Below are positions 1-64,000 of a stretch of DNA of 64,000 bases, piece by piece. Location of the stretch: contig NC_090377.1 of NCBI RefSeq assembly GCF_036365525.1, positions 90,139,126-90,203,125 on the forward strand, read 5' to 3'. The translations under genes and the position numbers were made by a program. This DNA comes from Heterodontus francisci (lineage: Eukaryota). The notes beneath the pieces were generated by a model. The model was not told the origin of the DNA, did no database searches, and saw only the letters and a list, made by a program, of their open reading frames with translations. Positions within the stretch are counted from its first letter, which is position 1. The number at the start of each line of letters is the position of its first letter.

Positions 1-624
1 CTTGTTGCCACTTCTGATCACATTTGACACTCACTCTCTCAGCACTGTGCCTGGCCTCCGGCAACCAGTTAACATTTAATAAACATTTGGGGGCTGGAGA
101 ATGAGTAGCGTAAACAGAGAAATTTTAGGGAAAATGTATTAAATGGTAAAATCACTCAGTGGGTTGCAAAATTCAATTTCAAAATACATTGAGAAGCCCC
201 ATATTTATGGAAAAACCCTTAAAAATGGTGACATTTACCTGCAATACCTGTTATGCCTATAGTTAGTGCTGTGAGGGTTTTTCCATGTTAAATATCACAA
301 AGTTAGCTACAAAAATAAGCAGCTATATAGTATAAATAGTTAAGACCAAACAATTTTGAGTATGCATGCAGTTGCACTTTGTGTCACTGTGAAGTACCCT
401 AACTTTGTCAACCAGCAGCCAAACTGGTGTAGGTAAGCATTCCTCCCAAGTTGCAGATTTTAGGTATTAAGAAAAAATAATAGGCTCTTGACATATCCAC
501 TTGGCCTCCCACCACACCCTCACTTACTAAGTCCTCCTCTCAAAACATACCTTTACCAATGGGTATCTCAGAAGTCAGCCATCCGATCCTTCAGACACAG
601 GATCTTGCTGTTTGGCTGTCAATA

Positions 625-900
625 ACAACTTGCATTTATGTAGCATCTTTAATAAAGTAAAGCATCCCAAAGTGCTTCATGACCATTATGAAGCAAATTT
701 AACACTAAGCCACATAAGGAAATATCAGGGCAGATGACCTAAAACTTAATCAAAGAGACAGGTTTTAAGGATAATCTTAAAGGACGAGGTAGAGAGGTAG
801 AGAGGTTTAAGTAGGGAATTTCAGAGCTCGGGGACTCAGCAGCCAATGGCGGAGCAATTAAAATCAGATGAACAAGAGGCCAGAGTTAGATGCGCGCAAA
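625..900 (-). mobile_element. L2-like LINE 3' fragment
   Basis: The terminus ACAACTTGCATTTATGTAGCATCTTTAA..CCCAAAGTGCTTCA recurs at 10957, 12800 and 60138. At 12800 it leads into L2-type RT C-terminal sequence (LADLQWL..LDFKIL). Confidence 0.6.
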
Positions 901-1332
901 TACCTGAGGTACTCCATGGTTACGGATCAACCTGGAGGCAGGTTACTCATTGCATCCCACAGTGATCAGTGTTAAACCCATTACTGTTCACGGTTTTCAT
1001 TAATTAATAGTCGTGTTGGGGGTATGATCAGCAAGTTTACAGTGACACAAACATTTATGCAAGTGTTAAGACTATAGAGGAGTACAATGATCCGGAGAAA
1101 GGTTTATATGTGCTTTGGGAATGGGCTAAAGAATTGTCAATTACATTTAACCTAAACAAATGCAGTATAATGTATATGGGCAGGATCAACACAGAATATG
1201 CTTACGATTTATAAGGAACAATATCACAAGTAGTTGAGAGAGAAAAATATTTGGGTGTTATTGTGCACAGATCACTCAAGATTCATGACCAATGCAGAAA
1301 GCCACAACCAAAGCAAACATTAATATAACAGT

Positions 1333-2549
1333 TGTTATGACCAGGTGAGAAAGAGGTCTAGGGTTCCTTTTCAGCCTTCATCTGGTCTAACTGTAACAGG
1401 ATTTTATTTTTAAACACACTGTGGTTTTAGCAGCCCCTTGGTGAATCCATGTTCACCACTTTCCAATTATAAATTCCATTATATGGGCAACACAGTGGTG
1501 AGCACCCCCAGCCTCACAGCTCCAGTGACCTGGGTTCAGTTCTGGGTACTGCCTGTGCGGAGTTTGCAAGTTCTCCCTGTGATCGTGTGGGTTTCTGAAG
1601 GGTGCTTCGGTTTCCTCCCACAGCCAAAGACTTGCAGGTTGATAGATAAATTGGCCATTGTAAATTTCCCCTAGTGTAAGTAGGTGGTAGGAGAATTGTG
1701 GGGATGTGAGAGGGATATGGGATTAACGTAGGATGAGTATAAATGGGTGGTTGATGGTCAGCACAGACTGAGTGGGCCGAAGGGCCTGTTTCAGTGCTGT
1801 ATCTCTCTATGACTCTATAAAGCAAAGAAACCAGCACAAACAGGCTTTCTTAGATTTAAAGAAGAAAAGTTGAAATTTATTAAACTTAAACTCTAATTCA
1901 GTAATTCCTAAAGATACACGATGTGCCCATGCTAGCATGTATATGTGATACACACATGCAACTAGAGACAAAAAAGAGCAGAAGAAAAATAAAGTGGAAA
2001 AGCTTGAAGCAATATCTGAAGAGTTGTTGTTATGGTTCTTCAAGCTCACTGTAGAGTCCTTGATTGTAGGTAGAACTTGCTTTTCGTTGGGGCCCAGTAT
2101 TCTTCTTAAACCTCGTTCACTGTAGGAGACATTTCTCTCTCGGAGTTCATGTGTCTTCAGTGGGTTTTGGAGTTCTGTGAGAAAGAGATGGGAGCAGACA
2201 GGAGAGGCTGTGACGAGCCAGCCAGGACAGGTCTTTTCAATCCAGGAGCAAAACAGCTTTCTGCAGACTCTCAGTTCAAACTATACAATTCAGAAAAAAA
2301 CACACTGCCAAGCAGGTTAGTCATGTGACTAACTGGTTTGACCACGTCTGTCTGTGCATTGTATTGGAGCAGGGGATAGCTCCTTTGTTCCAAGCACTGT
2401 CTGTTAATATGAAAAAATGTCTTTCCAGCCAGGGGCCTGGCAACCCCTTGTCACAGGCCTTCTCTTCTTCCCAGCAACAATTTGAAACTTAATGTCCATG
2501 TGGTGAAATTAATGTGCCTCATTCTTGGCAGGTGAGGGCCTGCATGACA
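1333..2549 (-). mobile_element. Solo LTR (~870 bp plus inserted SINE), 4-bp TSD CAGT
   Basis: TGTTATGA...CATGACA termini; CAGT at 1329-1332 and 2550-2553; homologous in reverse complement to 26331-26904. Confidence 0.8.
1474..1815 (+). mobile_element. HE1-like V-SINE inserted in the LTR
   Basis: tRNA-like head, V-domain (GGGTGCTTCGGTTTCCTCCCACAGCCAAAGAC), CR1-derived tail (GGGCCGAAGGGCCTGTTTCAGTGCTGTATCTCT); flanked by TATAAA. Confidence 0.85.
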
Positions 2550-4619
2550 CAGTTATGCTAATAGGACCATTCAACACAAGTAAAAAGGACACAATTCTGT
2601 CCTTATACAGGTCCTTGATTAGATTGCATCTAGAGTACAGCATTGCAGACTCCTCCATTACTGCCCCTGGGTATGTCCTGCCCCACCAGCAGAACAGACC
2701 CACCAGAGGTAGGGGGCACAGTGGTGTACAGTCAGGTGGGAGAAGCCCTGCGAGTCCTCAACACTGACTCTGGATCCCATGAAGTCTCACGGCTTCAGGC
2801 CAAACATGGGCAAGGAGACATCCTGCCGATCATCACTTACTCCCTCAGTTGATGAATCAGTACTTCATGTGGAAAAGCTGTACTATATGCTAAGAGCGGA
2901 TCATTTTGTAATAGCGCCCTCTCTGTTGGGAGGTTATATTGAATAAAGGAGTGAGACAAAATTGTCAATTAAGTACAGCAGGGTGGTCCAACCTTTTCAC
3001 ATGGTGGGGGGGGGGGGGGCCACATTACAATTTTTGTCTTACATAGGGGGCCGGTGAGACAATTTCAGAAAGATAAAGGCATTAAAAATTTATCTTACTA
3101 TTAATCAAAACAACAACAAATATGCATTTTGGTGAAGAAGCTTTAAATGAGAAGATAACTGACTCCTCTGCACTCCCCCACCCCAGCCCCCTGTGAGGAT
3201 CCAGCAGCACTCTCTGGAAAATCTGGAAACTTATCCGAACATCTCCAAAAACACTCCAGAGTATGTCCAGACATTTTGCATTGGAAAAAGTTCCAAAAAA
3301 TTACTTTACCTGCAACGAGAGTGCCTGGTCCTTTAAATAACACCCCTGCAGCAACCTCCTTGCAGTTTTACACTTATTTTTTCAAGTGAACAATGAGGGA
3401 CTGCCTGGACATTCATTGCCTGAATTTCAAATTCTGGCATCACATCAGCCAGTTGGGCTGTGAGATGTCAGGATAGCACCGAATCCATAGCCTTCCAGCG
3501 TCCACAGAGTCATACAGGTAATAGTCCCAAAATGTTATAGCCAGTTATATTTAAAATTCTCACACTCACTGCAGTATAACTAAATCCAAGTGCAAATCCA
3601 AGTTTTGAAAGTTCGATTGAATGGCCTGGGATTTCTTTTAACTGAACAGTGTTTTTAGTATTACTAGAGAACTAACGTTCTCATCGGTTCTGTCCTAGTA
3701 TTAAATATTATTTGGCATTCAGATGCCGACGAGCAGAGCATGCAAAGTGTTTCATAGTCCCTAGGCACATAAACAATGCAAAGTCAGCATTATAACTCAG
3801 GTTCTTTCATCGTTGCATCCCACTATCCTCATCTAACTATTAAAAGGATTGTTTGAAATAGCTCCAACCTCAATGGAGATATTCCTTTTCGTGACAGAAT
3901 ATGTATGCAACAGTTTTTCAGTTTTTGTGAGGAAGAATGTTTTACATTGAAGTTACTTTCTTCAACAACATTTCTTTGTATTACAGTAGCACTCACTGGA
4001 TTAGGGAAACTTCAAAAGTGTTTAATCCCTTTTTAATTAGCTATTCAACTGCGAGGCTCAAAATACTAATCCTTTGCCTATGGGACACCATTTGGGAGGA
4101 TCACAGCAACAGTTTGGATTAGGAATAGGGAATCATGGGGCTTCAGGAATTTTTGCTTGAGCTGTTTACTGTATATCAGTTCTTTACAAACATACATACA
4201 AAAGGTTATTTTGCAAATTGTTACTATTTTCTCCGTTTTGAAAGTAAATAAAATAGGCTAAAATATAAGAAGGAAAATATGTATAATAGTAAAATACACA
4301 TTGGCTATGTTTGGAAGAAAGGAAAACATGGCAAACTGGTTACAGAAATTAAAATCCTCAAAAGCGCAATGTGCAAAAGCAGACTTTTATTGAAAATTAA
4401 CTGGCATAAATTCTCAAGGCAGTTTCCGCTTTAACAAACCTGATAAGAAAATGAGTAAATCCTATATATTTATGAGAGTGAGAGAGAATGGATTGAAGAA
4501 AATTAAATTTAAATTCACATTTTAGTTGGCCAAAATATTCTGATCAGCGTGCTTTTTAGGATATTTAAAAAAATCTAAAGATCTGATGAGTTTTGAGTTG
4601 CTTAAAAGTAATAGAATAG

Positions 4620-4820
4620 CTCTCCCACTGGTTTAGTTAGTTGTTCCAGTCGGCAGCTGAACCAAACAGACCAAGAAGGTCTCAGGATAATTCACTGTTC
4701 TCTGTTAAGTGAGCTGATCTCGAAGGGCTTAGGTTGGCCTGCTGTAATTGGGCTCGATACCTTTGAGTTGAGGTGGGAAAAACTGGCTAAAGCTTTTCTT
4801 TCTGAGAATCACTCTGACCC
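4620..4820 (+). mobile_element. LF-SINE-like relic
   Basis: CTGAACCAAACAGACCAAGAAGGTCTCAGG...GAGCTGATCTC resembles the LF-SINE 5' region as recalled; related copies at about 14790 and 59860. Confidence 0.5.
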
Positions 4821-4859
4821 TCTTCTTAAAGAGATGTTAAAGAAAGACTTATAATCACA

Positions 4860-5255
4860 GGACATAACAAAGTGCTCTACAGCCTGAACTACACTTCTGA
4901 AGTGCTTTCAGTCAGAAATGCACAGCCAATTTGTGCACAGCAAGCTCCCACAAACAGCAAAATAATAATGATTAGATAATCTGTTCCAGCAATGTTGATT
5001 GAGGGAATATATATTGACCAGGACACAGGGGATAACTTCCCTGCCCTTCTTCAAAATAGCTCAGGGGAATCTTTCACATCCATCTGATAGGGCAGATGTA
5101 CCTTTGGTTTAATGTCACATCCAAACGACAGCACCTCTAGCAATACAGCACTTCTTTGGTACTGCACTGGAGTGCTAGCCTGGATTTTTGTGCTCAAATG
5201 TGTGGAGTGGGACTTAAACCTTCTGATTCAGAAGTGTGAGTGCTACCAACTGAAT
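4860..5255 (-). mobile_element. Deu-domain SINE (SacSINE1/AmnSINE1-like)
   Basis: Reverse strand reads GAGGTGCTGTCGTTTGGATGTGACATTAAACCAAAGG...CTATTTTGAAGAAGGGCAGGGAAGTTATCCCCTGTGTCCTGGTCAATAT, matching the Deu core. Confidence 0.7.
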
Positions 5256-5744
5256 GACACCTGACAACTTGAAATGCTGTGTAAGACCAGGATTGAGCTC
5301 AGCTGTATTGCAGACCTTATCAATTAACCTGCCAACACTCACTCTCTATGAATGTCAAGTATCATACATGAACAAGATCCAAGTTCATGAGGTTATAGGT
5401 CAGTGCTTGTGTAACAATGCAACAATTCCACAGCAATGGCTGGGAATTTCCCAGGAATGGGAACAGCTCTGAAGAAATTTCCACCCAATGCCTTTAGGAC
5501 AGGAGGAAGTGGACAGGAGAAAAATTAAAGGAAAAAGTTGGTAAGAAAAACAATAAACAATTAAAATAGACAGTTGAACTTGAATTTATGTTCTGATTCA
5601 CACTAATGAGTAACAAAGCTCCATAGGGATAATGTTGTTGGGCTCTGCTGTTAACATGAGTTTGGGTGGGGGAATTGAGTTTATTGATCAAAACATGACA
5701 GGAAGTGCTTGCAAGTATCAAAAGGCAGGTGTTTTCCTGAGTTG

Positions 5745-6357
5745 TTATTGCTTAAATACTTAAAGGGATAGACAGGGTAGATGCAGGCAAGAACCAGAGG
5801 ACACAATTTCAAAATAAGGGGGAAGTCACTTAGAACAGGGATGAGGAGAGATTTCGTTACTCAGAGGGTTGTGAATCTTTGGAATTCTCTACCCAGAGGG
5901 CTGTGGAATCCCAGTCAGGTACTGCCTGTGCGGAGTTTGCAAGTTCTCCCTGTGACTGCGTGGGTTTTCGCCGGGTGCTCCGGTTTCCTCCCACATCCAA
6001 AGACTTGCAGGTGATAGGTAAATTGGCTGTTGTAAATTGCCCCTAGTGTAGGGAGGTGATAGGGAATATGGGATTACTGTAGGGTTAGTATAAATGGCTG
6101 GTTGTTGGTCGGCACAGACTCGGTGGGCCGAAGGGCCTGTTTCAGTGCTGTATCTCTAAATAAAAATAAATAAATAAAATTTTAAAAATAAATAAATAAA
6201 TAATATGTTTAAAGTGAAGATTGACAGATTTCTAAATACCAATGACATAAAGGGATATGGGGGGAAAAAGGCATTGAAGTGAATGATCAGCCATAATCGT
6301 ATTGAATGGCAGAGCAGGCTCGATGGGCTGAATGGCCTACTCCTGCTCCTATGTTCC
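5745..6357 (+). mobile_element. CR1/HER1 LINE 3' end interrupted by a 5'-truncated HE1 SINE (about 5918-6200)
   Basis: RTRGHNFKIRG..MRRDFVTQRVVNLWNSLP motif, then SINE V-domain and (TAAA)n tail, then the CR1 3' UTR resumes. Confidence 0.8.
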
Positions 6358-6858
6358 CATTTCAAAAATGCTTTGCTAGCCAAAGTATTCCTTTGATAAG
6401 ATTCTAGCCATGTTAACAATGCGTGCTTTTGAATGAAAAAGGTTAATTGACCTGTGAGCAAAAGGTTTCTTTTTTCAATTAAACATGATAGTCTATCCAA
6501 ATCAATTTAATAAAGAACATTTTTTATGATGCTTACAGTTGAATTATGTTCCCAACTGTAAGATATCCCTTTATACTCAACACAGACCTACTTCATATGT
6601 TAAACTTAAGCATGTTTAACAATGAGAAACTGTGTCGATCCTAAAACCAGTTATTTTGAATATCTAACTACAAGCTAGAAACAAAGTAATCCTAAACCAA
6701 TGCCTAAAGAGCAAGATGATTTATAAGACCTAAACCATACTAATTAGTTACAGCAAAATTATAAAGATCACACTCAAAAATCAAAATAAAAATTGACATT
6801 TTTTTCTAGTTTTTTGAGTTTTTAAGCTGACAGACTAAACCAAAGCCTCTTGAACAAT

Positions 6859-7712
6859 TCTTTTGGGCCTCCTTATCTCGAGAGACAATGGATACGCGCC
6901 TGGAGGTGGTCAGTGGTTTGTGAAGCAGCGCCTGGAGTGGCTATAAAGGCCAATTCTGGAGTGACAGGCTCTTCCACAGGTGCTGCAGAGAAATTTGTTT
7001 GTTGGGGCTGTTGCACAGTTGGCTCTCCCCTTGCGCCTCTGTCTTTTTTCCTGCCAACTACTAAGTCTCTTCGACTCGCCACAATTTAGCCCTGTCTTTA
7101 TGGCTGCCCGCCAGCTCTGGCGAATGCTGGCAACTGACTCCCACGACTTGTGATCAATGTCACACGATTTCATGTCGCGTTTGCAGACGTCTTTATAACG
7201 GAGACATGGACGGCCGGTGGGTCTGATACCAGTGGCGAGCTCGCTGTACAATGTGTCTTTGGGGATCCTGCCATCTTCCATGCGGCTCACATGGCCAAGC
7301 CATCTCAAGCGCCGCTGACTCAGTAGTGTGTATAAGCTGGGGATGTTGGCCGCTTCAAGGACTTCTGTGTTGGAGATATAGTCCTGCCACCTGATGCCAA
7401 GTATTCTCCGAAGGCAGCGAAGATGGAATGAATTGAGACGTCGCTCTTGGCTGGCATACGTTGTCCAGGCCTCGCTGCCGTAGAGCAAGGTACTGAGGAC
7501 ACAGGCCTGATACACTCGGACTTTTGTGTTCCGTGTCAGTGCGCCATTTTCCCACACTCTCTTGGCCAGTCTGAACATAGCAGTGGAAGCCTTACCCATG
7601 CGCTTGTTGATTTCTGCATCTAGAGACAGGTTACTGGTGATAGTTGAGCCTAGGTAGGTGAACTCTTGAACCACTTCCAGAGCGTGGTCGCCAATATTGA
7701 TGGATGGAGCAT
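6859..7712 (-). mobile_element. Young 5'-truncated RTE-clade LINE
   Basis: Open ORF (FTYLGS, YGSEAWT, RRLRWLGHVSRM, C-terminal CxxC..HxxxC); 9-bp TSD TTGAACAAT at 6850-6858 and 7713-7721; nearly identical to the copy at 56738-57965. Confidence 0.92.
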
Positions 7713-8782
7713 TTGAACAATATAGCCTACTTTTAAAGGTCATAAAAACATGTCACGACATGCCTATTTCTGTTGAGGCAAAGAATTCTAGGCTTGTACA
7801 TTTATTTGTTTATGTTACAACATTGAGATGTATGATGCCCCAGCTCAGCACGACTTATATTCTTGATTTTTTTGAACATCTATCATATATACACATCACA
7901 CTTAGATATAACATATGTCCCACAGTATGTTAATCGAATTATTTTCAATCTACTTGTTACTATTTGAGTTCAATGCATTTTGCATAGAAATCAGACACCA
8001 TTCATTTCAAGCAGCAGCTCAAGGTTTTACAACAATCACCCCTTTATTTTGACACAAAATTGTAAAAACCATTCAGTACTTTTGTAACTTTTTAGCATTC
8101 ATATATAATAACAAATAATATTTTTAATTCTGATACCTTCTGATACTTTATATTGCTTTTGCTAAGTTTTCTGAGTTTTTTTCTTACTGAAGGAGTGAAT
8201 AGTTAAAAGGCTATTTAGAAGATAGACTTCATTGGGAGTGCCTATTACTATGCTTTTAATAAGTGACTTATTTTAACTTATGTCATTCTTTAAAATCAAC
8301 ATAGCTCCATAGGGATAATGTTGTGGGGCTCTGCTGCTTACACAAGTTGGAGAACTGGGGCTTTCATGGCCCTATTTCAAATCTGCATTCACAAATAGTG
8401 AAGTTTGGCAATTGCTGACAGCTGAATCTCACAAATTTATGTCTCATATCTTTGAATAGGTGTAGAATCTATGTTAACTCTTTCAGTCACAAACACAACT
8501 CCTAATATTTCTCCAATGTTGATATTTCTACTGTAATGCAGAGAATATAACTACTTATACACAGGATGTCTTAGCTCTAAATACATCTTAATGTTTTTCC
8601 TCTTTTCTGCATCCTCACTGTGCTGAATTCAAGACTCATCATTCAGTCTCCCACTCCTACTCATTCTTCCTGGGATCTCAAAACTTTGGAACCACTTACC
8701 TCCCTCAGCCTTTGCTTTCTCCTGTAATCTTTAGATATTAATAACATTAAGAAGTTTGATGTCAATTAAGCATTGCTTCCCA

Positions 8783-8910
8783 TGAAGGGTCACTGACCCA
8801 AAACGTTAACTCTGCTTCTCTTTCCACAGATGCTGCCAGACCTGCTGAGTGGTTCCAGCATTTCTTGTTTTTATTTCAGATTTCCAGCATCCGCAGTATT
8901 TTGTTTTTAT
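8783..8910 (+). mobile_element. Short Penelope-like terminal-repeat insertion
   Basis: Same sequence as the 3' end of the element at 11045-12585; 17-bp TSD TTAAGCATTGCTTCCCA at 8766-8782 and 8911-8927. Confidence 0.8.
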
Positions 8911-9039
8911 TTAAGCATTGCTTCCCAGTTTAGTTTGCCTTCTCTTTTCCACTTTCAATCTGTTATCTGGCCTTAGTCTTACATCCCAATTTCTGAATAA
9001 AAAATAAAAAGTTGTTTTGATATAGCATTGCTCAGAAAA

Positions 9040-9400
9040 AACACAAGGTACTTGATGTTCAATGAGTTCCTTTGAAGTTCAGTGACTATTACATAGGGAA
9101 ATGTCGCAGCAATTTTGCACACAGCAAGATTCCACAAACAGCAATGAGCTGAATGACTAGTTAATCTATTGTCTGGTAATGTCAGTGGAGGGAAGAATTT
9201 TGGAAGAGTAGTATTATGGGATATTGAATATTCACTTAAACGGTAAGTACAGGGAGACAGGACTTCATTTTAGCATCACTGGTGGTGGACAACAGTACTT
9301 GTGCGGTACTGCATTGGAGTATTAACTTAGGTTGTCTGCTCAAGTCTATGGGCTTGGATGCACAACCTTCTTACACAGAGGTAAAGTGCTATCAACTGAA
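9040..9400 (-). mobile_element. Older Deu-domain SINE copy
   Basis: Shares GCACAGCAAGATTCCACAAACAGCAA and GTACTGCATTGGAGT blocks with 4860-5255. Confidence 0.55.
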
Positions 9401-10184
9401 GGTTACACAAAATTTTTTTAACTTGATCTTTTGCTGCACGCTTAAGAATTTTCCAGATTTGAATCGAAATAGATACGAAAGTTGCTCGTTTCTCCCAGAG
9501 AAAAAAAATGTTTTGCATCAGTTTAATTAATTGTGCTTTTAAAATTTTCTGTGATTTGTACATTTTACTAACTAGATGCTTTTTTGATTTTATTTCCAAT
9601 CATTTTGTAATTAAATATTTGTTCAAGGCACTGGTGCAATCATTGCTAATTTGGCTTAAATGTTTTATTTCTAATGTTTCTTCTTTGAGTTTTGAAGGCT
9701 GTAACAAGCTTGATGCAGCTTTTGATCCGAGACATGCCAAATTATTCCAGTTTTTCCTTGACGACCAATTGGATGTGCCTGTGCATTGAAGAATCACACA
9801 CCCAAAACTTTTGAGGATTTCGTTCTTGCATTTTTCAATTTTCTGGAATCTTCCTTATTTTATTGAATATTCGATTGGTTTTATTTCTGCTATTTTTAAT
9901 AATTATTACAGAAATTAATTCAGTGCTTTTCCTACGTTCTCTGATTTTTCATTTGTTTTTGACTTTGCTGTTTGTTTTACATATGAACTCCGATCAGGGG
10001 AGTTGATTTACAGTGACTGAGTGGTCAAATGCTGCTCTTACTACATGGGATTATAGAATATTCATCAGTGGTTTGAGTATCTATACCGCAATTCCGTTCA
10101 CATTTGGGCCATAACACAAAACAGATGCATTGGTTGTTGTGCTGCAGATCTGCCTCCACCAGAAGCCCTCCCCTTTTATAGTCC

Positions 10185-10320
10185 AGCATTGTTGCGCATT
10201 CCGATGTAATGTGTCCTCCTAAGCTGCTCAGCATTGACGGCGCTGTAGAGCTCAGTCTGGCAAACGTTTCCACCGCGCATGCATGCAGTCTCTGTGTACT
10301 TCCGGGAGTCGCACATGAGA
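10185..10320 (+). promoter_or_regulatory. Putative ASDURF/ASNSD1 housekeeping promoter
   Basis: Locally CpG-rich; NRF1-like CGCGCATGCA at 10274 and ETS/GABP ACTTCCGG at 10298-10305, just upstream of the first coding exon. Confidence 0.55.
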
Positions 10321-10362
10321 AGAATCTGGAGAGAGCAGCTGTTGGATGTTTAAGTTGTGGTG

Positions 10363-10428
10363 ATGGAGGCCGCTCCAAATAAAATACAAGGCAGTGAGAC
10401 AGCCCGGAAAGAAGAGTTGAATAAACAG
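10363..10428 (+). CDS. ASDURF: ASDURF exon 1 coding part (MEAAPNKIQGSETARKEELNKQ)
   Basis: ATG in GTGATGG context, phase-0 donor CAG|GTATGA; RKEELNKQ aligns with the recalled human HKEDLSSK. Confidence 0.8.
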
Positions 10429-10689
10429 GTATGATTCCCATGAGTGTAGCCTGGGCAGCAACGGGAAGGACTGTAACCCGGGGTAACCGCACCCTGGGAA
10501 GCCTGTCTTGGTGCAAGGTGGCAAACCGCTTCCTTTGGTGTTAGAAGAATCTCACTGTTATGGTATCGCGGATTTTGACAAGTGTAACGTGTCCAGTTAA
10601 CACAATTTGAATCGGTTTCTCAAATGTAAAGCCTGGTATAAATATTTATATCTATTTAAATATGTATATACAGGTACTTAACTGATAGT

Positions 10690-10952
10690 TGCACATTTTA
10701 AAAGGCGATATGAGGAAAAACTTTGTTATGCAGCGAGTGGTTAGGATCTGGAATGCACTGCCTGAGAGAGTAATGGAGGCGGATTTGATCGTGGCTTTCA
10801 AAAGGGATTTGGGTAATTATCTGAAGAGAGAAAAAATTGGGGGGCTACAGGGAAAAGGCGGGGGAGTGGGACTAGCTGAGTTGCATTTACAAAGAGTTGG
10901 TATGGACACGATGAGCCAAATGGCCTCCTGAGTTGTATGCGTTCTATGAATC
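10690..10952 (+). mobile_element. CR1 LINE 3' fragment
   Basis: MRKNFVMQRVVRIWNALPE..AFKRDL motif plus CR1 3' tail. Confidence 0.8.
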
Positions 10953-11044
10953 TAACAACAACTTGTATTTATACAGCACCTTTAAGGTAGTAAAACGGCC
11001 CTTAGCACTTCACGGGAAGGTTATCAAACAAAATTTGACACCAA

Positions 11045-12585
11045 GCCCCCAACTCTTTTTCCGCTGCATTGATGACTGTATTGGTGTCGTTTTCTGCTCC
11101 CGCCCCGAACTGGAAAACTTTATCAACTTTGCTTCTAATTTCCACCCTTCCACCCTTTACATGGTCCATCTCTGACACTTCCCTTACCTTCCTCAACTTC
11201 TCTGTCTCCATCTCTGGCGATAGGCTGTCTACTAATATTCATTATGAGCCCACCAACTCCCACAGCTGCCTCGACTACACTTCTTCACACCCTGCCTCCT
11301 GTAAGGTCTCCTTTCCATTCTCCCAGTTTCTCCATCTCTGATGCATCTGCTCTGATGACGCTACCTTCCACGACAGCGCTTCTGATATGTCTTCCTTTTT
11401 CCTCAACTGAGGATTCCCCCCCACTGTGGTTGACAGGGCGGTCAACTGTGTCCGGCCCATTTCCCGCACCTCTGCCCTCATCCCTTCCCCTCCCTCCCAG
11501 AACTGCAACAGGGTTCCCTTTGTCCTCACTTTCCATCCCACCAGCCTCCACATCCAAAGGATCATCCTCTGCCACTTCTGCCACATCCAGCGTGATGCCA
11601 CTACCAAACACATCATTCCCTCTCCTGTCAACTTTCTGAAGGGATAGTTTCCTCCGTGACACTCTGGTCCACTCCTCTCTTACTCCCACCACCTCGTCCC
11701 CTTCCCATGGCACCTTCTCCTGCAATCGCAGGAGGTGTAATACCTGGCCATTTACATCCTCTCTCCTCACTATCCCAGGCTCCAAACACTCCTTTCAGGT
11801 GAAGCAGCGATTTACTTGTACTTCTTTCAATATAGTATACTGTATTCACTGCTCACATTGTGGTCTCCTCTTCATTGGGGATACCAAACGCAGATTGGGA
11901 CTCCTTTGCGGAACACCTCCGCACAGACCGAAAGCATGACCCTGAGATTTCGGTTGCTGGCCATTTCAACACACACCCCCTGCTCTCATGCCCACATCTC
12001 TGTCCTGGGATTGCTGCAGTGTTCCAGTGAACATCAACACAAGCTCAAGGAACAGAATCTGATTTACTGATTAGGCACACTACAGCTTGCCGGACTGAAC
12101 ATTGAGTTCAATAATTTCAGAGCATGACGGGCCCCCCTTTTTATTTTTAGTTTTCTTTATTTGTTTATTTTATTTTAGTTTGTTTAGTTTGTCTCTGCTG
12201 TGCCTACCCACTGGTTTTTTTCATGTTTGTGCTTTGGGCCAGGACTGTTCATTTTTCTGTCAATTAACGCCCTCTCTGCACTAATGCTTTGTCTTTCCCG
12301 ACACCAATAACATACCGTTTGCCTTTGCTCCATGACCTTCTGGTCAGTTATTCTCTGTGACCCTGTCCTATCAACATCTCTTTTGTTATCTCTTGCCCCA
12401 CCCCCACTTTATTTGCTTAAATCCTGTTACATTTCTAATATTTGCCAGTTCTAATGAAGGGTCACTGACCTGAAACGTTAACTCTGCTTCTCTCTCCACC
12501 GGATGCTACCGGATCTGCTGAGTATTTCCAGCATTTCTTGTTTTTATTTCAGATTGCCAGCATCTGCAGTATTTTGCTTTTATAC
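11045..12585 (+). mobile_element. Penelope-like element (RT C-terminus, GIY-YIG endonuclease relic, terminal repeat) inserted in an L2
   Basis: FRCIDDC, FASNFHP, LDYTSSHP..PFSQFL RT/thumb motifs; FTCTS..IVYCIHC..G...IGDTKR GIY-YIG region; frameshifted. Confidence 0.85.
12447..12483 (+). ncRNA. Minimal type-I hammerhead ribozyme motif (core mutated to CTAATGA)
   Basis: AGTT-CTAATGA-A-GGGTC-ACT-GACCT-GAAACGTT-AACT: stem I AGTT/AACT, stem II, palindromic ACGT stem III. Confidence 0.65.
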
Positions 12586-13830
12586 ACATAAGGAGGTAAT
12601 AGGGCAGTTGGTCAAAGAGGTATGTTTAAAAGAGTGTCAAAGCAAGGGAGAGAGAGAGATACAGAAAAATTTAGGGAGGGAATTCCAAAGCTTAGAGCTT
12701 TAGCAGCTGAAGGCATTGTCGCCAGTGGTGAGGTGAAGGAAACTGGGGATGTACAAGGCTGGAACTTGAGATGGTTGGTTGTAGGAGGATGTTATAGAGA
12801 CAACAACTTGTATTTATGTCGCGCCTTTAACCTAATAAAATGTCCCAAGGTGCTTCACAGGTGCATTATAAATCAAAATATGACACCAAGCCACATAAGG
12901 AGATATTAGGTCAGGTGACCAAAAGCTTGTTCAAAGAGGTAAATTTTAAGGATGGTCTTAAAGGAGGAAAGTGAAGTAACAAACTGAGCCGTTTAAGGAG
13001 GAAATTCCAGAGCTTAGGGCTTAGGCATCAGAAGGCACGACCATCAATGGTGGAGTGATTAAAATCAGGGATGCTCAAGAGGCCAGAATTAGAGGAGCTC
13101 AGATATTTGGGAGGGTTGTGTGGCTTGAGGTTCCAGAGATAGGGAGGGGTGAGGCCATGGAGGGATTTGAAAATAAAGATTAGAATTTTAAAATCAAGAT
13201 GTTTCTTGACCAGGAGCCATTGTAGGTCAGCAAGCACAGGGGTGATAGGGGAATGACACTTTGTGCGAGTTAAGATACAGGCAGCAGAGTTTCGGATGAT
13301 CTCAAGTTTGTGGAGAGTAGAATGTGGGAGACCAGCCAGGAGTGTGTTGGAATAGTCAAGTCTAGAGGTAACGAAGGCATGAATGAGGGATTCAACAGCA
13401 GATGATCTGAGACACTGGGCAAATAGTCGGTCTTAGCGATGACACGAATATAATGTCGGAAGCTCATCTCGGGGTCAAATGTGACACCAAGGTTGTGAAC
13501 AGACTGGCTTAATCTCAGACTGTTGCCAGAGAGGGATGGAGTTGGTAGCTGGGGAACGGAGTTTGGAACTTGGACCGAAAACAATGGGTTCAGTCTTCCC
13601 ATCACTTATTTTTATTTTCTGCTCACCCAGTACTGGATGTCTGATGAGCAATTTAGCAACAGTGGAAGGGTTGAGAGAGGTGGTGATGAGGTAGAGCTGA
13701 GTGTCTTCAGAATACATGTGAAAACTAATGCTGTGCTTTTGCCGAGGGGCAGCAATAGATGATAAGTAGGAGGGGACCAAGGATAGATCATTGGGGGACA
13801 CCAGAGGTAACCATGTGGAAGCAGGAAGAG
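12586..13830 (-). mobile_element. L2-like LINE fragments
   Basis: FHMYSEDTQLY (decayed YADDTQLY), VHNLGVTFDPEMSF, LADLQWLLVK..LDFKILIFIFKSLHG motifs. Confidence 0.8.
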
Positions 13831-13844
13831 TGATCGTTATATCG

Positions 13845-14225
13845 GAGATTTGATAGGGGTGTTCAAAATCATGAGAGGTCTAAACAGATTAGATGGAGGG
13901 AAACTGTTCCCATTGGCAAAAAAAGAATTGAGAACCAGAGGACATAGATTTAAAGTGATTGGCAAAAGAGCTAAAGGCAACATGAGGAAAAACGTTTTTA
14001 CGCAGCAAGTGGTTACGATCCGGAATGCACTGCTGAAAGGGTGGCAGGGGCAGATTCAACATATCTTTCAAAAGAGAATTGGATAAGCACCTGAAGGGAA
14101 AAATATTGCAGGGCTATGGGGAGAGGGCCGGGAAGTGGGACTAGCTAAATTACTCTTGTAGAGAGTTGACATGGACTTGATGGGCTAAATTGCCTCCTTC
14201 TGTGCTGTAACTTTCTATGATTCGA
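13845..14225 (+). mobile_element. CR1 LINE 3' fragment
   Basis: IGVFKIMRGLNR..RTRGHRFKV..MRKNVFTQ motif. Confidence 0.8.
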
Positions 14226-14477
14226 ATATATTTCTTCCATCTACTGTTGAGAAAGTGAAGTACAGTGTCTTTGTTAAAAGGACTGAATAATTGTTCTAAT
14301 TACATGTGGCAACAGCATAAATACATTCAAAAAGCATGGTTTATGATGTTGCGACATACACTAAAGAATAGTTCTTGCCCTAAGTTGACATTTTGGCTGA
14401 ACTGCAATGTCTACGCAACTACAATTCTTTGTTTCTATCTTGTCATTTCAGTGTCAAATGTAACTTTGTTTTAATAG

Positions 14478-14531
14478 ATAAAAGAACAAAATGTTGTCAT
14501 TGATGAGCTCTCCAACCTTAAGAAAAGTCGG
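14478..14531 (+). CDS. ASDURF: ASDURF exon 2 ([18 protein letters not shown])
   Basis: TTAATAG|ATA acceptor, CGG|GTAAGT donor, 54 nt; near-identical to the recalled human [18 protein letters not shown]. Confidence 0.93.
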
Positions 14532-14964
14532 GTAAGTTAATGAAATGCAAATCTTGGGTTAATACTTAGAGGTTAGGTTGTGGCATAAATGTGATGATTG
14601 TCTTTAAAGTACAGTATTAGTTAAATAAACTGTCCTAAAATGGGTAGTTTTTCAGAAGGATGGAATAAGATATAAATGAAAATACATGAGAAGTAAATCA
14701 GGAAAACTTGAAGTATTAGATGTTTGGTCTAATCTGTCAATAAAGCTAATAGAGACACACATATTGGGTTTATTCAGAATTAAATGCCATGATGGTCATA
14801 AAGACCAGAAGGTCGCAGGTTTGATTTTTAGTCTCTGCTGGGTTGGTGGGATGGCAGTTGGACAGCTGCAAATGGCTTCAGCATCCCTGGCTTTCAGAGA
14901 GGAAAAATCACCCAGAGGTCCCACTCTTGAGCATTAGCCAGTGATCACTGGACAGTGCTTACAG

Positions 14965-16000
14965 ACTCATAGAATGATACAACACAGAAGGGGGCCATTT
15001 GGCTCATCATGCGCCTGTGCCAGATGTTTGAAAGAGCTATCCAGTTAGCCCCACTTCCCTGCTCTTTCCCTATAGCCCTTCAAATTTTCCCCCTTCAAGT
15101 ATTTATCCAATTCCCTTTTGGAAGTTATTACTGAATCTGCTTCAACCTGAACTTGCTGCGTAATTTTTTTCCTTATATTGCCTCTGATATTTTTGCCAGT
15201 GCTCTTAAATCTGTGTCCTCTGGTTATGAACCCTTCTTTCACTGGAAATAGTTTATTCTTATTTACTTTGACAAAGGCCTTCATGATTTTTTAACACTTC
15301 TATCAACTCACTCCTTAACTATCTCTGCTTTAAATAGAACAAGCCCAGTTCTTCATCTGGTGTAATTCTTTGTAATTCTCCTCTGCACCCTTTTTAATGT
15401 CTTGACATCCTTCCAAAGGTGTGATGCCTAGAATTGGCCACAATACCCAGCTGAGACCTAATTAGTGTTTTATAAACTTCCTTCCTTACTTTTGTACTCA
15501 TTGCCTCTATTTGTAAAGTCAAGGATCTTGTATGCCTTTTTAACAACCTTCTCAACTTGTCCTGCCACCTTCAAAGACTTGTGTATATACACCCCCCAGT
15601 TTTCTCTGTTGCTGCACCCCCTTTAAAATTGTACCATTTAGTTTATATTGTCTCTTATTATTTCTACCAAAATGAATCACTTCAGTCTTTGCATTGAATT
15701 TCATCTGCGATTTGTCTACCCATGCCATCAGTCTATGTCCTTATGTCCTCCTACCACAATTTCTGCCCTTCCCGCAGCAACTTGGGCTGCATTCCACTTT
15801 GAGTGCTGCAAACCTTTTAAGTGGTTTAATTTTTATCCTATCCAGTTTCTCTACAATCTGCTTCTTTACTCTGACATTGGTAACATCCTCTTCAGTAAAG
15901 ACAGATGCAAAGTTCTCATTTAGTACCACAGCCTCCAAAGATGATCTCCTTTTGGATCCTAATTAGCCTTGACCTTGATTTACCTATCCTTTTATGAGTT
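14965..16000 (-). mobile_element. CR1 LINE fragments
   Basis: KLFPVKEGFITRGHRFK and LNENFASVFTEED motifs on the minus strand. Confidence 0.75.
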
Positions 16001-17164
16001 AAATTTTTATGAAAGACTGTTAGCTTCCATTTTATCCGCTAAACTATTCTCTTACACTCTCTTTGTCCTTCTTATTTCTTTTTCCAGTTGTCCCCTGTGC
16101 TGTTTGTATTCAGCTTGGTTCTCTGATTTGGGAAACTCACATTTTATCATAAGCCTAATTTTTCTGTTTCGTTTTAATCTTTATACCTTTAGTCATCCAG
16201 GTAGCTCTGACTTTCGATGTCCTTTCTTTCCCCTTGTGGGAATGTGTTTAGTTTGTATCCAAACTATATCCGATTTGAAGGCCTTCTATTGCTTATTTAC
16301 TACGTTACCTACCAATCTTTGATTCCAGTCCACCTGGGCCAGAGGACTTTTCAGCTAACTAAAATTAGCTCTCCTCCAGTTGAATATTTTCACATTCGAT
16401 TTTTCCTTGTCCTCTTCCATAGCTACTCCAAACCTAATGCTGTTTTGATCACTTCTTTCCGCAAACTAGATCAAGCACTGCTGATCACATACTGATCAAG
16501 AAAGCTCTTGTACACATTTCAGGAATTCCTCCCCTCTCTTTGCCCTTTACACTGCCACTTTCATAGTTGTTTAAGGTACAAAAGAACTGATGAAGATTTC
16601 AGGCAGCTTCAATCAGTTGTTTACCTAATACAGATGATGTCAATTAGCTCTGGATCATCTGGAACCCGAACTACCTGCTTACTCTCTCCAGGCTTAAAAT
16701 TTTTTAAAAAAAATAAGCACCACAAAGAATTTTTAAAAACCCACTCACAGTGCAATCAGTAGTGGGAGCTGTCCATCAGTGGGGGAGGCGGAGGGTTGTG
16801 CAAAAGGGGTTTTCTTACCCTTTTGGCCAATGTGCCCAACTTTATCTCAACATTCTCTGTTAGCTGCCAGCCCCCAAACCGCCGCTCCTTCCAGCCAAAT
16901 TTCAGATGGATTTAGCGTCCACCATATATAGTGGGCAAATCAGTGGGAACTGTAGCTCCTACCATTCAAATGAGGATCCTAACAGGAGATTTAAAAGTCA
17001 AATATAAAATTCAGATACGTTGAAATTCGTTTTTTGTTTTACTACAACAATGAACAGACAACAATGTACCTACAATTATCAACCCCTGGACTGACAAACA
17101 CCCATGGGTAAAAAAGTGATTCCAAGATTCATTTTGACTTTTTTTTACTTTTAATCTATTTCAG

Positions 17165-17240
17165 AAAGTTTATAAGCAGCAGCCCAACAGCAATATATTT
17201 TTCTCAGCGGATCGAACCCAGACTCTAAGTGAATGTAAAT
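17165..17240 (+). CDS. ASDURF: ASDURF exon 3 ([25 protein letters not shown])
   Basis: TTTCAG|AAA acceptor, T|GTAAGT donor (phase 1); matches the recalled human [25 protein letters not shown]. Confidence 0.93.
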
Positions 17241-17549
17241 GTAAGTTATTTCTTTTAAGGATGTTTTGTAAATGTGGTGGGTGAATAAAATGGTGCATAT
17301 GTTCCAACAATGCAGAATCTGTTGTGCGTTTCTTTTGCACCTTGATTTTTATATTGGTGCAACATACATATTAGGGCCTTTTTTCCCCTTCCACTGTTTA
17401 TTTGCTTTCTGCCATTCCTTTTAATACAGCATTCCTTTCATCTGAGAGGATGGTCAGATGACTAGCTCTCAAACACTTTCAGTCTCCATCTTGAGTTGGT
17501 CATTAACAGCTGCACAAGAGTGGACCAAGTTTACTCGAACTTATGCTTA

Positions 17550-18392
17550 AATAAAAGCAAAATACTGCAGATGTTGGAAATCTGAAATAAAAACTAAATG
17601 TTGGAAATACGCAGCAGGTCTGGCAGCACCTGTGGAGAGAAAAGCAGAGTTAACATTTCAGAGCTATGACTTTTCATCAGAACTGGCAAAAGTTAGAAAT
17701 GTAATGAGCTTTGAGCAAATGAAAGTGGGGGAAGGGGCAAGAAGAACAAAAGAGAAGGTATGTGATGGGGCAGGGGAGATTAACGACAGAGATGCCATGG
17801 AATAAAAGGCAAAGGGAGTGAAAAATCACAGACCTGAAATGTTAACTCTGCTTCTAGGAACACAGGAGCATGAGTAGGCCATTCAGCCCTTCGAGCCTGC
17901 TTCACCATTCTAGATCATGGCTGATCGTCTACCTCAATGCCATATTCCTGCACTACCCCTATATCCCTTGATGTCATTAGCAACTAGAAATCTATCAATC
18001 TCTCTTGAACTTACTCAGTGACTGAGCTGCCACACCCTCTGGGCAGAGAATTCCAAAGATTCACCCTCTGAGTGAAGATGTTCCTCCTCATCTCAATCCT
18101 AAATGGCTTGCCCTTTATTCTGAGATTGTGTCCCCTGGTTCTAGACCCCACAGCCATGGGGAAACATCTTTTCTGCATCTACCCGATCTATCCCTTTAAG
18201 AATTTTCTAAGTTTCTATGAGATTGCCTCATTCTTCTAAACTCCAGGGAATACAGGCCGAGTCTCCTCAATCTGTCATCATAGGACAATCCCACCATTCC
18301 AGGCATCAGTCTGGTGAACCTCTGATGCACTTCTCTCTCCACCGATGCTGTCAGACCTGCTAAGTATTTCCAGCACTTTCTGTTATTTCAAA
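17550..18392. mobile_element. Inverted pair of Penelope terminal repeats with a CR1 3' fragment (17856-18330, -) inserted in the second
   Basis: Minus copy at 17550-17820; the plus copy starts at about 17826 (GACCTGAAATGTTAACTCTGCTTCT) and resumes at about 18331 (TTCTCTCTCCACCGATGCTG). Confidence 0.75.
17648..17684 (-). ncRNA. Minimal hammerhead ribozyme motif
   Basis: Reverse strand AGTT-CTGATGA-AAAGTCATAGCTCT-GAAATGTT-AACT; core intact, stem II degraded. Confidence 0.55.
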
Positions 18393-19128
18393 TATACGCT
18401 TGTTTAGTCACTCTTTCTGGTGGAGTAGCAAATGGCCTCTGCTTGTTGTGCCCTCTGGCTGAGCTGAGGCGTGTGCAGTCCAACATCTTATTACTCCATG
18501 TGCTGCATTATTGTACTTGTTTTAGCAGGGGTTACATAAGTAAATATGGTTGGTGATAAACAGTTCCATTATTGTATCTCATAGCTCTGAATCCTGATGA
18601 AGGCACCAAACTGAAACTAGTAATATATTTAATGGAAAATTAATCACAGTATAGATTTACTTTTTAGAAGAAATTATATTGCACTTCTCAAAGGACTGGA
18701 TAATATGCTTAAATATCTAAATGTGTGTAACAGCCAAGGTAATTACTAAAATGTTTGATAAATATTTCTATTCTCCTTTTCATAAGATTGATGTGTTCAT
18801 ATATATTTTGGTCAATAAATGTCATAGCTAGAATAAAGGACTTGTTTATTCTTGCATCCTCCAATGTTGGTGCAAGTCTGTGAAGAGGGAAATTTGCTTC
18901 TTCTGTTAAGCTGAAAAGATTGAATAAAACAGCAGTTTGTTTTTCTGCGAACTTTTTTTTAAACTTAAGGGATGTTCACCCTGCTTAAATCATTGGAAAA
19001 CTCAAATCACGTTGGTACCTTTTTGTATTAAAACTGCTATGAAAGCGATATTTGTTTGTGTATTCCTTTGTTATAGGTTAGATGATGTACCATCCAAATA
19101 ATCCAATAATCACTGTGTAATTTTACAG

Positions 19129-19184
19129 GTGCCCTTGATGAGATGAAAAAAGAATACCAGGAATTAGAAAACTCTGAAAAATGA
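19129..19184 (+). CDS. ASDURF: ASDURF last coding segment ([18 protein letters not shown]), at the start of the large ASNSD1 exon
   Basis: TTTTACAG|GT acceptor with compatible phase; matches the recalled human ILDELKKEYQEIEN; TGA at 19182-19184. Confidence 0.92.
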
Positions 19185-19252
19185 AGAAATGAACAGCAGT
19201 GTCAACATCTGTGTTATTGATTGATGTTAATGGGTAAATTGAAAAGCACAAA

Positions 19253-20710
19253 ATGTGTGGCATTTGTTGTAGGTTAGTTTTAGCGCCTCAGAAAGATGTT
19301 CCTGATATTTTGGGAAAGGATATGCTTGAAAGCCTTCGACGGAGAGGTCCTAACTGTAGCCAACAGTTATCCAGAGCAGTACCTGAGCTGGGCTATAATT
19401 GCTTTTTCTCTGGTCATGTGCTTCATATGAGAGGGTGTCTAAACCCACAGCCAACGCAGGATACTCAGGGAAACCTCCTCCTTTGGAATGGGGAGGTTTT
19501 TGGAGGAATTGAAATTGGACCTGAAGACAATGACACTCGGATTATTCTTCAGCATTTGTCTTTATGTAAGAGTGAAGAATCCATTCTCTCTGTCTTTTCA
19601 TCTGTTCAAGGACCATGGGCTTTTATATACTACCAACCATCCAGTCACTGCTTGTGGTTTGGTCGAGACTTTTTTGGTCGGCGCAGTTTACTGTGGCAGT
19701 TTAAGAATGCTGAAAACTCCTGCTTTACTCTTACATCAGTGAGTACTTCTGTTCCAGAGTGTGGAAGTGTTCCCTGGCAGGAAGTACCAGCATGTGGACT
19801 TTACAAAATTGATCTCCAGAAACAATCCAATGCCAACTCATTGGCAATAACATGGTATCCATGGAAACATAGGTCCATTGAATATGAATTCAAGACTCTA
19901 CATTTAGGTGATGAAGCTCAGTTCACTGAAGAACTGCCTAATTTTGTTTCTGTGCTTTTGAATGAATCTAAACTTTTCCCCATGGCACCCATCACTCCTA
20001 TGAATTACAATATTCCAGAGTCATGTGCTGATACTGCAGTTTGTGAAACATCTTCAGTAAATGTTAAGGTTTTTCTTTCAGATGAACACAAGAAGAAATT
20101 AGTTCATCAGTTTATTGATGTTTTAAGTGAATCTGTTAGACGGCGAGTGCTTTTCTTACCGAGATGCCAAAATCACCCTGACTGTTCAGCTCAGTTCACA
20201 GTTTCTAATAAAGCAAAAGTTGCCATTCTCTTTTCCGGAGGTGTTGATTCTATGGTTCTTTCAGCCTTGGCTGACCATCATATTCCACCAGATGAATCTA
20301 TTGATCTATTGAATGTTGCCTTTAAGCAGCAGGAACAGAAAAAACAGAAAACTTCAATAAAGCAAAAGAAGAAAAACAGTGCCTCCAGTGCACCTGAAGA
20401 GGAAACTCGAAAATGTGACAATGGCAGCGAGAAAGAGCAGACTGCTTTTAATGTGCCTGACCGGATCACTGGACTGTCAGGCTTAAAAGAGTTGCAAATT
20501 ATAAACCCTTCCAGAAGTTGGAATTTTATAGAAATCAATATCACATTAGAAGAGCTGAAGGAAATGAGACAACAGCGGATTAGCCATTTAGTGCAACCTT
20601 TAGACACCGTACTGGATGACAGCATTGGCTGCGCAGTGTGGTTTGCTGCACGAGGTATTGGTACCAGCACCAGTAATGGAGAAATCCAACCGTACATCAG
20701 CACTGCAAAG
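19253..20710 (+). CDS. ASNSD1: ASNSD1 coding exon 1 (class-II glutamine amidotransferase and asparagine synthetase-like domains)
   Basis: MCGIC Ntn nucleophile, RRGP, WNGE, GRDFFGRRSL, PP-loop LFSGGVDS; donor AAG|GTGTGG. Confidence 0.96.
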
Positions 20711-21230
20711 GTGTGGTATAAAACTTCTTTTAAAAAAAAAAAAAATTACGCTCACCATTTGGAATGTAAAATTATCCATACATTCATTCATTGCATACTC
20801 TCTCCTGAAAGAGCATCACAGCATCTCTCTTTTGTGTGGCTGTTTACTGTCACTTTCTATTTAACTGATGATTTAAAGACAAGAAACTTCCATGGAAAGC
20901 ACATTCCATTTAATGTATTCCACATTATTGTTAAGGGACTTAACATTCTTTTAAATAAACTTATCCTAAACTCAAGTGAGGCCCTTACAAGTAATCTGAC
21001 AGATGCACAGATCTGGAGTAAAATAATTGTCTATAATATTATTGTGCTCAGAACACTACCACCACGTCTTCTAGTAAATTTTCCTTTTGATCTGTCCACA
21101 CTGGGGGATTTAGGCATCTAAGAATTACAATTTTTGTCCCAAGTTCTCCTTTAGTTTTTTTTGGAGGGGAATTTAAACTTTCCTCTGTGCTGCCATCCAT
21201 GATGTTGGGTTGATCTCGTTCTAAGACTAC

Positions 21231-21865
21231 GGGCTGAGTTTTATGTTGCCCCAACGGGTCGGATGGTGGCGTGGGGGTAGAGTAATATTGAGCTGGAGAC
21301 TCTGGGAGGCCTACCCGCCCCGCTCCCGCCACTGGGCAACTTTACAGCAGTCAAGCAGTTAAGGGCCCTCGCCCGCCTCCATGGGTATTTTACCCGTGGC
21401 AAGCGGGTGTGAAGGGGATGTGAAAGGCCGCCCAGTGATAGCTGCCGGCCTTTCCGCGCGCTGGGAGGGTGCCCAATTGAGGGCTGCCCCAGCCTCCCAA
21501 CCCCCACCCCCGGGACCCAAGACGCCCCCCACCCCTCCGCCCCCGCCCCCCTCAAACGACCACCCTACCCTCACCAGGGTATGACCGATCTCACTGGTGA
21601 GGCATGCCCAACTTGCCTTCCCTCCTGGTTCCATGTCGTCAGCTGTGCTGCAGTCCCAGCAGTGGCCACTGCTCCTGGTGGCACTGCTAGCAGCTCACTG
21701 AGGCGGGACTTCCTCCGTCAAGCGGGTGGAAGTCCCGCCTCGGGACAATTAAAGCCCGGGGACCCGTAAAATGCGGGACGGATCCCCAGGCTAGGTGGAA
21801 GCGGGTTTGCCGCCAGCTTTTACTTCAATGGCAAATTCCTGCCCACCTAAAGTAAAATCCAGCCT
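21231..21865. mobile_element. GC-rich Harbinger-type MITE
   Basis: TIRs GGGCTGAGTTTTAT / GTAAAATCCAGCCT, 3-bp TSD TAC/TAT; similar to 55918-56596. Confidence 0.8.
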
Positions 21866-22638
21866 TATGTCAAGACTATCTTGCTTCAGACCTCACAAAT
21901 GCCAATTTATTTTTCCTGCATTCAACGACCACTGACTTTCGTGTGGTACTTCTGGTGTTCTTCCCTTCTCTTAAAATTGTTATGCACTTCCAAAGAACTA
22001 TGTATAAAGCTGTTGCTGTATTTTGCATTATACTAATAGGCCATTCTCTCTAAATTTCCTTTTTCTTTTGAAGGGTTACCCTCCAATGTAAAGGTGTGAT
22101 GCTGCCAATACCACGAACTCTGATTTTCTGTAATTGACCCTGACTTACAGTATTGCCCACACACACCCACCTCACCTAATTAAATGCTTCTTGTATTGAA
22201 CTGTAACCGAGATTTTACCAACCTCTACTTTGTATTTTTTTCCTAACTGGCTCAAGTCCCCATTCTGTCTCTGTCCATAACATCTTCCTCAAAACAACCT
22301 TGTGTAATGCTGCAAAAATCATGTAACCCATAAAAGTCTCCATCAATAATTTAAATGGGTTTCAAAGTTGACCTTAATGCATTAAAAAGCTGCACATGTC
22401 CCAATTATGCTAAAAGATATTAACTTGAGGTTTAAATACAGTATTTTGTAATCTGAAGCCTCAATACCCAAAATTAAGTTGCTCTTGTCCTGTGCAAATA
22501 CAGTATGTTTAAAGGAGAGTTTGCTTGACTATCCAAAGTAATTATGTCTCTGGGACAGTACAGTGCATTTTAATTTAAATGTTAGAAGATTCAGGAGTGA
22601 AACTCTTATGGACAATATTAATTAATGTTTATTCTTAG

Positions 22639-22820
22639 GTGGTATTGACTGGGATAGGAGCTGATGAACAACTTGCAGGTTATTCCCGTCATCGTGTCCG
22701 CTACAAAACATCGGGTTTTGAAGGCCTGGTCAAAGAATTGGGGATGGAACTTGGTCGCATCTCCTCACGTAATCTTGGAAGAGATGACCGAGTCATTGGA
22801 GACCATGGAAAAGAAGCAAG
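22639..22820 (+). CDS. ASNSD1: ASNSD1 coding exon 2
   Basis: TTCTTAG|GTG acceptor, AG|GTAAGT donor; [27 protein letters not shown] motif. Confidence 0.96.
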
Positions 22821-24144
22821 GTAAGTCTGTGCTAACTTTGAGTGTTGAAGTAATAAAATGTAATTTAATTCGCTATTATATAGAAATTATCTTGTTAGCT
22901 GGTTTAAAATTGAAGATACAAAGATGAAGCAGAATAAGGTTGAACCCTCTCCATGCACCTTTAATTCTTGAGTTTTAATAGTGCCCTGACACATTTAAGA
23001 TGCAAGTCTACTAGATGGGCAGCTACTGTGAATCCAAAATTAAAAAGACAATCTTAATTAATTTCTCAGAACAGCAGTCTCAACCATCCGCATTCAATAA
23101 TAAAGTCAAAGGGCAGAGTATGAGAAATGGAACGGTTACAGTAGTTTAAGAGTAAATTTTTATTTTAGAGTTGGTTACTCAAGGTAATTTATTTGACTCA
23201 GTACTATTTGGTGGCATCCCAATGTGCTAATGAGAAAATGTCTCATTCCATACTACAATCAGGAAATCCATGCATGCTATTCTATTGTGTCTTAACAGCT
23301 TGAGCAATGTAGAGCGGAATCCTTGAGCTAGTTTTCCCTTCCTCCCACAAAAGCTAGCTGGGATTCTCAAAACAGACCTAAGTGAAAACTGAGCACAATT
23401 AACTGTTCAGATGAAGTTTCAAACACTTTTGAAATATTATTTTGTAACATTACCCAAGGTACCACTCTCTTCCTGTCTCATCAGTATCCATTTATACTAT
23501 CTGCTTGAATCCGGTTAAGCAAGATAAAGATTGATGCTGAAAAATGGCAACAGGAAACTACTGTAGCATGAAATCATCAAAACCCAATTCTGAAAGCAGT
23601 TGCAGCTACAGTGCTTTGAACAGTTTACCAATTATCTAGTAGCTAAAATGGAGTATAGCAATTTAACATTGACATTGTGGGCTTGTTGAACCAACCATGA
23701 CACACGAAATTTTGTGTACTCTCAATTTGGTCTAGTCTGCAGCATGCTTTTTTGAGCAATACAACCGCATTTGACACAACTCAAAATGTCTATCTCCTAA
23801 TGATTTGGACATTGCCAGTACATAATGCAGTAAACCAATATTTTAAAAAGTGGAGTTATGGCATAGAGTGGGGAAGGATATAGTCGAGGTCAGACTGCAG
23901 AATCTGTCAGTTTTAGGAAGAAAAGCTGAACAGAACAGAACAGTTGCACTAAGGCACTCGGTCATCTCCTGATGAGAAACAACTGAGCACTGATGGCAGC
24001 CTGGGAGGATGGTGCAAATTCAGCATTGAACCAGGTAGGCAAGGGTGGAAAATACAATAATTACATGAATGATCAAGAAACGTTATACAAAGATGCCCAT
24101 AAGAATAAAAGTATTAAACATAATTTTTATATTTGTCATTTCAG

Positions 24145-24400
24145 ATTTCCCTTTTTGGATGAAGCAGTTGTTTCTTTTCTAAACACACTTCCTGTGTGGG
24201 AGAAAGCAGATTTGACTCTGCCTCGAGGAATTGGCGAAAAGCTACTTCTACGAATGGCTGCAAAAGAACTCGGTCTCACTGCATCTGCTGTACTTCCAAA
24301 AAGAGCCATGCAGTTTGGGTCTAAAATTGCAAAGATGGAAAACCAAAAAGAAAAGGCCTCTGATAAGTGTAACAGGCTATTGCAAAGCTTGGTGGATTAG
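24145..24400 (+). CDS. ASNSD1: ASNSD1 final coding exon
   Basis: TTTCAG|A acceptor completes AGA; [22 protein letters not shown]; TAG ends at 24400; spliced protein 631 aa. Confidence 0.96.
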
Positions 24401-26330
24401 TCATTTATGCTGTACTCTGTTCTTCAGTGCCAGTTTCAGAAAAGGTAATGAGCTACAATATTTAATGGTGAAACTCAAAACAATCAAAAAAATATACAGG
24501 TAAGGTGCTGTTGGTCTTTCTGTAGGTTTCTCTACCAAATAGTTAATTAGATAATTAAATGAGTACTGTACACAGTTGAAGTTCAGATCTTGAAGTTACT
24601 TATTCTGGAGTTTTTAAATGTGCAAAAGAATTGCAGCTGCATTTCATATTAAATTAATTTGTTGTTTCTCCATTCAGAGTACCAGAAAACACTAACTACC
24701 ACCTTAAGTGGCTAATCTAACCATCTCAGCTAAGAAATAATTAAATATTTTTTAGAAATCTGTCTGGCCATCCAGATAAGACGATTAGCCCAGCATCTCA
24801 AAAACTAGTGTGCAAATCTGTTTCTTAACAAATGTACACTTCCTTCATGTAACTCAGAAGTCAGGCACTCTGTTAAAATCTGGTAAAGGTAGCTCACTAT
24901 TTTGATATTAGCAACAGAGTACCCCAGGAATTCCAGGTAATACAATTTGAATATGGTTCAGGTATCCCTATGTAGTTTATTTCCAGTTTTCTTTTAAGAG
25001 ATCCTGTAGAAAATGGGGAGCCTGCAAAAATATTTTCAGTATTCCAAATAGCTTTAAACTGCTGAACATCTTTGTTTTACAACTATCTATTACAGTTCTT
25101 AAAATTTCAGTGCAAATACTAGTTTAGATGTCAGTCACACAGAAAATGTAAGTTTCTTTTCTAATAGTCTGCGCTTGCTCTGAAATTGAGTTATAAATGA
25201 TCTGTGGGTAGGTAATACACTGTCAATAGGATATTAGCTTAATAGTCTAGTAGTTACTGAAAGTATGAGTTCTAGCCCTCTTGCTGCTTGGACTGCCATA
25301 ATTTGAAAGATTTTCTAAAATTAGTACAATTCTAATAACAGCAACATTGCACCTAAAAATGTACTGTAAACATTAAAAAATAAAGATACAAAGCTTGTCA
25401 CTAAGATCCATGAATTTTGCTTGCTTCAATTCCAAATGGACGCTGAACAGAAAAAGCAATGACACCACTAATACTATAATACTTAGTTCTGTTTGATCTT
25501 CTAAGTAGTTTTTTTGCATGAAACTTGGGCCTTGATGAGGCTGGCCCATACCTGTTCTACATAATGCAAAACTATAGGCAATTGCATTATACTACTTTGC
25601 ATGCTAAATAGTGGTAAAATGTATTCACTTAATTAAAATAGTTGGTAGTAAAAGTTATATTTCAGAAATAGTTTATTTCCAACAAAGGTTTAAATTCCAA
25701 ACCCACTTGGTTTGTTTGGTACAAAGGATTACTTAAAATTAGAAAGAAAATTAACTTTGTCGGTATGACCCAATAAACCTCAGAGTTCCTCCAATCAGTT
25801 CAGCTTTGCAAGTTTACAAATAAAGTGAATTTAATTTTAAAAATACTAACATTGAGGCCTTAGCATGCAATCAGTGCCAAAATGTTATCTCTGCTCGTCA
25901 ATAATTTCATAAAGGTAATTTTAAAAAAGCCCAAATTTTTTTCAAACTTCTTATACTGCTGCTTTGACATCCTGACTTCTAGCAGTTATAAATTTATAGC
26001 ACAGAAAGAGACCATTCAATCCGTCATGTCTGGGCTCTTTGCTGGAGTGATACAAATTAATTTCACTATGGTGTGCTTTCCCCATATGAGGCATTTGAAC
26101 GCCATGAATTGCAAATGCAAGAAAATCTGACCACCATTTTAGCATATTCTCTAAAGAAACTGCCATATAAATGACTATGACTTGATTTACAGACCCCTCA
26201 TTTAAAAAGAGTATTTCTTGTAGAGTCCTGTTGTACCTGAACTTTTATGGGGTCATTTTGATTATGATACTATGATTCATTTTCTTAATGAGATGTCCTC
26301 ATATGTTAGATGTACAGTCACTGATCTACT

Positions 26331-26904
26331 TATCAGGCAAGCCCCCAACCTACCAAGACAGAAGAAGTGGTCAGACCAGTTTTGATCACATGACTGACTG
26401 ACTGACTGTTGGAGGATTTGAACTCAGAAAGCCGTGTGCAACTGGCTGGAACAGAACCTCCCTCCTGCCTGCCTCCATCTCTTTCCCAAGGAACTGAATC
26501 TTGTGAAAACACATGAACCTCAGAGAAAGGTCTCCAACGTGAACAAAGTTTAAGAAGAACACTGGGCCCTAACGAACAGCAAGACTACCTACAATCAAGT
26601 GAGCTCGAAGCACAGTAAACAAGAAACTCTTCTGATTTTGCCTCAAACCCCTTCTCTACTATATTTTCCTCTCTTTTCTGCTCCATTTGCATGTGTATAT
26701 CGTGTGTGCATGCTAGCGTGGGCGCGTCTCTTATCCATGGTCGTCTACGTTTTAATAAATTTCACTTTTTTCCTTTAAACCTGGTGTGTTGGTTTCTTGG
26801 CCTTATAATTGGAAAGCTGTGAACAAGGATTCACAAAAGGAGGCGCTCAAAACACTGTTTGAAGACAGAAGATCCCTAGATACCTTTCGCACCTGGTTGT
26901 AACA
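26331..26904 (+). mobile_element. Internally deleted solo LTR, TSD TACT
   Basis: Homologous to the reverse complement of 1333-2549 at both ends; TACT at 26327-26330 and 26905-26908; AATAAA at 26754. Confidence 0.8.
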
Positions 26905-27186
26905 TACTAAATAAAATACATTCAGTCTCAATTTACTCAAGATGAGAAGCCTACGGATGTGGATTTCTGATTTTTAAAAGCAGTAATTCGGGACCCCGTG
27001 TCTCTATAGGGTATTGGGAATTAAATGCATGGCTCCAGAGATTTTCCTTTGTTTTCACCATTAACCTGTCATCTTGGAAAGCATTAACAAAAAGAAATGT
27101 GTACAAGATACCACACAAAGCTCCTTCACCACAGCTCTTAAATATTGGAAAACTGCTAGTCATTCAAATCAATCGAATTATGCTTC

Positions 27187-27280
27187 TCAACACTTCTGGA
27201 AATATCTGGTACAGTCAATGTAAGATGGAAGATTTCCAACATCAAATCGGCCACATACATGATGAACAAACACTGGTTTT
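27187..27280 (-). CDS. Nucleotidyltransferase coding exon 8 (KPVFVHHVCGRFDVGNLPSYIDCTRYFQKC*)
   Basis: TTTTGCAG|A acceptor, phase matches; GRFDVG is the C-terminal (W/F)xD(I/V)G motif of NTP_transferases. Confidence 0.88.
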
Positions 27281-27359
27281 CTGCAAAAGGAAAAGAAAAT
27301 AAATAGCACATGGCATAACATTAAAAGTAAAATGAAAGTTCCTTGAAGCAGTCTCTCAC

Positions 27360-27418
27360 CTTGAGTGGACCCAACATAAGAAGTTGCCTGGTGCATCCTT
27401 CTCTTCCAAGGGCGAATT
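27360..27418 (-). CDS. Nucleotidyltransferase coding exon 7 (NSPLEEKDAPGNFLCWVHS)
   Basis: TTTGTAG|AAT acceptor, AG|GTGAGA donor; DAPGNF motif. Confidence 0.88.
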
Positions 27419-28048
27419 CTACAAAATAAAACCCTTTTTAAAAAAAGTATTTATATAAACGATCAAAATAAACATGTCTATATTTTTCCAAGAAAAGTGG
27501 GTGAAAGGAAAAATAGTACATTGGAACTTTTGGGTCAATTGGAAGAATTTATGCAGGTGTCATCACTATGCTAAATTTACAAGCAGTTTGCAGCACATTT
27601 GATTCAAGCATATAATTCCAATTATTTTACCCTAACTATAATACAGGAGTGACTACATTTCAAATGTAATTAATGGGCTGTGAAGCATTTGGGACATTGA
27701 GTATTTAAAGATGCTATATAATACGGGTTCTTTGTTTCTATATCAAAATGCAGTCCATGCTATAGAATTCCAAATTAAAGCAGAACATTTAAATTCAAAA
27801 TATTGGTCAAAAGTATACATAATCAATCCACCACTAAATTCTGCAAAGGAGACAGTAGGATAATGTAGAAAATAATAATTTGCATAAAATGCTGAATTAA
27901 TAAATAGGACATGATTCAATTATTCATCAATTTGCTAATTGTTCCTGATGTTGAAAGTCCTGATTCAGTTGTAACAGTTCCTAATAAACTAATTGGGCTT
28001 TTCTTTTAGCAGAGTTTAACTTAGTTGTGTTAATGCCAACAAATGTAC

Positions 28049-28117
28049 CTGCTTTTCTTGAAGAAATTTTGCTATCAAAGGAATCGTACTTTTTGAGTAT
28101 ATATAGAAGCATGGGCA
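28049..28117 (-). CDS. Nucleotidyltransferase coding exon 6 (CPCFYIYSKSTIPLIAKFLQEKQ)
   Basis: TCTTTCAG|TGC acceptor, CAG|GTACAT donor, 69 nt, phase 0-0. Confidence 0.85.
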
Positions 28118-28368
28118 CTGAAAGACAGAAAATTTTTGTAATTACTGAATTCTTAGTTTAGATATTACTCAATACAAGTAGTATTTAATGTGCTAAAAAT
28201 TTTGCCTGAAAAGAAACAAGTATCAGAACAAGTTACTTCAGTACAGCAAGATTCTGCTTCAGTAAAAATAACGCTTTTGAAGTAACTTGTTCCAATAGTA
28301 GATTTTTTTTCAAATTAAAAAGGTACAGTGTGTGGTTAAGAAATGTCAACTTAGAACAAAAATCTTAC

Positions 28369-28466
28369 TGCTCTACGAGATGTTGTTTCAGTAGAGCTGG
28401 GTTTTTCTTTAAATGCAGTGACTTGGAACTTTTCATCAATTTCTAAAATGCCAAACTTTGTAGTTT
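28369..28466 (-). CDS. Nucleotidyltransferase coding exon 5 (ETTKFGILEIDEKFQVTAFKEKPSSTETTSRRA)
   Basis: CTCAGCAG|AA acceptor, GCA|GTAAGA donor; FG(I/V)...FxEKP sugar-phosphate binding motif. Confidence 0.9.
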
Positions 28467-28552
28467 CTGCTGAGAGGAGAAGTTATGTTAATTATTTCCC
28501 TGAAAGATCAGTTCATGAAAGGAAGGAGCTTTGTAATAAATTTTGGATTGAC

Positions 28553-28668
28553 CTTCATCTTTGCATCGGTAAGACAGAACCAAATTGCTGTCACAGTTAA
28601 TTTTCTGCAGCTCAGCAAATTGTGCAAGGACACCAGATAGGCTGAAGTCTTCATAGAACAGAGTGTCC
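28553..28668 (-). CDS. Nucleotidyltransferase coding exon 4 (GDTLFYEDFSL..SYRCKDE)
   Basis: TTCTCAG|G acceptor completes GGDTLF (GD motif); donor G|GTCAAT keeps frame with the next exon. Confidence 0.85.
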
Positions 28669-28759
28669 CTGAGAAAAATAAATATTGTCAAAGTGGAAGT
28701 CAAAACATACAATAAGTTATTAGAACTCTTTTCAACACAATAAGTTCAATTTATAATAG

Positions 28760-29270
28760 TATGCCTTTGTCACCTCCAGACTCAACAACTGCAATGCTCT
28801 CCCATTCTCCAGCCTCCATAAATTTCAGCTCATCCTAAACTCTGCTACTTGTATCCAAACTCACCAAGTTCAGTTCACCATTTATTCCTGTCCTTACTGA
28901 CTGGCATTAGATCCTGGTTCCCCCATTCTCTCCAACTGAAAATACTCATCTGTGTTTAAATCCTCTCAAGGCCGCCTCCATCCTTACAAGTTCCCCACCC
29001 CCATTCCTCTGACTCTGGTTTCTTATGCATGCTCCAACATCAGTAGCTGTAGCACCTGGGCCCATGCTTTGGAATTCAATCCCTTAAATCCTTCTGCCTC
29101 TCCTTCTGCTATTCCATTTCCCTCTTTTCCTTTACGACCATCCTTAAAACCATCTCTTTGACTACATTTTTGGTACCACCTAAACATTTCCTGTGCATCT
29201 ATTTATTTTTGACTATGCCTTTGAAGCACCATGGCATGTTATTCTATGTTCAAAGTGCTATAGAATTACA
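28760..29270 (+). mobile_element. Degraded L2-like LINE 3' fragment
   Basis: CCTCCAGACTCAACAACTGCAATGCTCTC..ACTGACTGGCATT..GAAGCACCATGGCATGTT..GTGCTATAGAA, an L2-type tail. Confidence 0.55.
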
Positions 29271-29289
29271 AGTTAAGAACTCCATAAAT

Positions 29290-31955
29290 TACTTAACCTC
29301 CTGAGGAAGGTACAGGCTAGGAACATTCCAACAAGGGTGAAAGGTAGGGAAACCAAGAACAGGACTGCTTGGTTGATGAGGGAGATAGAGATGATAAAAC
29401 AAAAAAAGAGGATACATGATGCATGTCAGGTGAACTCATCAGGTGAGAACCAGGCTTAGGATCTTCTACCGGCATGTAAATAGTAAGTGAGTAGTAAGAG
29501 GAGGAATGGGGCCTATTAGGGACAGAGAGGGTAATATATGCTTAGAGGTGCAGGGCAAGACTAATATACTTCATGAGTACTTTGTATCAGTGTTCACTAA
29601 GGAGGCTGACAAAATATCAGTAGAAGCAAAGAGTAGAGGCAATGGATAGGATAAAAAATTTTATTTAGAGATACAGCACTGAAACAGGCCCTTCGGCCCA
29701 CCGAGTCTGTGCCGACCAACAACCACCCATTTATACTAACCCTACACTAACCCATCCCCACTATTCTCCTACCACCTACCTACACTAAGGGCAATTTACA
29801 ATGGCCAATTTACCTATCAACCTGCAAGTCTTTTGGAGGTGGGAGGAAACCGGAGCACCCGGAGGAAACCCACGCAGACACAGGGAGAACTTGCAAACTC
29901 CACACAGGCAGTACCCAGAATCGAACCCGGGTCGCTGGAGCTGTGAGGCTGCGGTGCTAACCACTGCGCTGCCCTTGAGAGGAGGGAGGTATTAAAAGGT
30001 TGGCTATGCTTAGGGTAGATAGGTCACCTGGTTCAGATGGCTTGCATCCCAGGTTGCTAAAGGAAGTGGGGACAGAGATAGCTTAAGGGCTTGCCATAAT
30101 CTTCCAATATTCCCTGAATACAGGGGAGGTGCCAGAGGATTGGAGAGTAGCAAATGTGAAACCCTTATTCAAGAAAGGGTGTAAGGACAGTCCTAGCAAC
30201 TACAGGAGAATTAGTTTAACATCAGTGGTGGGTAAGGTTTTAGAAACTGTAATCAGAGAAAATATCACAAACACTTAAGCGAAGTTCGAGTTAATTAAGG
30301 ATAGCCAGCATGGATTTGTAAAAGGCAGATCATGCTCGACAAATCTAATTGAAATTTTTGATGAAGGGAATGCGGTGATGTTATGTGGATTTTAAGAAAG
30401 CATTTGATATGGTACCACAAAAAGAAGCTCGTGGAATAGGAGGGTCAGTGTCCAATTGGATAAAAAAAATTGGCTTATGGACAGAAAACAGCAAGTCATA
30501 GTAAATGGTTGCCTTTCAGAGTGGAGGAGATAGTGGTGTTCCCCAAGGGTGAGTTCTGAGGCCACTGCTTTTTTGATATATATAAGTGACTTGATGAAAG
30601 GTCACAGACCTGAAACATTAACTCTGCTTCTCTCTCTCCACAGATGCTGCCAGACCTGTTGAGGATTTCCAATTACAGCACAGAAGGAGGCCATTCAGCC
30701 TGTCGTCTCCATGCGGCTGAAAAAACTAGCCACTCAATCTAATCCCACCTTCCAGCACCTGATCTATAGCCTTGCCAGTTACAGCACTTCAGGTGCATGT
30801 CCAGGTAAATAAAATTGAGGGTTTCTGCCCTCACGACCTTTCCTGGCAGTGAATTCCAGACACCCACCACCCTCTGGGTGAAAAACGTTTTCCTCACATC
30901 CCCTCTAATCCTTCTACCAATCACCTTAAATCTGTTCCCCCTGGTAACTGATCTCTCTGCTAGGGGAAACAGGCCCTTCCTGTCTACTCTATCTAGGCCC
31001 CTCATAATTTTGCACACCTCTATTAAGTCACCCTTCAGCCTCCTCTGTTCTAAGGAAAACAACTCTAGCCTATCCAATCTCTCCACATAGCTGCAACTTT
31101 CGAGCGCTGGCAACATTCTTGTAAGTCTCCTCTGTACTCTCTCCAGAACAATTATGTCCTTTCTGTAATGTGGTGACCAGAACTGTACACAGTACTCCAA
31201 CTGTGGTCTAACCAGCGTTTTATACAGCTCCAGCATTGCATCCCTGCTTTTGAATCCTATACCTCGGCCAATAAAGGAAAGCATTCCATATGCCTTCTTC
31301 ACCCTCTATCTACCTGTCCTGCCACCTTCTGTTTTTATTTCAGATTTCCAGCAAAGGCAGTATTTTGCTTTTATTTTAGAAGTTATGCTGGACCTTTATA
31401 AAGCTCTGGTTAGGCCCCAACTGGAGTATTGCATCTTGTTCTGGTCACCACACTTCAGGAAGGCTGTGAGGGTCCTTGAGGGGGTGCAGAGGAGATTTAC
31501 CTGAATGGTTCCAGGGATGGAGGATTTTAGTTTACAAGGTTGGAAAAGCTGGGTTTGTTCTCCTTAGAACTAAGGACATTGAGGGAAGATTTATTAGAAG
31601 TGTACAAGATTATGGCAGGCCTAGATAAGTTGGAGAAGAAAAAGCTGTTCCCATTAACAAATAGTACAAGGACTAGGGGACACAGATTGCAAGTTTTGTG
31701 CAAAAGATGCAGGGGGAATATGAGAAAGCACTTTTTTATGCAGGTAATGACCTGGAACTCGCTGCCCACAAGGTTGGCGGAAGCAGAGACGATCAATGAC
31801 TTCAAGAGGAAGTTGGATGGCCACTTGAAAGAAATAGACTTGTAGGACTGGGGATTGAGCCGGGGAGTGGGATTGACAGCATAGCTCCGTGGAGGGCCGG
31901 CATGGACTCAATGGGCCGGATGGCCTCATTCTGTGCTGTAAATGACTCTGACTCT
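29290..31955 (+). mobile_element. CR1 LINE (+) carrying a nested HE1 SINE, a Penelope repeat (30590-30670 and 31327-31376) and a second CR1 (30672-31327, -)
   Basis: RT motifs ([34 protein letters not shown]) and the minus [25 protein letters not shown]. Confidence 0.85.
29663..29972 (-). mobile_element. HE1-like V-SINE
   Basis: Reverse complement of the SINE at 54940-55275. Confidence 0.85.
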
Positions 31956-33247
31956 AAGTTATAGAGATTTCAGTGCAAGAGGCCATTCAGCACAGCATTC
32001 ATGTGGTAGTGCTATATCCTCAGAGGTATCCAATCCCTGAACTCTCTTTAATACTTTTCCTCTTCGTTTAACCTTAAGTTAAATGAATGAGTTGGTTTTA
32101 ATATTCAGTCATGATGAAGCATTTCATATTCACGTAAAGACATTTCTTCTAGACACTTGTTTACATTTTTAGTGTTAATCCTAAATTTAATGTTAATGTT
32201 TAGTGTTAATCCTAAATCCTTATCAATTCAAGCATTGGAAATAATCGTTCATTATTTATTCTTTCAAACTCTTCAAAACCTTTCATATTTCTATTGGATC
32301 TCCCCCCCTGTCCCCCCCCCCCCCCCTCCCCCAATTACCTCAGCTTTGGTGAATATAGTTCTAGTTTTTCTCCCTTAGTATGTGGGATACATCAACCTAT
32401 CCTTGGTAATCACAAATACATTTAAAAGGAAATGTGAAAGTTTCTCCTTGCTCTAAAAGAAATTGAGTATAAACTGCAGGAGATTAATCATTTTTTTTCA
32501 GGTTTGATGCTGTAATTCAGACTACTGCCAAAAACGATGATATTGGTAGACTTTAGAAAAATCACTTAATCTGGCAAGTCTTTGCAAAACTTCAATGAGA
32601 AACAAAATCTGGAAAAGTAAAATGAAATGCATTTTTAAAGGACAATTTAAATGGTTGATGTAAGGTGGTAAGTGGTAAGGACACATGTGCTTGAGAAAAG
32701 GAGAATTATATCAAGACCATCGTGAGAGAATAAGGAAATTAAAATAAACCCAATGGCCAAGCAAAAATATTTGAAAATACATTAGGAATCAAAAGGTAGT
32801 GACCACTAGGAGTCATCTAAAAGTCAATGAGGAGGATGAGAACAAGCAAAGGAAAATAGATGATAATGAAACAGAAAGGTAGGTTGTGGATACCAGCTTA
32901 AGGGATGCCATTTTTAAACTATACATATAGTTAATATAGGGATAAAGACCAGACAGGCTCTTTAAAGGATAAGCTGGGAAGAAATAATATAAAATAAATT
33001 GCAATTTGATGAATTATTTATCAGTTAGTGCTACCTTGTGAGCTATAAACTTCTTAAAGCTATTGAACAGTTCATTTTAAAATTGAATACCCTTTCTATT
33101 TACAAGTTGGTAAAAAATAAAATAGTATGTACAGCAAATGAAAATCTATAACTTAAAAATAGTATATTTAAGCAATTTGCCCTATTTTAAAACCTTTACT
33201 AGCTATTCTGCTTATATTCTTTACTACCTACAAACATTGTTGCTTAC

Positions 33248-33327
33248 CCGCCTAGGACCAATACATTGTCATTGATGTTAAACTGAGTAATGACAAGCTG
33301 AAGACAAGCGATAGCACCCAACCGTTC
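33248..33327 (-). CDS. Nucleotidyltransferase coding exon 3 (ERLGAIACLQLVITQFNINDNVLVLG)
   Basis: CCACAG|GAA acceptor, GG|GTAAGC donor; RLGAI motif. Confidence 0.9.
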
Positions 33328-34230
33328 CTGTGGAGGAAAAAAAGTAATTTTTTTTTTTAAACTGTCCAGATCACTGAGTTATGGCTTTTACTTAACTTTA
33401 AATAATTCAGTTAATTTGTACACCGTCTATAAACAGTTTTGCTCACCAAGTTTTCGATGCATATAGGTCAGTTAATGTGAAAATGCTATAAAGATGGAGA
33501 CACCCCTTCCTACCTCCTTTCCTTCCCTGGGACTTTGAGCAAAGGTTTCCTGTATAATAATTTCGACTGAGGTTCAGCAAAATTCCTTTTAAAGTGTACT
33601 TAACTTAAAAATTTACAGCTGCTTTATACAACTATTGAAAGGAACCCAAGACTCGTGTCAGCATTACTGATTTCATTTCAATTCCATCTCCACTCAAAAA
33701 AAAATCCTCCTTTGGCATTCAGTAACTAACGAGCTCACAACTATTACATTCAGTTATTTGGGACAGTAAGACTAAATCATATCATGTGATAGAGCCACAA
33801 ATCATTGCATCACTCAAATCAATTATACAGTATAGGAATGTGTTTCAAGGTAGTAATAATTGATGGCTCAGATGACATCAATTAACCGCCTAAGATTCAA
33901 TCTCAGTTTATAATCTTTTATTACAGCTTTGTAATGTTCTATCTAGGTGTCATCTGTACACTAGTATGGTACAAACCTGGAGGCCAAAGTGAATAATAGC
34001 ACTTACAGATTTTTTAATAAAGAATTTTACTTCTAACATTGCGCATATCCACATTTTCCGAACAAATATATTGCACTTCTACAATGCAATTAAACATCAA
34101 AGTTAACCAGATGAAGTTTAACTGTGCCTGGAAATTAATTGTAATTTTCACTAATGATCTAATGTTTCTAAAAGTGATAGTTCTGATTTATACATGATAT
34201 ATCCGGGCTATTGCAGTTCTGGACACCTAC

Positions 34231-34320
34231 CTCGTTGCTTCTCGTTCCATCATTTAGAACTTTAACTAGTCGGAATTCCTTTGCCCAGTCTTCAAACTTT
34301 ACATAATAGAGATCGTTCGT
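34231..34320 (-). CDS. Nucleotidyltransferase coding exon 2 (TNDLYYVKFEDWAKEFRLVKVLNDGTRSNE)
   Basis: TTGCAG|ACG acceptor, GAG|GTAGGT donor, 90 nt; NDGT..NE motif. Confidence 0.9.
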
Positions 34321-35094
34321 CTGCAAGGATTACTGTTAGTTAGCAATTATTGACATAACAGAGTGATATCTTTGTAGTGTCTGCTAGTTACATGCTTTAA
34401 AAGACTGTTTTGATTGACCAATTTTCTTTGTTTAAAAAAAGCAAAAATAGATTAAAACTGCACAAGTTCAATTTTTAATTGTACCTCCCAAACCAACATT
34501 TTTCAGAGCACTACTTCTTTGTGAACTGCTGAATGAGAAAAAGACGAGCTTTAGTGGGAATTAAATCAGTGACGCTATTTTAAAAGTTGAATTTGCATTT
34601 GGAATAAACAATGCACAAGAAAGAATGGGTTCATTTATTCCTCATCGCCTTTCCTATGTATCCTTAAGAACAAAATTATTACAAATACTCGTGGGCATAC
34701 AATTTCAATCCTGTGTCAAAATTGTATAATAAAATCTTAAGTTGCAAAACAGAATCTCTACGAACTCTAGTGCAGTACTTCAATACTACGCGAGGACAGA
34801 GGCACAAGGCTTTCCCGATTTTGCTTGACAATTTTTTTTAGCTGGATCTGGTACCATCCAATATCAAAACTGAGGCCTATGGATGTTTTTTCTTTTTGGC
34901 AGTGATGTGTTAAAAATCATGTACTTGGTTCCCCTTTATCTGTTCAGTTTTAAAAAAAGCTTTTCTACATCCTCCAATTGCAAAGTCCTAGCACCAAAAC
35001 ACAGCAAAAAGATTAAAATAGCATTAAATGTACCAATAAAACTCTTAAGTTTTCTGTCACAAATTTGTCAATGTAAAATAGAAAATCAATTAGA

Positions 35095-36000
35095 ATCATA
35101 GAATAATAGACCATAGAAGCAGGCATCATGCCTGTGCCAGCTCTTTGCAAGAGCTGTCCGTCTCATTCCACTACTCTTTCCCCGTAGCCCTACAAATTTT
35201 TCCTCTTCAAATATTTATCCACTTTTCTTCAGAAAATGATTATTGAAACTGCTTCCACCACACTTTCAGATAGTTCATTGCAAATCATCATAACTCGCTG
35301 CTTCAATATTTTTCCTCCTGTTGCTTCTGTTTTTTTTATGCCAATCACCTTGATCTGTGTCCTCTGGTTACTGACCCTTCTGCCACTGGAAACAGTTTCT
35401 CCTTAGTTACTCTTCCAAAGCCTTTCAAGATTTTGAACACCTCTATAAATTTGCCCCTTTAACCTTCTCTGATCTAAGCCGAACAATCCCAGTTTCTCTA
35501 TCCATATAACTGTAAACTTTCATCCCCAACCATAAATCTCTGCACCTGCTCTAAGGCCTGGCATCCATCCTAAAGTGTGGTGCCCAGAATTGGACACAAT
35601 ACTCTAGCTGAGACTTAAGCAGTGTTTTGTAAAGGTTTTATATAACTTCCTTTCACTTGTACTCTAAGCCTCTTTTTATAAAGCCAAAGATACAATATGC
35701 CTTTTTAACAGCCTTTTCAAATTGTCCTGGCAACTTCAAAGATTTGTGTACATACACAGCTCCAGGTCTCTCTCTTCCAGCACCCCCTTTAAATTTTATA
35801 TTTGCTTTAAGTGTTTCTATTCCCTCTTCTCATTTTTCCTATCAAAATTAATCAGTTTACACCTCTACATTAAATTTCACCAGCGTATGCCCTCCTGAAG
35901 TCTGTTACTATTCTTCTCATTTTCTATTACATTTCCAAGTTTTGTATCATCTGCAAACTTTGAATTTATGCTGTGTATACCCAAATCTGGGTCATTAATT
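35095..36000 (-). mobile_element. CR1 LINE 3' fragment
   Basis: AAGTTTGCAGATGATACAAAA (KFADDTK) and [10 protein letters not shown] on the minus strand, CR1 tail. Confidence 0.8.
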
Positions 36001-36076
36001 GTAACTAAACATTTGGAGGCACATCACAATTTAACTTATGCAGTTTTCTGAAGAAAAGCTCAAAATGTAGACATAC

Positions 36077-36268
36077 GATAACAAAAACTGCATCAATACA
36101 GTTGATCTTGTCTATTGCTGCCATCCAATGACTGATAAGTGCCTGATTTCCTACTGGTAGAAGGGGCTTGGGGATGCCATAGAGATGCTTGAAAACTCCA
36201 CTGGTATCATTCTGTAGGTCACGATTGAATCTTGTACCATAGCCAGCAGCCAGAATAATAGCCTTCAT
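36077..36268 (-). CDS. Sugar-1-phosphate nucleotidyltransferase (NTP_transferase family) coding exon 1
   Basis: MKAIILAAGYGTR..PKPLLPVG signature; acceptor CCAACAG|G at 36296 gives 28 nt of UTR; donor ATC|GTATGT; spliced product 265 aa. Confidence 0.92.
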
Positions 36269-36921
36269 GATATCATTACTTTCTGTGCAGTATAGCCTGT
36301 TGGAGAAACATTTTTAGATAAAGCATAATCATTATGTGATGCTACCAATATATTAAACATTTATTACAGATTTTTCTTACTTAAAAGAAGTACTCCAGGG
36401 TTTTATGCTATATTGGTCTTATCGTATATATTGTAGTCCCATTTTACCTTCTGCCTACTTAATATAAAAATTTTCACTTGATTCGCTCTTGATTCACTGA
36501 CAGTTCAGCATTCAGCCATCAAACAACCTAATCGTGGAGTATCTTAAAATTAAAGGAAACATAAAGTTTGTATAGTTATTTTTAAAATAACCAAAAATCA
36601 GTCAGTAATTTGATTCTTAATAAATAGATGACATCCCTATACAAAACTGCTACATTAAAATAGCATGAGAATATTCTCCACGTTTTAAACAGGAAAATGT
36701 GTACACTTACTAAGATTTAGAAGGGTAGATTTTCACTTGATGAATTAAAAAAAAATCTAGTTTGTCAAAAGTAAAAGCAGTATTAAAATTTACAAAACAG
36801 GCTTAAACAAAAAGCACCAGTCACTTCAAATTAACATCAACAGGCACTTAAGTACTTCCTGATAGAATCTACAACCTAGTTATCTTTTGAAACTAAAATA
36901 TCACAATGCCTTTTAAGCTTT

Positions 36922-39900
36922 TGGGTGAGAAATGGGGCTCGGCAGCACCCAATTTTTGGGTGCTACGACTGCCATTTGGGATCAAAAATGGCATCTGCAG
37001 CGTACATGCCCACTTCTGACACCAAGTACGCCGGACGATCTTGATAAAAGGGTCAGCACACCACGTTAATGTCTGCTGAAAGTATGCAGAGCATGTAGAT
37101 CATAACGTTAGTCTGTGTAACGTTGATTTGATGCCCGTGCTGCCATTTTGGAGCTCCATGTTCCTGCCGATGCCTTCTCTTAAGCTTGCACAGTTGAACA
37201 CCTGTTGAGCAGCAAGTCGGACACCCCACCATTGCTATTTAAAGGGATCATCAAATACTTATAGTTTAGTTGTTGGCTGATTTTTTTCTGGCTATTACTA
37301 CAATTCTACATATTTTTGGTGATGTCCATAGTTTTTTCAAGTTTCAAAAGTCTACAAGGAGTGCTGTGGCAGGTGCTGAAGAACTTTTTGCTGACTTCAA
37401 AGTTTCTGCACAAACCAGTTGCTCCCAGACATTGGTACACCATTAGCACTAGCCTATGTCTTGGAATAGAGCATAACAAGCTGCCAGAAAAGATGATGAG
37501 GAGGAGGGGGAGAAGGGATCTCAGCAGGGCGCCATAACTACAAAGGTATTCAGGCAGCAATTTTTCTACCTGAACCGCAGCAACGACCAACCTTTGAGAT
37601 ATCTGCACTTCACTAAAGAGGTCGTCACTGAAAATGGCCAACTGCTGCAGCCACAACACCAACCTCAGGAGGACGAGGACTGCATTGCCAGTGGCTGTGC
37701 AGGTAATCATGGCTATTAACTTTTTTTAATGCGTCTGGCTCCTTCAGGTTGATGCTGGATATATAAGCAACTTCTCATGGTCTGCATAAAAATCACTGAA
37801 GCTGCCTATTCAAAGAGAGAGAATTTCATTTCAATCCCTCATGTCAGCCAGAAGCAGGCAGAGCGAGCATGAAGGTTTGCAGGCTTCCCCATGGTACAGG
37901 GTGCCATTGGTTGCATATACATTGCTTTGCCAAATCTGCCACATACCAGAATGAAAAGGGGTTCCACTCTCTGTCCATCTGGTGTGTGACCATAGGTGGC
38001 ACATCATGCAGGTCCATGTCCAGCATCCTGACGGCAGTCATGATGCCTTCAATCTGAGGCAGACCGCTCTACCAGCTGCATTTCAACCACCATGACAAAC
38101 CTAAATGTGGTTACAGGGCGGCAAGGGCTATCTGCTGATGACATGGAGCATGCCTCCAGTTCACAACTCTTGCACATGTACACATCATTCATACAATAAA
38201 AATCATGCTGTCACAGGAAATGTGATTGAGCAGACCATTGGCATGTTGAAGTAACAATTCCACTACCTGGATCACTCTGGAGACCACTGCAGTACTCAGC
38301 TGAGTGGGTCTCAAGATTCATGGTGGTCTGCTAAACAGGATCTGGCTGTACGTAAAAAACTAATTCAAGTGCGATACCAGTAACCTCAACCCCAATTCTA
38401 CATGCACCAATATTCCCATACTCCTTACTTTTCCCTCTGTGACTGATCATTACATCATCCTCTTGACCACAATTCTAAAATAAGTCAACTCAATATAAAC
38501 ATTCCAATCCAAATTATTTAGAAATGAAACCATGCCATATTTCATACAAACCTAACCAGTCTTGTGCACTCCCTTAATGCCTGTCTTCTGCCTTTGTTAT
38601 TCTAGTGCTCCTATGAAGTGCTACCCCAGTGGCTGCAGCATAGCTGGTGGAAGGCTGCTGACTTTCAGTGGAGGAGACTGCAGATGGGCATGGAGGATGA
38701 CCTCGAACAGCTTTGGGCCTAGCTTCAGAATGCACCATCTCAGCATGGGCGGCAACAGTCTGGCTTGGCTAGCTGAGGAAATAGTAAGGGCAAGAATAGT
38801 ATGTTAGGGGTGGGAGCACAAGTGTTGTCATCCTGAGAGAGGACTACAGGTTTGTTGTCCATGGAGCCACTGCCACTCTCCTCCCTGGGCAGCACCTCAG
38901 AAAGCCAGTAATCTGTTGGATGACAGACTGCTGGACTGCTATGACACCCTGCAAGCTCCTATGAACACTGATATCCACAGCCATGATGGCAGCAGTCTAC
39001 AATGGAAGCTGAGACATTGGCCATCAGAGACTACATCATGGTTAGGTCCACAAATGTGTTGATGGAGTTGGCCACCAGTTGGAAAGGATGGGCTTGAAGC
39101 TCTGTACCACGTTGATGCCAGACCCTTCCATGCTTCTTGACATTGACCACAGGCTTCCCAATGTACTAAGCATTTTATTTTGTACTCCCATCAGTCTTCT
39201 GCAACCTCGCCTATTAAAGTCCTCATCTGACTCCTCTGCAGCAGAATTCGTGTGCGACACCTGTGCTATCCTTGCCTCCTGTCCTGGTTGCAGTGCACTT
39301 GTCCCCAGTGTTTCAGCATATGCAGATATTCAGTATCATTATCTGACCTGGTGACTGTGAGTGTGAAATCAAGTGACGGTGTGTCTTCATCATCACAGTT
39401 GTTATGGCCACGTGGTGTGACGTGGGTGGTTCCCATTGTACAACACCCAACTTGACTGCAGCAAGTGTATTTGTATTACGGGTTTAGCCGCCTTGTGTTT
39501 TATTTTTCAAATAAACAGAGGTTTTTAAAAACAGAAAGTCAATTGTTTATTGATGAATACGTCTTATCCTGAAATTGTTACAACCTCATTCACTCACGCA
39601 TTTGTTCGCTCACCCGCGTGCGCAAACGCACATGTGTGAAACAGATAGAGGAGGGTGAGAGGCAGGTGGGTTTTTGTGGGGAGAAGGGTTATGATAAATC
39701 TGTTTAATTCTCTTGAGACTCAAAGTCCAGATAGTTGCAGGCCTGTGGTGATTGTAGATTTCTCTGATTGAAGGTTCTGTTGAAGTTGGTGGGTTACTTC
39801 TAGCTGTCTCTCTGCTGTCTGGTGTAGATGTCAGATTTTTTTCTGCAGGGTATGTGCTTTCTGGAATGCCAGCAGTTACAAGTAGCTTCACCTTTAAAGG

Positions 39901-40450
39901 TAGAACTATCACTTCTCACCTCCTGTTAGGAGACAGTCTGGTTTTTCTCCCATGGTGATCACACAGTGGCCCAGGACATGGCTACTTCAGACCTCCTTTG
40001 TTTTAGAGGAAGAGATTCAATTCTGGAATGTTTGTACAAAGGTGTGAGATGGGTTTAATTATCACCTTTTGGCTTTGAAGATTTGTTCATTGTCTTTGTC
40101 AGACTATTTTAATATACAAAAGGTTAATCCCATTCTCTTTGGTGGCCATTTTGGACCACTGTTCACTTTTTAAAAATAAAGATTAAATTTTGAAGACAAA
40201 GTCCGTTTTTTCATAACTGTTCAGAGTCCTCATGGATGTTGTATTACCGCACCTCCGATGTGCGTGACACACTCTTCTTGGTCTTTCACCACTGTCTGGC
40301 CAGGGTGCAGTTCTTGGGTATCTGAAAGGAAAAAGGAGCAAAGCTAGGATGTGGTGTATGCTTACACTATCTTTGGCTTGTCAGTCAGAAGAGAATAGAG
40401 GTTGAAGCGGAAGTAGGATGTGAGAAGGAAGATTAGGTACGAGGATACCG
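36922..40450 (+). mobile_element. Degenerate PIF/Harbinger transposon; transposase relic at about 37430-38330 (+)
   Basis: Frameshifted motifs FTKEVVTE, LPVAV, FP.VQGAI, EKGFHSL, VCDH, SHDAF, VIEQTIGMLK, LQYSAE; right boundary uncertain. Confidence 0.75.
39400..40269 (-). mobile_element. Solo LTR (870 bp) inserted in the Harbinger relic
   Basis: TGTTATGG...CGTGACA termini like the LTR at 1333; flanks CAGT/CACT (TSD with one mismatch). Confidence 0.65.
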
Positions 40451-40739
40451 TCATCTTCAATCGAGAACAGGGAAAAATTGCCTGTAAACAGCAAGAGAAA
40501 AATAGCAGGGAATTGAGCGTCCAGCTAGTACATGCCAGAACCTGACAGCGAAGATGTTGGATGGCAGCGGCTGTCTGTTACTGTGCAGCCACTAACTGAC
40601 TATCCAGGGACGGTCTATTCAACGACTGTCGGCAGGAAAGAAGTTGACGATGTTCACTCGAAGTCAATGATTCGTGTCTCCAGCTCCGTAGACAATTTCA
40701 ACGCCATTTGACGCTGATCACCGAGGTGTACTGACTTCA

Positions 40740-40975
40740 AAACAGAGTATTACCTTCGAGTCCCGACTCACCGATCCACATCAACACAGGAACACTTCAC
40801 TCCCTTCCCTGCCCTGGCCCTGAGAAACCGGAACCGGAATCCCCCCTCCGGCCCCAGAGACTCACGGTCCAGCATCGCGTTGTCATGGAGACGGCGTCCA
40901 GTCTCCGCGGGCCTCGTGAGTAACGGACAAAAAAAGCGAGATCAGGTGCGGCCGTGAAACCATCGGTTTCTTCAG
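40740..40975. promoter_or_regulatory. CpG-rich bidirectional promoter for the nucleotidyltransferase (-) and ANKAR (+)
   Basis: CpG cluster, tandem CCGGAA ETS sites at about 40828-40839, GTGAGT donors on both strands (minus at 40865 and about 40771; plus at 40916). Confidence 0.7.
40879..40892. promoter_or_regulatory. RFX X-box GTTGTCATGGAGAC
   Basis: 14-bp near-palindrome (GTCTCC-AT-GACAAC on minus) fitting the X-box consensus of ciliary gene promoters. Confidence 0.7.
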
Positions 40976-40977
40976 CT

Positions 40978-41458
40978 CGGGAGACAGTTTATTAACCTCA
41001 CGGTAACTTTATCAATACCGGAGACAGTCACTGTAACGTTACCAATGCGAGAGACAGTTGTTCGACCTCATTATAACCTTACGAATAGTAGAGACAGTTT
41101 ACCGACCCCACTTTAACTTTACCAACATTGGAAATAGTTTCCTGACCGCCCTGTAACTTTGCCAAGTTTACAGTTTACCAACCTCACTCTAAATTCATCA
41201 ACTTTAGAGACATTTTACCGAGCACACTGCGACGTTACCAACTTTAGAGACAGTGTATCGACCTCAATGTGATCTTACCAATACTAGTAACAGTTTACCA
41301 ACTTCACTGCAACTTAACGAAGTTTAGAGACAGTTTACCAACTTCGCTGTGACTTGAATAGCTTTAGAGGGAGTTTACCAAACACACTGTAACCTTACCA
41401 ATATCAGACACAGTTTACCGACCTGTCACAAAGTTTAGAGAAAGTTTCCCGACCTTAC
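40978..41458 (+). repeat. 40-bp minisatellite, block 1
   Basis: Diverged units of GAGACAGTTTACCAACCTCACTGTAACTTTACCAATACTA. Confidence 0.9.
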
Positions 41459-42965
41459 GTAGAAACATAGAAATATGGAAGAGTAGGAGTAGGCTATTCG
41501 GCCCTTCGAGTCTGCACCGCCATTCAATACGATCATGGCTGTCATCCAAACTCAGTACCCTGTTCCCGCTTTCTCCCCGTATCCCTTGGTCCCTTTAGCC
41601 CTAAGAACGATATCTAACTCTTTCTTGAATATATTTAATGATTGGCCTCAACTGCTTTCTGTGGAAGAGAATTCCACAGGTTCACCACTCTCTGGGTGAA
41701 GAAATCCTTCCTCATCTCAGCCCTAAATGGCTTACCCCTTATCCTTAGACTGTGACCCCTGGTCCTGGACTCCTCTGCCATCGGGAACATCCTTCCTGCA
41801 TCTAGTTTGTCCAGTCCTGTTAGAATTTTGTAGGTTTCTATGAGATCCCCTCTCATTCATCTAAACTCTAGCGAATACAAGCCTAATTGACTCAATCTCT
41901 CTTCGTACGTCAGTCCTGCCATCCCAGGAATCAGTCTGGTGAACCTTTGCTGCACTCCCTCCATTACAAGAACATCCTCAGATAAGGAGACCAAAACTGC
42001 ACACAATACACTAGATGTGGTCTCACACTTGTATAACTGCAGCAAGACATCCTTGCTCCTGTGCTCAAATCCTCTCACTATGAAGGCCAACATACCATTT
42101 GCCTTCTTAACTGCCTGCTGCACCTGCATGCTTACTTTCCGCGACTGGTGCACAAGGACACCCATGTCTCACTGCACCTCCCTCTTTCCCAATCTATCAC
42201 CGTTCAGATAATAATCTGCCTTCCTGTTTTTGCCACCAAAGTGGATAATCTCACATTTATCCTCATTATACTGCATCTGCCATGTTTTTGCCCAGTCACT
42301 CAACCTGTCCAAATCACACTGGAGCTTCTCTGCATCCTTCTCACAGCTCTCACTCCCACCCAGTTTTGTGTCGTCTGCAAACTTGGATATATTACATTTA
42401 ATTCCCTCATCTATATCATTAATATATATTGTGAATATTGATACTTTATTATTATAAGAAAATTATAATACTGCTCCCTGCGGTACCCCATGAGTCACTG
42501 CCTGCCACTCAGAAAAAGACCTGTTTATTCCTACTCTTTATTTCCTGTCTGCCAACCAGTTCTCTATCCATGTCAGTGCCTTACCCCCAATCCCATGTGC
42601 TTTAATTTTGCACGCTAATCTCTTATGTGGGACCTTATCGAAAGCCTTCTAAAAGTCCAAATACACCACATCACTGGTTTTCCCTTATCTATTCTACTAG
42701 TTACATCCTCAAAAAAGTCCAGTAGATTTGTCCAGCATGATTTCCCTTTTATAAATCCATGTTGACTTTGTCCGATCCTGTCATTGTTTTCCAAGTGCTC
42801 TGCTATTACATCTTTTATAGTGGACTCTAGCATTTTCCCCACTACTGATGTTAGGCTAACCAGTCTATAATTCCCTGTTTTCTCTCTACCTCCTTTTTTA
42901 AATAGTGGGGTTACATTAGCTACCCTCCGATCCATTGGAAATGTTCCAGAGTCTATAGAATTTTG
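41459..42965 (-). mobile_element. CR1/HER1 LINE 3' 1.5 kb
   Basis: ANVTPLFKKG..NYRLVSLTS, SQHGFIKGKSC, KFADDTK, RGDLIETYK, RVVNLWNSLP; TTTCTATG-type tail at 41460. Confidence 0.9.
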
Positions 42966-42979
42966 AATTCTACTATTTC

Positions 42980-43678
42980 TTACTGTGACTTTACCAACAT
43001 TAGAGACAGTTTACCAACATCACTGTGACTTTACCAATACTAGAAACAGTTTACTGACCACCCTGTAACTTCAACAAGTTTACCAATGGTTTACTGACCT
43101 CACTATAACTTAACCAGCTTTAGAGACAGTTTCCCAACTTCACTGTGACTTTACCAATGCTAGTGACAATTTACCAACCTTAATGTAACTTTTCCAACTT
43201 TAGAGACAGTTTACTGACCTTACTGTGAGTTTACCAAGATGGAGACAGTTTACCCATCTCACTGTAACTTTACGAAGTTTGGAGATAGCTTCCTGACCTC
43301 ACTGTGACCTTACCAACATTAGAGACAGTTTACCAACATCACTAACTTTACCAATACGAGAGACAGTTTACTGACCTCACTTTAACTTTACCAACATTGT
43401 AAATAGTTTACTGACAGCCTGTAACTTTACCAACTTTAGAGACAGTTTACCAAACCCACTGAAACTTTACCAATACTAGTAACAATTTACTAACCTCACT
43501 GTAACTTTAACAGTACTAGAGACAATTTACCAACATCATTGTGACTTTACCAATACTAGTGACTGTTTACCAACTGCTCTGTAACTTTACCAGTTTTCGA
43601 GACAGTTTACTGACCTCACTGTGACTTTATCAAGTTTATAGACAGTTTAGTGACCTCACTGTGACTTTACCAATACCA
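42980..43678 (+). repeat. 40-bp minisatellite, block 2 (remnant also at about 44300-44355)
   Basis: Same unit as 40978-41458. Confidence 0.9.
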
Positions 43679-44300
43679 AGACTGGGAACTGAACATTCAA
43701 GGATATTCTTCATTTCGGAAGGATAGGCAAAAAGGAAAAGGAGGTGGGGTAACACTCTTAATAAGGGACGAGATCAGTACATTAGTGAGAGAGGATCTTA
43801 GATCAAAGGATCAAGATGTAGAATCAGTTTGGGTGGAGCTAAGAAACAGCAAGAGGCAGCAAGCATTGGTGGGAGTTGTTTATAGGCCACCAAACAGTAG
43901 TGGTAGTGTTGGACACAGTATAAATCAGGAAATTAGAGGTGCATGAAACATGGGTAATACAGTAGTAATGGGGATGTCAATTTACATATAGACTGGGTAA
44001 ATCTAATCACTAATGCTATGGAGGATGAGTTCCTGGAGTATGTAGGAGATGTGTTTCTGGAGCAGTACATTGAAGAACCAATTGGGGATCGGGCTATTTT
44101 AGATTTAGTATTATGTAAGGATAAAGGGATAATTAACAACCTTGCTGTAAAGGAGCCTTTGGGAAATAGTGACCATAATATGATAGAATTTTACATTAAG
44201 TTTGAAAGTGATATCGTTCATTCTGAAACTAGGGTCTTAAATCTAAACAAAGGCAACTGTGAAGATCTGAGGGGCAAGTTGGCTATGCTGGATTGGGAAA
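43679..44300 (+). mobile_element. CR1 APE-endonuclease region fragment
   Basis: RKDRQKGKGGGV, VYRPP, ILDLVLC, LGNSDHNMIEF motifs. Confidence 0.85.
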
Positions 44301-44379
44301 ATACTAACTTCACTGTGACTTTACAAAGTTTACAGTCAGTTTATCAACTTCACAAATCTTTAAAGCTGGCATGACTGGT

Positions 44380-45010
44380 TAACAAAGCAGTTAATAAAGC
44401 ATATGAAATCCTTGGCTTTATAAATAGAGGATAAAAGCCAGGAAATTATGCTTAACCTATATAAAACATTAGTTTAGCCCCATCTGGAGTATTGTGTCCA
44501 ATTGTGGGCACCACATGTTAAGAAGAATGTGATGACTTTAGAGAGTTTATAGAAGAGATTTATTAGAAAGGTTCCAGGGATGAGCGATTACAGTAACATG
44601 GATAGACTGGAGAAACTGGGGTTGTTCGCCTTAGAGGAGAGAAGGCTAAGAGGAGACTTGATAATCATGTAGAGTTTACATAGCATAAAGGGGAGCTGTT
44701 TCTAGTGGCTGAAGGATCGATGACCAGAGGGCACAAATTAAAGGTGATTATCAAAAGAACTAGACACGACATGAGGAAAAACTTTTTTACACAACGAGTG
44801 TTTAGGATTTGGAATGCACTGCCTGATAGGGTGGTGAATGCAGATTCAATAGTAGCCTTCAAAAGGGAAATGGCTAAATACTTGAAGGAGAAAAAATTTC
44901 AAATATGGGGAAAGCGCAGGGGAGTGGGACTAACTGGATTGCTCTTCAAAAGTGCTGACACAGACTCAACAGGTCGAATGGTCTCCTTCTGTGCTGTACT
45001 ATTCTATGAC
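44380..45010 (+). mobile_element. CR1 LINE 3' fragment
   Basis: LEYCVQLWAP, MTRGHKLKV, FFTQRVFRIWNALP motifs. Confidence 0.8.
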
Positions 45011-46037
45011 AATACATTCTAAGACTTTGAAGAGGAAATGGAGGTTGATAATGGGGCAGTTATTTGCCAGGATGGAAGGATCAAGGTTTTTATGAGGAGT
45101 GTATGAGGATAGCAGAATTGAAAGGAAGGAGGATAGTCCTAGGGGAGAAGGAACCATTTACAATATTAGCTAACATGGGGGCCAGGAAGGGTAGTTGGGT
45201 AGTCAGCAGTGTATTGGAATAAGGTTAAGAGAGTAAGTAGGAGGAGGGTCTCATGGATAAGGTGATCTCAGAAAGAGCCTGGAGTACATGGGAGAGAATC
45301 CAGAGAATGATGTAAGTTCAGCGCTCAGGCAGGGGAATCTTGGGAAAACCATGGCTGAAAGGGAAAAGAGAAGGGAGGGTGCAGCAGAGGCAGCTGAATG
45401 AATGCTGTCAGTCTTAATGACATCTTTGTTGATAAGAGCTTCACATGCTTGTTGGAGGTAAGGATGTAAGGGGCAGGGTAGAATGGTGGAGGGAGACAGT
45501 TGGTAGTGGGGAAAAGACACTGGGGGCTATCTTTGCACTCCAGGATGATTGTGGAGTAGTGAACAGTTTAGCAAAGGAGAGTAGGGTCTGATAATGCTTG
45601 ATATAGTCCAGCCAGATCTGTTAATGAATGGCTAAACCAGTTGTGCACCGTAAACATTCAAGGCTGCACCATTTGGACTTAATGGAGTGAACGTGGTGGT
45701 CATACCAGAAGAAATGAACAGGAAAAAATACAAATAAACCTACCAATCTTCATTGATAAATAAACCTTTTAAATTTGTATCTTTTTTGTTCACAAAGGCC
45801 TATTACAATTTATTATCATAAATAACAACATCATTGGTTTCAGAAATGTGCAGACCTCATTATAGACAGAGACTATAGATTAATTATAAGAAAATAAAAT
45901 GTTTTTTCTACCAATGCACTAAAACTGGACTGATACTTCGTAGGAGGAAGTTGGCAGAAAGTGAAGACTTGCCAATCTGGATTCCTCTGGAAACTAAAAC
46001 AGGGCAATTAGAATAGTGAAAGGCCTGTTTGGCTGCT

Positions 46038-46566
46038 ATGGCATTGAAAATGAGTGCAAGTGCTGTCCTTGGCAAATACAACTTGAGTGATCTACAGGAA
46101 TTGCTCACCACCGCCTCCTGCAGCTGGCTACAGTCCACTGACGAGTTTCACTTTCCAGTAGAGTACCCCAAAGGACTCACAAACCAAATGAAAGACTTCA
46201 GCTATCCCAATGCTGTAATTCTAGTTCCAGTGGTACCAGATGCTCCTTTGAATTATAAAGAAGTCCAACAAATTCTAAGAGAATTGGTGATGGGTATTTA
46301 TATTCTGAACCAAGTTCCAATTATTTATTTAGATGGCAACTATGATTGCAGTACCACATGTCTTCTGTCACCAGCTTATCATGACACTCGAATTGGGCAG
46401 ATTTTGATAAACGTGGACTACAATATGAAAGCACTTTGGCATGGAGCCTACATGCCAACAGAAAAAAGAAAGCGATTTTCAGAAGTGTGGCGCTCCAATC
46501 TGGCTGTAGATGTCAATGGAAGTCCAAAAGCAAAAGAAGATATACTTTCTGAATTTCTTAAAGCAG
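46038..46566 (+). CDS. ANKAR: ANKAR first coding exon
   Basis: QELLTTA..QILREL..PAYHDTRIGQILINVDY..KALWHG matches the recalled ANKAR N-terminus; order ASNSD1-ANKAR as in human; donor G|GTGAAG; start codon inferred. Confidence 0.9.
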
Positions 46567-46863
46567 GTGAAGTTCTATGAAACATTACACTTGTTAAACA
46601 AATTTATTTTTGTCAAGCAACACTAGATTATCTGTAGCAGGTAAACATGGAAATATTAACTGCTATTGATACCTTTGAAGAGTAGATACAATAGTTGTGC
46701 AGTGTTGTAATTTGGAAATATAGAGGTACTTTGTGACATAGTTGGACACAAGCTCAGATTCAGCCTAGACTGATGGTTTCCACTTGTCTGCTAGCTGCAT
46801 GGATGCTATATGAAGTGAGTTTGGGCTTGTCAACCCAGAATCCACACAAAAAATAGCATCAAA

Positions 46864-47480
46864 GGCAGGATTTTCCTGTGGGCTTCAGGACCCCACCATC
46901 AGGCTCAAATGGGGGTCAGAAGCCTACACTGTGTGGGAAACAGTCACTCATCTATAATTTTCCCCGAATTGGCCAATTAATGACAGAGGGCAGACTCACT
47001 ATCCAATTAAGGACAGTGGGTGGGCTCTCAAAGCTGCAGGACCAATAGGAGGCCCTTCAGCTTGAAAATAGTGGCAGGATGCAGGTATGTGAGAGAGAGG
47101 GCACCCCAAAATAGAGATGTCCTTTCAAATTTAAAATTAAAAAAAGGCCTTTGCATCCAGGCCACCATTATGGGCTGGGGGGGTGGGGTTGGTGGGGAGC
47201 CCCAAGGCAGGGCAGCCTGCGACTGCTACTGAACCCAGGCAGGCAAAAAGGGCCTCTAAGGTCTGCAGCTGGGCGACCACCCCGAGGCAGCTGTACTTCC
47301 CCCACCACCCCCCCACCAACCCCCTCTCTACCTGCAGGGACATGGAGGCTGTCTGGAAAATCCCAGTCGGCCTCCAACAACAGGCCTCAATAAACTTTAA
47401 TTGGTTCAGTTGACTAGCTGCCGCTTGTGACCCCCACCCACCCCCCCCCCCCACCCCTTCCCCTGCAGTGGCCAAATTAC
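46864..47480. mobile_element. GC-rich MITE-like element
   Basis: GGCAGGATTTTCC start and GGAAAATCCCAG inverted motif; composition like the other MITEs. Confidence 0.5.
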
Positions 47481-47570
47481 CTTATTGTATTGCAATTTCT
47501 ATGAGTTCTATGGTCCTAATTATTAATGTAAATTATATTTCTAATAAAGAATTTATTCCTTGTAATATAG

Positions 47571-48008
47571 GTCTTGTAGATATTTCAACAGATCCCGACT
47601 TTGAAGGAATCTATAGTGCTGATGTATACCTTGATCCAACATATGATCCCAACAGTTGTATGGCAATGCAGTTATTTATGCAACATGTGAACAACATTTT
47701 ACTGCAAATCAACCCTCACATCACCTGTGTTAAACAGCATCAAAATTTGTTCATGTATGATGCAGCTTACACCCTTAGTAATGCTGTAAGACTTACAGAA
47801 GAAGAAATTGATCTAGTGACCTACCAGAAACTACAGCAGAGGCTGATTCTCCAGCAGAAACTTATTGAGAAGTATCTGGCGAGGAAAGCAGAGGTCCACA
47901 CAAACATCACGTACCTCAAGCTAATTGCTTTCCTAATACCTTTTCTTATTGCGCTGAAGGGGAAGAGGAAAGTTCCAGATCTGAGCAGGCTCCTACCTCC
48001 ATTTTCTG
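47571..48008 (+). CDS. ANKAR: ANKAR coding exon 2
   Basis: ATATAG|GT acceptor, G|GTAAAG donor, 438 nt phase 1-1; LVDISTDPDFEGIY..YLKLIAFLIPFL. Confidence 0.92.
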
Positions 48009-48599
48009 GTAAAGGTTATAATTAATAACAGCTTGTTTGATAACTTCTGCAAACTAATATATAACATTAGACATAGGAGTGCCTCTTTTAAGAAGTAGAA
48101 AATTAAAACATATGTTTTTTTTAATTCATTCGTGGGATGTAGGCATCGCTGTTTAAGCCAGCATTTATTGTCCATCCCAAGTTGCCCTTGAACTGAGTGC
48201 CTTGCTCAGCTATTTCAGAGGGCATTTATGAGTCAACCACATTGCTCTGGGTCTGGAGTCGCATGTAGGCCAGACCAGGTAAGGATGGCAGTCATCCTTC
48301 CTGAAAGGAATCAGATGGGTTTCTACAACAATCCTTTTTAATGTACTTTTACAGTGCGTTTTTGTTCCTAAATCATTTGTAGGACTAGAATAAAGGGAAA
48401 GCGCTCAATTAACATGAACATTAAAAGATAAAATTGCCAAAACACTCCAGATTATTGATTATAGTAATTCATTTTTGAGTCAACTTTAACCTCTTAGTTG
48501 TCCCAGAGTCCCTTCTAAATTGTGTACCTCTTTTCTGTTAGAAATTGGTAGAGGGACTTTATAGCCAGGTCAACAAAAGGTGTGTGGTGAGAGAAACAA

Positions 48600-48636
48600 A
48601 GTTAACATTTCAGGTTGATGACCCTTCATCAGAACT
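48600..48636 (-). ncRNA. Minimal hammerhead ribozyme motif, intact core
   Basis: Reverse strand AGTT-CTGATGA-AGGGTCATCAACCT-GAAATGTT-AACT; followed on the plus strand by an inverted degenerate copy (48638-48666). Confidence 0.65.
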
Positions 48637-48666
48637 TCTGACAAAGAGTCATCAACTTGAAACATT

Positions 48667-49233
48667 GGGTTGGATTTGATGCAGGAGGTGGGGCTCCCGG
48701 TGCCTGGCTGAAAAGTCGCGAGGAGCACACCTCAGCATTTTTTTCTGACCCCCGGAGCGATCCTAGTTCTTTTGGGGTCAGGTTTAAGGAGGCAGGATCC
48801 CCGTCCCTTTAAACACTTAATAGGGACAGGGATCCCACCCCCGAGAGCTGCCGGCCAATCACAGGGCCAGCAGCTCATCAGTATTGGCAGAGCTACTGGG
48901 AACAGTAGCCACTGCCAGCACTGCAGAAGCCTTGGCCCCAGGCATGGTACTGGAACCCCAGAGAAGAGGTAGGTGAGGCAAGGTCGCTGGGGCCAGTCTG
49001 GAAGGCCCTGGCGAGGGGGTTAGGGAATTGCCGTTCGGTCCAGTGGGAAGGATGTCCCGGGGGATACATTTCTTCCCGGTGGGGGTCCTCCTTGGGCCAC
49101 AAATTTCCCACGAAGGAGGGACCCCCCCAAACCCGCAAGGAGGCTGCCTCATTTTCCAAGGCACCCTCCCCGTGCAACAGAGGCATCCCCCTCCCCCCCC
49201 CACCCCCACCACTGCTGCTGGTAAGATCCTAGC
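48667..49233. mobile_element. Diverged Harbinger-type MITE
   Basis: GGGTTGGATTTGAT...GTAAGATCCTAGC degenerate TIRs; internal CAGTAGCCACTG motif shared with the family. Confidence 0.6.
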
Positions 49234-49235
49234 GG

Positions 49236-49476
49236 TGTCATGAGTTCTTTGTGTTATCTTAAGCAACACAATGAGGTACATGGATTCCAGGTCATTGAAG
49301 ATCCCTGGAGGGTTTATTAACAGTTAAATTAGTATGTATAATACAGAGCAAACTATATACAGAACCTTTGCCCAGGGTGTTACAGTGCAGAGAAACTATG
49401 GCTTCTAGTCACATGACTACATGCTGGTACTTTATTCTTTAGCATATAGCGATCATACAACATCCCCTTTCTTTCC
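49236..49476 (-). mobile_element. Short (227-bp) 3' LTR with polypurine tract
   Basis: Minus strand GGAAAGAAAGGGGA directly followed by TGTTGTATG...CATGACA; AATAAA inside. Confidence 0.6.
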
Positions 49477-49513
49477 AAAGATAAGACTTGTATGTTACAA
49501 GTAAAAACACATA

Positions 49514-50258
49514 GGCCGGGATTTCACTTTGGGCAGATAGGAGCCGGTCACCGACTGAAAAGTTGGTGGCGAACACGCTTCCACCTCGCCTGGGGATCCA
49601 ACCCGCATTTTATGGGTCCCCAGGCTTTAAGTGTTCATAGGCGAGACTTCCACCTGCTTGAGGGAGGAAGTCCCTCCTCATTGAGTTGCCGGCCAAGCAG
49701 CAGGCCGGCATCTCTTAGTCCCAACAGAGCCACCGGGAGCAGTGGCCACTGTTGGGGCTGCAGCCCAGCCAAAGAGATGGTGGCGGGAAGACAGGTAGGT
49801 TTTGGTTGCCCCGCAGGGGGTAATCGGTTGGGCCCCGGCGAGGCAAGGGTGGGCGGTTGGGGGGAAGGGGGGTGTGTTGGGTGCTGAAAATAGTTGGGGT
49901 AGCGGGGGCGGCATTCAATCGGGCACCCTGCGCCCGATGAGCAGGCCCGCTTCTCCCCACTTACGGGATGCTGAGAAGCCACGATTTTCCCAGGCGACTT
50001 TTCCTGGCTCCAGGACACCCGCTTGCCATGCGTAAAATCCACGTGGAGGCGGGCAAAGGCCCTTAAGTGGCCGTTAAGTGACCACTTAAGGGCCTTGATT
50101 GGCCTGGGGCGGGTGGGCAGTTTTTCACCCCCCCCCCCCCCACCCTATGTAAAGGTAGGCGAGAGCGAGTTGGGGGAGCCTCCCGCTGCATTGTACACCA
50201 CCTGCACCCACCCCCTCCCCCGCCATCTGGCTCATTGGGGTGGCATAAAATTCTGGCC
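49514..50258. mobile_element. Harbinger-type MITE, TSD ATA
   Basis: GGCCGGGATTTCAC / ATAAAATTCTGGCC TIRs, ATA on both sides; reverse orientation relative to 21231 and 55918. Confidence 0.8.
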
Positions 50259-50279
50259 ATAATATTGTATAATATCATG

Positions 50280-50560
50280 CAGTGAGAGATGAAGAGCTGT
50301 ACTCACTGTTAATGCTCTTGTGAGGTCATTGAACCTCTCCCTACACTGAAGACAGGTGCTGGGGTTGATGCTGCTGACACTGATGCTATCAACCAGCTTT
50401 GTGCAGGCCTGCACAATTGTAGCCCTGGGGATGCTTTAACAGGTTCTGTGGAACAGTACCAAGCTTTCTTGCCCTGACCTTCTCTATGATAACATCAAGG
50501 AAGTATCAGAAAAACTAGGAACTACCCTCCAACTCATCTGTCAAATTTCCATTTGTCTTA
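50280..50560 (-). mobile_element. Harbinger Myb/SANT DNA-binding ORF relic
   Basis: PSFSDTSL..VLF and LQCRERFNDLTR match the trihelix/SANT motif QCRK(K/R)FNDL. Confidence 0.6.
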
Positions 50561-51630
50561 TTTGCAGCAGTATGAGAATGAAATTGGACTTTAGGGAATG
50601 CAACCTTGCTTTTGGAGGTGTATTACTTTCAGAATGGGTGTGACAAGGTACGATATAGGAAACTATTAGTGAAGATTAAGATTGGAGAATTTTTGGAATT
50701 AGGTGAGGGGTACCAAATTAGATTTAAAAACTGGTTAGAAATAAAGGAATAAGACTTGAGGACAGCTTTTCAGAGTAGATGGATATGAGTAGTGATGGCG
50801 GCAGTGTTCTGTCCTAAGACTGCTTCTTTTCAATATTTGCATGAATGATTTAAATATATGGCGGAGGGAATGTTGGCCACATTTGAAGATGATACTAAAA
50901 TAGGAGACAGAGTAAATAATTTTGAGGACCAAAGGAAGTTGTTAGGGAGTATTGATAAGATGGGGGAATGAGCAAAAATATGACAAATTGAATTCAATGT
51001 CAGTAGGTGCAATGTGGTACATTTTGATTTTGGAAAGTAATAATGATACTTGGAGCAGAGAGATTTGGGGTTCAGATTCACAAGACATTGGCCCAGATTG
51101 TATGGTAAGAATAATGCTGAGGCTATTAGTGCTCATCATTATTAAGAAGTAAATTGACCAGCAACTTCCAGCATCTGCATATGCACAGTTAAATGTGGAA
51201 ATCAGAAAGTTTCTGACCCGGTTGCCCTGCTCCTCCAGAAGCTACACAATATCACTATCTCGCAGAGACTCGCTATTGAAATACTTGGAAGGGTGTGAAT
51301 TTGCAGTACTTACCCAATAGATAGCCACTAAATACACACCAGTTAAAAGGTTAGGGCTTGTCCATTCAATGATAAGTGCATTTTTAATGGCGTAATAAGT
51401 TGTAATTATAGCCAAACAATCTCTCTTTTACAAGCCTGGAGTCTCATTCCTTCAGATTTAATTTATGTTTGGAGAACTTACAAAATTAAAATAATGTTTT
51501 TTACTTTTATTTTCTGTCTCTTTGTCTCTCTCGCTCTCTTAATCCTATCTTTCTTTCCCTCTTTCACTTTCAGAGTATGATGTAACATTGAATTAAATAT
51601 TCTAATATATACTTCCGGGTTTAGACTCTG

Positions 51631-53990
51631 GGGCCGTGAAATTGGATAGGGCACAGAAGTTGCCACAGAGATTGTGATGAGAGATTACACTCCGCCCGTT
51701 GCTTCAGATGCAGGCAACACTCAAACTTTGTGCTGCCTGCCAATTTAAATGATTGTGCATCTAGCTAGTCCTAAGCACGCTGTTGAGTAGCTGCATGTCT
51801 CAGCAAGGGGTGCAACTACTACTTCACTACTTGAAGCCAGCATCTACCTTTTAAGGGGAGGTGCGTTGTGGCTGAAGCAAATGCTGGTAGTCTTTATAAA
51901 AGTGATTATGAGCTGGGGAACACTCAATAATGTCATTCATCCTCCTATGACTGCCAATCCACCAGAGACCTTGCTGTTGCCTGTCAGCCATACCGAGTTA
52001 GTGCAGTCTGAAGCTGGCCCTTCTAGGCCAGAGCTGCTTAAGGTTGTCCTGCAAAGTTATCTGCAGCATGCTCCACTAAAAGTCAGCAGCCTTCCATCAG
52101 CCGTGCTGCAGGCACTGGGGTAGCACTGTGTAGGAACACTAGGACAGGCAAAGGCACATGGAAGACAGATACTAAGAGAATGCACAAGAGTGATTAGTTG
52201 ACATTTGCATGCATTATGGCATGGTTTGATTTATAAATTTGGTTTGGAATGTTTATTTTGGGGTGGCTTTTATTTTCACATTGTGGTCAAGTAGCCATTG
52301 TAATGGTCAAGTAGTTGCTGTGATGGTCAGTTATGAGGGAATGTAAGTGTGGGGCTGTTGAATGGGGGATTGGGGTTGCAGTTGAATGTGTTGATCATGG
52401 ACAGCGTGGCCAGGAAGCGGCAGTGTTGGGTGCTTCCTCCTCCTCCTCAGCTGGTTGCCGTATACCTATTGGTAAGGCTGTGCCCTCTGAAATGCTGTAG
52501 TCCAAGGGGGATGCATACTAGTGCATTCATGACTGGAAGCAAGAGGTTTATGCAGAATCCTTGAAGTCAGGACAAAATCCTTCAGCACATGCCACGCCAC
52601 TCAGTGGTGAGGTTTTGCAGCATGCAACAGACCACGATGAATCTTGGCATGCACTCTGCAGAGTACTGCAGGACTCCTCCTGAGTGGTCCAGGCAGCGGA
52701 AGTGTTGTTTAAGCATCCCAATGGTCTGCTGGATGATGTGTCATATAGTAGCATGTCTTTTGTTATCTGCATGCTGCCCACGTGTGCATGGGTTGTGTAC
52801 CAGAGTCATGAGCCATGTCAACAAAGGATATTCCTTGCCGCCCTGTAGCCACCCCCTGGTTTCTCAACTGTGGCTTAAATGCAGGTGGCAGGGCAGACTG
52901 CTGCAGAATGAAGGCACCATGACTCTTGCCAGGATACCAGGCATTGACCTGCATGATTCATTGCTTATGGTCACACCCCAGGTGGACATTAAAGGAGTGT
53001 CAGCCCTTTTGGTTGTAATATATCTCGGAATTGGCATGCGGCGTCCGCCCCAGGGAGAAGTCTGCAATCTTCATGAAGTCATGTGTCCCCTCCACCTACT
53101 TCTCTTTAAAGTGTTCTCTTGGAATATAAAGGCTCAGTGACATTCCTTATGTAACAGTGCACAGCAAACTGGGAGATGTTGCAAATATCATATGTTCTAG
53201 CCTACAAAGAGCCAGATGCATAATAATGCATGCCTGCAGTCATTGCTTCACAGCCACTGGAAGTACTGTCCTTGCTCATTTCTGGGACTGTAGTTGTGGC
53301 TGCAGTCTGTGTCAGATTTCTGTGAGGAAGTCTTTAGTGAGGGAGAGATGTCTGACACACTGATCCTCGCTGAGGTTCAGGTATGAGAATTGCTCTCTGA
53401 CTCCCTGGGCAGATATGGCCTCCTGCTGAGAACTCTGCTCCCGTTGCCTCTTCCAATAGCTTGTACTGCTCTGTGTCGCCCCCTGAAATGCTGTAGTCCA
53501 AGGGGGATGCATACTAGTGCATTCATGACTGGAAGCAAGAGGTTTGTGCAGAACCCTTGACGTCAGGACAAGATCCTTCAGCAGCACATGCCACACCATT
53601 CACTGTAAACGTTAGCGACTTTAAACGGCTCCAGAAACCACCGAGCACTTCTACACCAACAGTAGTAGAAATCAATCAGTAACCAACCTGAAAGTAGTTG
53701 ATGATCCCTCTAAATAGTGATGATGGGGTTTTCCTTCTGCTGATTAGCATGTTTAGCTGTGCCATGTTAAGAGAGGGCACTGGTTGGAGAGTTTAGCTCC
53801 AAAATGGCAGAGATTGTGTCAAATCAGCATTACATGTGGTCATTCCCTGCGTGAGCATGCTAATACCCTCACCAAAATCACTTCCATTGCAGCTCACACC
53901 AGAAGTGTGCATGCAGGCTGCAGATGTCATTCTGGATGCAAAAGGACACTTGTAGCGCCAAAAAAACAGACGCTAAGGAGTTGAATTTCT
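51631..53990 (-). mobile_element. Second degenerate Harbinger transposon (transposase on minus strand)
   Basis: Minus-strand frames give HIIQQTIGMLKQHFRCLDHSGGVLQYSAE..FIVVCCMLQNL, VNAWYPGKSHGAFIL and GGKEY; GGCCGTGAAATTGG left end. Confidence 0.75.
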
Positions 53991-54939
53991 CAATAAGGAT
54001 TCTTCAATCTGATTGGTTAAGGAGGCACACCATTGCTTCCCTTGTTCATACAGATTCCAGATTCCCTGCAGCGAGCTTGCATTGTTCTGTCTCTAATAAC
54101 CGCAAATTGAAGTGCAAACACCCACAGAAATTCTCTGGCCAAATTAAATGAATGGTGAGAGCCATTCATACACTGTCTGAACCATTAAAAGTAGCACCTC
54201 AAATGGATAAGGTAATTAAAAATTTACAAATATAAAGAAAGACTTGCACAATTGGAGCTATTTTCATCAGACCACAGGAAATTATAGAGGTGTTTAAAAT
54301 TATCAAACAATAGGACAAAGTAGATGGAATTGAACTGTTTCCAGTGGTTGAAAGGTCCAGAACAAGAATATATAGATATCAGATTAATGTAAGAGATTTA
54401 CACATAGGCTACAGAATGCATTAGTAGAGTATGGGAGTTAAGCTGAGACCATGTTGACTTTTAAGAATAGGTTAGATAGGTGATTTACAGAAAAGGGGAA
54501 TAAAAGGAATGTAGGAACAGAGTGGACAAATTGGATTAGGACTGCTGTTCATGTTGGAGATAATTCCAACGCAGATTGGGTAGGTCGAATTTCTAAGTAA
54601 TGCTTTGTAATGTAAGTAAATTTGGAACTTCTAAGTTTTTTTCGGAAGTGCTGAAAGTGTTGTGTTCATAAATTAATTATATAGCTTGGTGCACTATAAT
54701 GGAACTTGGTCTAAAATTAAAGAAGGCCTGTTCCCTGTGCATCTTCAAGTGCGGGGGATATCCTTAATAAAAAAACTCAACATAACTAAGATACAAGGTG
54801 GCAGTTCACATAGGAGGAGGCATCTTCAAAGTAAGTCAGCACTGGGAAGCATTAAATTGGAAAACTATATGCTTTTGTAGTACAATTTTAGGCATAATTT
54901 GCCACAATTTGATAAGCAAGCCAGAAACCACATGCGACT

Positions 54940-55275
54940 CGGGCGGCACAGTGGTTAGCACCGCAGCCTCACAACTCCAGCGACCCGGGTTCGGTTCTGG
55001 GTACTGCCTGTGCGGAGTTTGCAAATTCTCCCTGTGACCTCGTGGGTTTCCGCCGGGTGCTCCGGTTTCCTCCCACAGCCAAAGACTTGCAGGTTGATAG
55101 GTAAATTGGCCATTGTAAATTGCCCCGAGTGTAGGTAGGTGGTAGAAGAATGATGGGGATGTGGTAGGGAATATAGGAATAGTGTAGGATTAGTATAAAT
55201 GGGTGGTTGTTGGTCGGCACAGACTCGGTGGGCCGAAGGGCCTGTTTCAGTACTGTATCTCTATGACTATGACTA
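54940..55275 (+). mobile_element. Full-length HE1-like V-SINE
   Basis: GGGCGGCACAGTGGTTAGCAC A-box, GGGTTCGGTT B-box, V-domain, CR1 tail with (CTATGA)n. Confidence 0.9.
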
Positions 55276-55917
55276 TGATTTAGACACATATTTCCACGTA
55301 CACTTCACGTAGTTTGGGATAATTTACAGGTGAATTATACTTTGGTCTATCAAAAAGCTAATCACAGTATTAACTTTAGATGTTTACAGTCTGCTTCTGC
55401 ATCGCTAGATCAGTATATTATTAATATTTTTATGTTTCACTTATTATGGTAGAGAGGTAGGTTGAAACAGGGGTCAAAATACACAAGCCTTAGGTCACCA
55501 AAATATTATTTAGTCTCCAAAACTTTAAGTATGAAAGTTAAGCCGATTTTTCACCATGTCCAATCTCCTTTCCACTGAAATTCACACAATAATAGTTCAA
55601 ACTCTATTTGGAGACTCATTTCCTAGTCTCACTGTCACTTTTAATTTGTTTGAAATTTAAAACCTTGACAATGCTTTCCAAGTCAATGGAAAATAAAAAC
55701 AGATGCAGTGAAAAATTGGCTACAGATTCGCTACAAGCCTGTTTTGTGCTGCTGGCGTAGACAAATTTTGCCCCTTCAATTTCAGCCTGATAAAAATGTG
55801 CTTGAGGAAAGTTGATTTTCTTTTTTATGACTCCCCATATGCACCAGTGCCAGAGTTTTATGGAAAGAAAAATGAATAAAGACCCATAATGACAGATTTC
55901 TGCTCCATTTACACATC

Positions 55918-56596
55918 GGGATGAATTTTACGCTGCCCCAGTGGGTAGGATGGTGGCGTGGGGGCGGATGGGGGCGGCGTAAAATTGAGTGGGAGGCTCC
56001 GGGAGGCCTTCCTGCCCCGCTCCCACTTCTGGCCAACTTTACGGCGGTTGGGTGGTGGGAGGAACGGTCCACCCGCCCGAGGTAAGAGCCCTTGCCCGCC
56101 TCCACGGGTATTTTACCTGTGGCAAGCAAGCGTGCTGAGGGCGTGAAAGGCCGCCCAGCGATAGCTGCTAGTTCTTCCGCATGCCAGGGGGGGTGCCATG
56201 GCAGTCAGGCACAGGGTGCCCGATTGAGAGCTGCTCCTGCCTCCCAACCCACCCCCTGGGACCCAAGATGCCCCCCTCCCCCCCAAACGACCCCCCCCTA
56301 GCCTCACCAGGGAAGGACTGATCCCCATGGTGAGGCATGCCCAACTTACCTTCACTCCTGGCTCCATGTCGTTGGCTGGGCTGCAGTCCCAGCAGTGGCC
56401 ACTGCTCCCGCTGATTGGCCGGCAGCTCACTGAGGTGGGACTTCCTCCCTCAAGTGGGTGGAAGTCCTGCCTCGGGACAATTAAAGCCGGGGGACCCGTA
56501 AAATGCGGGACGGATCCCCGGGCTAGGTGGAAACGGGTTCGCCCCCGCTTGAACATCAGTGGCAAATTCCTGTCCGCCTAAGGTAAAATCCAGCCC
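55918..56596. mobile_element. Harbinger-type MITE, TSD ATC
   Basis: GGGATGAATTTTAC / GTAAAATCCAGCCC TIRs; ATC at 55915-55917 and 56597-56599. Confidence 0.85.
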
Positions 56597-56737
56597 ATCA
56601 TGTGCATTCATGACAGGCCAGGGATCTGACACAGAAAGCTTCCACTTTAATAGACAGGCTGATGCACAGATACATGTGAAGGCCTAGTTAATCATTATGC
56701 TGGATGGTTCTTCAGAAGCACCTCAATAATAACATCT

Positions 56738-57965
56738 CATGGTGGCTCCTCATCAGAGCCCTTTCCTATCCTGAGTGGTGTGAAACAGGGCTGTGTTCTC
56801 GCACCCACACTTTTTGGGATTTTCTTCTCCCTGCTGCTTTCACATGCGTTCAAATCCTCTGAAGAAGGAATTTTCCTCCACACAAGATCAGGGGGCAGGT
56901 TGTTCAACCTTGCCCGTCTAAGAGCGAAGTCCAAAGTACGGAAAGTCCTCATCAGAGAACTCCTCTTTGCTGACGATGCTGCTTTAACATCTCACACTGA
57001 AGAATGCCTGCAGAGTCTCATCGACAGGTTTGCGTCTGCCTGCAATGAATTTGGCCTAACCATCAGCCTCAAGAAAACGAACATCATGGGGCAGGATGTC
57101 AGAAATGCTCCATCCATCAATATTGGCGACCACGCTCTGGAAGTGGTTCAAGAGTTCACCTACCTAGGCTCAACTATCACCAGTAACCTGTCTCTAGATG
57201 CAGAAATCAACAAGCGCATGGGTAAGGCTTCCACTGCTATGTCCAGACTGGCCAAGAGAGTGTGGGAAAATGGCGCACTGACACGGAACACAAAAGTCCG
57301 AGTGTATCAGGCCTGTGTCCTCAGTACCTTGCTCTACGGCAGCGAGGCCTGGACAACGTATGCCAGCCAAGAGCGACGTCTCAATTCATTCCATCTTCGC
57401 TGCCTTCGGAGAATACTTGGCATCAGGTGGCAGGACTATATCTCCAACACAGAAGTCCTTGAAGCGGCCAACATCCCCAGCTTATACACACTACTGAGTC
57501 AGCGGCGCTTGAGATGGCTTGGCCATGTGAGCCGCATGGAAGATGGCAGGATCCCCAAAGACACATTGTACAGCGAGCTCGCCACTGGTATCAGACCCAC
57601 CGGCCGTCCATGTCTCCGTTATAAAGACGTCTGCAAACGCGACATGAAATCGTGTGACATTGATCACAAGTCGTGGGAGTCAGTTGCCAGCATTCGCCAG
57701 AGCTGGCGGGCAGCCATAAAGACAGGGCTAAATTGTGGCGAGTCGAAGAGACTTAGTAGTTGGCAGGAAAAAAGACAGAGGCGCAAGGGGAGAGCCAACT
57801 GTGCAACAGCCCCAACAAACAAATTTCTCTGCAGCACCTGTGGAAGAGCCTGTCACTCCAGAATTGGCCTTTATAGCCACTCCAGGCGCTGCTTCACAAA
57901 CCACTGACCACCTCCAGGCGCGTATCCATTGTCTCTCGAGATAAGGAGGCCCAAAAGAAGAAAGA
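56738..57965 (+). mobile_element. Young 5'-truncated RTE-clade LINE with uninterrupted RT C-terminal ORF (56780-57907)
   Basis: GVKQGCVLAPTLF, LFADDAA, FTYLGS, C-terminal zinc-finger motif, short 3' UTR with (AAG)n-like tail. Confidence 0.93.
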
Positions 57966-58344
57966 AATGCTTTACTTAGTACGAAATGATGGAAGGCATG
58001 CCAAGGTGGTCATTGGCTAGCAAAGTTTGATTGATCACATCAACCAATGTGCCGAAAAACATTTTCAGGCATTGTTGCTCCTATTGGACAAAACTGCAGA
58101 GTTTGAGGATGGAATTTTAAACTGATAGTCCCTCGCCAATGGCAGGACCATTAGCAGGTCAGGAAGAAATTTCCATGGCTTTGCTGTAGCTCTTTAACTG
58201 GGCCATGGCATTAGCATCCCATTTCCAGGTTCCTTGACCAATCAGAGAGGAGTAGGTGGGATGATACGCTGCATCTGTCAAAGGAAAGATTTCTAATTAA
58301 AGGGGCCCTGGTATATATTTTGGTAGGAAGAAAGAGAACAGTCA

Positions 58345-58820
58345 ATATAAAATAAAGGATACAATCCTAAAGGGAGTGCGGGAACAGAGAGACCTGGGTG
58401 TAAGTGCACAAATCATTGAAGGTGGCAGGCAGCTTGAGGAAGTTGTTAATAAGGCATACCGGATCCTGGGCTTTATAACTAGAGGTATAGAGTACAAAGG
58501 CAAGCAAATTATGGGTGAACAATTATAAACTACTGGTTTGGCTTCAACTGGAGTATTGTGTCCAATTCTGGGCACCATACTTTAGGAAAGATGTGAAGGC
58601 ATTAGAGAGGGTGCAGAAAAGGTATATAAGAATGCGTCCAGTGATGAAGGACTTCAGTTACATGGATAGAATAGAGAAGCTGGGTTGCTATCCTTAGAGA
58701 AGAGAAGATGGATAGGAAATTTGATAGAGGTGTTCAAAGTCATGAGGGGTAATTAGGGATGGGCAATAAATGCTTGCCTTGCCTGCGATGCTCACAACCC
58801 AAGAATGAATTAAAAAAAAG
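58345..58820 (+). mobile_element. CR1 fragment followed by a LINE/SINE 3' tail
   Basis: [25 protein letters not shown]; the tail GGGCAATAAATGCT..GAATGAATTAAAAAAA also occurs on minus at about 48115-48330 and 60645-60910. Confidence 0.75.
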
Positions 58821-59585
58821 GTATGATCTGACTCGAGCACTATAAAGTTCTGGGTTAGTGACTGGAACCCCAATGCTTAAGAGCACAGGTGAACCATATG
58901 AATTTTATGAAACATGCAATATGGATCTATTTCCACATCAACAAATTAAAGTCTCGAATGAAAGAACTCATAATCTTATACAGTTGTATGTAATATTGTC
59001 AAGGGCATAGAAAAAGTTAATCTGGAATATTATTTTAGGTTAAATTCTTGAAAGTAAATAAAAGAATTCAGGTTTAAACTAGAGAAGGGTACTTTTAGAA
59101 CAGATAACAGTAAATTCTTCACACAGAGTGATCAATATATGGAACTAAATTCCTGATAGAGCAGTGAAGGCAAAGATCCTGGAACCATTTAAGAAGCAAC
59201 TAGATGTTGCAATGGGGGTCACATGAGGATATGTCTAAATTGATAAATTAAGATGAGCTGAAAGGCCTTCCTCATCTTATTGTCATTTGCTCTTATGATC
59301 CTCATGGTTAAGCACTCAGTTTGGCAGTTTGAGTGCACAAATCATCTGTGACTATTGCAAAATTAAATAGCTTAAAATAGTATGAGGAACAGTTTTTTTA
59401 ATTGATGGAGGTTACTTATGAAAATAATCATCTTTAATGTCTTCTAACAATATGAGGAATATTTAATTTGCAGGACAGCTATGTGCACTGCAACATTAAA
59501 TGCAGCATTGTCTCACAATCACCAGTTGCATAATGTGATTGAAGTACTATCTCCTCTTTACAATATCTCACCTTTTTCTTGCTAG

Positions 59586-59749
59586 ATGACAAGTTAAAAA
59601 CTGAGCGTGAGTTGCCACCTCTTCTTCTAGGCCCAGACTTCAAATGTAAGCATTTCCTGTATGAAACGAATGAGTACTTCCATTTGCATGGTGGAATTGA
59701 ATTTGACATAGGAACTCCTGCACTTGAGGATGTGCCTGAACATATTAAG
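59586..59749 (+). CDS. ANKAR: ANKAR coding exon 3 (gene continues beyond the window)
   Basis: TTGCTAG|AT acceptor, AAG|GTATTC donor; DKLKTERELPP..FHLHGGIEFDI. Confidence 0.92.
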
Positions 59750-59859
59750 GTATTCTTGTAGCTGTACATCCATCGCTGTAACTGAATTGTCTTTTGCCTG
59801 AGCAGAGAAAAATTTGAAACACAAGTAAACATGATTCTAAAATGAAGTGCACAAATCAG

Positions 59860-60090
59860 TTCTTATAGTTCAGTGGGTAAATGCAGCATGTGGTTTGATA
59901 CCAAGCCATAGAAGATTAAGATTGTCCTATGTTCAATCGCTAATTTGTGCTAACTTAGTTGCTCCCAGCTGATGAACATTGTTGGTGGTGAGGGAGGGAA
60001 AAATTATCCAGGATCCCAATCTCAATTGCTATTAACTGGTCCACACTCTGATTATGTATTCTGTAGTTATCAGATGAGGACACGATTCAC
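59860..60090 (+). mobile_element. LF-SINE-like relic
   Basis: TAGTTCAGTGGGTAAATGCAGCATGTGGTTTGATACCAAGCCATAGA..GTTCAATC tRNA-like head as in LF-SINE. Confidence 0.55.
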
Positions 60091-60134
60091 TTCGATCATC
60101 TTGTTTTAAATTTAAATTTTAGCCTTTTCTGTTT

Positions 60135-62480
60135 TATAACAATTTACATTTATATAGCACCTTTAACGTATCAAAATTTCCCAAAGTGCTTCACAGTTGC
60201 ACAACAAACTCAAACAGATGTAGGGAGAGATACCCAAAGACCTTAAGGAGGCTTTTGAAAGAAGTGACAAGGGTTCAAGAATTTGGAGAAAAGATGGCTG
60301 AAAGCTCTGCTACAATGGTGGAACAAATTGAATGGGCAATGCACAGTGGTCCAGTGTAAAATCAAGGGTGCAAGCAGGGACAGATGACTGTATAAGATTT
60401 CAGAGGTACAGAGGATTGAACCCATAAAGGAATGACGCTGTATAGACAGAAATGAAGATTTCAATGAGGCAGCAGTGGAGGTGAATAAGGACAGGTTGAT
60501 CGGGGCTTTATGCAAGATAAGATGTGGGCAGCGGCTTTCTTGTTAAGTTGGAGTTGACAGAGGATGTAGTTCAGCGAGGAGAGCATTAGAACATTTGAAT
60601 TCGTAGGTAACAGACATGAATGAGGATATCATTGGAAGTTGTATTTTTTTTCATTCTTTCATGGGATGTGAGGGTCACTGGCATGGTCAGCATTTGTTGC
60701 CCATTTCTAATTGCTTTTGAGAAGGTGGTGGTGAGTCACCATCTTGAACCACTGCAGTCCATGTGGTGTAGGAACACCCACAATGCTGTTCGAAAGGGAG
60801 TTCCAGGTTTTTGACCCAGCCACAGTGAAGGAACAGCGATATATTTCCAAGTCAGGATGGTGCATGGCTTGGAGGGGTACTTACAGATGGTGGTGTTCCC
60901 ATGCATCTGCGGCCTCGTTGAAAAAGCACAGATGCAGACAATATTGCAGAGGTGGAAGTAGGTCGTCTTGGTGATGGACTGAGACTTTGGAACTCAGCTC
61001 AGTGTGATGGACTGTCCGATTGAGCTTCAGTGGTCATCAAGGAAGGTGGACAAGATCAGTAGTGAAGACATGGATTTTCAAATGGAAACCACACAGAATG
61101 GCATCGTTATTGTCCACATCGATTTGTATAAAATTCTTACATATGAAAACATATGAAAGATGAATCCATTTTTAATGATTCAGTCACCAGCAGAGAGCAT
61201 GTATTTGAGGACGAGGAAAGGGCAAAGATTGAGCTATGGGATGCACTGGAGGTAACTGTGCAGGCACAGGAGAAGAATCCAATGCAAATATGCTGACTGC
61301 ATTGAATCAGATAGAAAAAGAATGATATGAGGGCAGCACCATACATGTGTATCACAGAGGAAAGGTGGTGGAGGAGGATCATGTGGTCAAACATTTAGAA
61401 AGCCACAGAGTGGTCAAGGAGGGTAAGGAGAAATAACTCATTGCCATGATGGTCCTAAGGAATATAATTAGTGGCTTTGATCAGGGTTTTTAATCTAGAT
61501 TTTATTCAAATAGGGAAGGATCAGAATTAGATGGTGGCAACACATTCCAAAACATGAGAGAGAAAGTGATATTGGAAGACAGAACAGTAATTGGTGAGGA
61601 CTGAGCTACCAAGGGTAGGCTTTTTTTAGAAGTAAGGTAATTTTCGATGTTTTGAAATTGAAGGTCAGTGCCTGAGGAAAAGCATTCAGCCAAGAAAGGG
61701 TAGTTGAGTAGTCAGGACCTGAGTTGTTCAAGGATCATGAGAGCAGCAAATGGGTATCATGCAGGAGAGGATTCTGATAAAGGCTGAGGTAGAGACATAA
61801 GTTAAGTTACTGAATGCTATGAGTTTGGAACTGGAGTAAGGAATTTGCTGTTAGTGATCTGGAAGAGCAGAGGTATTTCAGTAGGCTGAGGCAATAAAGC
61901 AGATAGCATCTATTTTGGATGCAAAGAAATCCATGACCTCCTCATGACTAGCATCAGAAGTGCGATAGAGGCAACAAAGGAGAGAGCTCAGTGGAGGAAG
62001 TTAGCAGTGGAAAAAATAAGATTTCTGATGCCAGGTGATTTAGCCATAGGGAGGGAGATGTGTTATTTCTTTGGGTGTTTGAGTGAGATCTGGTAAGGGC
62101 CAACCAGCTGGTTGTGTGCTTTTGGGTGCTTTGAGTCTATGTTTCTCAGATTTAAAGATATAAAGTTGGATATTGTACTGGAGGAGTGGTGCGGCTGGAA
62201 CATTGTGAAGATTTTGTGAGGAAAACCGTCTTCAAAGCAGAAATAAGTGAACTGTTGAGTAGATTGATAGAGGCAGTACTATCATGGCAGGTGGAAGGCC
62301 AGAGAAGAAGGAGTTGCAAGTGAGAGAAGATGTTGGACAGATATCTCAGGGAAGGGTCTATTGTTTCCAGGAAAACAGGGCAATAATAGTGATGTCAGAT
62401 GCCCAAAGGTGCAGGGCAGCCTTGTTAGTGATGGAGACTGAGAAGATGGCAAGGCCTTGAGTATTGGCAAGGTTTTTTAT
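60135..62480 (-). mobile_element. Old long L2-like LINE relic
   Basis: L2 3' terminus at 60138, FDHMILLHHL and FHM.. RT motifs, purine-rich plus strand. Confidence 0.6.
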
Positions 62481-63139
62481 TGGGATTTTTATTAGCTATT
62501 TGTTGCTACCCCTTGCTTCCTGGAGAGTGAATTTGTTACTGCATGACAGAATATCACATATTCATTGAGTTCCATCATCAGAAGTGTTCTGGGATATGGT
62601 AATGGTTTGGGCAAGAGAAGACTACTGATCAATCTCACCTACTCTTCCACATCTCCCATCAGGTTATTTTACTATGATTTGAGAACTTGTAGTCCTCAAA
62701 CCTACTTGCTAATAGGAAATTATCTAGTCCTTTTTAAAAAAGCTTGTTATGTTATTGTCACGCTCATGGGATTTGCAACGGTGGAGATACAAAAATAAAC
62801 TGGAGAGTTACAAAAAAAAAACAATTTGAAAGACTGGTACACTTGCCTTCAACAAGATGGAGAACAAAGTCACGTGACATCCACCTTCTCCTCCACTGAA
62901 ATACACATTCATGTCTGCTAGAACTAAAACACAATACCCCGTCAGCATTGAAATTATAGACAGTTCTTTACACATGGATGTGAGCTATCCACAAAAATGA
63001 GCTAAAACAAAGGCAATCACAGATGCTCCGTCTCCAACTACAATCACTGCAATACCTCATCTTATCAAAATGGGCTGCAGTTAGAAGCTATTGTATAGCC
63101 CCTCAGGAACCGAAAACGTAGTCACGGAGGCAAAACTAA

Positions 63140-63662
63140 CACTTGAGTCTGTGCTCTATGGGCTGTTTCCAGGGATGCACACCGAGATAAACATCAACTG
63201 CTGCTGGAGGACTATCAATTCGGTGAAAGGCGCCCTTTGGTCTGCCCGAAACTTGCTAGTCTTCCAGCGCAAAGAGTTGTCCACGACCGAATGTTGCAGA
63301 CTGGCACATTCCAAGGTCCAGGACTACGTGCTGGGGGACGCACTAAAGCTTGGGGCAGCCGCAGCAAAGGCTCAATGGGGAAAGACCACTGTGTAAGGTC
63401 CCCCCACCAAGCTGAACGGAGGGGCTGGATCCATGGGAAACCCCTTGAACTGTATCGGGAAAATTTTGTGTGCTGTAAAATGTAAAAATGCATCTGGCAT
63501 GACAAATGAAATGGAAGGGTTGTGAGACAACTCATGATTGTATTGAAGGAAACTGAACACCTTTGCACTGTTTGTATTTTTTGACTTGGTGCTGTTTAAA
63601 ATTGTTTGGTAATGTATTTTTTACAAATTTTTATGAATAAAGTATATTTTGGAAAAAAAAAA
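63140..63662 (+). mobile_element. Tx1-like LINE 3' end with poly(A)
   Basis: SVLYGLFPG..INSVKGALWSARNLLVF..DALKLG..W C-terminus, AATAAA at 63636, A-tail at 63653-63662. Confidence 0.75.
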
Positions 63663-64000
63663 TTATCTTTTAAGGTAACTTTTTTGGAGAACAAAGAGAA
63701 CATCAGGATATCAGCCAGAAATCACCAGCCACAGAGAGAACATCGAAAGCCATTCTTCAATTCCAGCACAAGGCTGAGAGAGAGAGTTCAATTCCAACTA
63801 AGACAGTTGAATCCTGCTGAGGCGAGTTTGTAAGCAACTGCAGCAGAGAAATTAAAGAGTGAATTTTAAACAACTCCTCCGCCTATGAAAATTGAACTAA
63901 GAAATACCAGCACCATCTTCACCATCCCAACAAATGCAAGACAACCAGCAAACAGGCCTGCAACTTTAAAAACCTTCCAAGAGGATCCCGTTATCCCTTC

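Follow-up and report, generated by a model that had tools for sequence, protein, structure and literature searches.

A second pathway leading to UDP-glucuronic acid in fishes runs through GKUP, a zebrafish glucuronokinase with putative uridyl pyrophosphorylase (PMC3938481). The kinase of the zebrafish and Xenopus proteins is active, and after 70 h the pyrophosphorylase had yielded just a trace of product; a missing, unidentified protein partner or cofactor was suggested in that paper, and as the pyrophosphorylase step was barely detectable, the route has been half proven since 2014 (PMC3938481). GKUP was reported from fishes, frogs, tunicates, polychaetes and mucoralean fungi, and as absent from mammals; stand-alone forms were already noted in coelacanth and sea urchin, and animals were described as lacking the plant-type enzyme USP (PMC3938481). 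Here we describe a gene of the horn shark Heterodontus francisci as a concrete candidate for the missing pyrophosphorylase step. We put the probability that its product is a UDP-glucuronate pyrophosphorylase (EC 2.7.7.44) acting after the GKUP kinase at roughly one half.

Gene structure and genomic context

The gene lies on the minus strand of the window, by which we mean the whole stretch of 64,000 nucleotides that was analysed. Coding exon 1 (36077..36268) carries the ATG, the GxGTR loop with Arg13 and the catalytic Lys34; the NDGT..NE nucleobase-loop insertion begins in exon 2 (34231..34320), followed by RLGA and the start of GGDT in exon 3 (33248..33327), and by the metal-binding Asp122 and Thr123 in exon 4 (28553..28668). 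Exon 5 (28369..28466) encodes Gly165 and the EKP sugar-phosphate motif, exon 6 (28049..28117) CPCFY and Tyr197, exon 7 (27360..27418) DAPG and Asp223, and exon 8 (27187..27280) RFDVG with Arg246 and Asp248, followed by the stop. The intact 8-exon, 265-aa ORF of the first-pass annotation holds, with GT-AG borders in 7/7 introns, agreeing phases, and 798 nt for 265 aa plus stop; the motifs it quoted are all found in the translation, NExRLGAI and GGDTLF being interrupted by introns. The translation is identical to an NCBI Heterodontus francisci protein (P0002) at 265/265 positions. An NCBI horn shark isoform of the gene bears the name zgc:136439, and in isoform X3 (P0001) exon 5 is skipped, which changes the frame.

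Read evidence comprised 4 of 8 runs that were aligned, 7/8 being only guessed to be RNA. In the X1 and X2 contigs, from runs of this guessed kind, the match to exon 8 begins exactly at the acceptor (27280) and continues unbroken into a probable 3' UTR (26813..27186, minus strand), to 26813 in X1 and to 26842 in X2. These contigs carry 371 and 424 more letters upstream of 27280, lengths near those of exons 7-4 with a portion of exon 3 (342 + 29) and of exons 7-3 (422), respectively, which is a weak hint of splicing of exons 7-3; no exon-exon joints were among the matches listed for the four runs, a list dominated by repeats. At the other end, a 5' non-coding part of exon 1 (36269..36296, minus strand) is preceded by an AG acceptor and a pyrimidine tract, and as the 36296 end given in the first-pass annotation coincides with this acceptor, a short way upstream of the ATG, at least one additional 5' exon is likely.

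The gene had been placed between ASNSD1 and ANKAR. The left side fits: a 627-codon ORF on the plus strand (19238..21121), the large ASNSD1-like exon, has weak GATase_7 and Asn_synthase matches, both below cut-off, and an ASNSD1-like last exon (about 24143-26602, plus strand) stands tail to tail with the nucleotidyltransferase gene. The right neighbour, with a plus-strand ORF at 46020..46580 as one of its coding exons, gave no match in Pfam or the PDB, and only tentatively do we take its exons to resemble ANKAR. The only CpG-rich stretch between the nucleotidyltransferase gene and the ANKAR-like exons (40501..41500; CpG observed/expected 0.93 and 0.90, versus 0.05-0.43 in the other 20/22 bins from 36 to 47 kb) is likely to be a shared head-to-head promoter, and contains an X-box-like palindrome (40879-40892) together with a donor on the minus strand near 40771. 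A common upstream region of this kind would suit a function outside metabolism, in cilia or sperm and under joint regulation with ANKAR, as would the match of the family profile to the Chlamydomonas flagellar protein FAP182 (positions 3-144, E 3e-11). We consider such a role extremely improbable, however: with one mismatch to the consensus, the X-box pattern occurs at 9 places across the 64 kb, FAP182 ranked under about 38 ordinary nucleotidyltransferases, and the strict conservation of catalytic residues described below favours an enzyme.

Protein class, distribution and ancestry

Judged by its sequence and predicted structure, the shark protein is a single-domain GT-A sugar-1-phosphate nucleotidyltransferase with its catalytic residues retained; the first-pass annotation was right to call it stand-alone and intact. 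NTP_transferase (PF00483) matches residues 2-260 with 76.6 bits (cut-off 21.2), and the stop follows residue 265. None of the 21 curated NCBIfam families matched was over its cut-off (best 49.9 bits versus 292), those below it including GalU (TIGR01099), RmlA (TIGR01207), GlgC (TIGR02091), MurU and HddC. The AlphaFold model (pLDDT 97) is a single alpha/beta domain with one terminal helix and aligns from end to end with RmlA/GalU enzymes (Z 25-26, rmsd 2.1-2.6 Å, about 230 residues, 18-22% identity); no solved relative exceeded 22% identity. The catalytic set, with two metal-binding Asp, consists of Arg13, Lys34, Asp122, Glu180-Lys181 and Asp248 and lines up with the motifs GxGTR, K, GD, EKP and DxG in enzymes of solved structure; PMC8606822 describes what these do in RmlA. 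All were retained in 122/122 full-length vertebrate-type matches, apart from Asp248 (121/122). A C-terminal beta-helix is absent, as had been claimed, because just 15 residues follow RFDVG and the model has one domain; without it, and with 20-21% identity to GMPPA/GMPPB chains, the protein is indeed not GMPPA/GMPPB or eIF2B. The nucleotide base is not predictable from the sequence, Asp88 presumably occupying the position where RmlA and GalU have Gln.

The suggested orthology to zgc:136439 is borne out: teleost proteins of that name are 57-63% identical to the shark protein over 98-100% of the length, vertebrate orthologues have 265-275 aa, and the 7 vertebrate rows of the tree form one branch (SH-aLRT 99). 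The gene was thought to be kept in fishes, which do carry it, but its range is wider, including caecilians, frogs, salamanders, tunicates, a hemichordate, a sea star, an annelid, a sponge, two fungi and an amoebozoan. Amniotes were absent from the named matches of two protein searches (0/30 and 0/97), and the searches and the literature are consistent with loss in mammals. Animal and fungal stand-alone forms form a eukaryote-type clade with protist and red-algal kinase-fused domains (45 rows, SH-aLRT 97). The label 'bacterial-type' is thus apt for the fold class but not for the gene, which belongs to this old clade and is not a fish-level transfer. 'Uncharacterised' also needs qualifying, as automatic annotation has already given the gene several names, which conflict with one another. 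The literature search, of openly readable article text, found no paper on zgc:136439, no assay of any subfamily member and nothing on glucuronokinase in amniotes, although the gene may appear in tables of expression or proteomics data. The phage collection gave no match, and the plasmid matches (20 records, 18 haloarchaeal) had no consistent neighbours in the 3 examined.

Kinase fusions, prokaryotic loci and the candidate substrate

In 14 proteins this domain, with catalytic residues intact, is joined to a GHMP kinase with a GNPSD motif, the one carried by the peptide sequenced from lily glucuronokinase (PMC2823444). This glucuronokinase type is the only recurring kinase fusion partner of the eukaryote-type clade. 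Thr123 occurs in 122/122 vertebrate-type, 22/24 other stand-alone and 13/14 fused domains, versus Asn in 85/85 prokaryote-type members (Gly-Asp-Thr versus Gly-Asp-Asn); Arg246, variable in prokaryotes, occurs in 121/122, 24/24 and 14/14, respectively. At the position of Thr123, GalU-type enzymes whose genes adjoin those of bacterial glucuronokinase-like kinases carry Thr, Ser or Cys (13/13, near-duplicates included); none of the 8 solved GalU chains listed does. The Asn at this site is described as part of a Mg-stabilising motif (PMC8606822), so its replacement by Thr may mark the metal site or ancestry, not the sugar. The fused domains form a separate branch (SH-aLRT 80), and the stand-alone branch may therefore have a different substrate. 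Membership in one subfamily with kinase-fused domains, which had been stated for fish fusions, stands as to the subfamily but probably not as to the fish: the placeable fused domains are protist or algal.

From the fusion partners and the GDT/Arg246 signature, we infer glucuronate 1-phosphate as the likely substrate. The GKUP kinase domain would make glucuronic acid 1-phosphate, which the shark enzyme would join with UTP to UDP-glucuronic acid, with uridine as the base and glucuronate 1-phosphate as the sugar. By a mechanism established for RmlA/GalU-class enzymes, the sugar phosphate would attack the alpha-phosphate of the NTP in a Mg-dependent step, and pyrophosphate would be released. The shark-type protein would provide the activity barely seen in the GKUP N-terminal domain, and both genes would have been lost jointly on the way to amniotes; the named matches come from groups in which PMC3938481 reports GKUP. 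Only tentatively do we extend this to a missing active animal UDP-glucuronate pyrophosphorylase, in a two-gene route of sharks, bony fishes, amphibians and many invertebrates, with the GKUP domain as a degenerate paralogue and a joint loss near the amniote origin that left mammals wholly UGDH-dependent.

No named chordate GKUP was among the 35 longer matches to the shark protein or among the representatives, none of the 80 loci kept out of 405 in a kinase search of metagenome contigs carried a kinase fused to a member of this subfamily, and no animal or fungal GKUP came from viral contigs. As the placed fused domains are protist or algal and named chordate GKUP was not retrieved, the N-terminal domain of chordate GKUP is probably a more distant paralogue of the shark protein. 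Such a paralogy and its different N-terminus, together with the protein cofactor proposed in PMC3938481, would suit a shark protein active only in complex with that domain, as a catalytic or activating subunit comparable to GMPPB/GMPPA, and in the Atlas only 31% of the mucoromycete GKUP-like cluster match PF00483. However, 90% of the chordate GKUP cluster match it, and the protein stops 15-24 residues past the DxG motif and so is without a long C-terminal part; we regard such a complex as very unlikely.

In one bacterial phylum, 95/101 genomes have the prokaryote-type gene and 0/101 galU (also 0/10 over cut-off), and a glucuronokinase-like kinase was found in 0/151. The gene follows ptsI in 69/80 genome loci, with a glucose/mannose-phosphate isomerase gene in 18/80 and a preceding UDP-glucose dehydrogenase gene in 5/80; on viral contigs it precedes a UDP-glucose dehydrogenase gene in 2/3 full-length loci, and joined forms exist with galactokinase (P0160) and GalE (P0198). 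A glucuronokinase-like kinase lies near it in 0/80 loci, and bacterial glucuronokinases pair with GalU-type enzymes and in 0/80 loci with this subfamily. The near-universal presence where galU is missing, these neighbours and the joined forms argue for an enzyme that resembles its prokaryotic relatives, as a second pyrophosphorylase for UDP-glucose or broadly for UDP-hexoses, whose redundancy with UGP2 would account for its loss in amniotes. Against this, the eukaryote-type clade departs from all prokaryote-type members at position 123 and has Arg246 fixed, its sole recurring kinase fusion is the glucuronokinase type, and the 80 loci come mostly from one phylum and so represent few independent events, which leaves this reading, the chief rival, rather unlikely. 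Fusions to MetK (P0152, P0154) had raised a role in SAM metabolism, ruled out by an adjacent metK gene in 65/80 loci that explains them; MtnA-like, DJ-1, E1-like and OSGEPL1 fusions are probably read-through of neighbours.

Vertebrate-type Cys195 (121/122) stands at the glycine of the GalU/RmlA glucose pocket, with Ala or Pro in the fused forms, and the sugar pocket is therefore altered. Next to Firmicute-type members lie galactokinase-like kinases that score under the cut-off for galactokinase (L171, L173, P0140), which we take to resemble plant galacturonokinase. Both observations, and NCBI names of relatives that span UTP, ATP, GTP and dTTP enzymes, would accommodate another sugar 1-phosphate (galacturonate, xylose, arabinose) or nucleotide (GTP, CTP, dTTP), in a so far undescribed salvage route of animals. 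Names assigned automatically do not count as evidence, however, and no kinase for such sugars was linked to the eukaryote-type clade in the data examined; we consider this decidedly unlikely.

UDP-glucuronic acid supplies the synthesis of hyaluronan, chondroitin and heparan, and the shark body consists largely of cartilage. A UDP-glucuronate pyrophosphorylase would help explain the residual glycosaminoglycan in zebrafish ugdh mutants, would correct many conflicting automatic annotations, and would place in hand both enzymes of a bypass that a paper on human UGDH deficiency treats as of therapeutic interest and unproven in humans (PMC6992768). If it is a UDP-glucose enzyme instead, the gene still defines an unassayed subfamily that seemingly substitutes for GalU in a whole bacterial phylum.

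Comparison with known systems

GalU (TIGR01099), RmlA (TIGR01207) and the cyanobacterial UDP-glucose pyrophosphorylase tlr0611 (PDB 8x7s) share the fold (Z 25-26) and the catalytic motifs of the shark protein, but at 18-22% identity, and it scores 27-36 bits versus cut-offs of 327-361. It differs from them by an 11-residue insert after the GxGTR loop, a base loop reading NDGT..NExRLGA, GDT where they have GDN or xDD, DAPG, and a C-terminus that is short. The human proteins GMPPB/GMPPA and eIF2B gamma/epsilon have the same GT-A domain (7d72: Z 25.3, 21% identity), but carry a C-terminal beta-helix missing from the shark protein, as is the left-handed beta-helix of GlgC and GlmU; GMPP/eIF2B profile E-values were 2e-15 to 1e-6, versus 1e-100 or better for own-family matches.

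USP is a member of the larger eukaryotic UGPase/UAP class, of which no chain was among the 60 PDB matches listed. With the glucuronokinase GlcAK, plant USP has the same proposed reaction and pathway position as the shark protein (PMC2823444). The N-terminus of GKUP deduced from the primers in PMC3938481 is MICILLVAG, versus MKAIILAAG in the shark protein, and its domain is nearly inactive in assay, whereas the activity of the shark protein is predicted only. The shark protein is a separate gene product with a stop after residue 265 and without a GHMP kinase match; what it shares with GKUP is a bacterial-class nucleotidyltransferase domain of about 260 aa and a range reported to take in fishes, frogs, tunicates, polychaetes and fungi, but not mammals.

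Gene structure, transcripts and neighbourhood

The nucleotidyltransferase (NTase) motifs quoted in the first-pass annotation were located on the minus strand of the window, from 36268 down to 27187, and the intact 8-exon ORF described there was borne out: all introns are GT-AG with agreeing phases, the spliced product has 265 aa, and the NCBI horn shark protein P0002 ('glucose-1-phosphate thymidylyltransferase isoform X2') is identical to it letter for letter. The suggested likeness to zebrafish zgc:136439 also held, as an NCBI horn shark isoform that skips exon 5 carries that name. A chance ORF is excluded, because a protein search gave 57-90% identity to orthologues of sharks, rays, chimaera, ray-finned fishes and amphibians. 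The contigs that hold several unnamed 274-aa orthologues are only about 1 kb long (956 bases for P0094), from which we infer spliced mRNA in relatives; no horn shark exon-exon joints were found among the joint rows listed for contigs of four runs guessed to be RNA. In intron 3, an exon-like stretch at 32340-32454 (minus strand) with AG and GT ends has stops in all three frames and is possibly a cryptic or poison exon; the run contigs read straight through it unspliced. SINE and LINE copies lie within the gene at about 29600-31950, and, elsewhere in the window, LINE remnants (reverse transcriptase, DUF6451) in introns at 56663-57907 and 6910-7752.

An ASNSD1-like gene, recognized by weak Pfam matches, is arranged tail to tail with the NTase gene, and the exons of the head-to-head partner are presumably those of ANKAR. 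The only CpG-rich segment between the NTase gene and the ANKAR-like exons (40501-41500), which includes an X-box-like palindrome (40879-40892), is likely a bidirectional promoter for both, and a further 5' exon of the NTase gene is probable near 40.8 kb. If ANKAR kept this segment, the region immediately 5' of ANKAR in mammals may hold remnants of the lost gene. Where the ASNSD1-like and NTase genes converge with their 3' ends, a plus-strand AATAAA overlaps a minus-strand ATTAAA (26751-26759), possibly a poly(A) site common to both, at a position that falls in a high-depth repeat bin. The frog protein P0034, with an OSGEPL1-named N-terminus joined to the enzyme, hints that amphibians share this neighbourhood. 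For cattle, a list in PMC7464420 gives PMS1, ORMDL1, OSGEPL1, ANKAR and ASNSD1, and names no gene between ANKAR and ASNSD1.

Fold, catalytic residues and distribution

In profile searches, the shark protein passed the Pfam PF00483 cut-off and matched 21 NCBIfam families, none above its own cut-off. The AlphaFold model (90-row alignment, pLDDT 97) is a single GT-A domain, about equally close to RmlA, GalU, GMPPA/B and a phosphonate cytidylyltransferase (Z 25-26, 18-22% identity), so that the substrate is not readable from the fold. The gene is already annotated and its fold common; a literature search found no study of this protein.

Residues were counted in 122 vertebrate-type proteins (131 minus P0001, P0031 and seven of less than 255 aa), with unnamed rows entered as vertebrate by similarity. 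All 122 have Arg13, Lys34, Asp122, Glu180 and Lys181, and all but one have Asp248; these six positions align with motifs of solved enzymes that are described as binding nucleotide, sugar phosphate and Mg (PMC8606822). Judged by this alignment, the shark protein retains the catalytic residue set. The family profile also matches the Chlamydomonas flagellar protein FAP182 (PDB 6u42 chain 7H; positions 3-144, E 3e-11). We regard a ciliary role as highly improbable.

A full HMMER scan gave 2229 representatives at E <= 0.001, of which 150 were listed, many of them unnamed, and 30 looked up. Named stand-alone forms beyond fishes and amphibians came from an annelid, a sponge, a hemichordate, a tunicate, a chytrid, a mucoralean fungus and an amoebozoan, so that the gene is not confined to fishes. 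A quick IQ-TREE run on 66 rows (LG+G4, SH-aLRT support only), with RmlA and GalU set as the outgroup, united the stand-alone forms, whether vertebrate, invertebrate, fungal or unnamed, with 14 kinase-fused domains in one clade of 45 rows (SH-aLRT 97). This clade is nested among prokaryote-type members, with deeper forks mostly open. The gene is therefore an old eukaryotic one of a prokaryotic class and no novelty of fishes. Amniotes were absent from the 30 named hits of the first protein search and from 97 named hits among the best 120 of 4561, which suggests absence from this group; PMC3938481 (Fig. 2 legend) likewise gives no homologous pyrophosphorylase for higher animals and humans. Two divergent 641-aa proteins, P0133 (Asterias amurensis) and P0169, share one branch; P0133 has the NTase domain and an aldo-keto reductase in one chain, which may be a genuine echinoderm fusion tied to sugar-acid or ascorbate metabolism.

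Clues to the substrate

The reading we prefer, at roughly even odds (about 0.5), is a Mg-dependent enzyme that would condense UTP with glucuronate 1-phosphate. Glucuronate released by inositol oxidation or glycan turnover would enter salvage, the kinase of GKUP, a separate glucuronokinase-pyrophosphorylase fusion protein, would make glucuronate 1-phosphate, and the NTase, probably in the cytosol, would join UTP to it. It could then be the missing animal UDP-glucuronate pyrophosphorylase.

In 11 longer relatives aligned and five partial ones inspected, the NTase domain precedes a GHMP kinase with GNPSD, the motif present in the peptide sequenced from lily glucuronokinase (PMC2823444). Two of these fused relatives are named glucuronokinase by JGI, named sources include one red alga and two protist transcriptomes, the catalytic residues of the fused NTase domains are intact, and for one of these relatives the Atlas ranked a chordate GKUP cluster first. 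Thr follows the first metal Asp in 122/122 vertebrate-type, 22/24 other stand-alone and 13/14 fused forms, and Arg246 is fixed across the eukaryote-type clade; the Thr position is Asn in all 85 prokaryote-type members (77 from genome loci, one RmlA-like row having been dropped, three viral contigs and five proteins). Independently, metagenome loci with a glucuronokinase-like kinase have a GalU-type neighbour in 13 of 80 cases and an RmlA-like gene in four more. All 13 GalU-type genes (L093, L135, L138, L144, L147-L149, L154-L156, L160, L166 and L168) read GD(T/S/C), not xDD, and none of the eight solved GalU chains shown has Thr, Ser or Cys there. A hydroxyl replacing Asp or Asn might, with the help of an Arg, accommodate a C6 carboxylate. 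Glucuronate 1-phosphate was not a substrate of an RmlA that has GDN (PMC8606822). The same paper describes the Asn at the Thr123 position as a Mg-site residue, and the change need therefore not concern the sugar.

The prokaryote-type relatives point away from glucuronate. In 80 genome loci (L001-L080), mostly of Omnitrophota, the NTase gene lies 3' of ptsI in 69, directly ahead of metK in 65, beside a phosphoglucose isomerase gene in 18 and after ugd in five. Across the phylum of genome G002, where the conserved run is ptsIIA-yvcK-HPr-ptsI-[pgi]-NTase-metK-ahcY-pfkA, 95 of 101 incomplete assemblies (G002, G011-G110) have the NTase gene and none galU; a search of 151 incomplete assemblies, made without positive control, found no glucuronokinase-like kinase. 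These members look like GalU substitutes, likely an overlooked UDP-glucose pyrophosphorylase class in that phylum. By extension, the shark enzyme could make UDP-glucose or a broad set of UDP-hexoses; this is the main alternative, which we find less likely beside the Thr and Arg signature. Other members adjoin galactokinase or galactokinase-like kinases; with the GalU-like contexts, this means that the subfamily either has several sugars as substrates or is broad, and action of the shark enzyme on another sugar or nucleotide is an unlikely further option.

In L171, L173 and P0140-P0150, a Firmicute-type NTase is paired with a galactokinase-like kinase that scores under the cut-off for galactokinase, followed in L173 by ugd; this kinase, we assume, resembles plant galacturonokinase, and such loci are a possible uronate salvage module. 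On a viral contig (L170:2998-4014), a glucuronokinase-like GHMP kinase lies between recA-like and queuosine-pathway-like genes (a queE match; queD-like by motif), and perhaps serves phage DNA or tRNA modification.

Relation to GKUP and to known pyrophosphorylases

By its residues, the stand-alone gene is a paralogue with a complete catalytic set, present in the animal groups that have GKUP, whose own pyrophosphorylase domain may lack signature catalytic residues. GKUP is a different gene, since its start, deduced from the primers of PMC3938481, differs from that of the shark protein, and the 35 longer hits, which did include protist fusions, contain no named chordate GKUP. As described in PMC3938481, zebrafish GKUP has a specific glucuronokinase (Km 31 uM). 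Its pyrophosphorylase domain showed no activity in standard assays or in yeast, nor did that of the Xenopus orthologue, and a trace of UDP-glucuronate appeared only after 70 h; the authors suggested that a modification or a protein was missing. That paper states that BLAST gave no other homologues in zebrafish, and notes stand-alone forms in coelacanth and sea urchin. The shark enzyme as an obligate partner of GKUP would fit a missing protein, but we consider this very unlikely.

For the preferred UTP:glucuronate 1-phosphate enzyme, the predicted chemistry is like that of GalU and RmlA, although the protein belongs to neither family, and the proposed pathway position is like that of plant USP, of whose family it is not a member.
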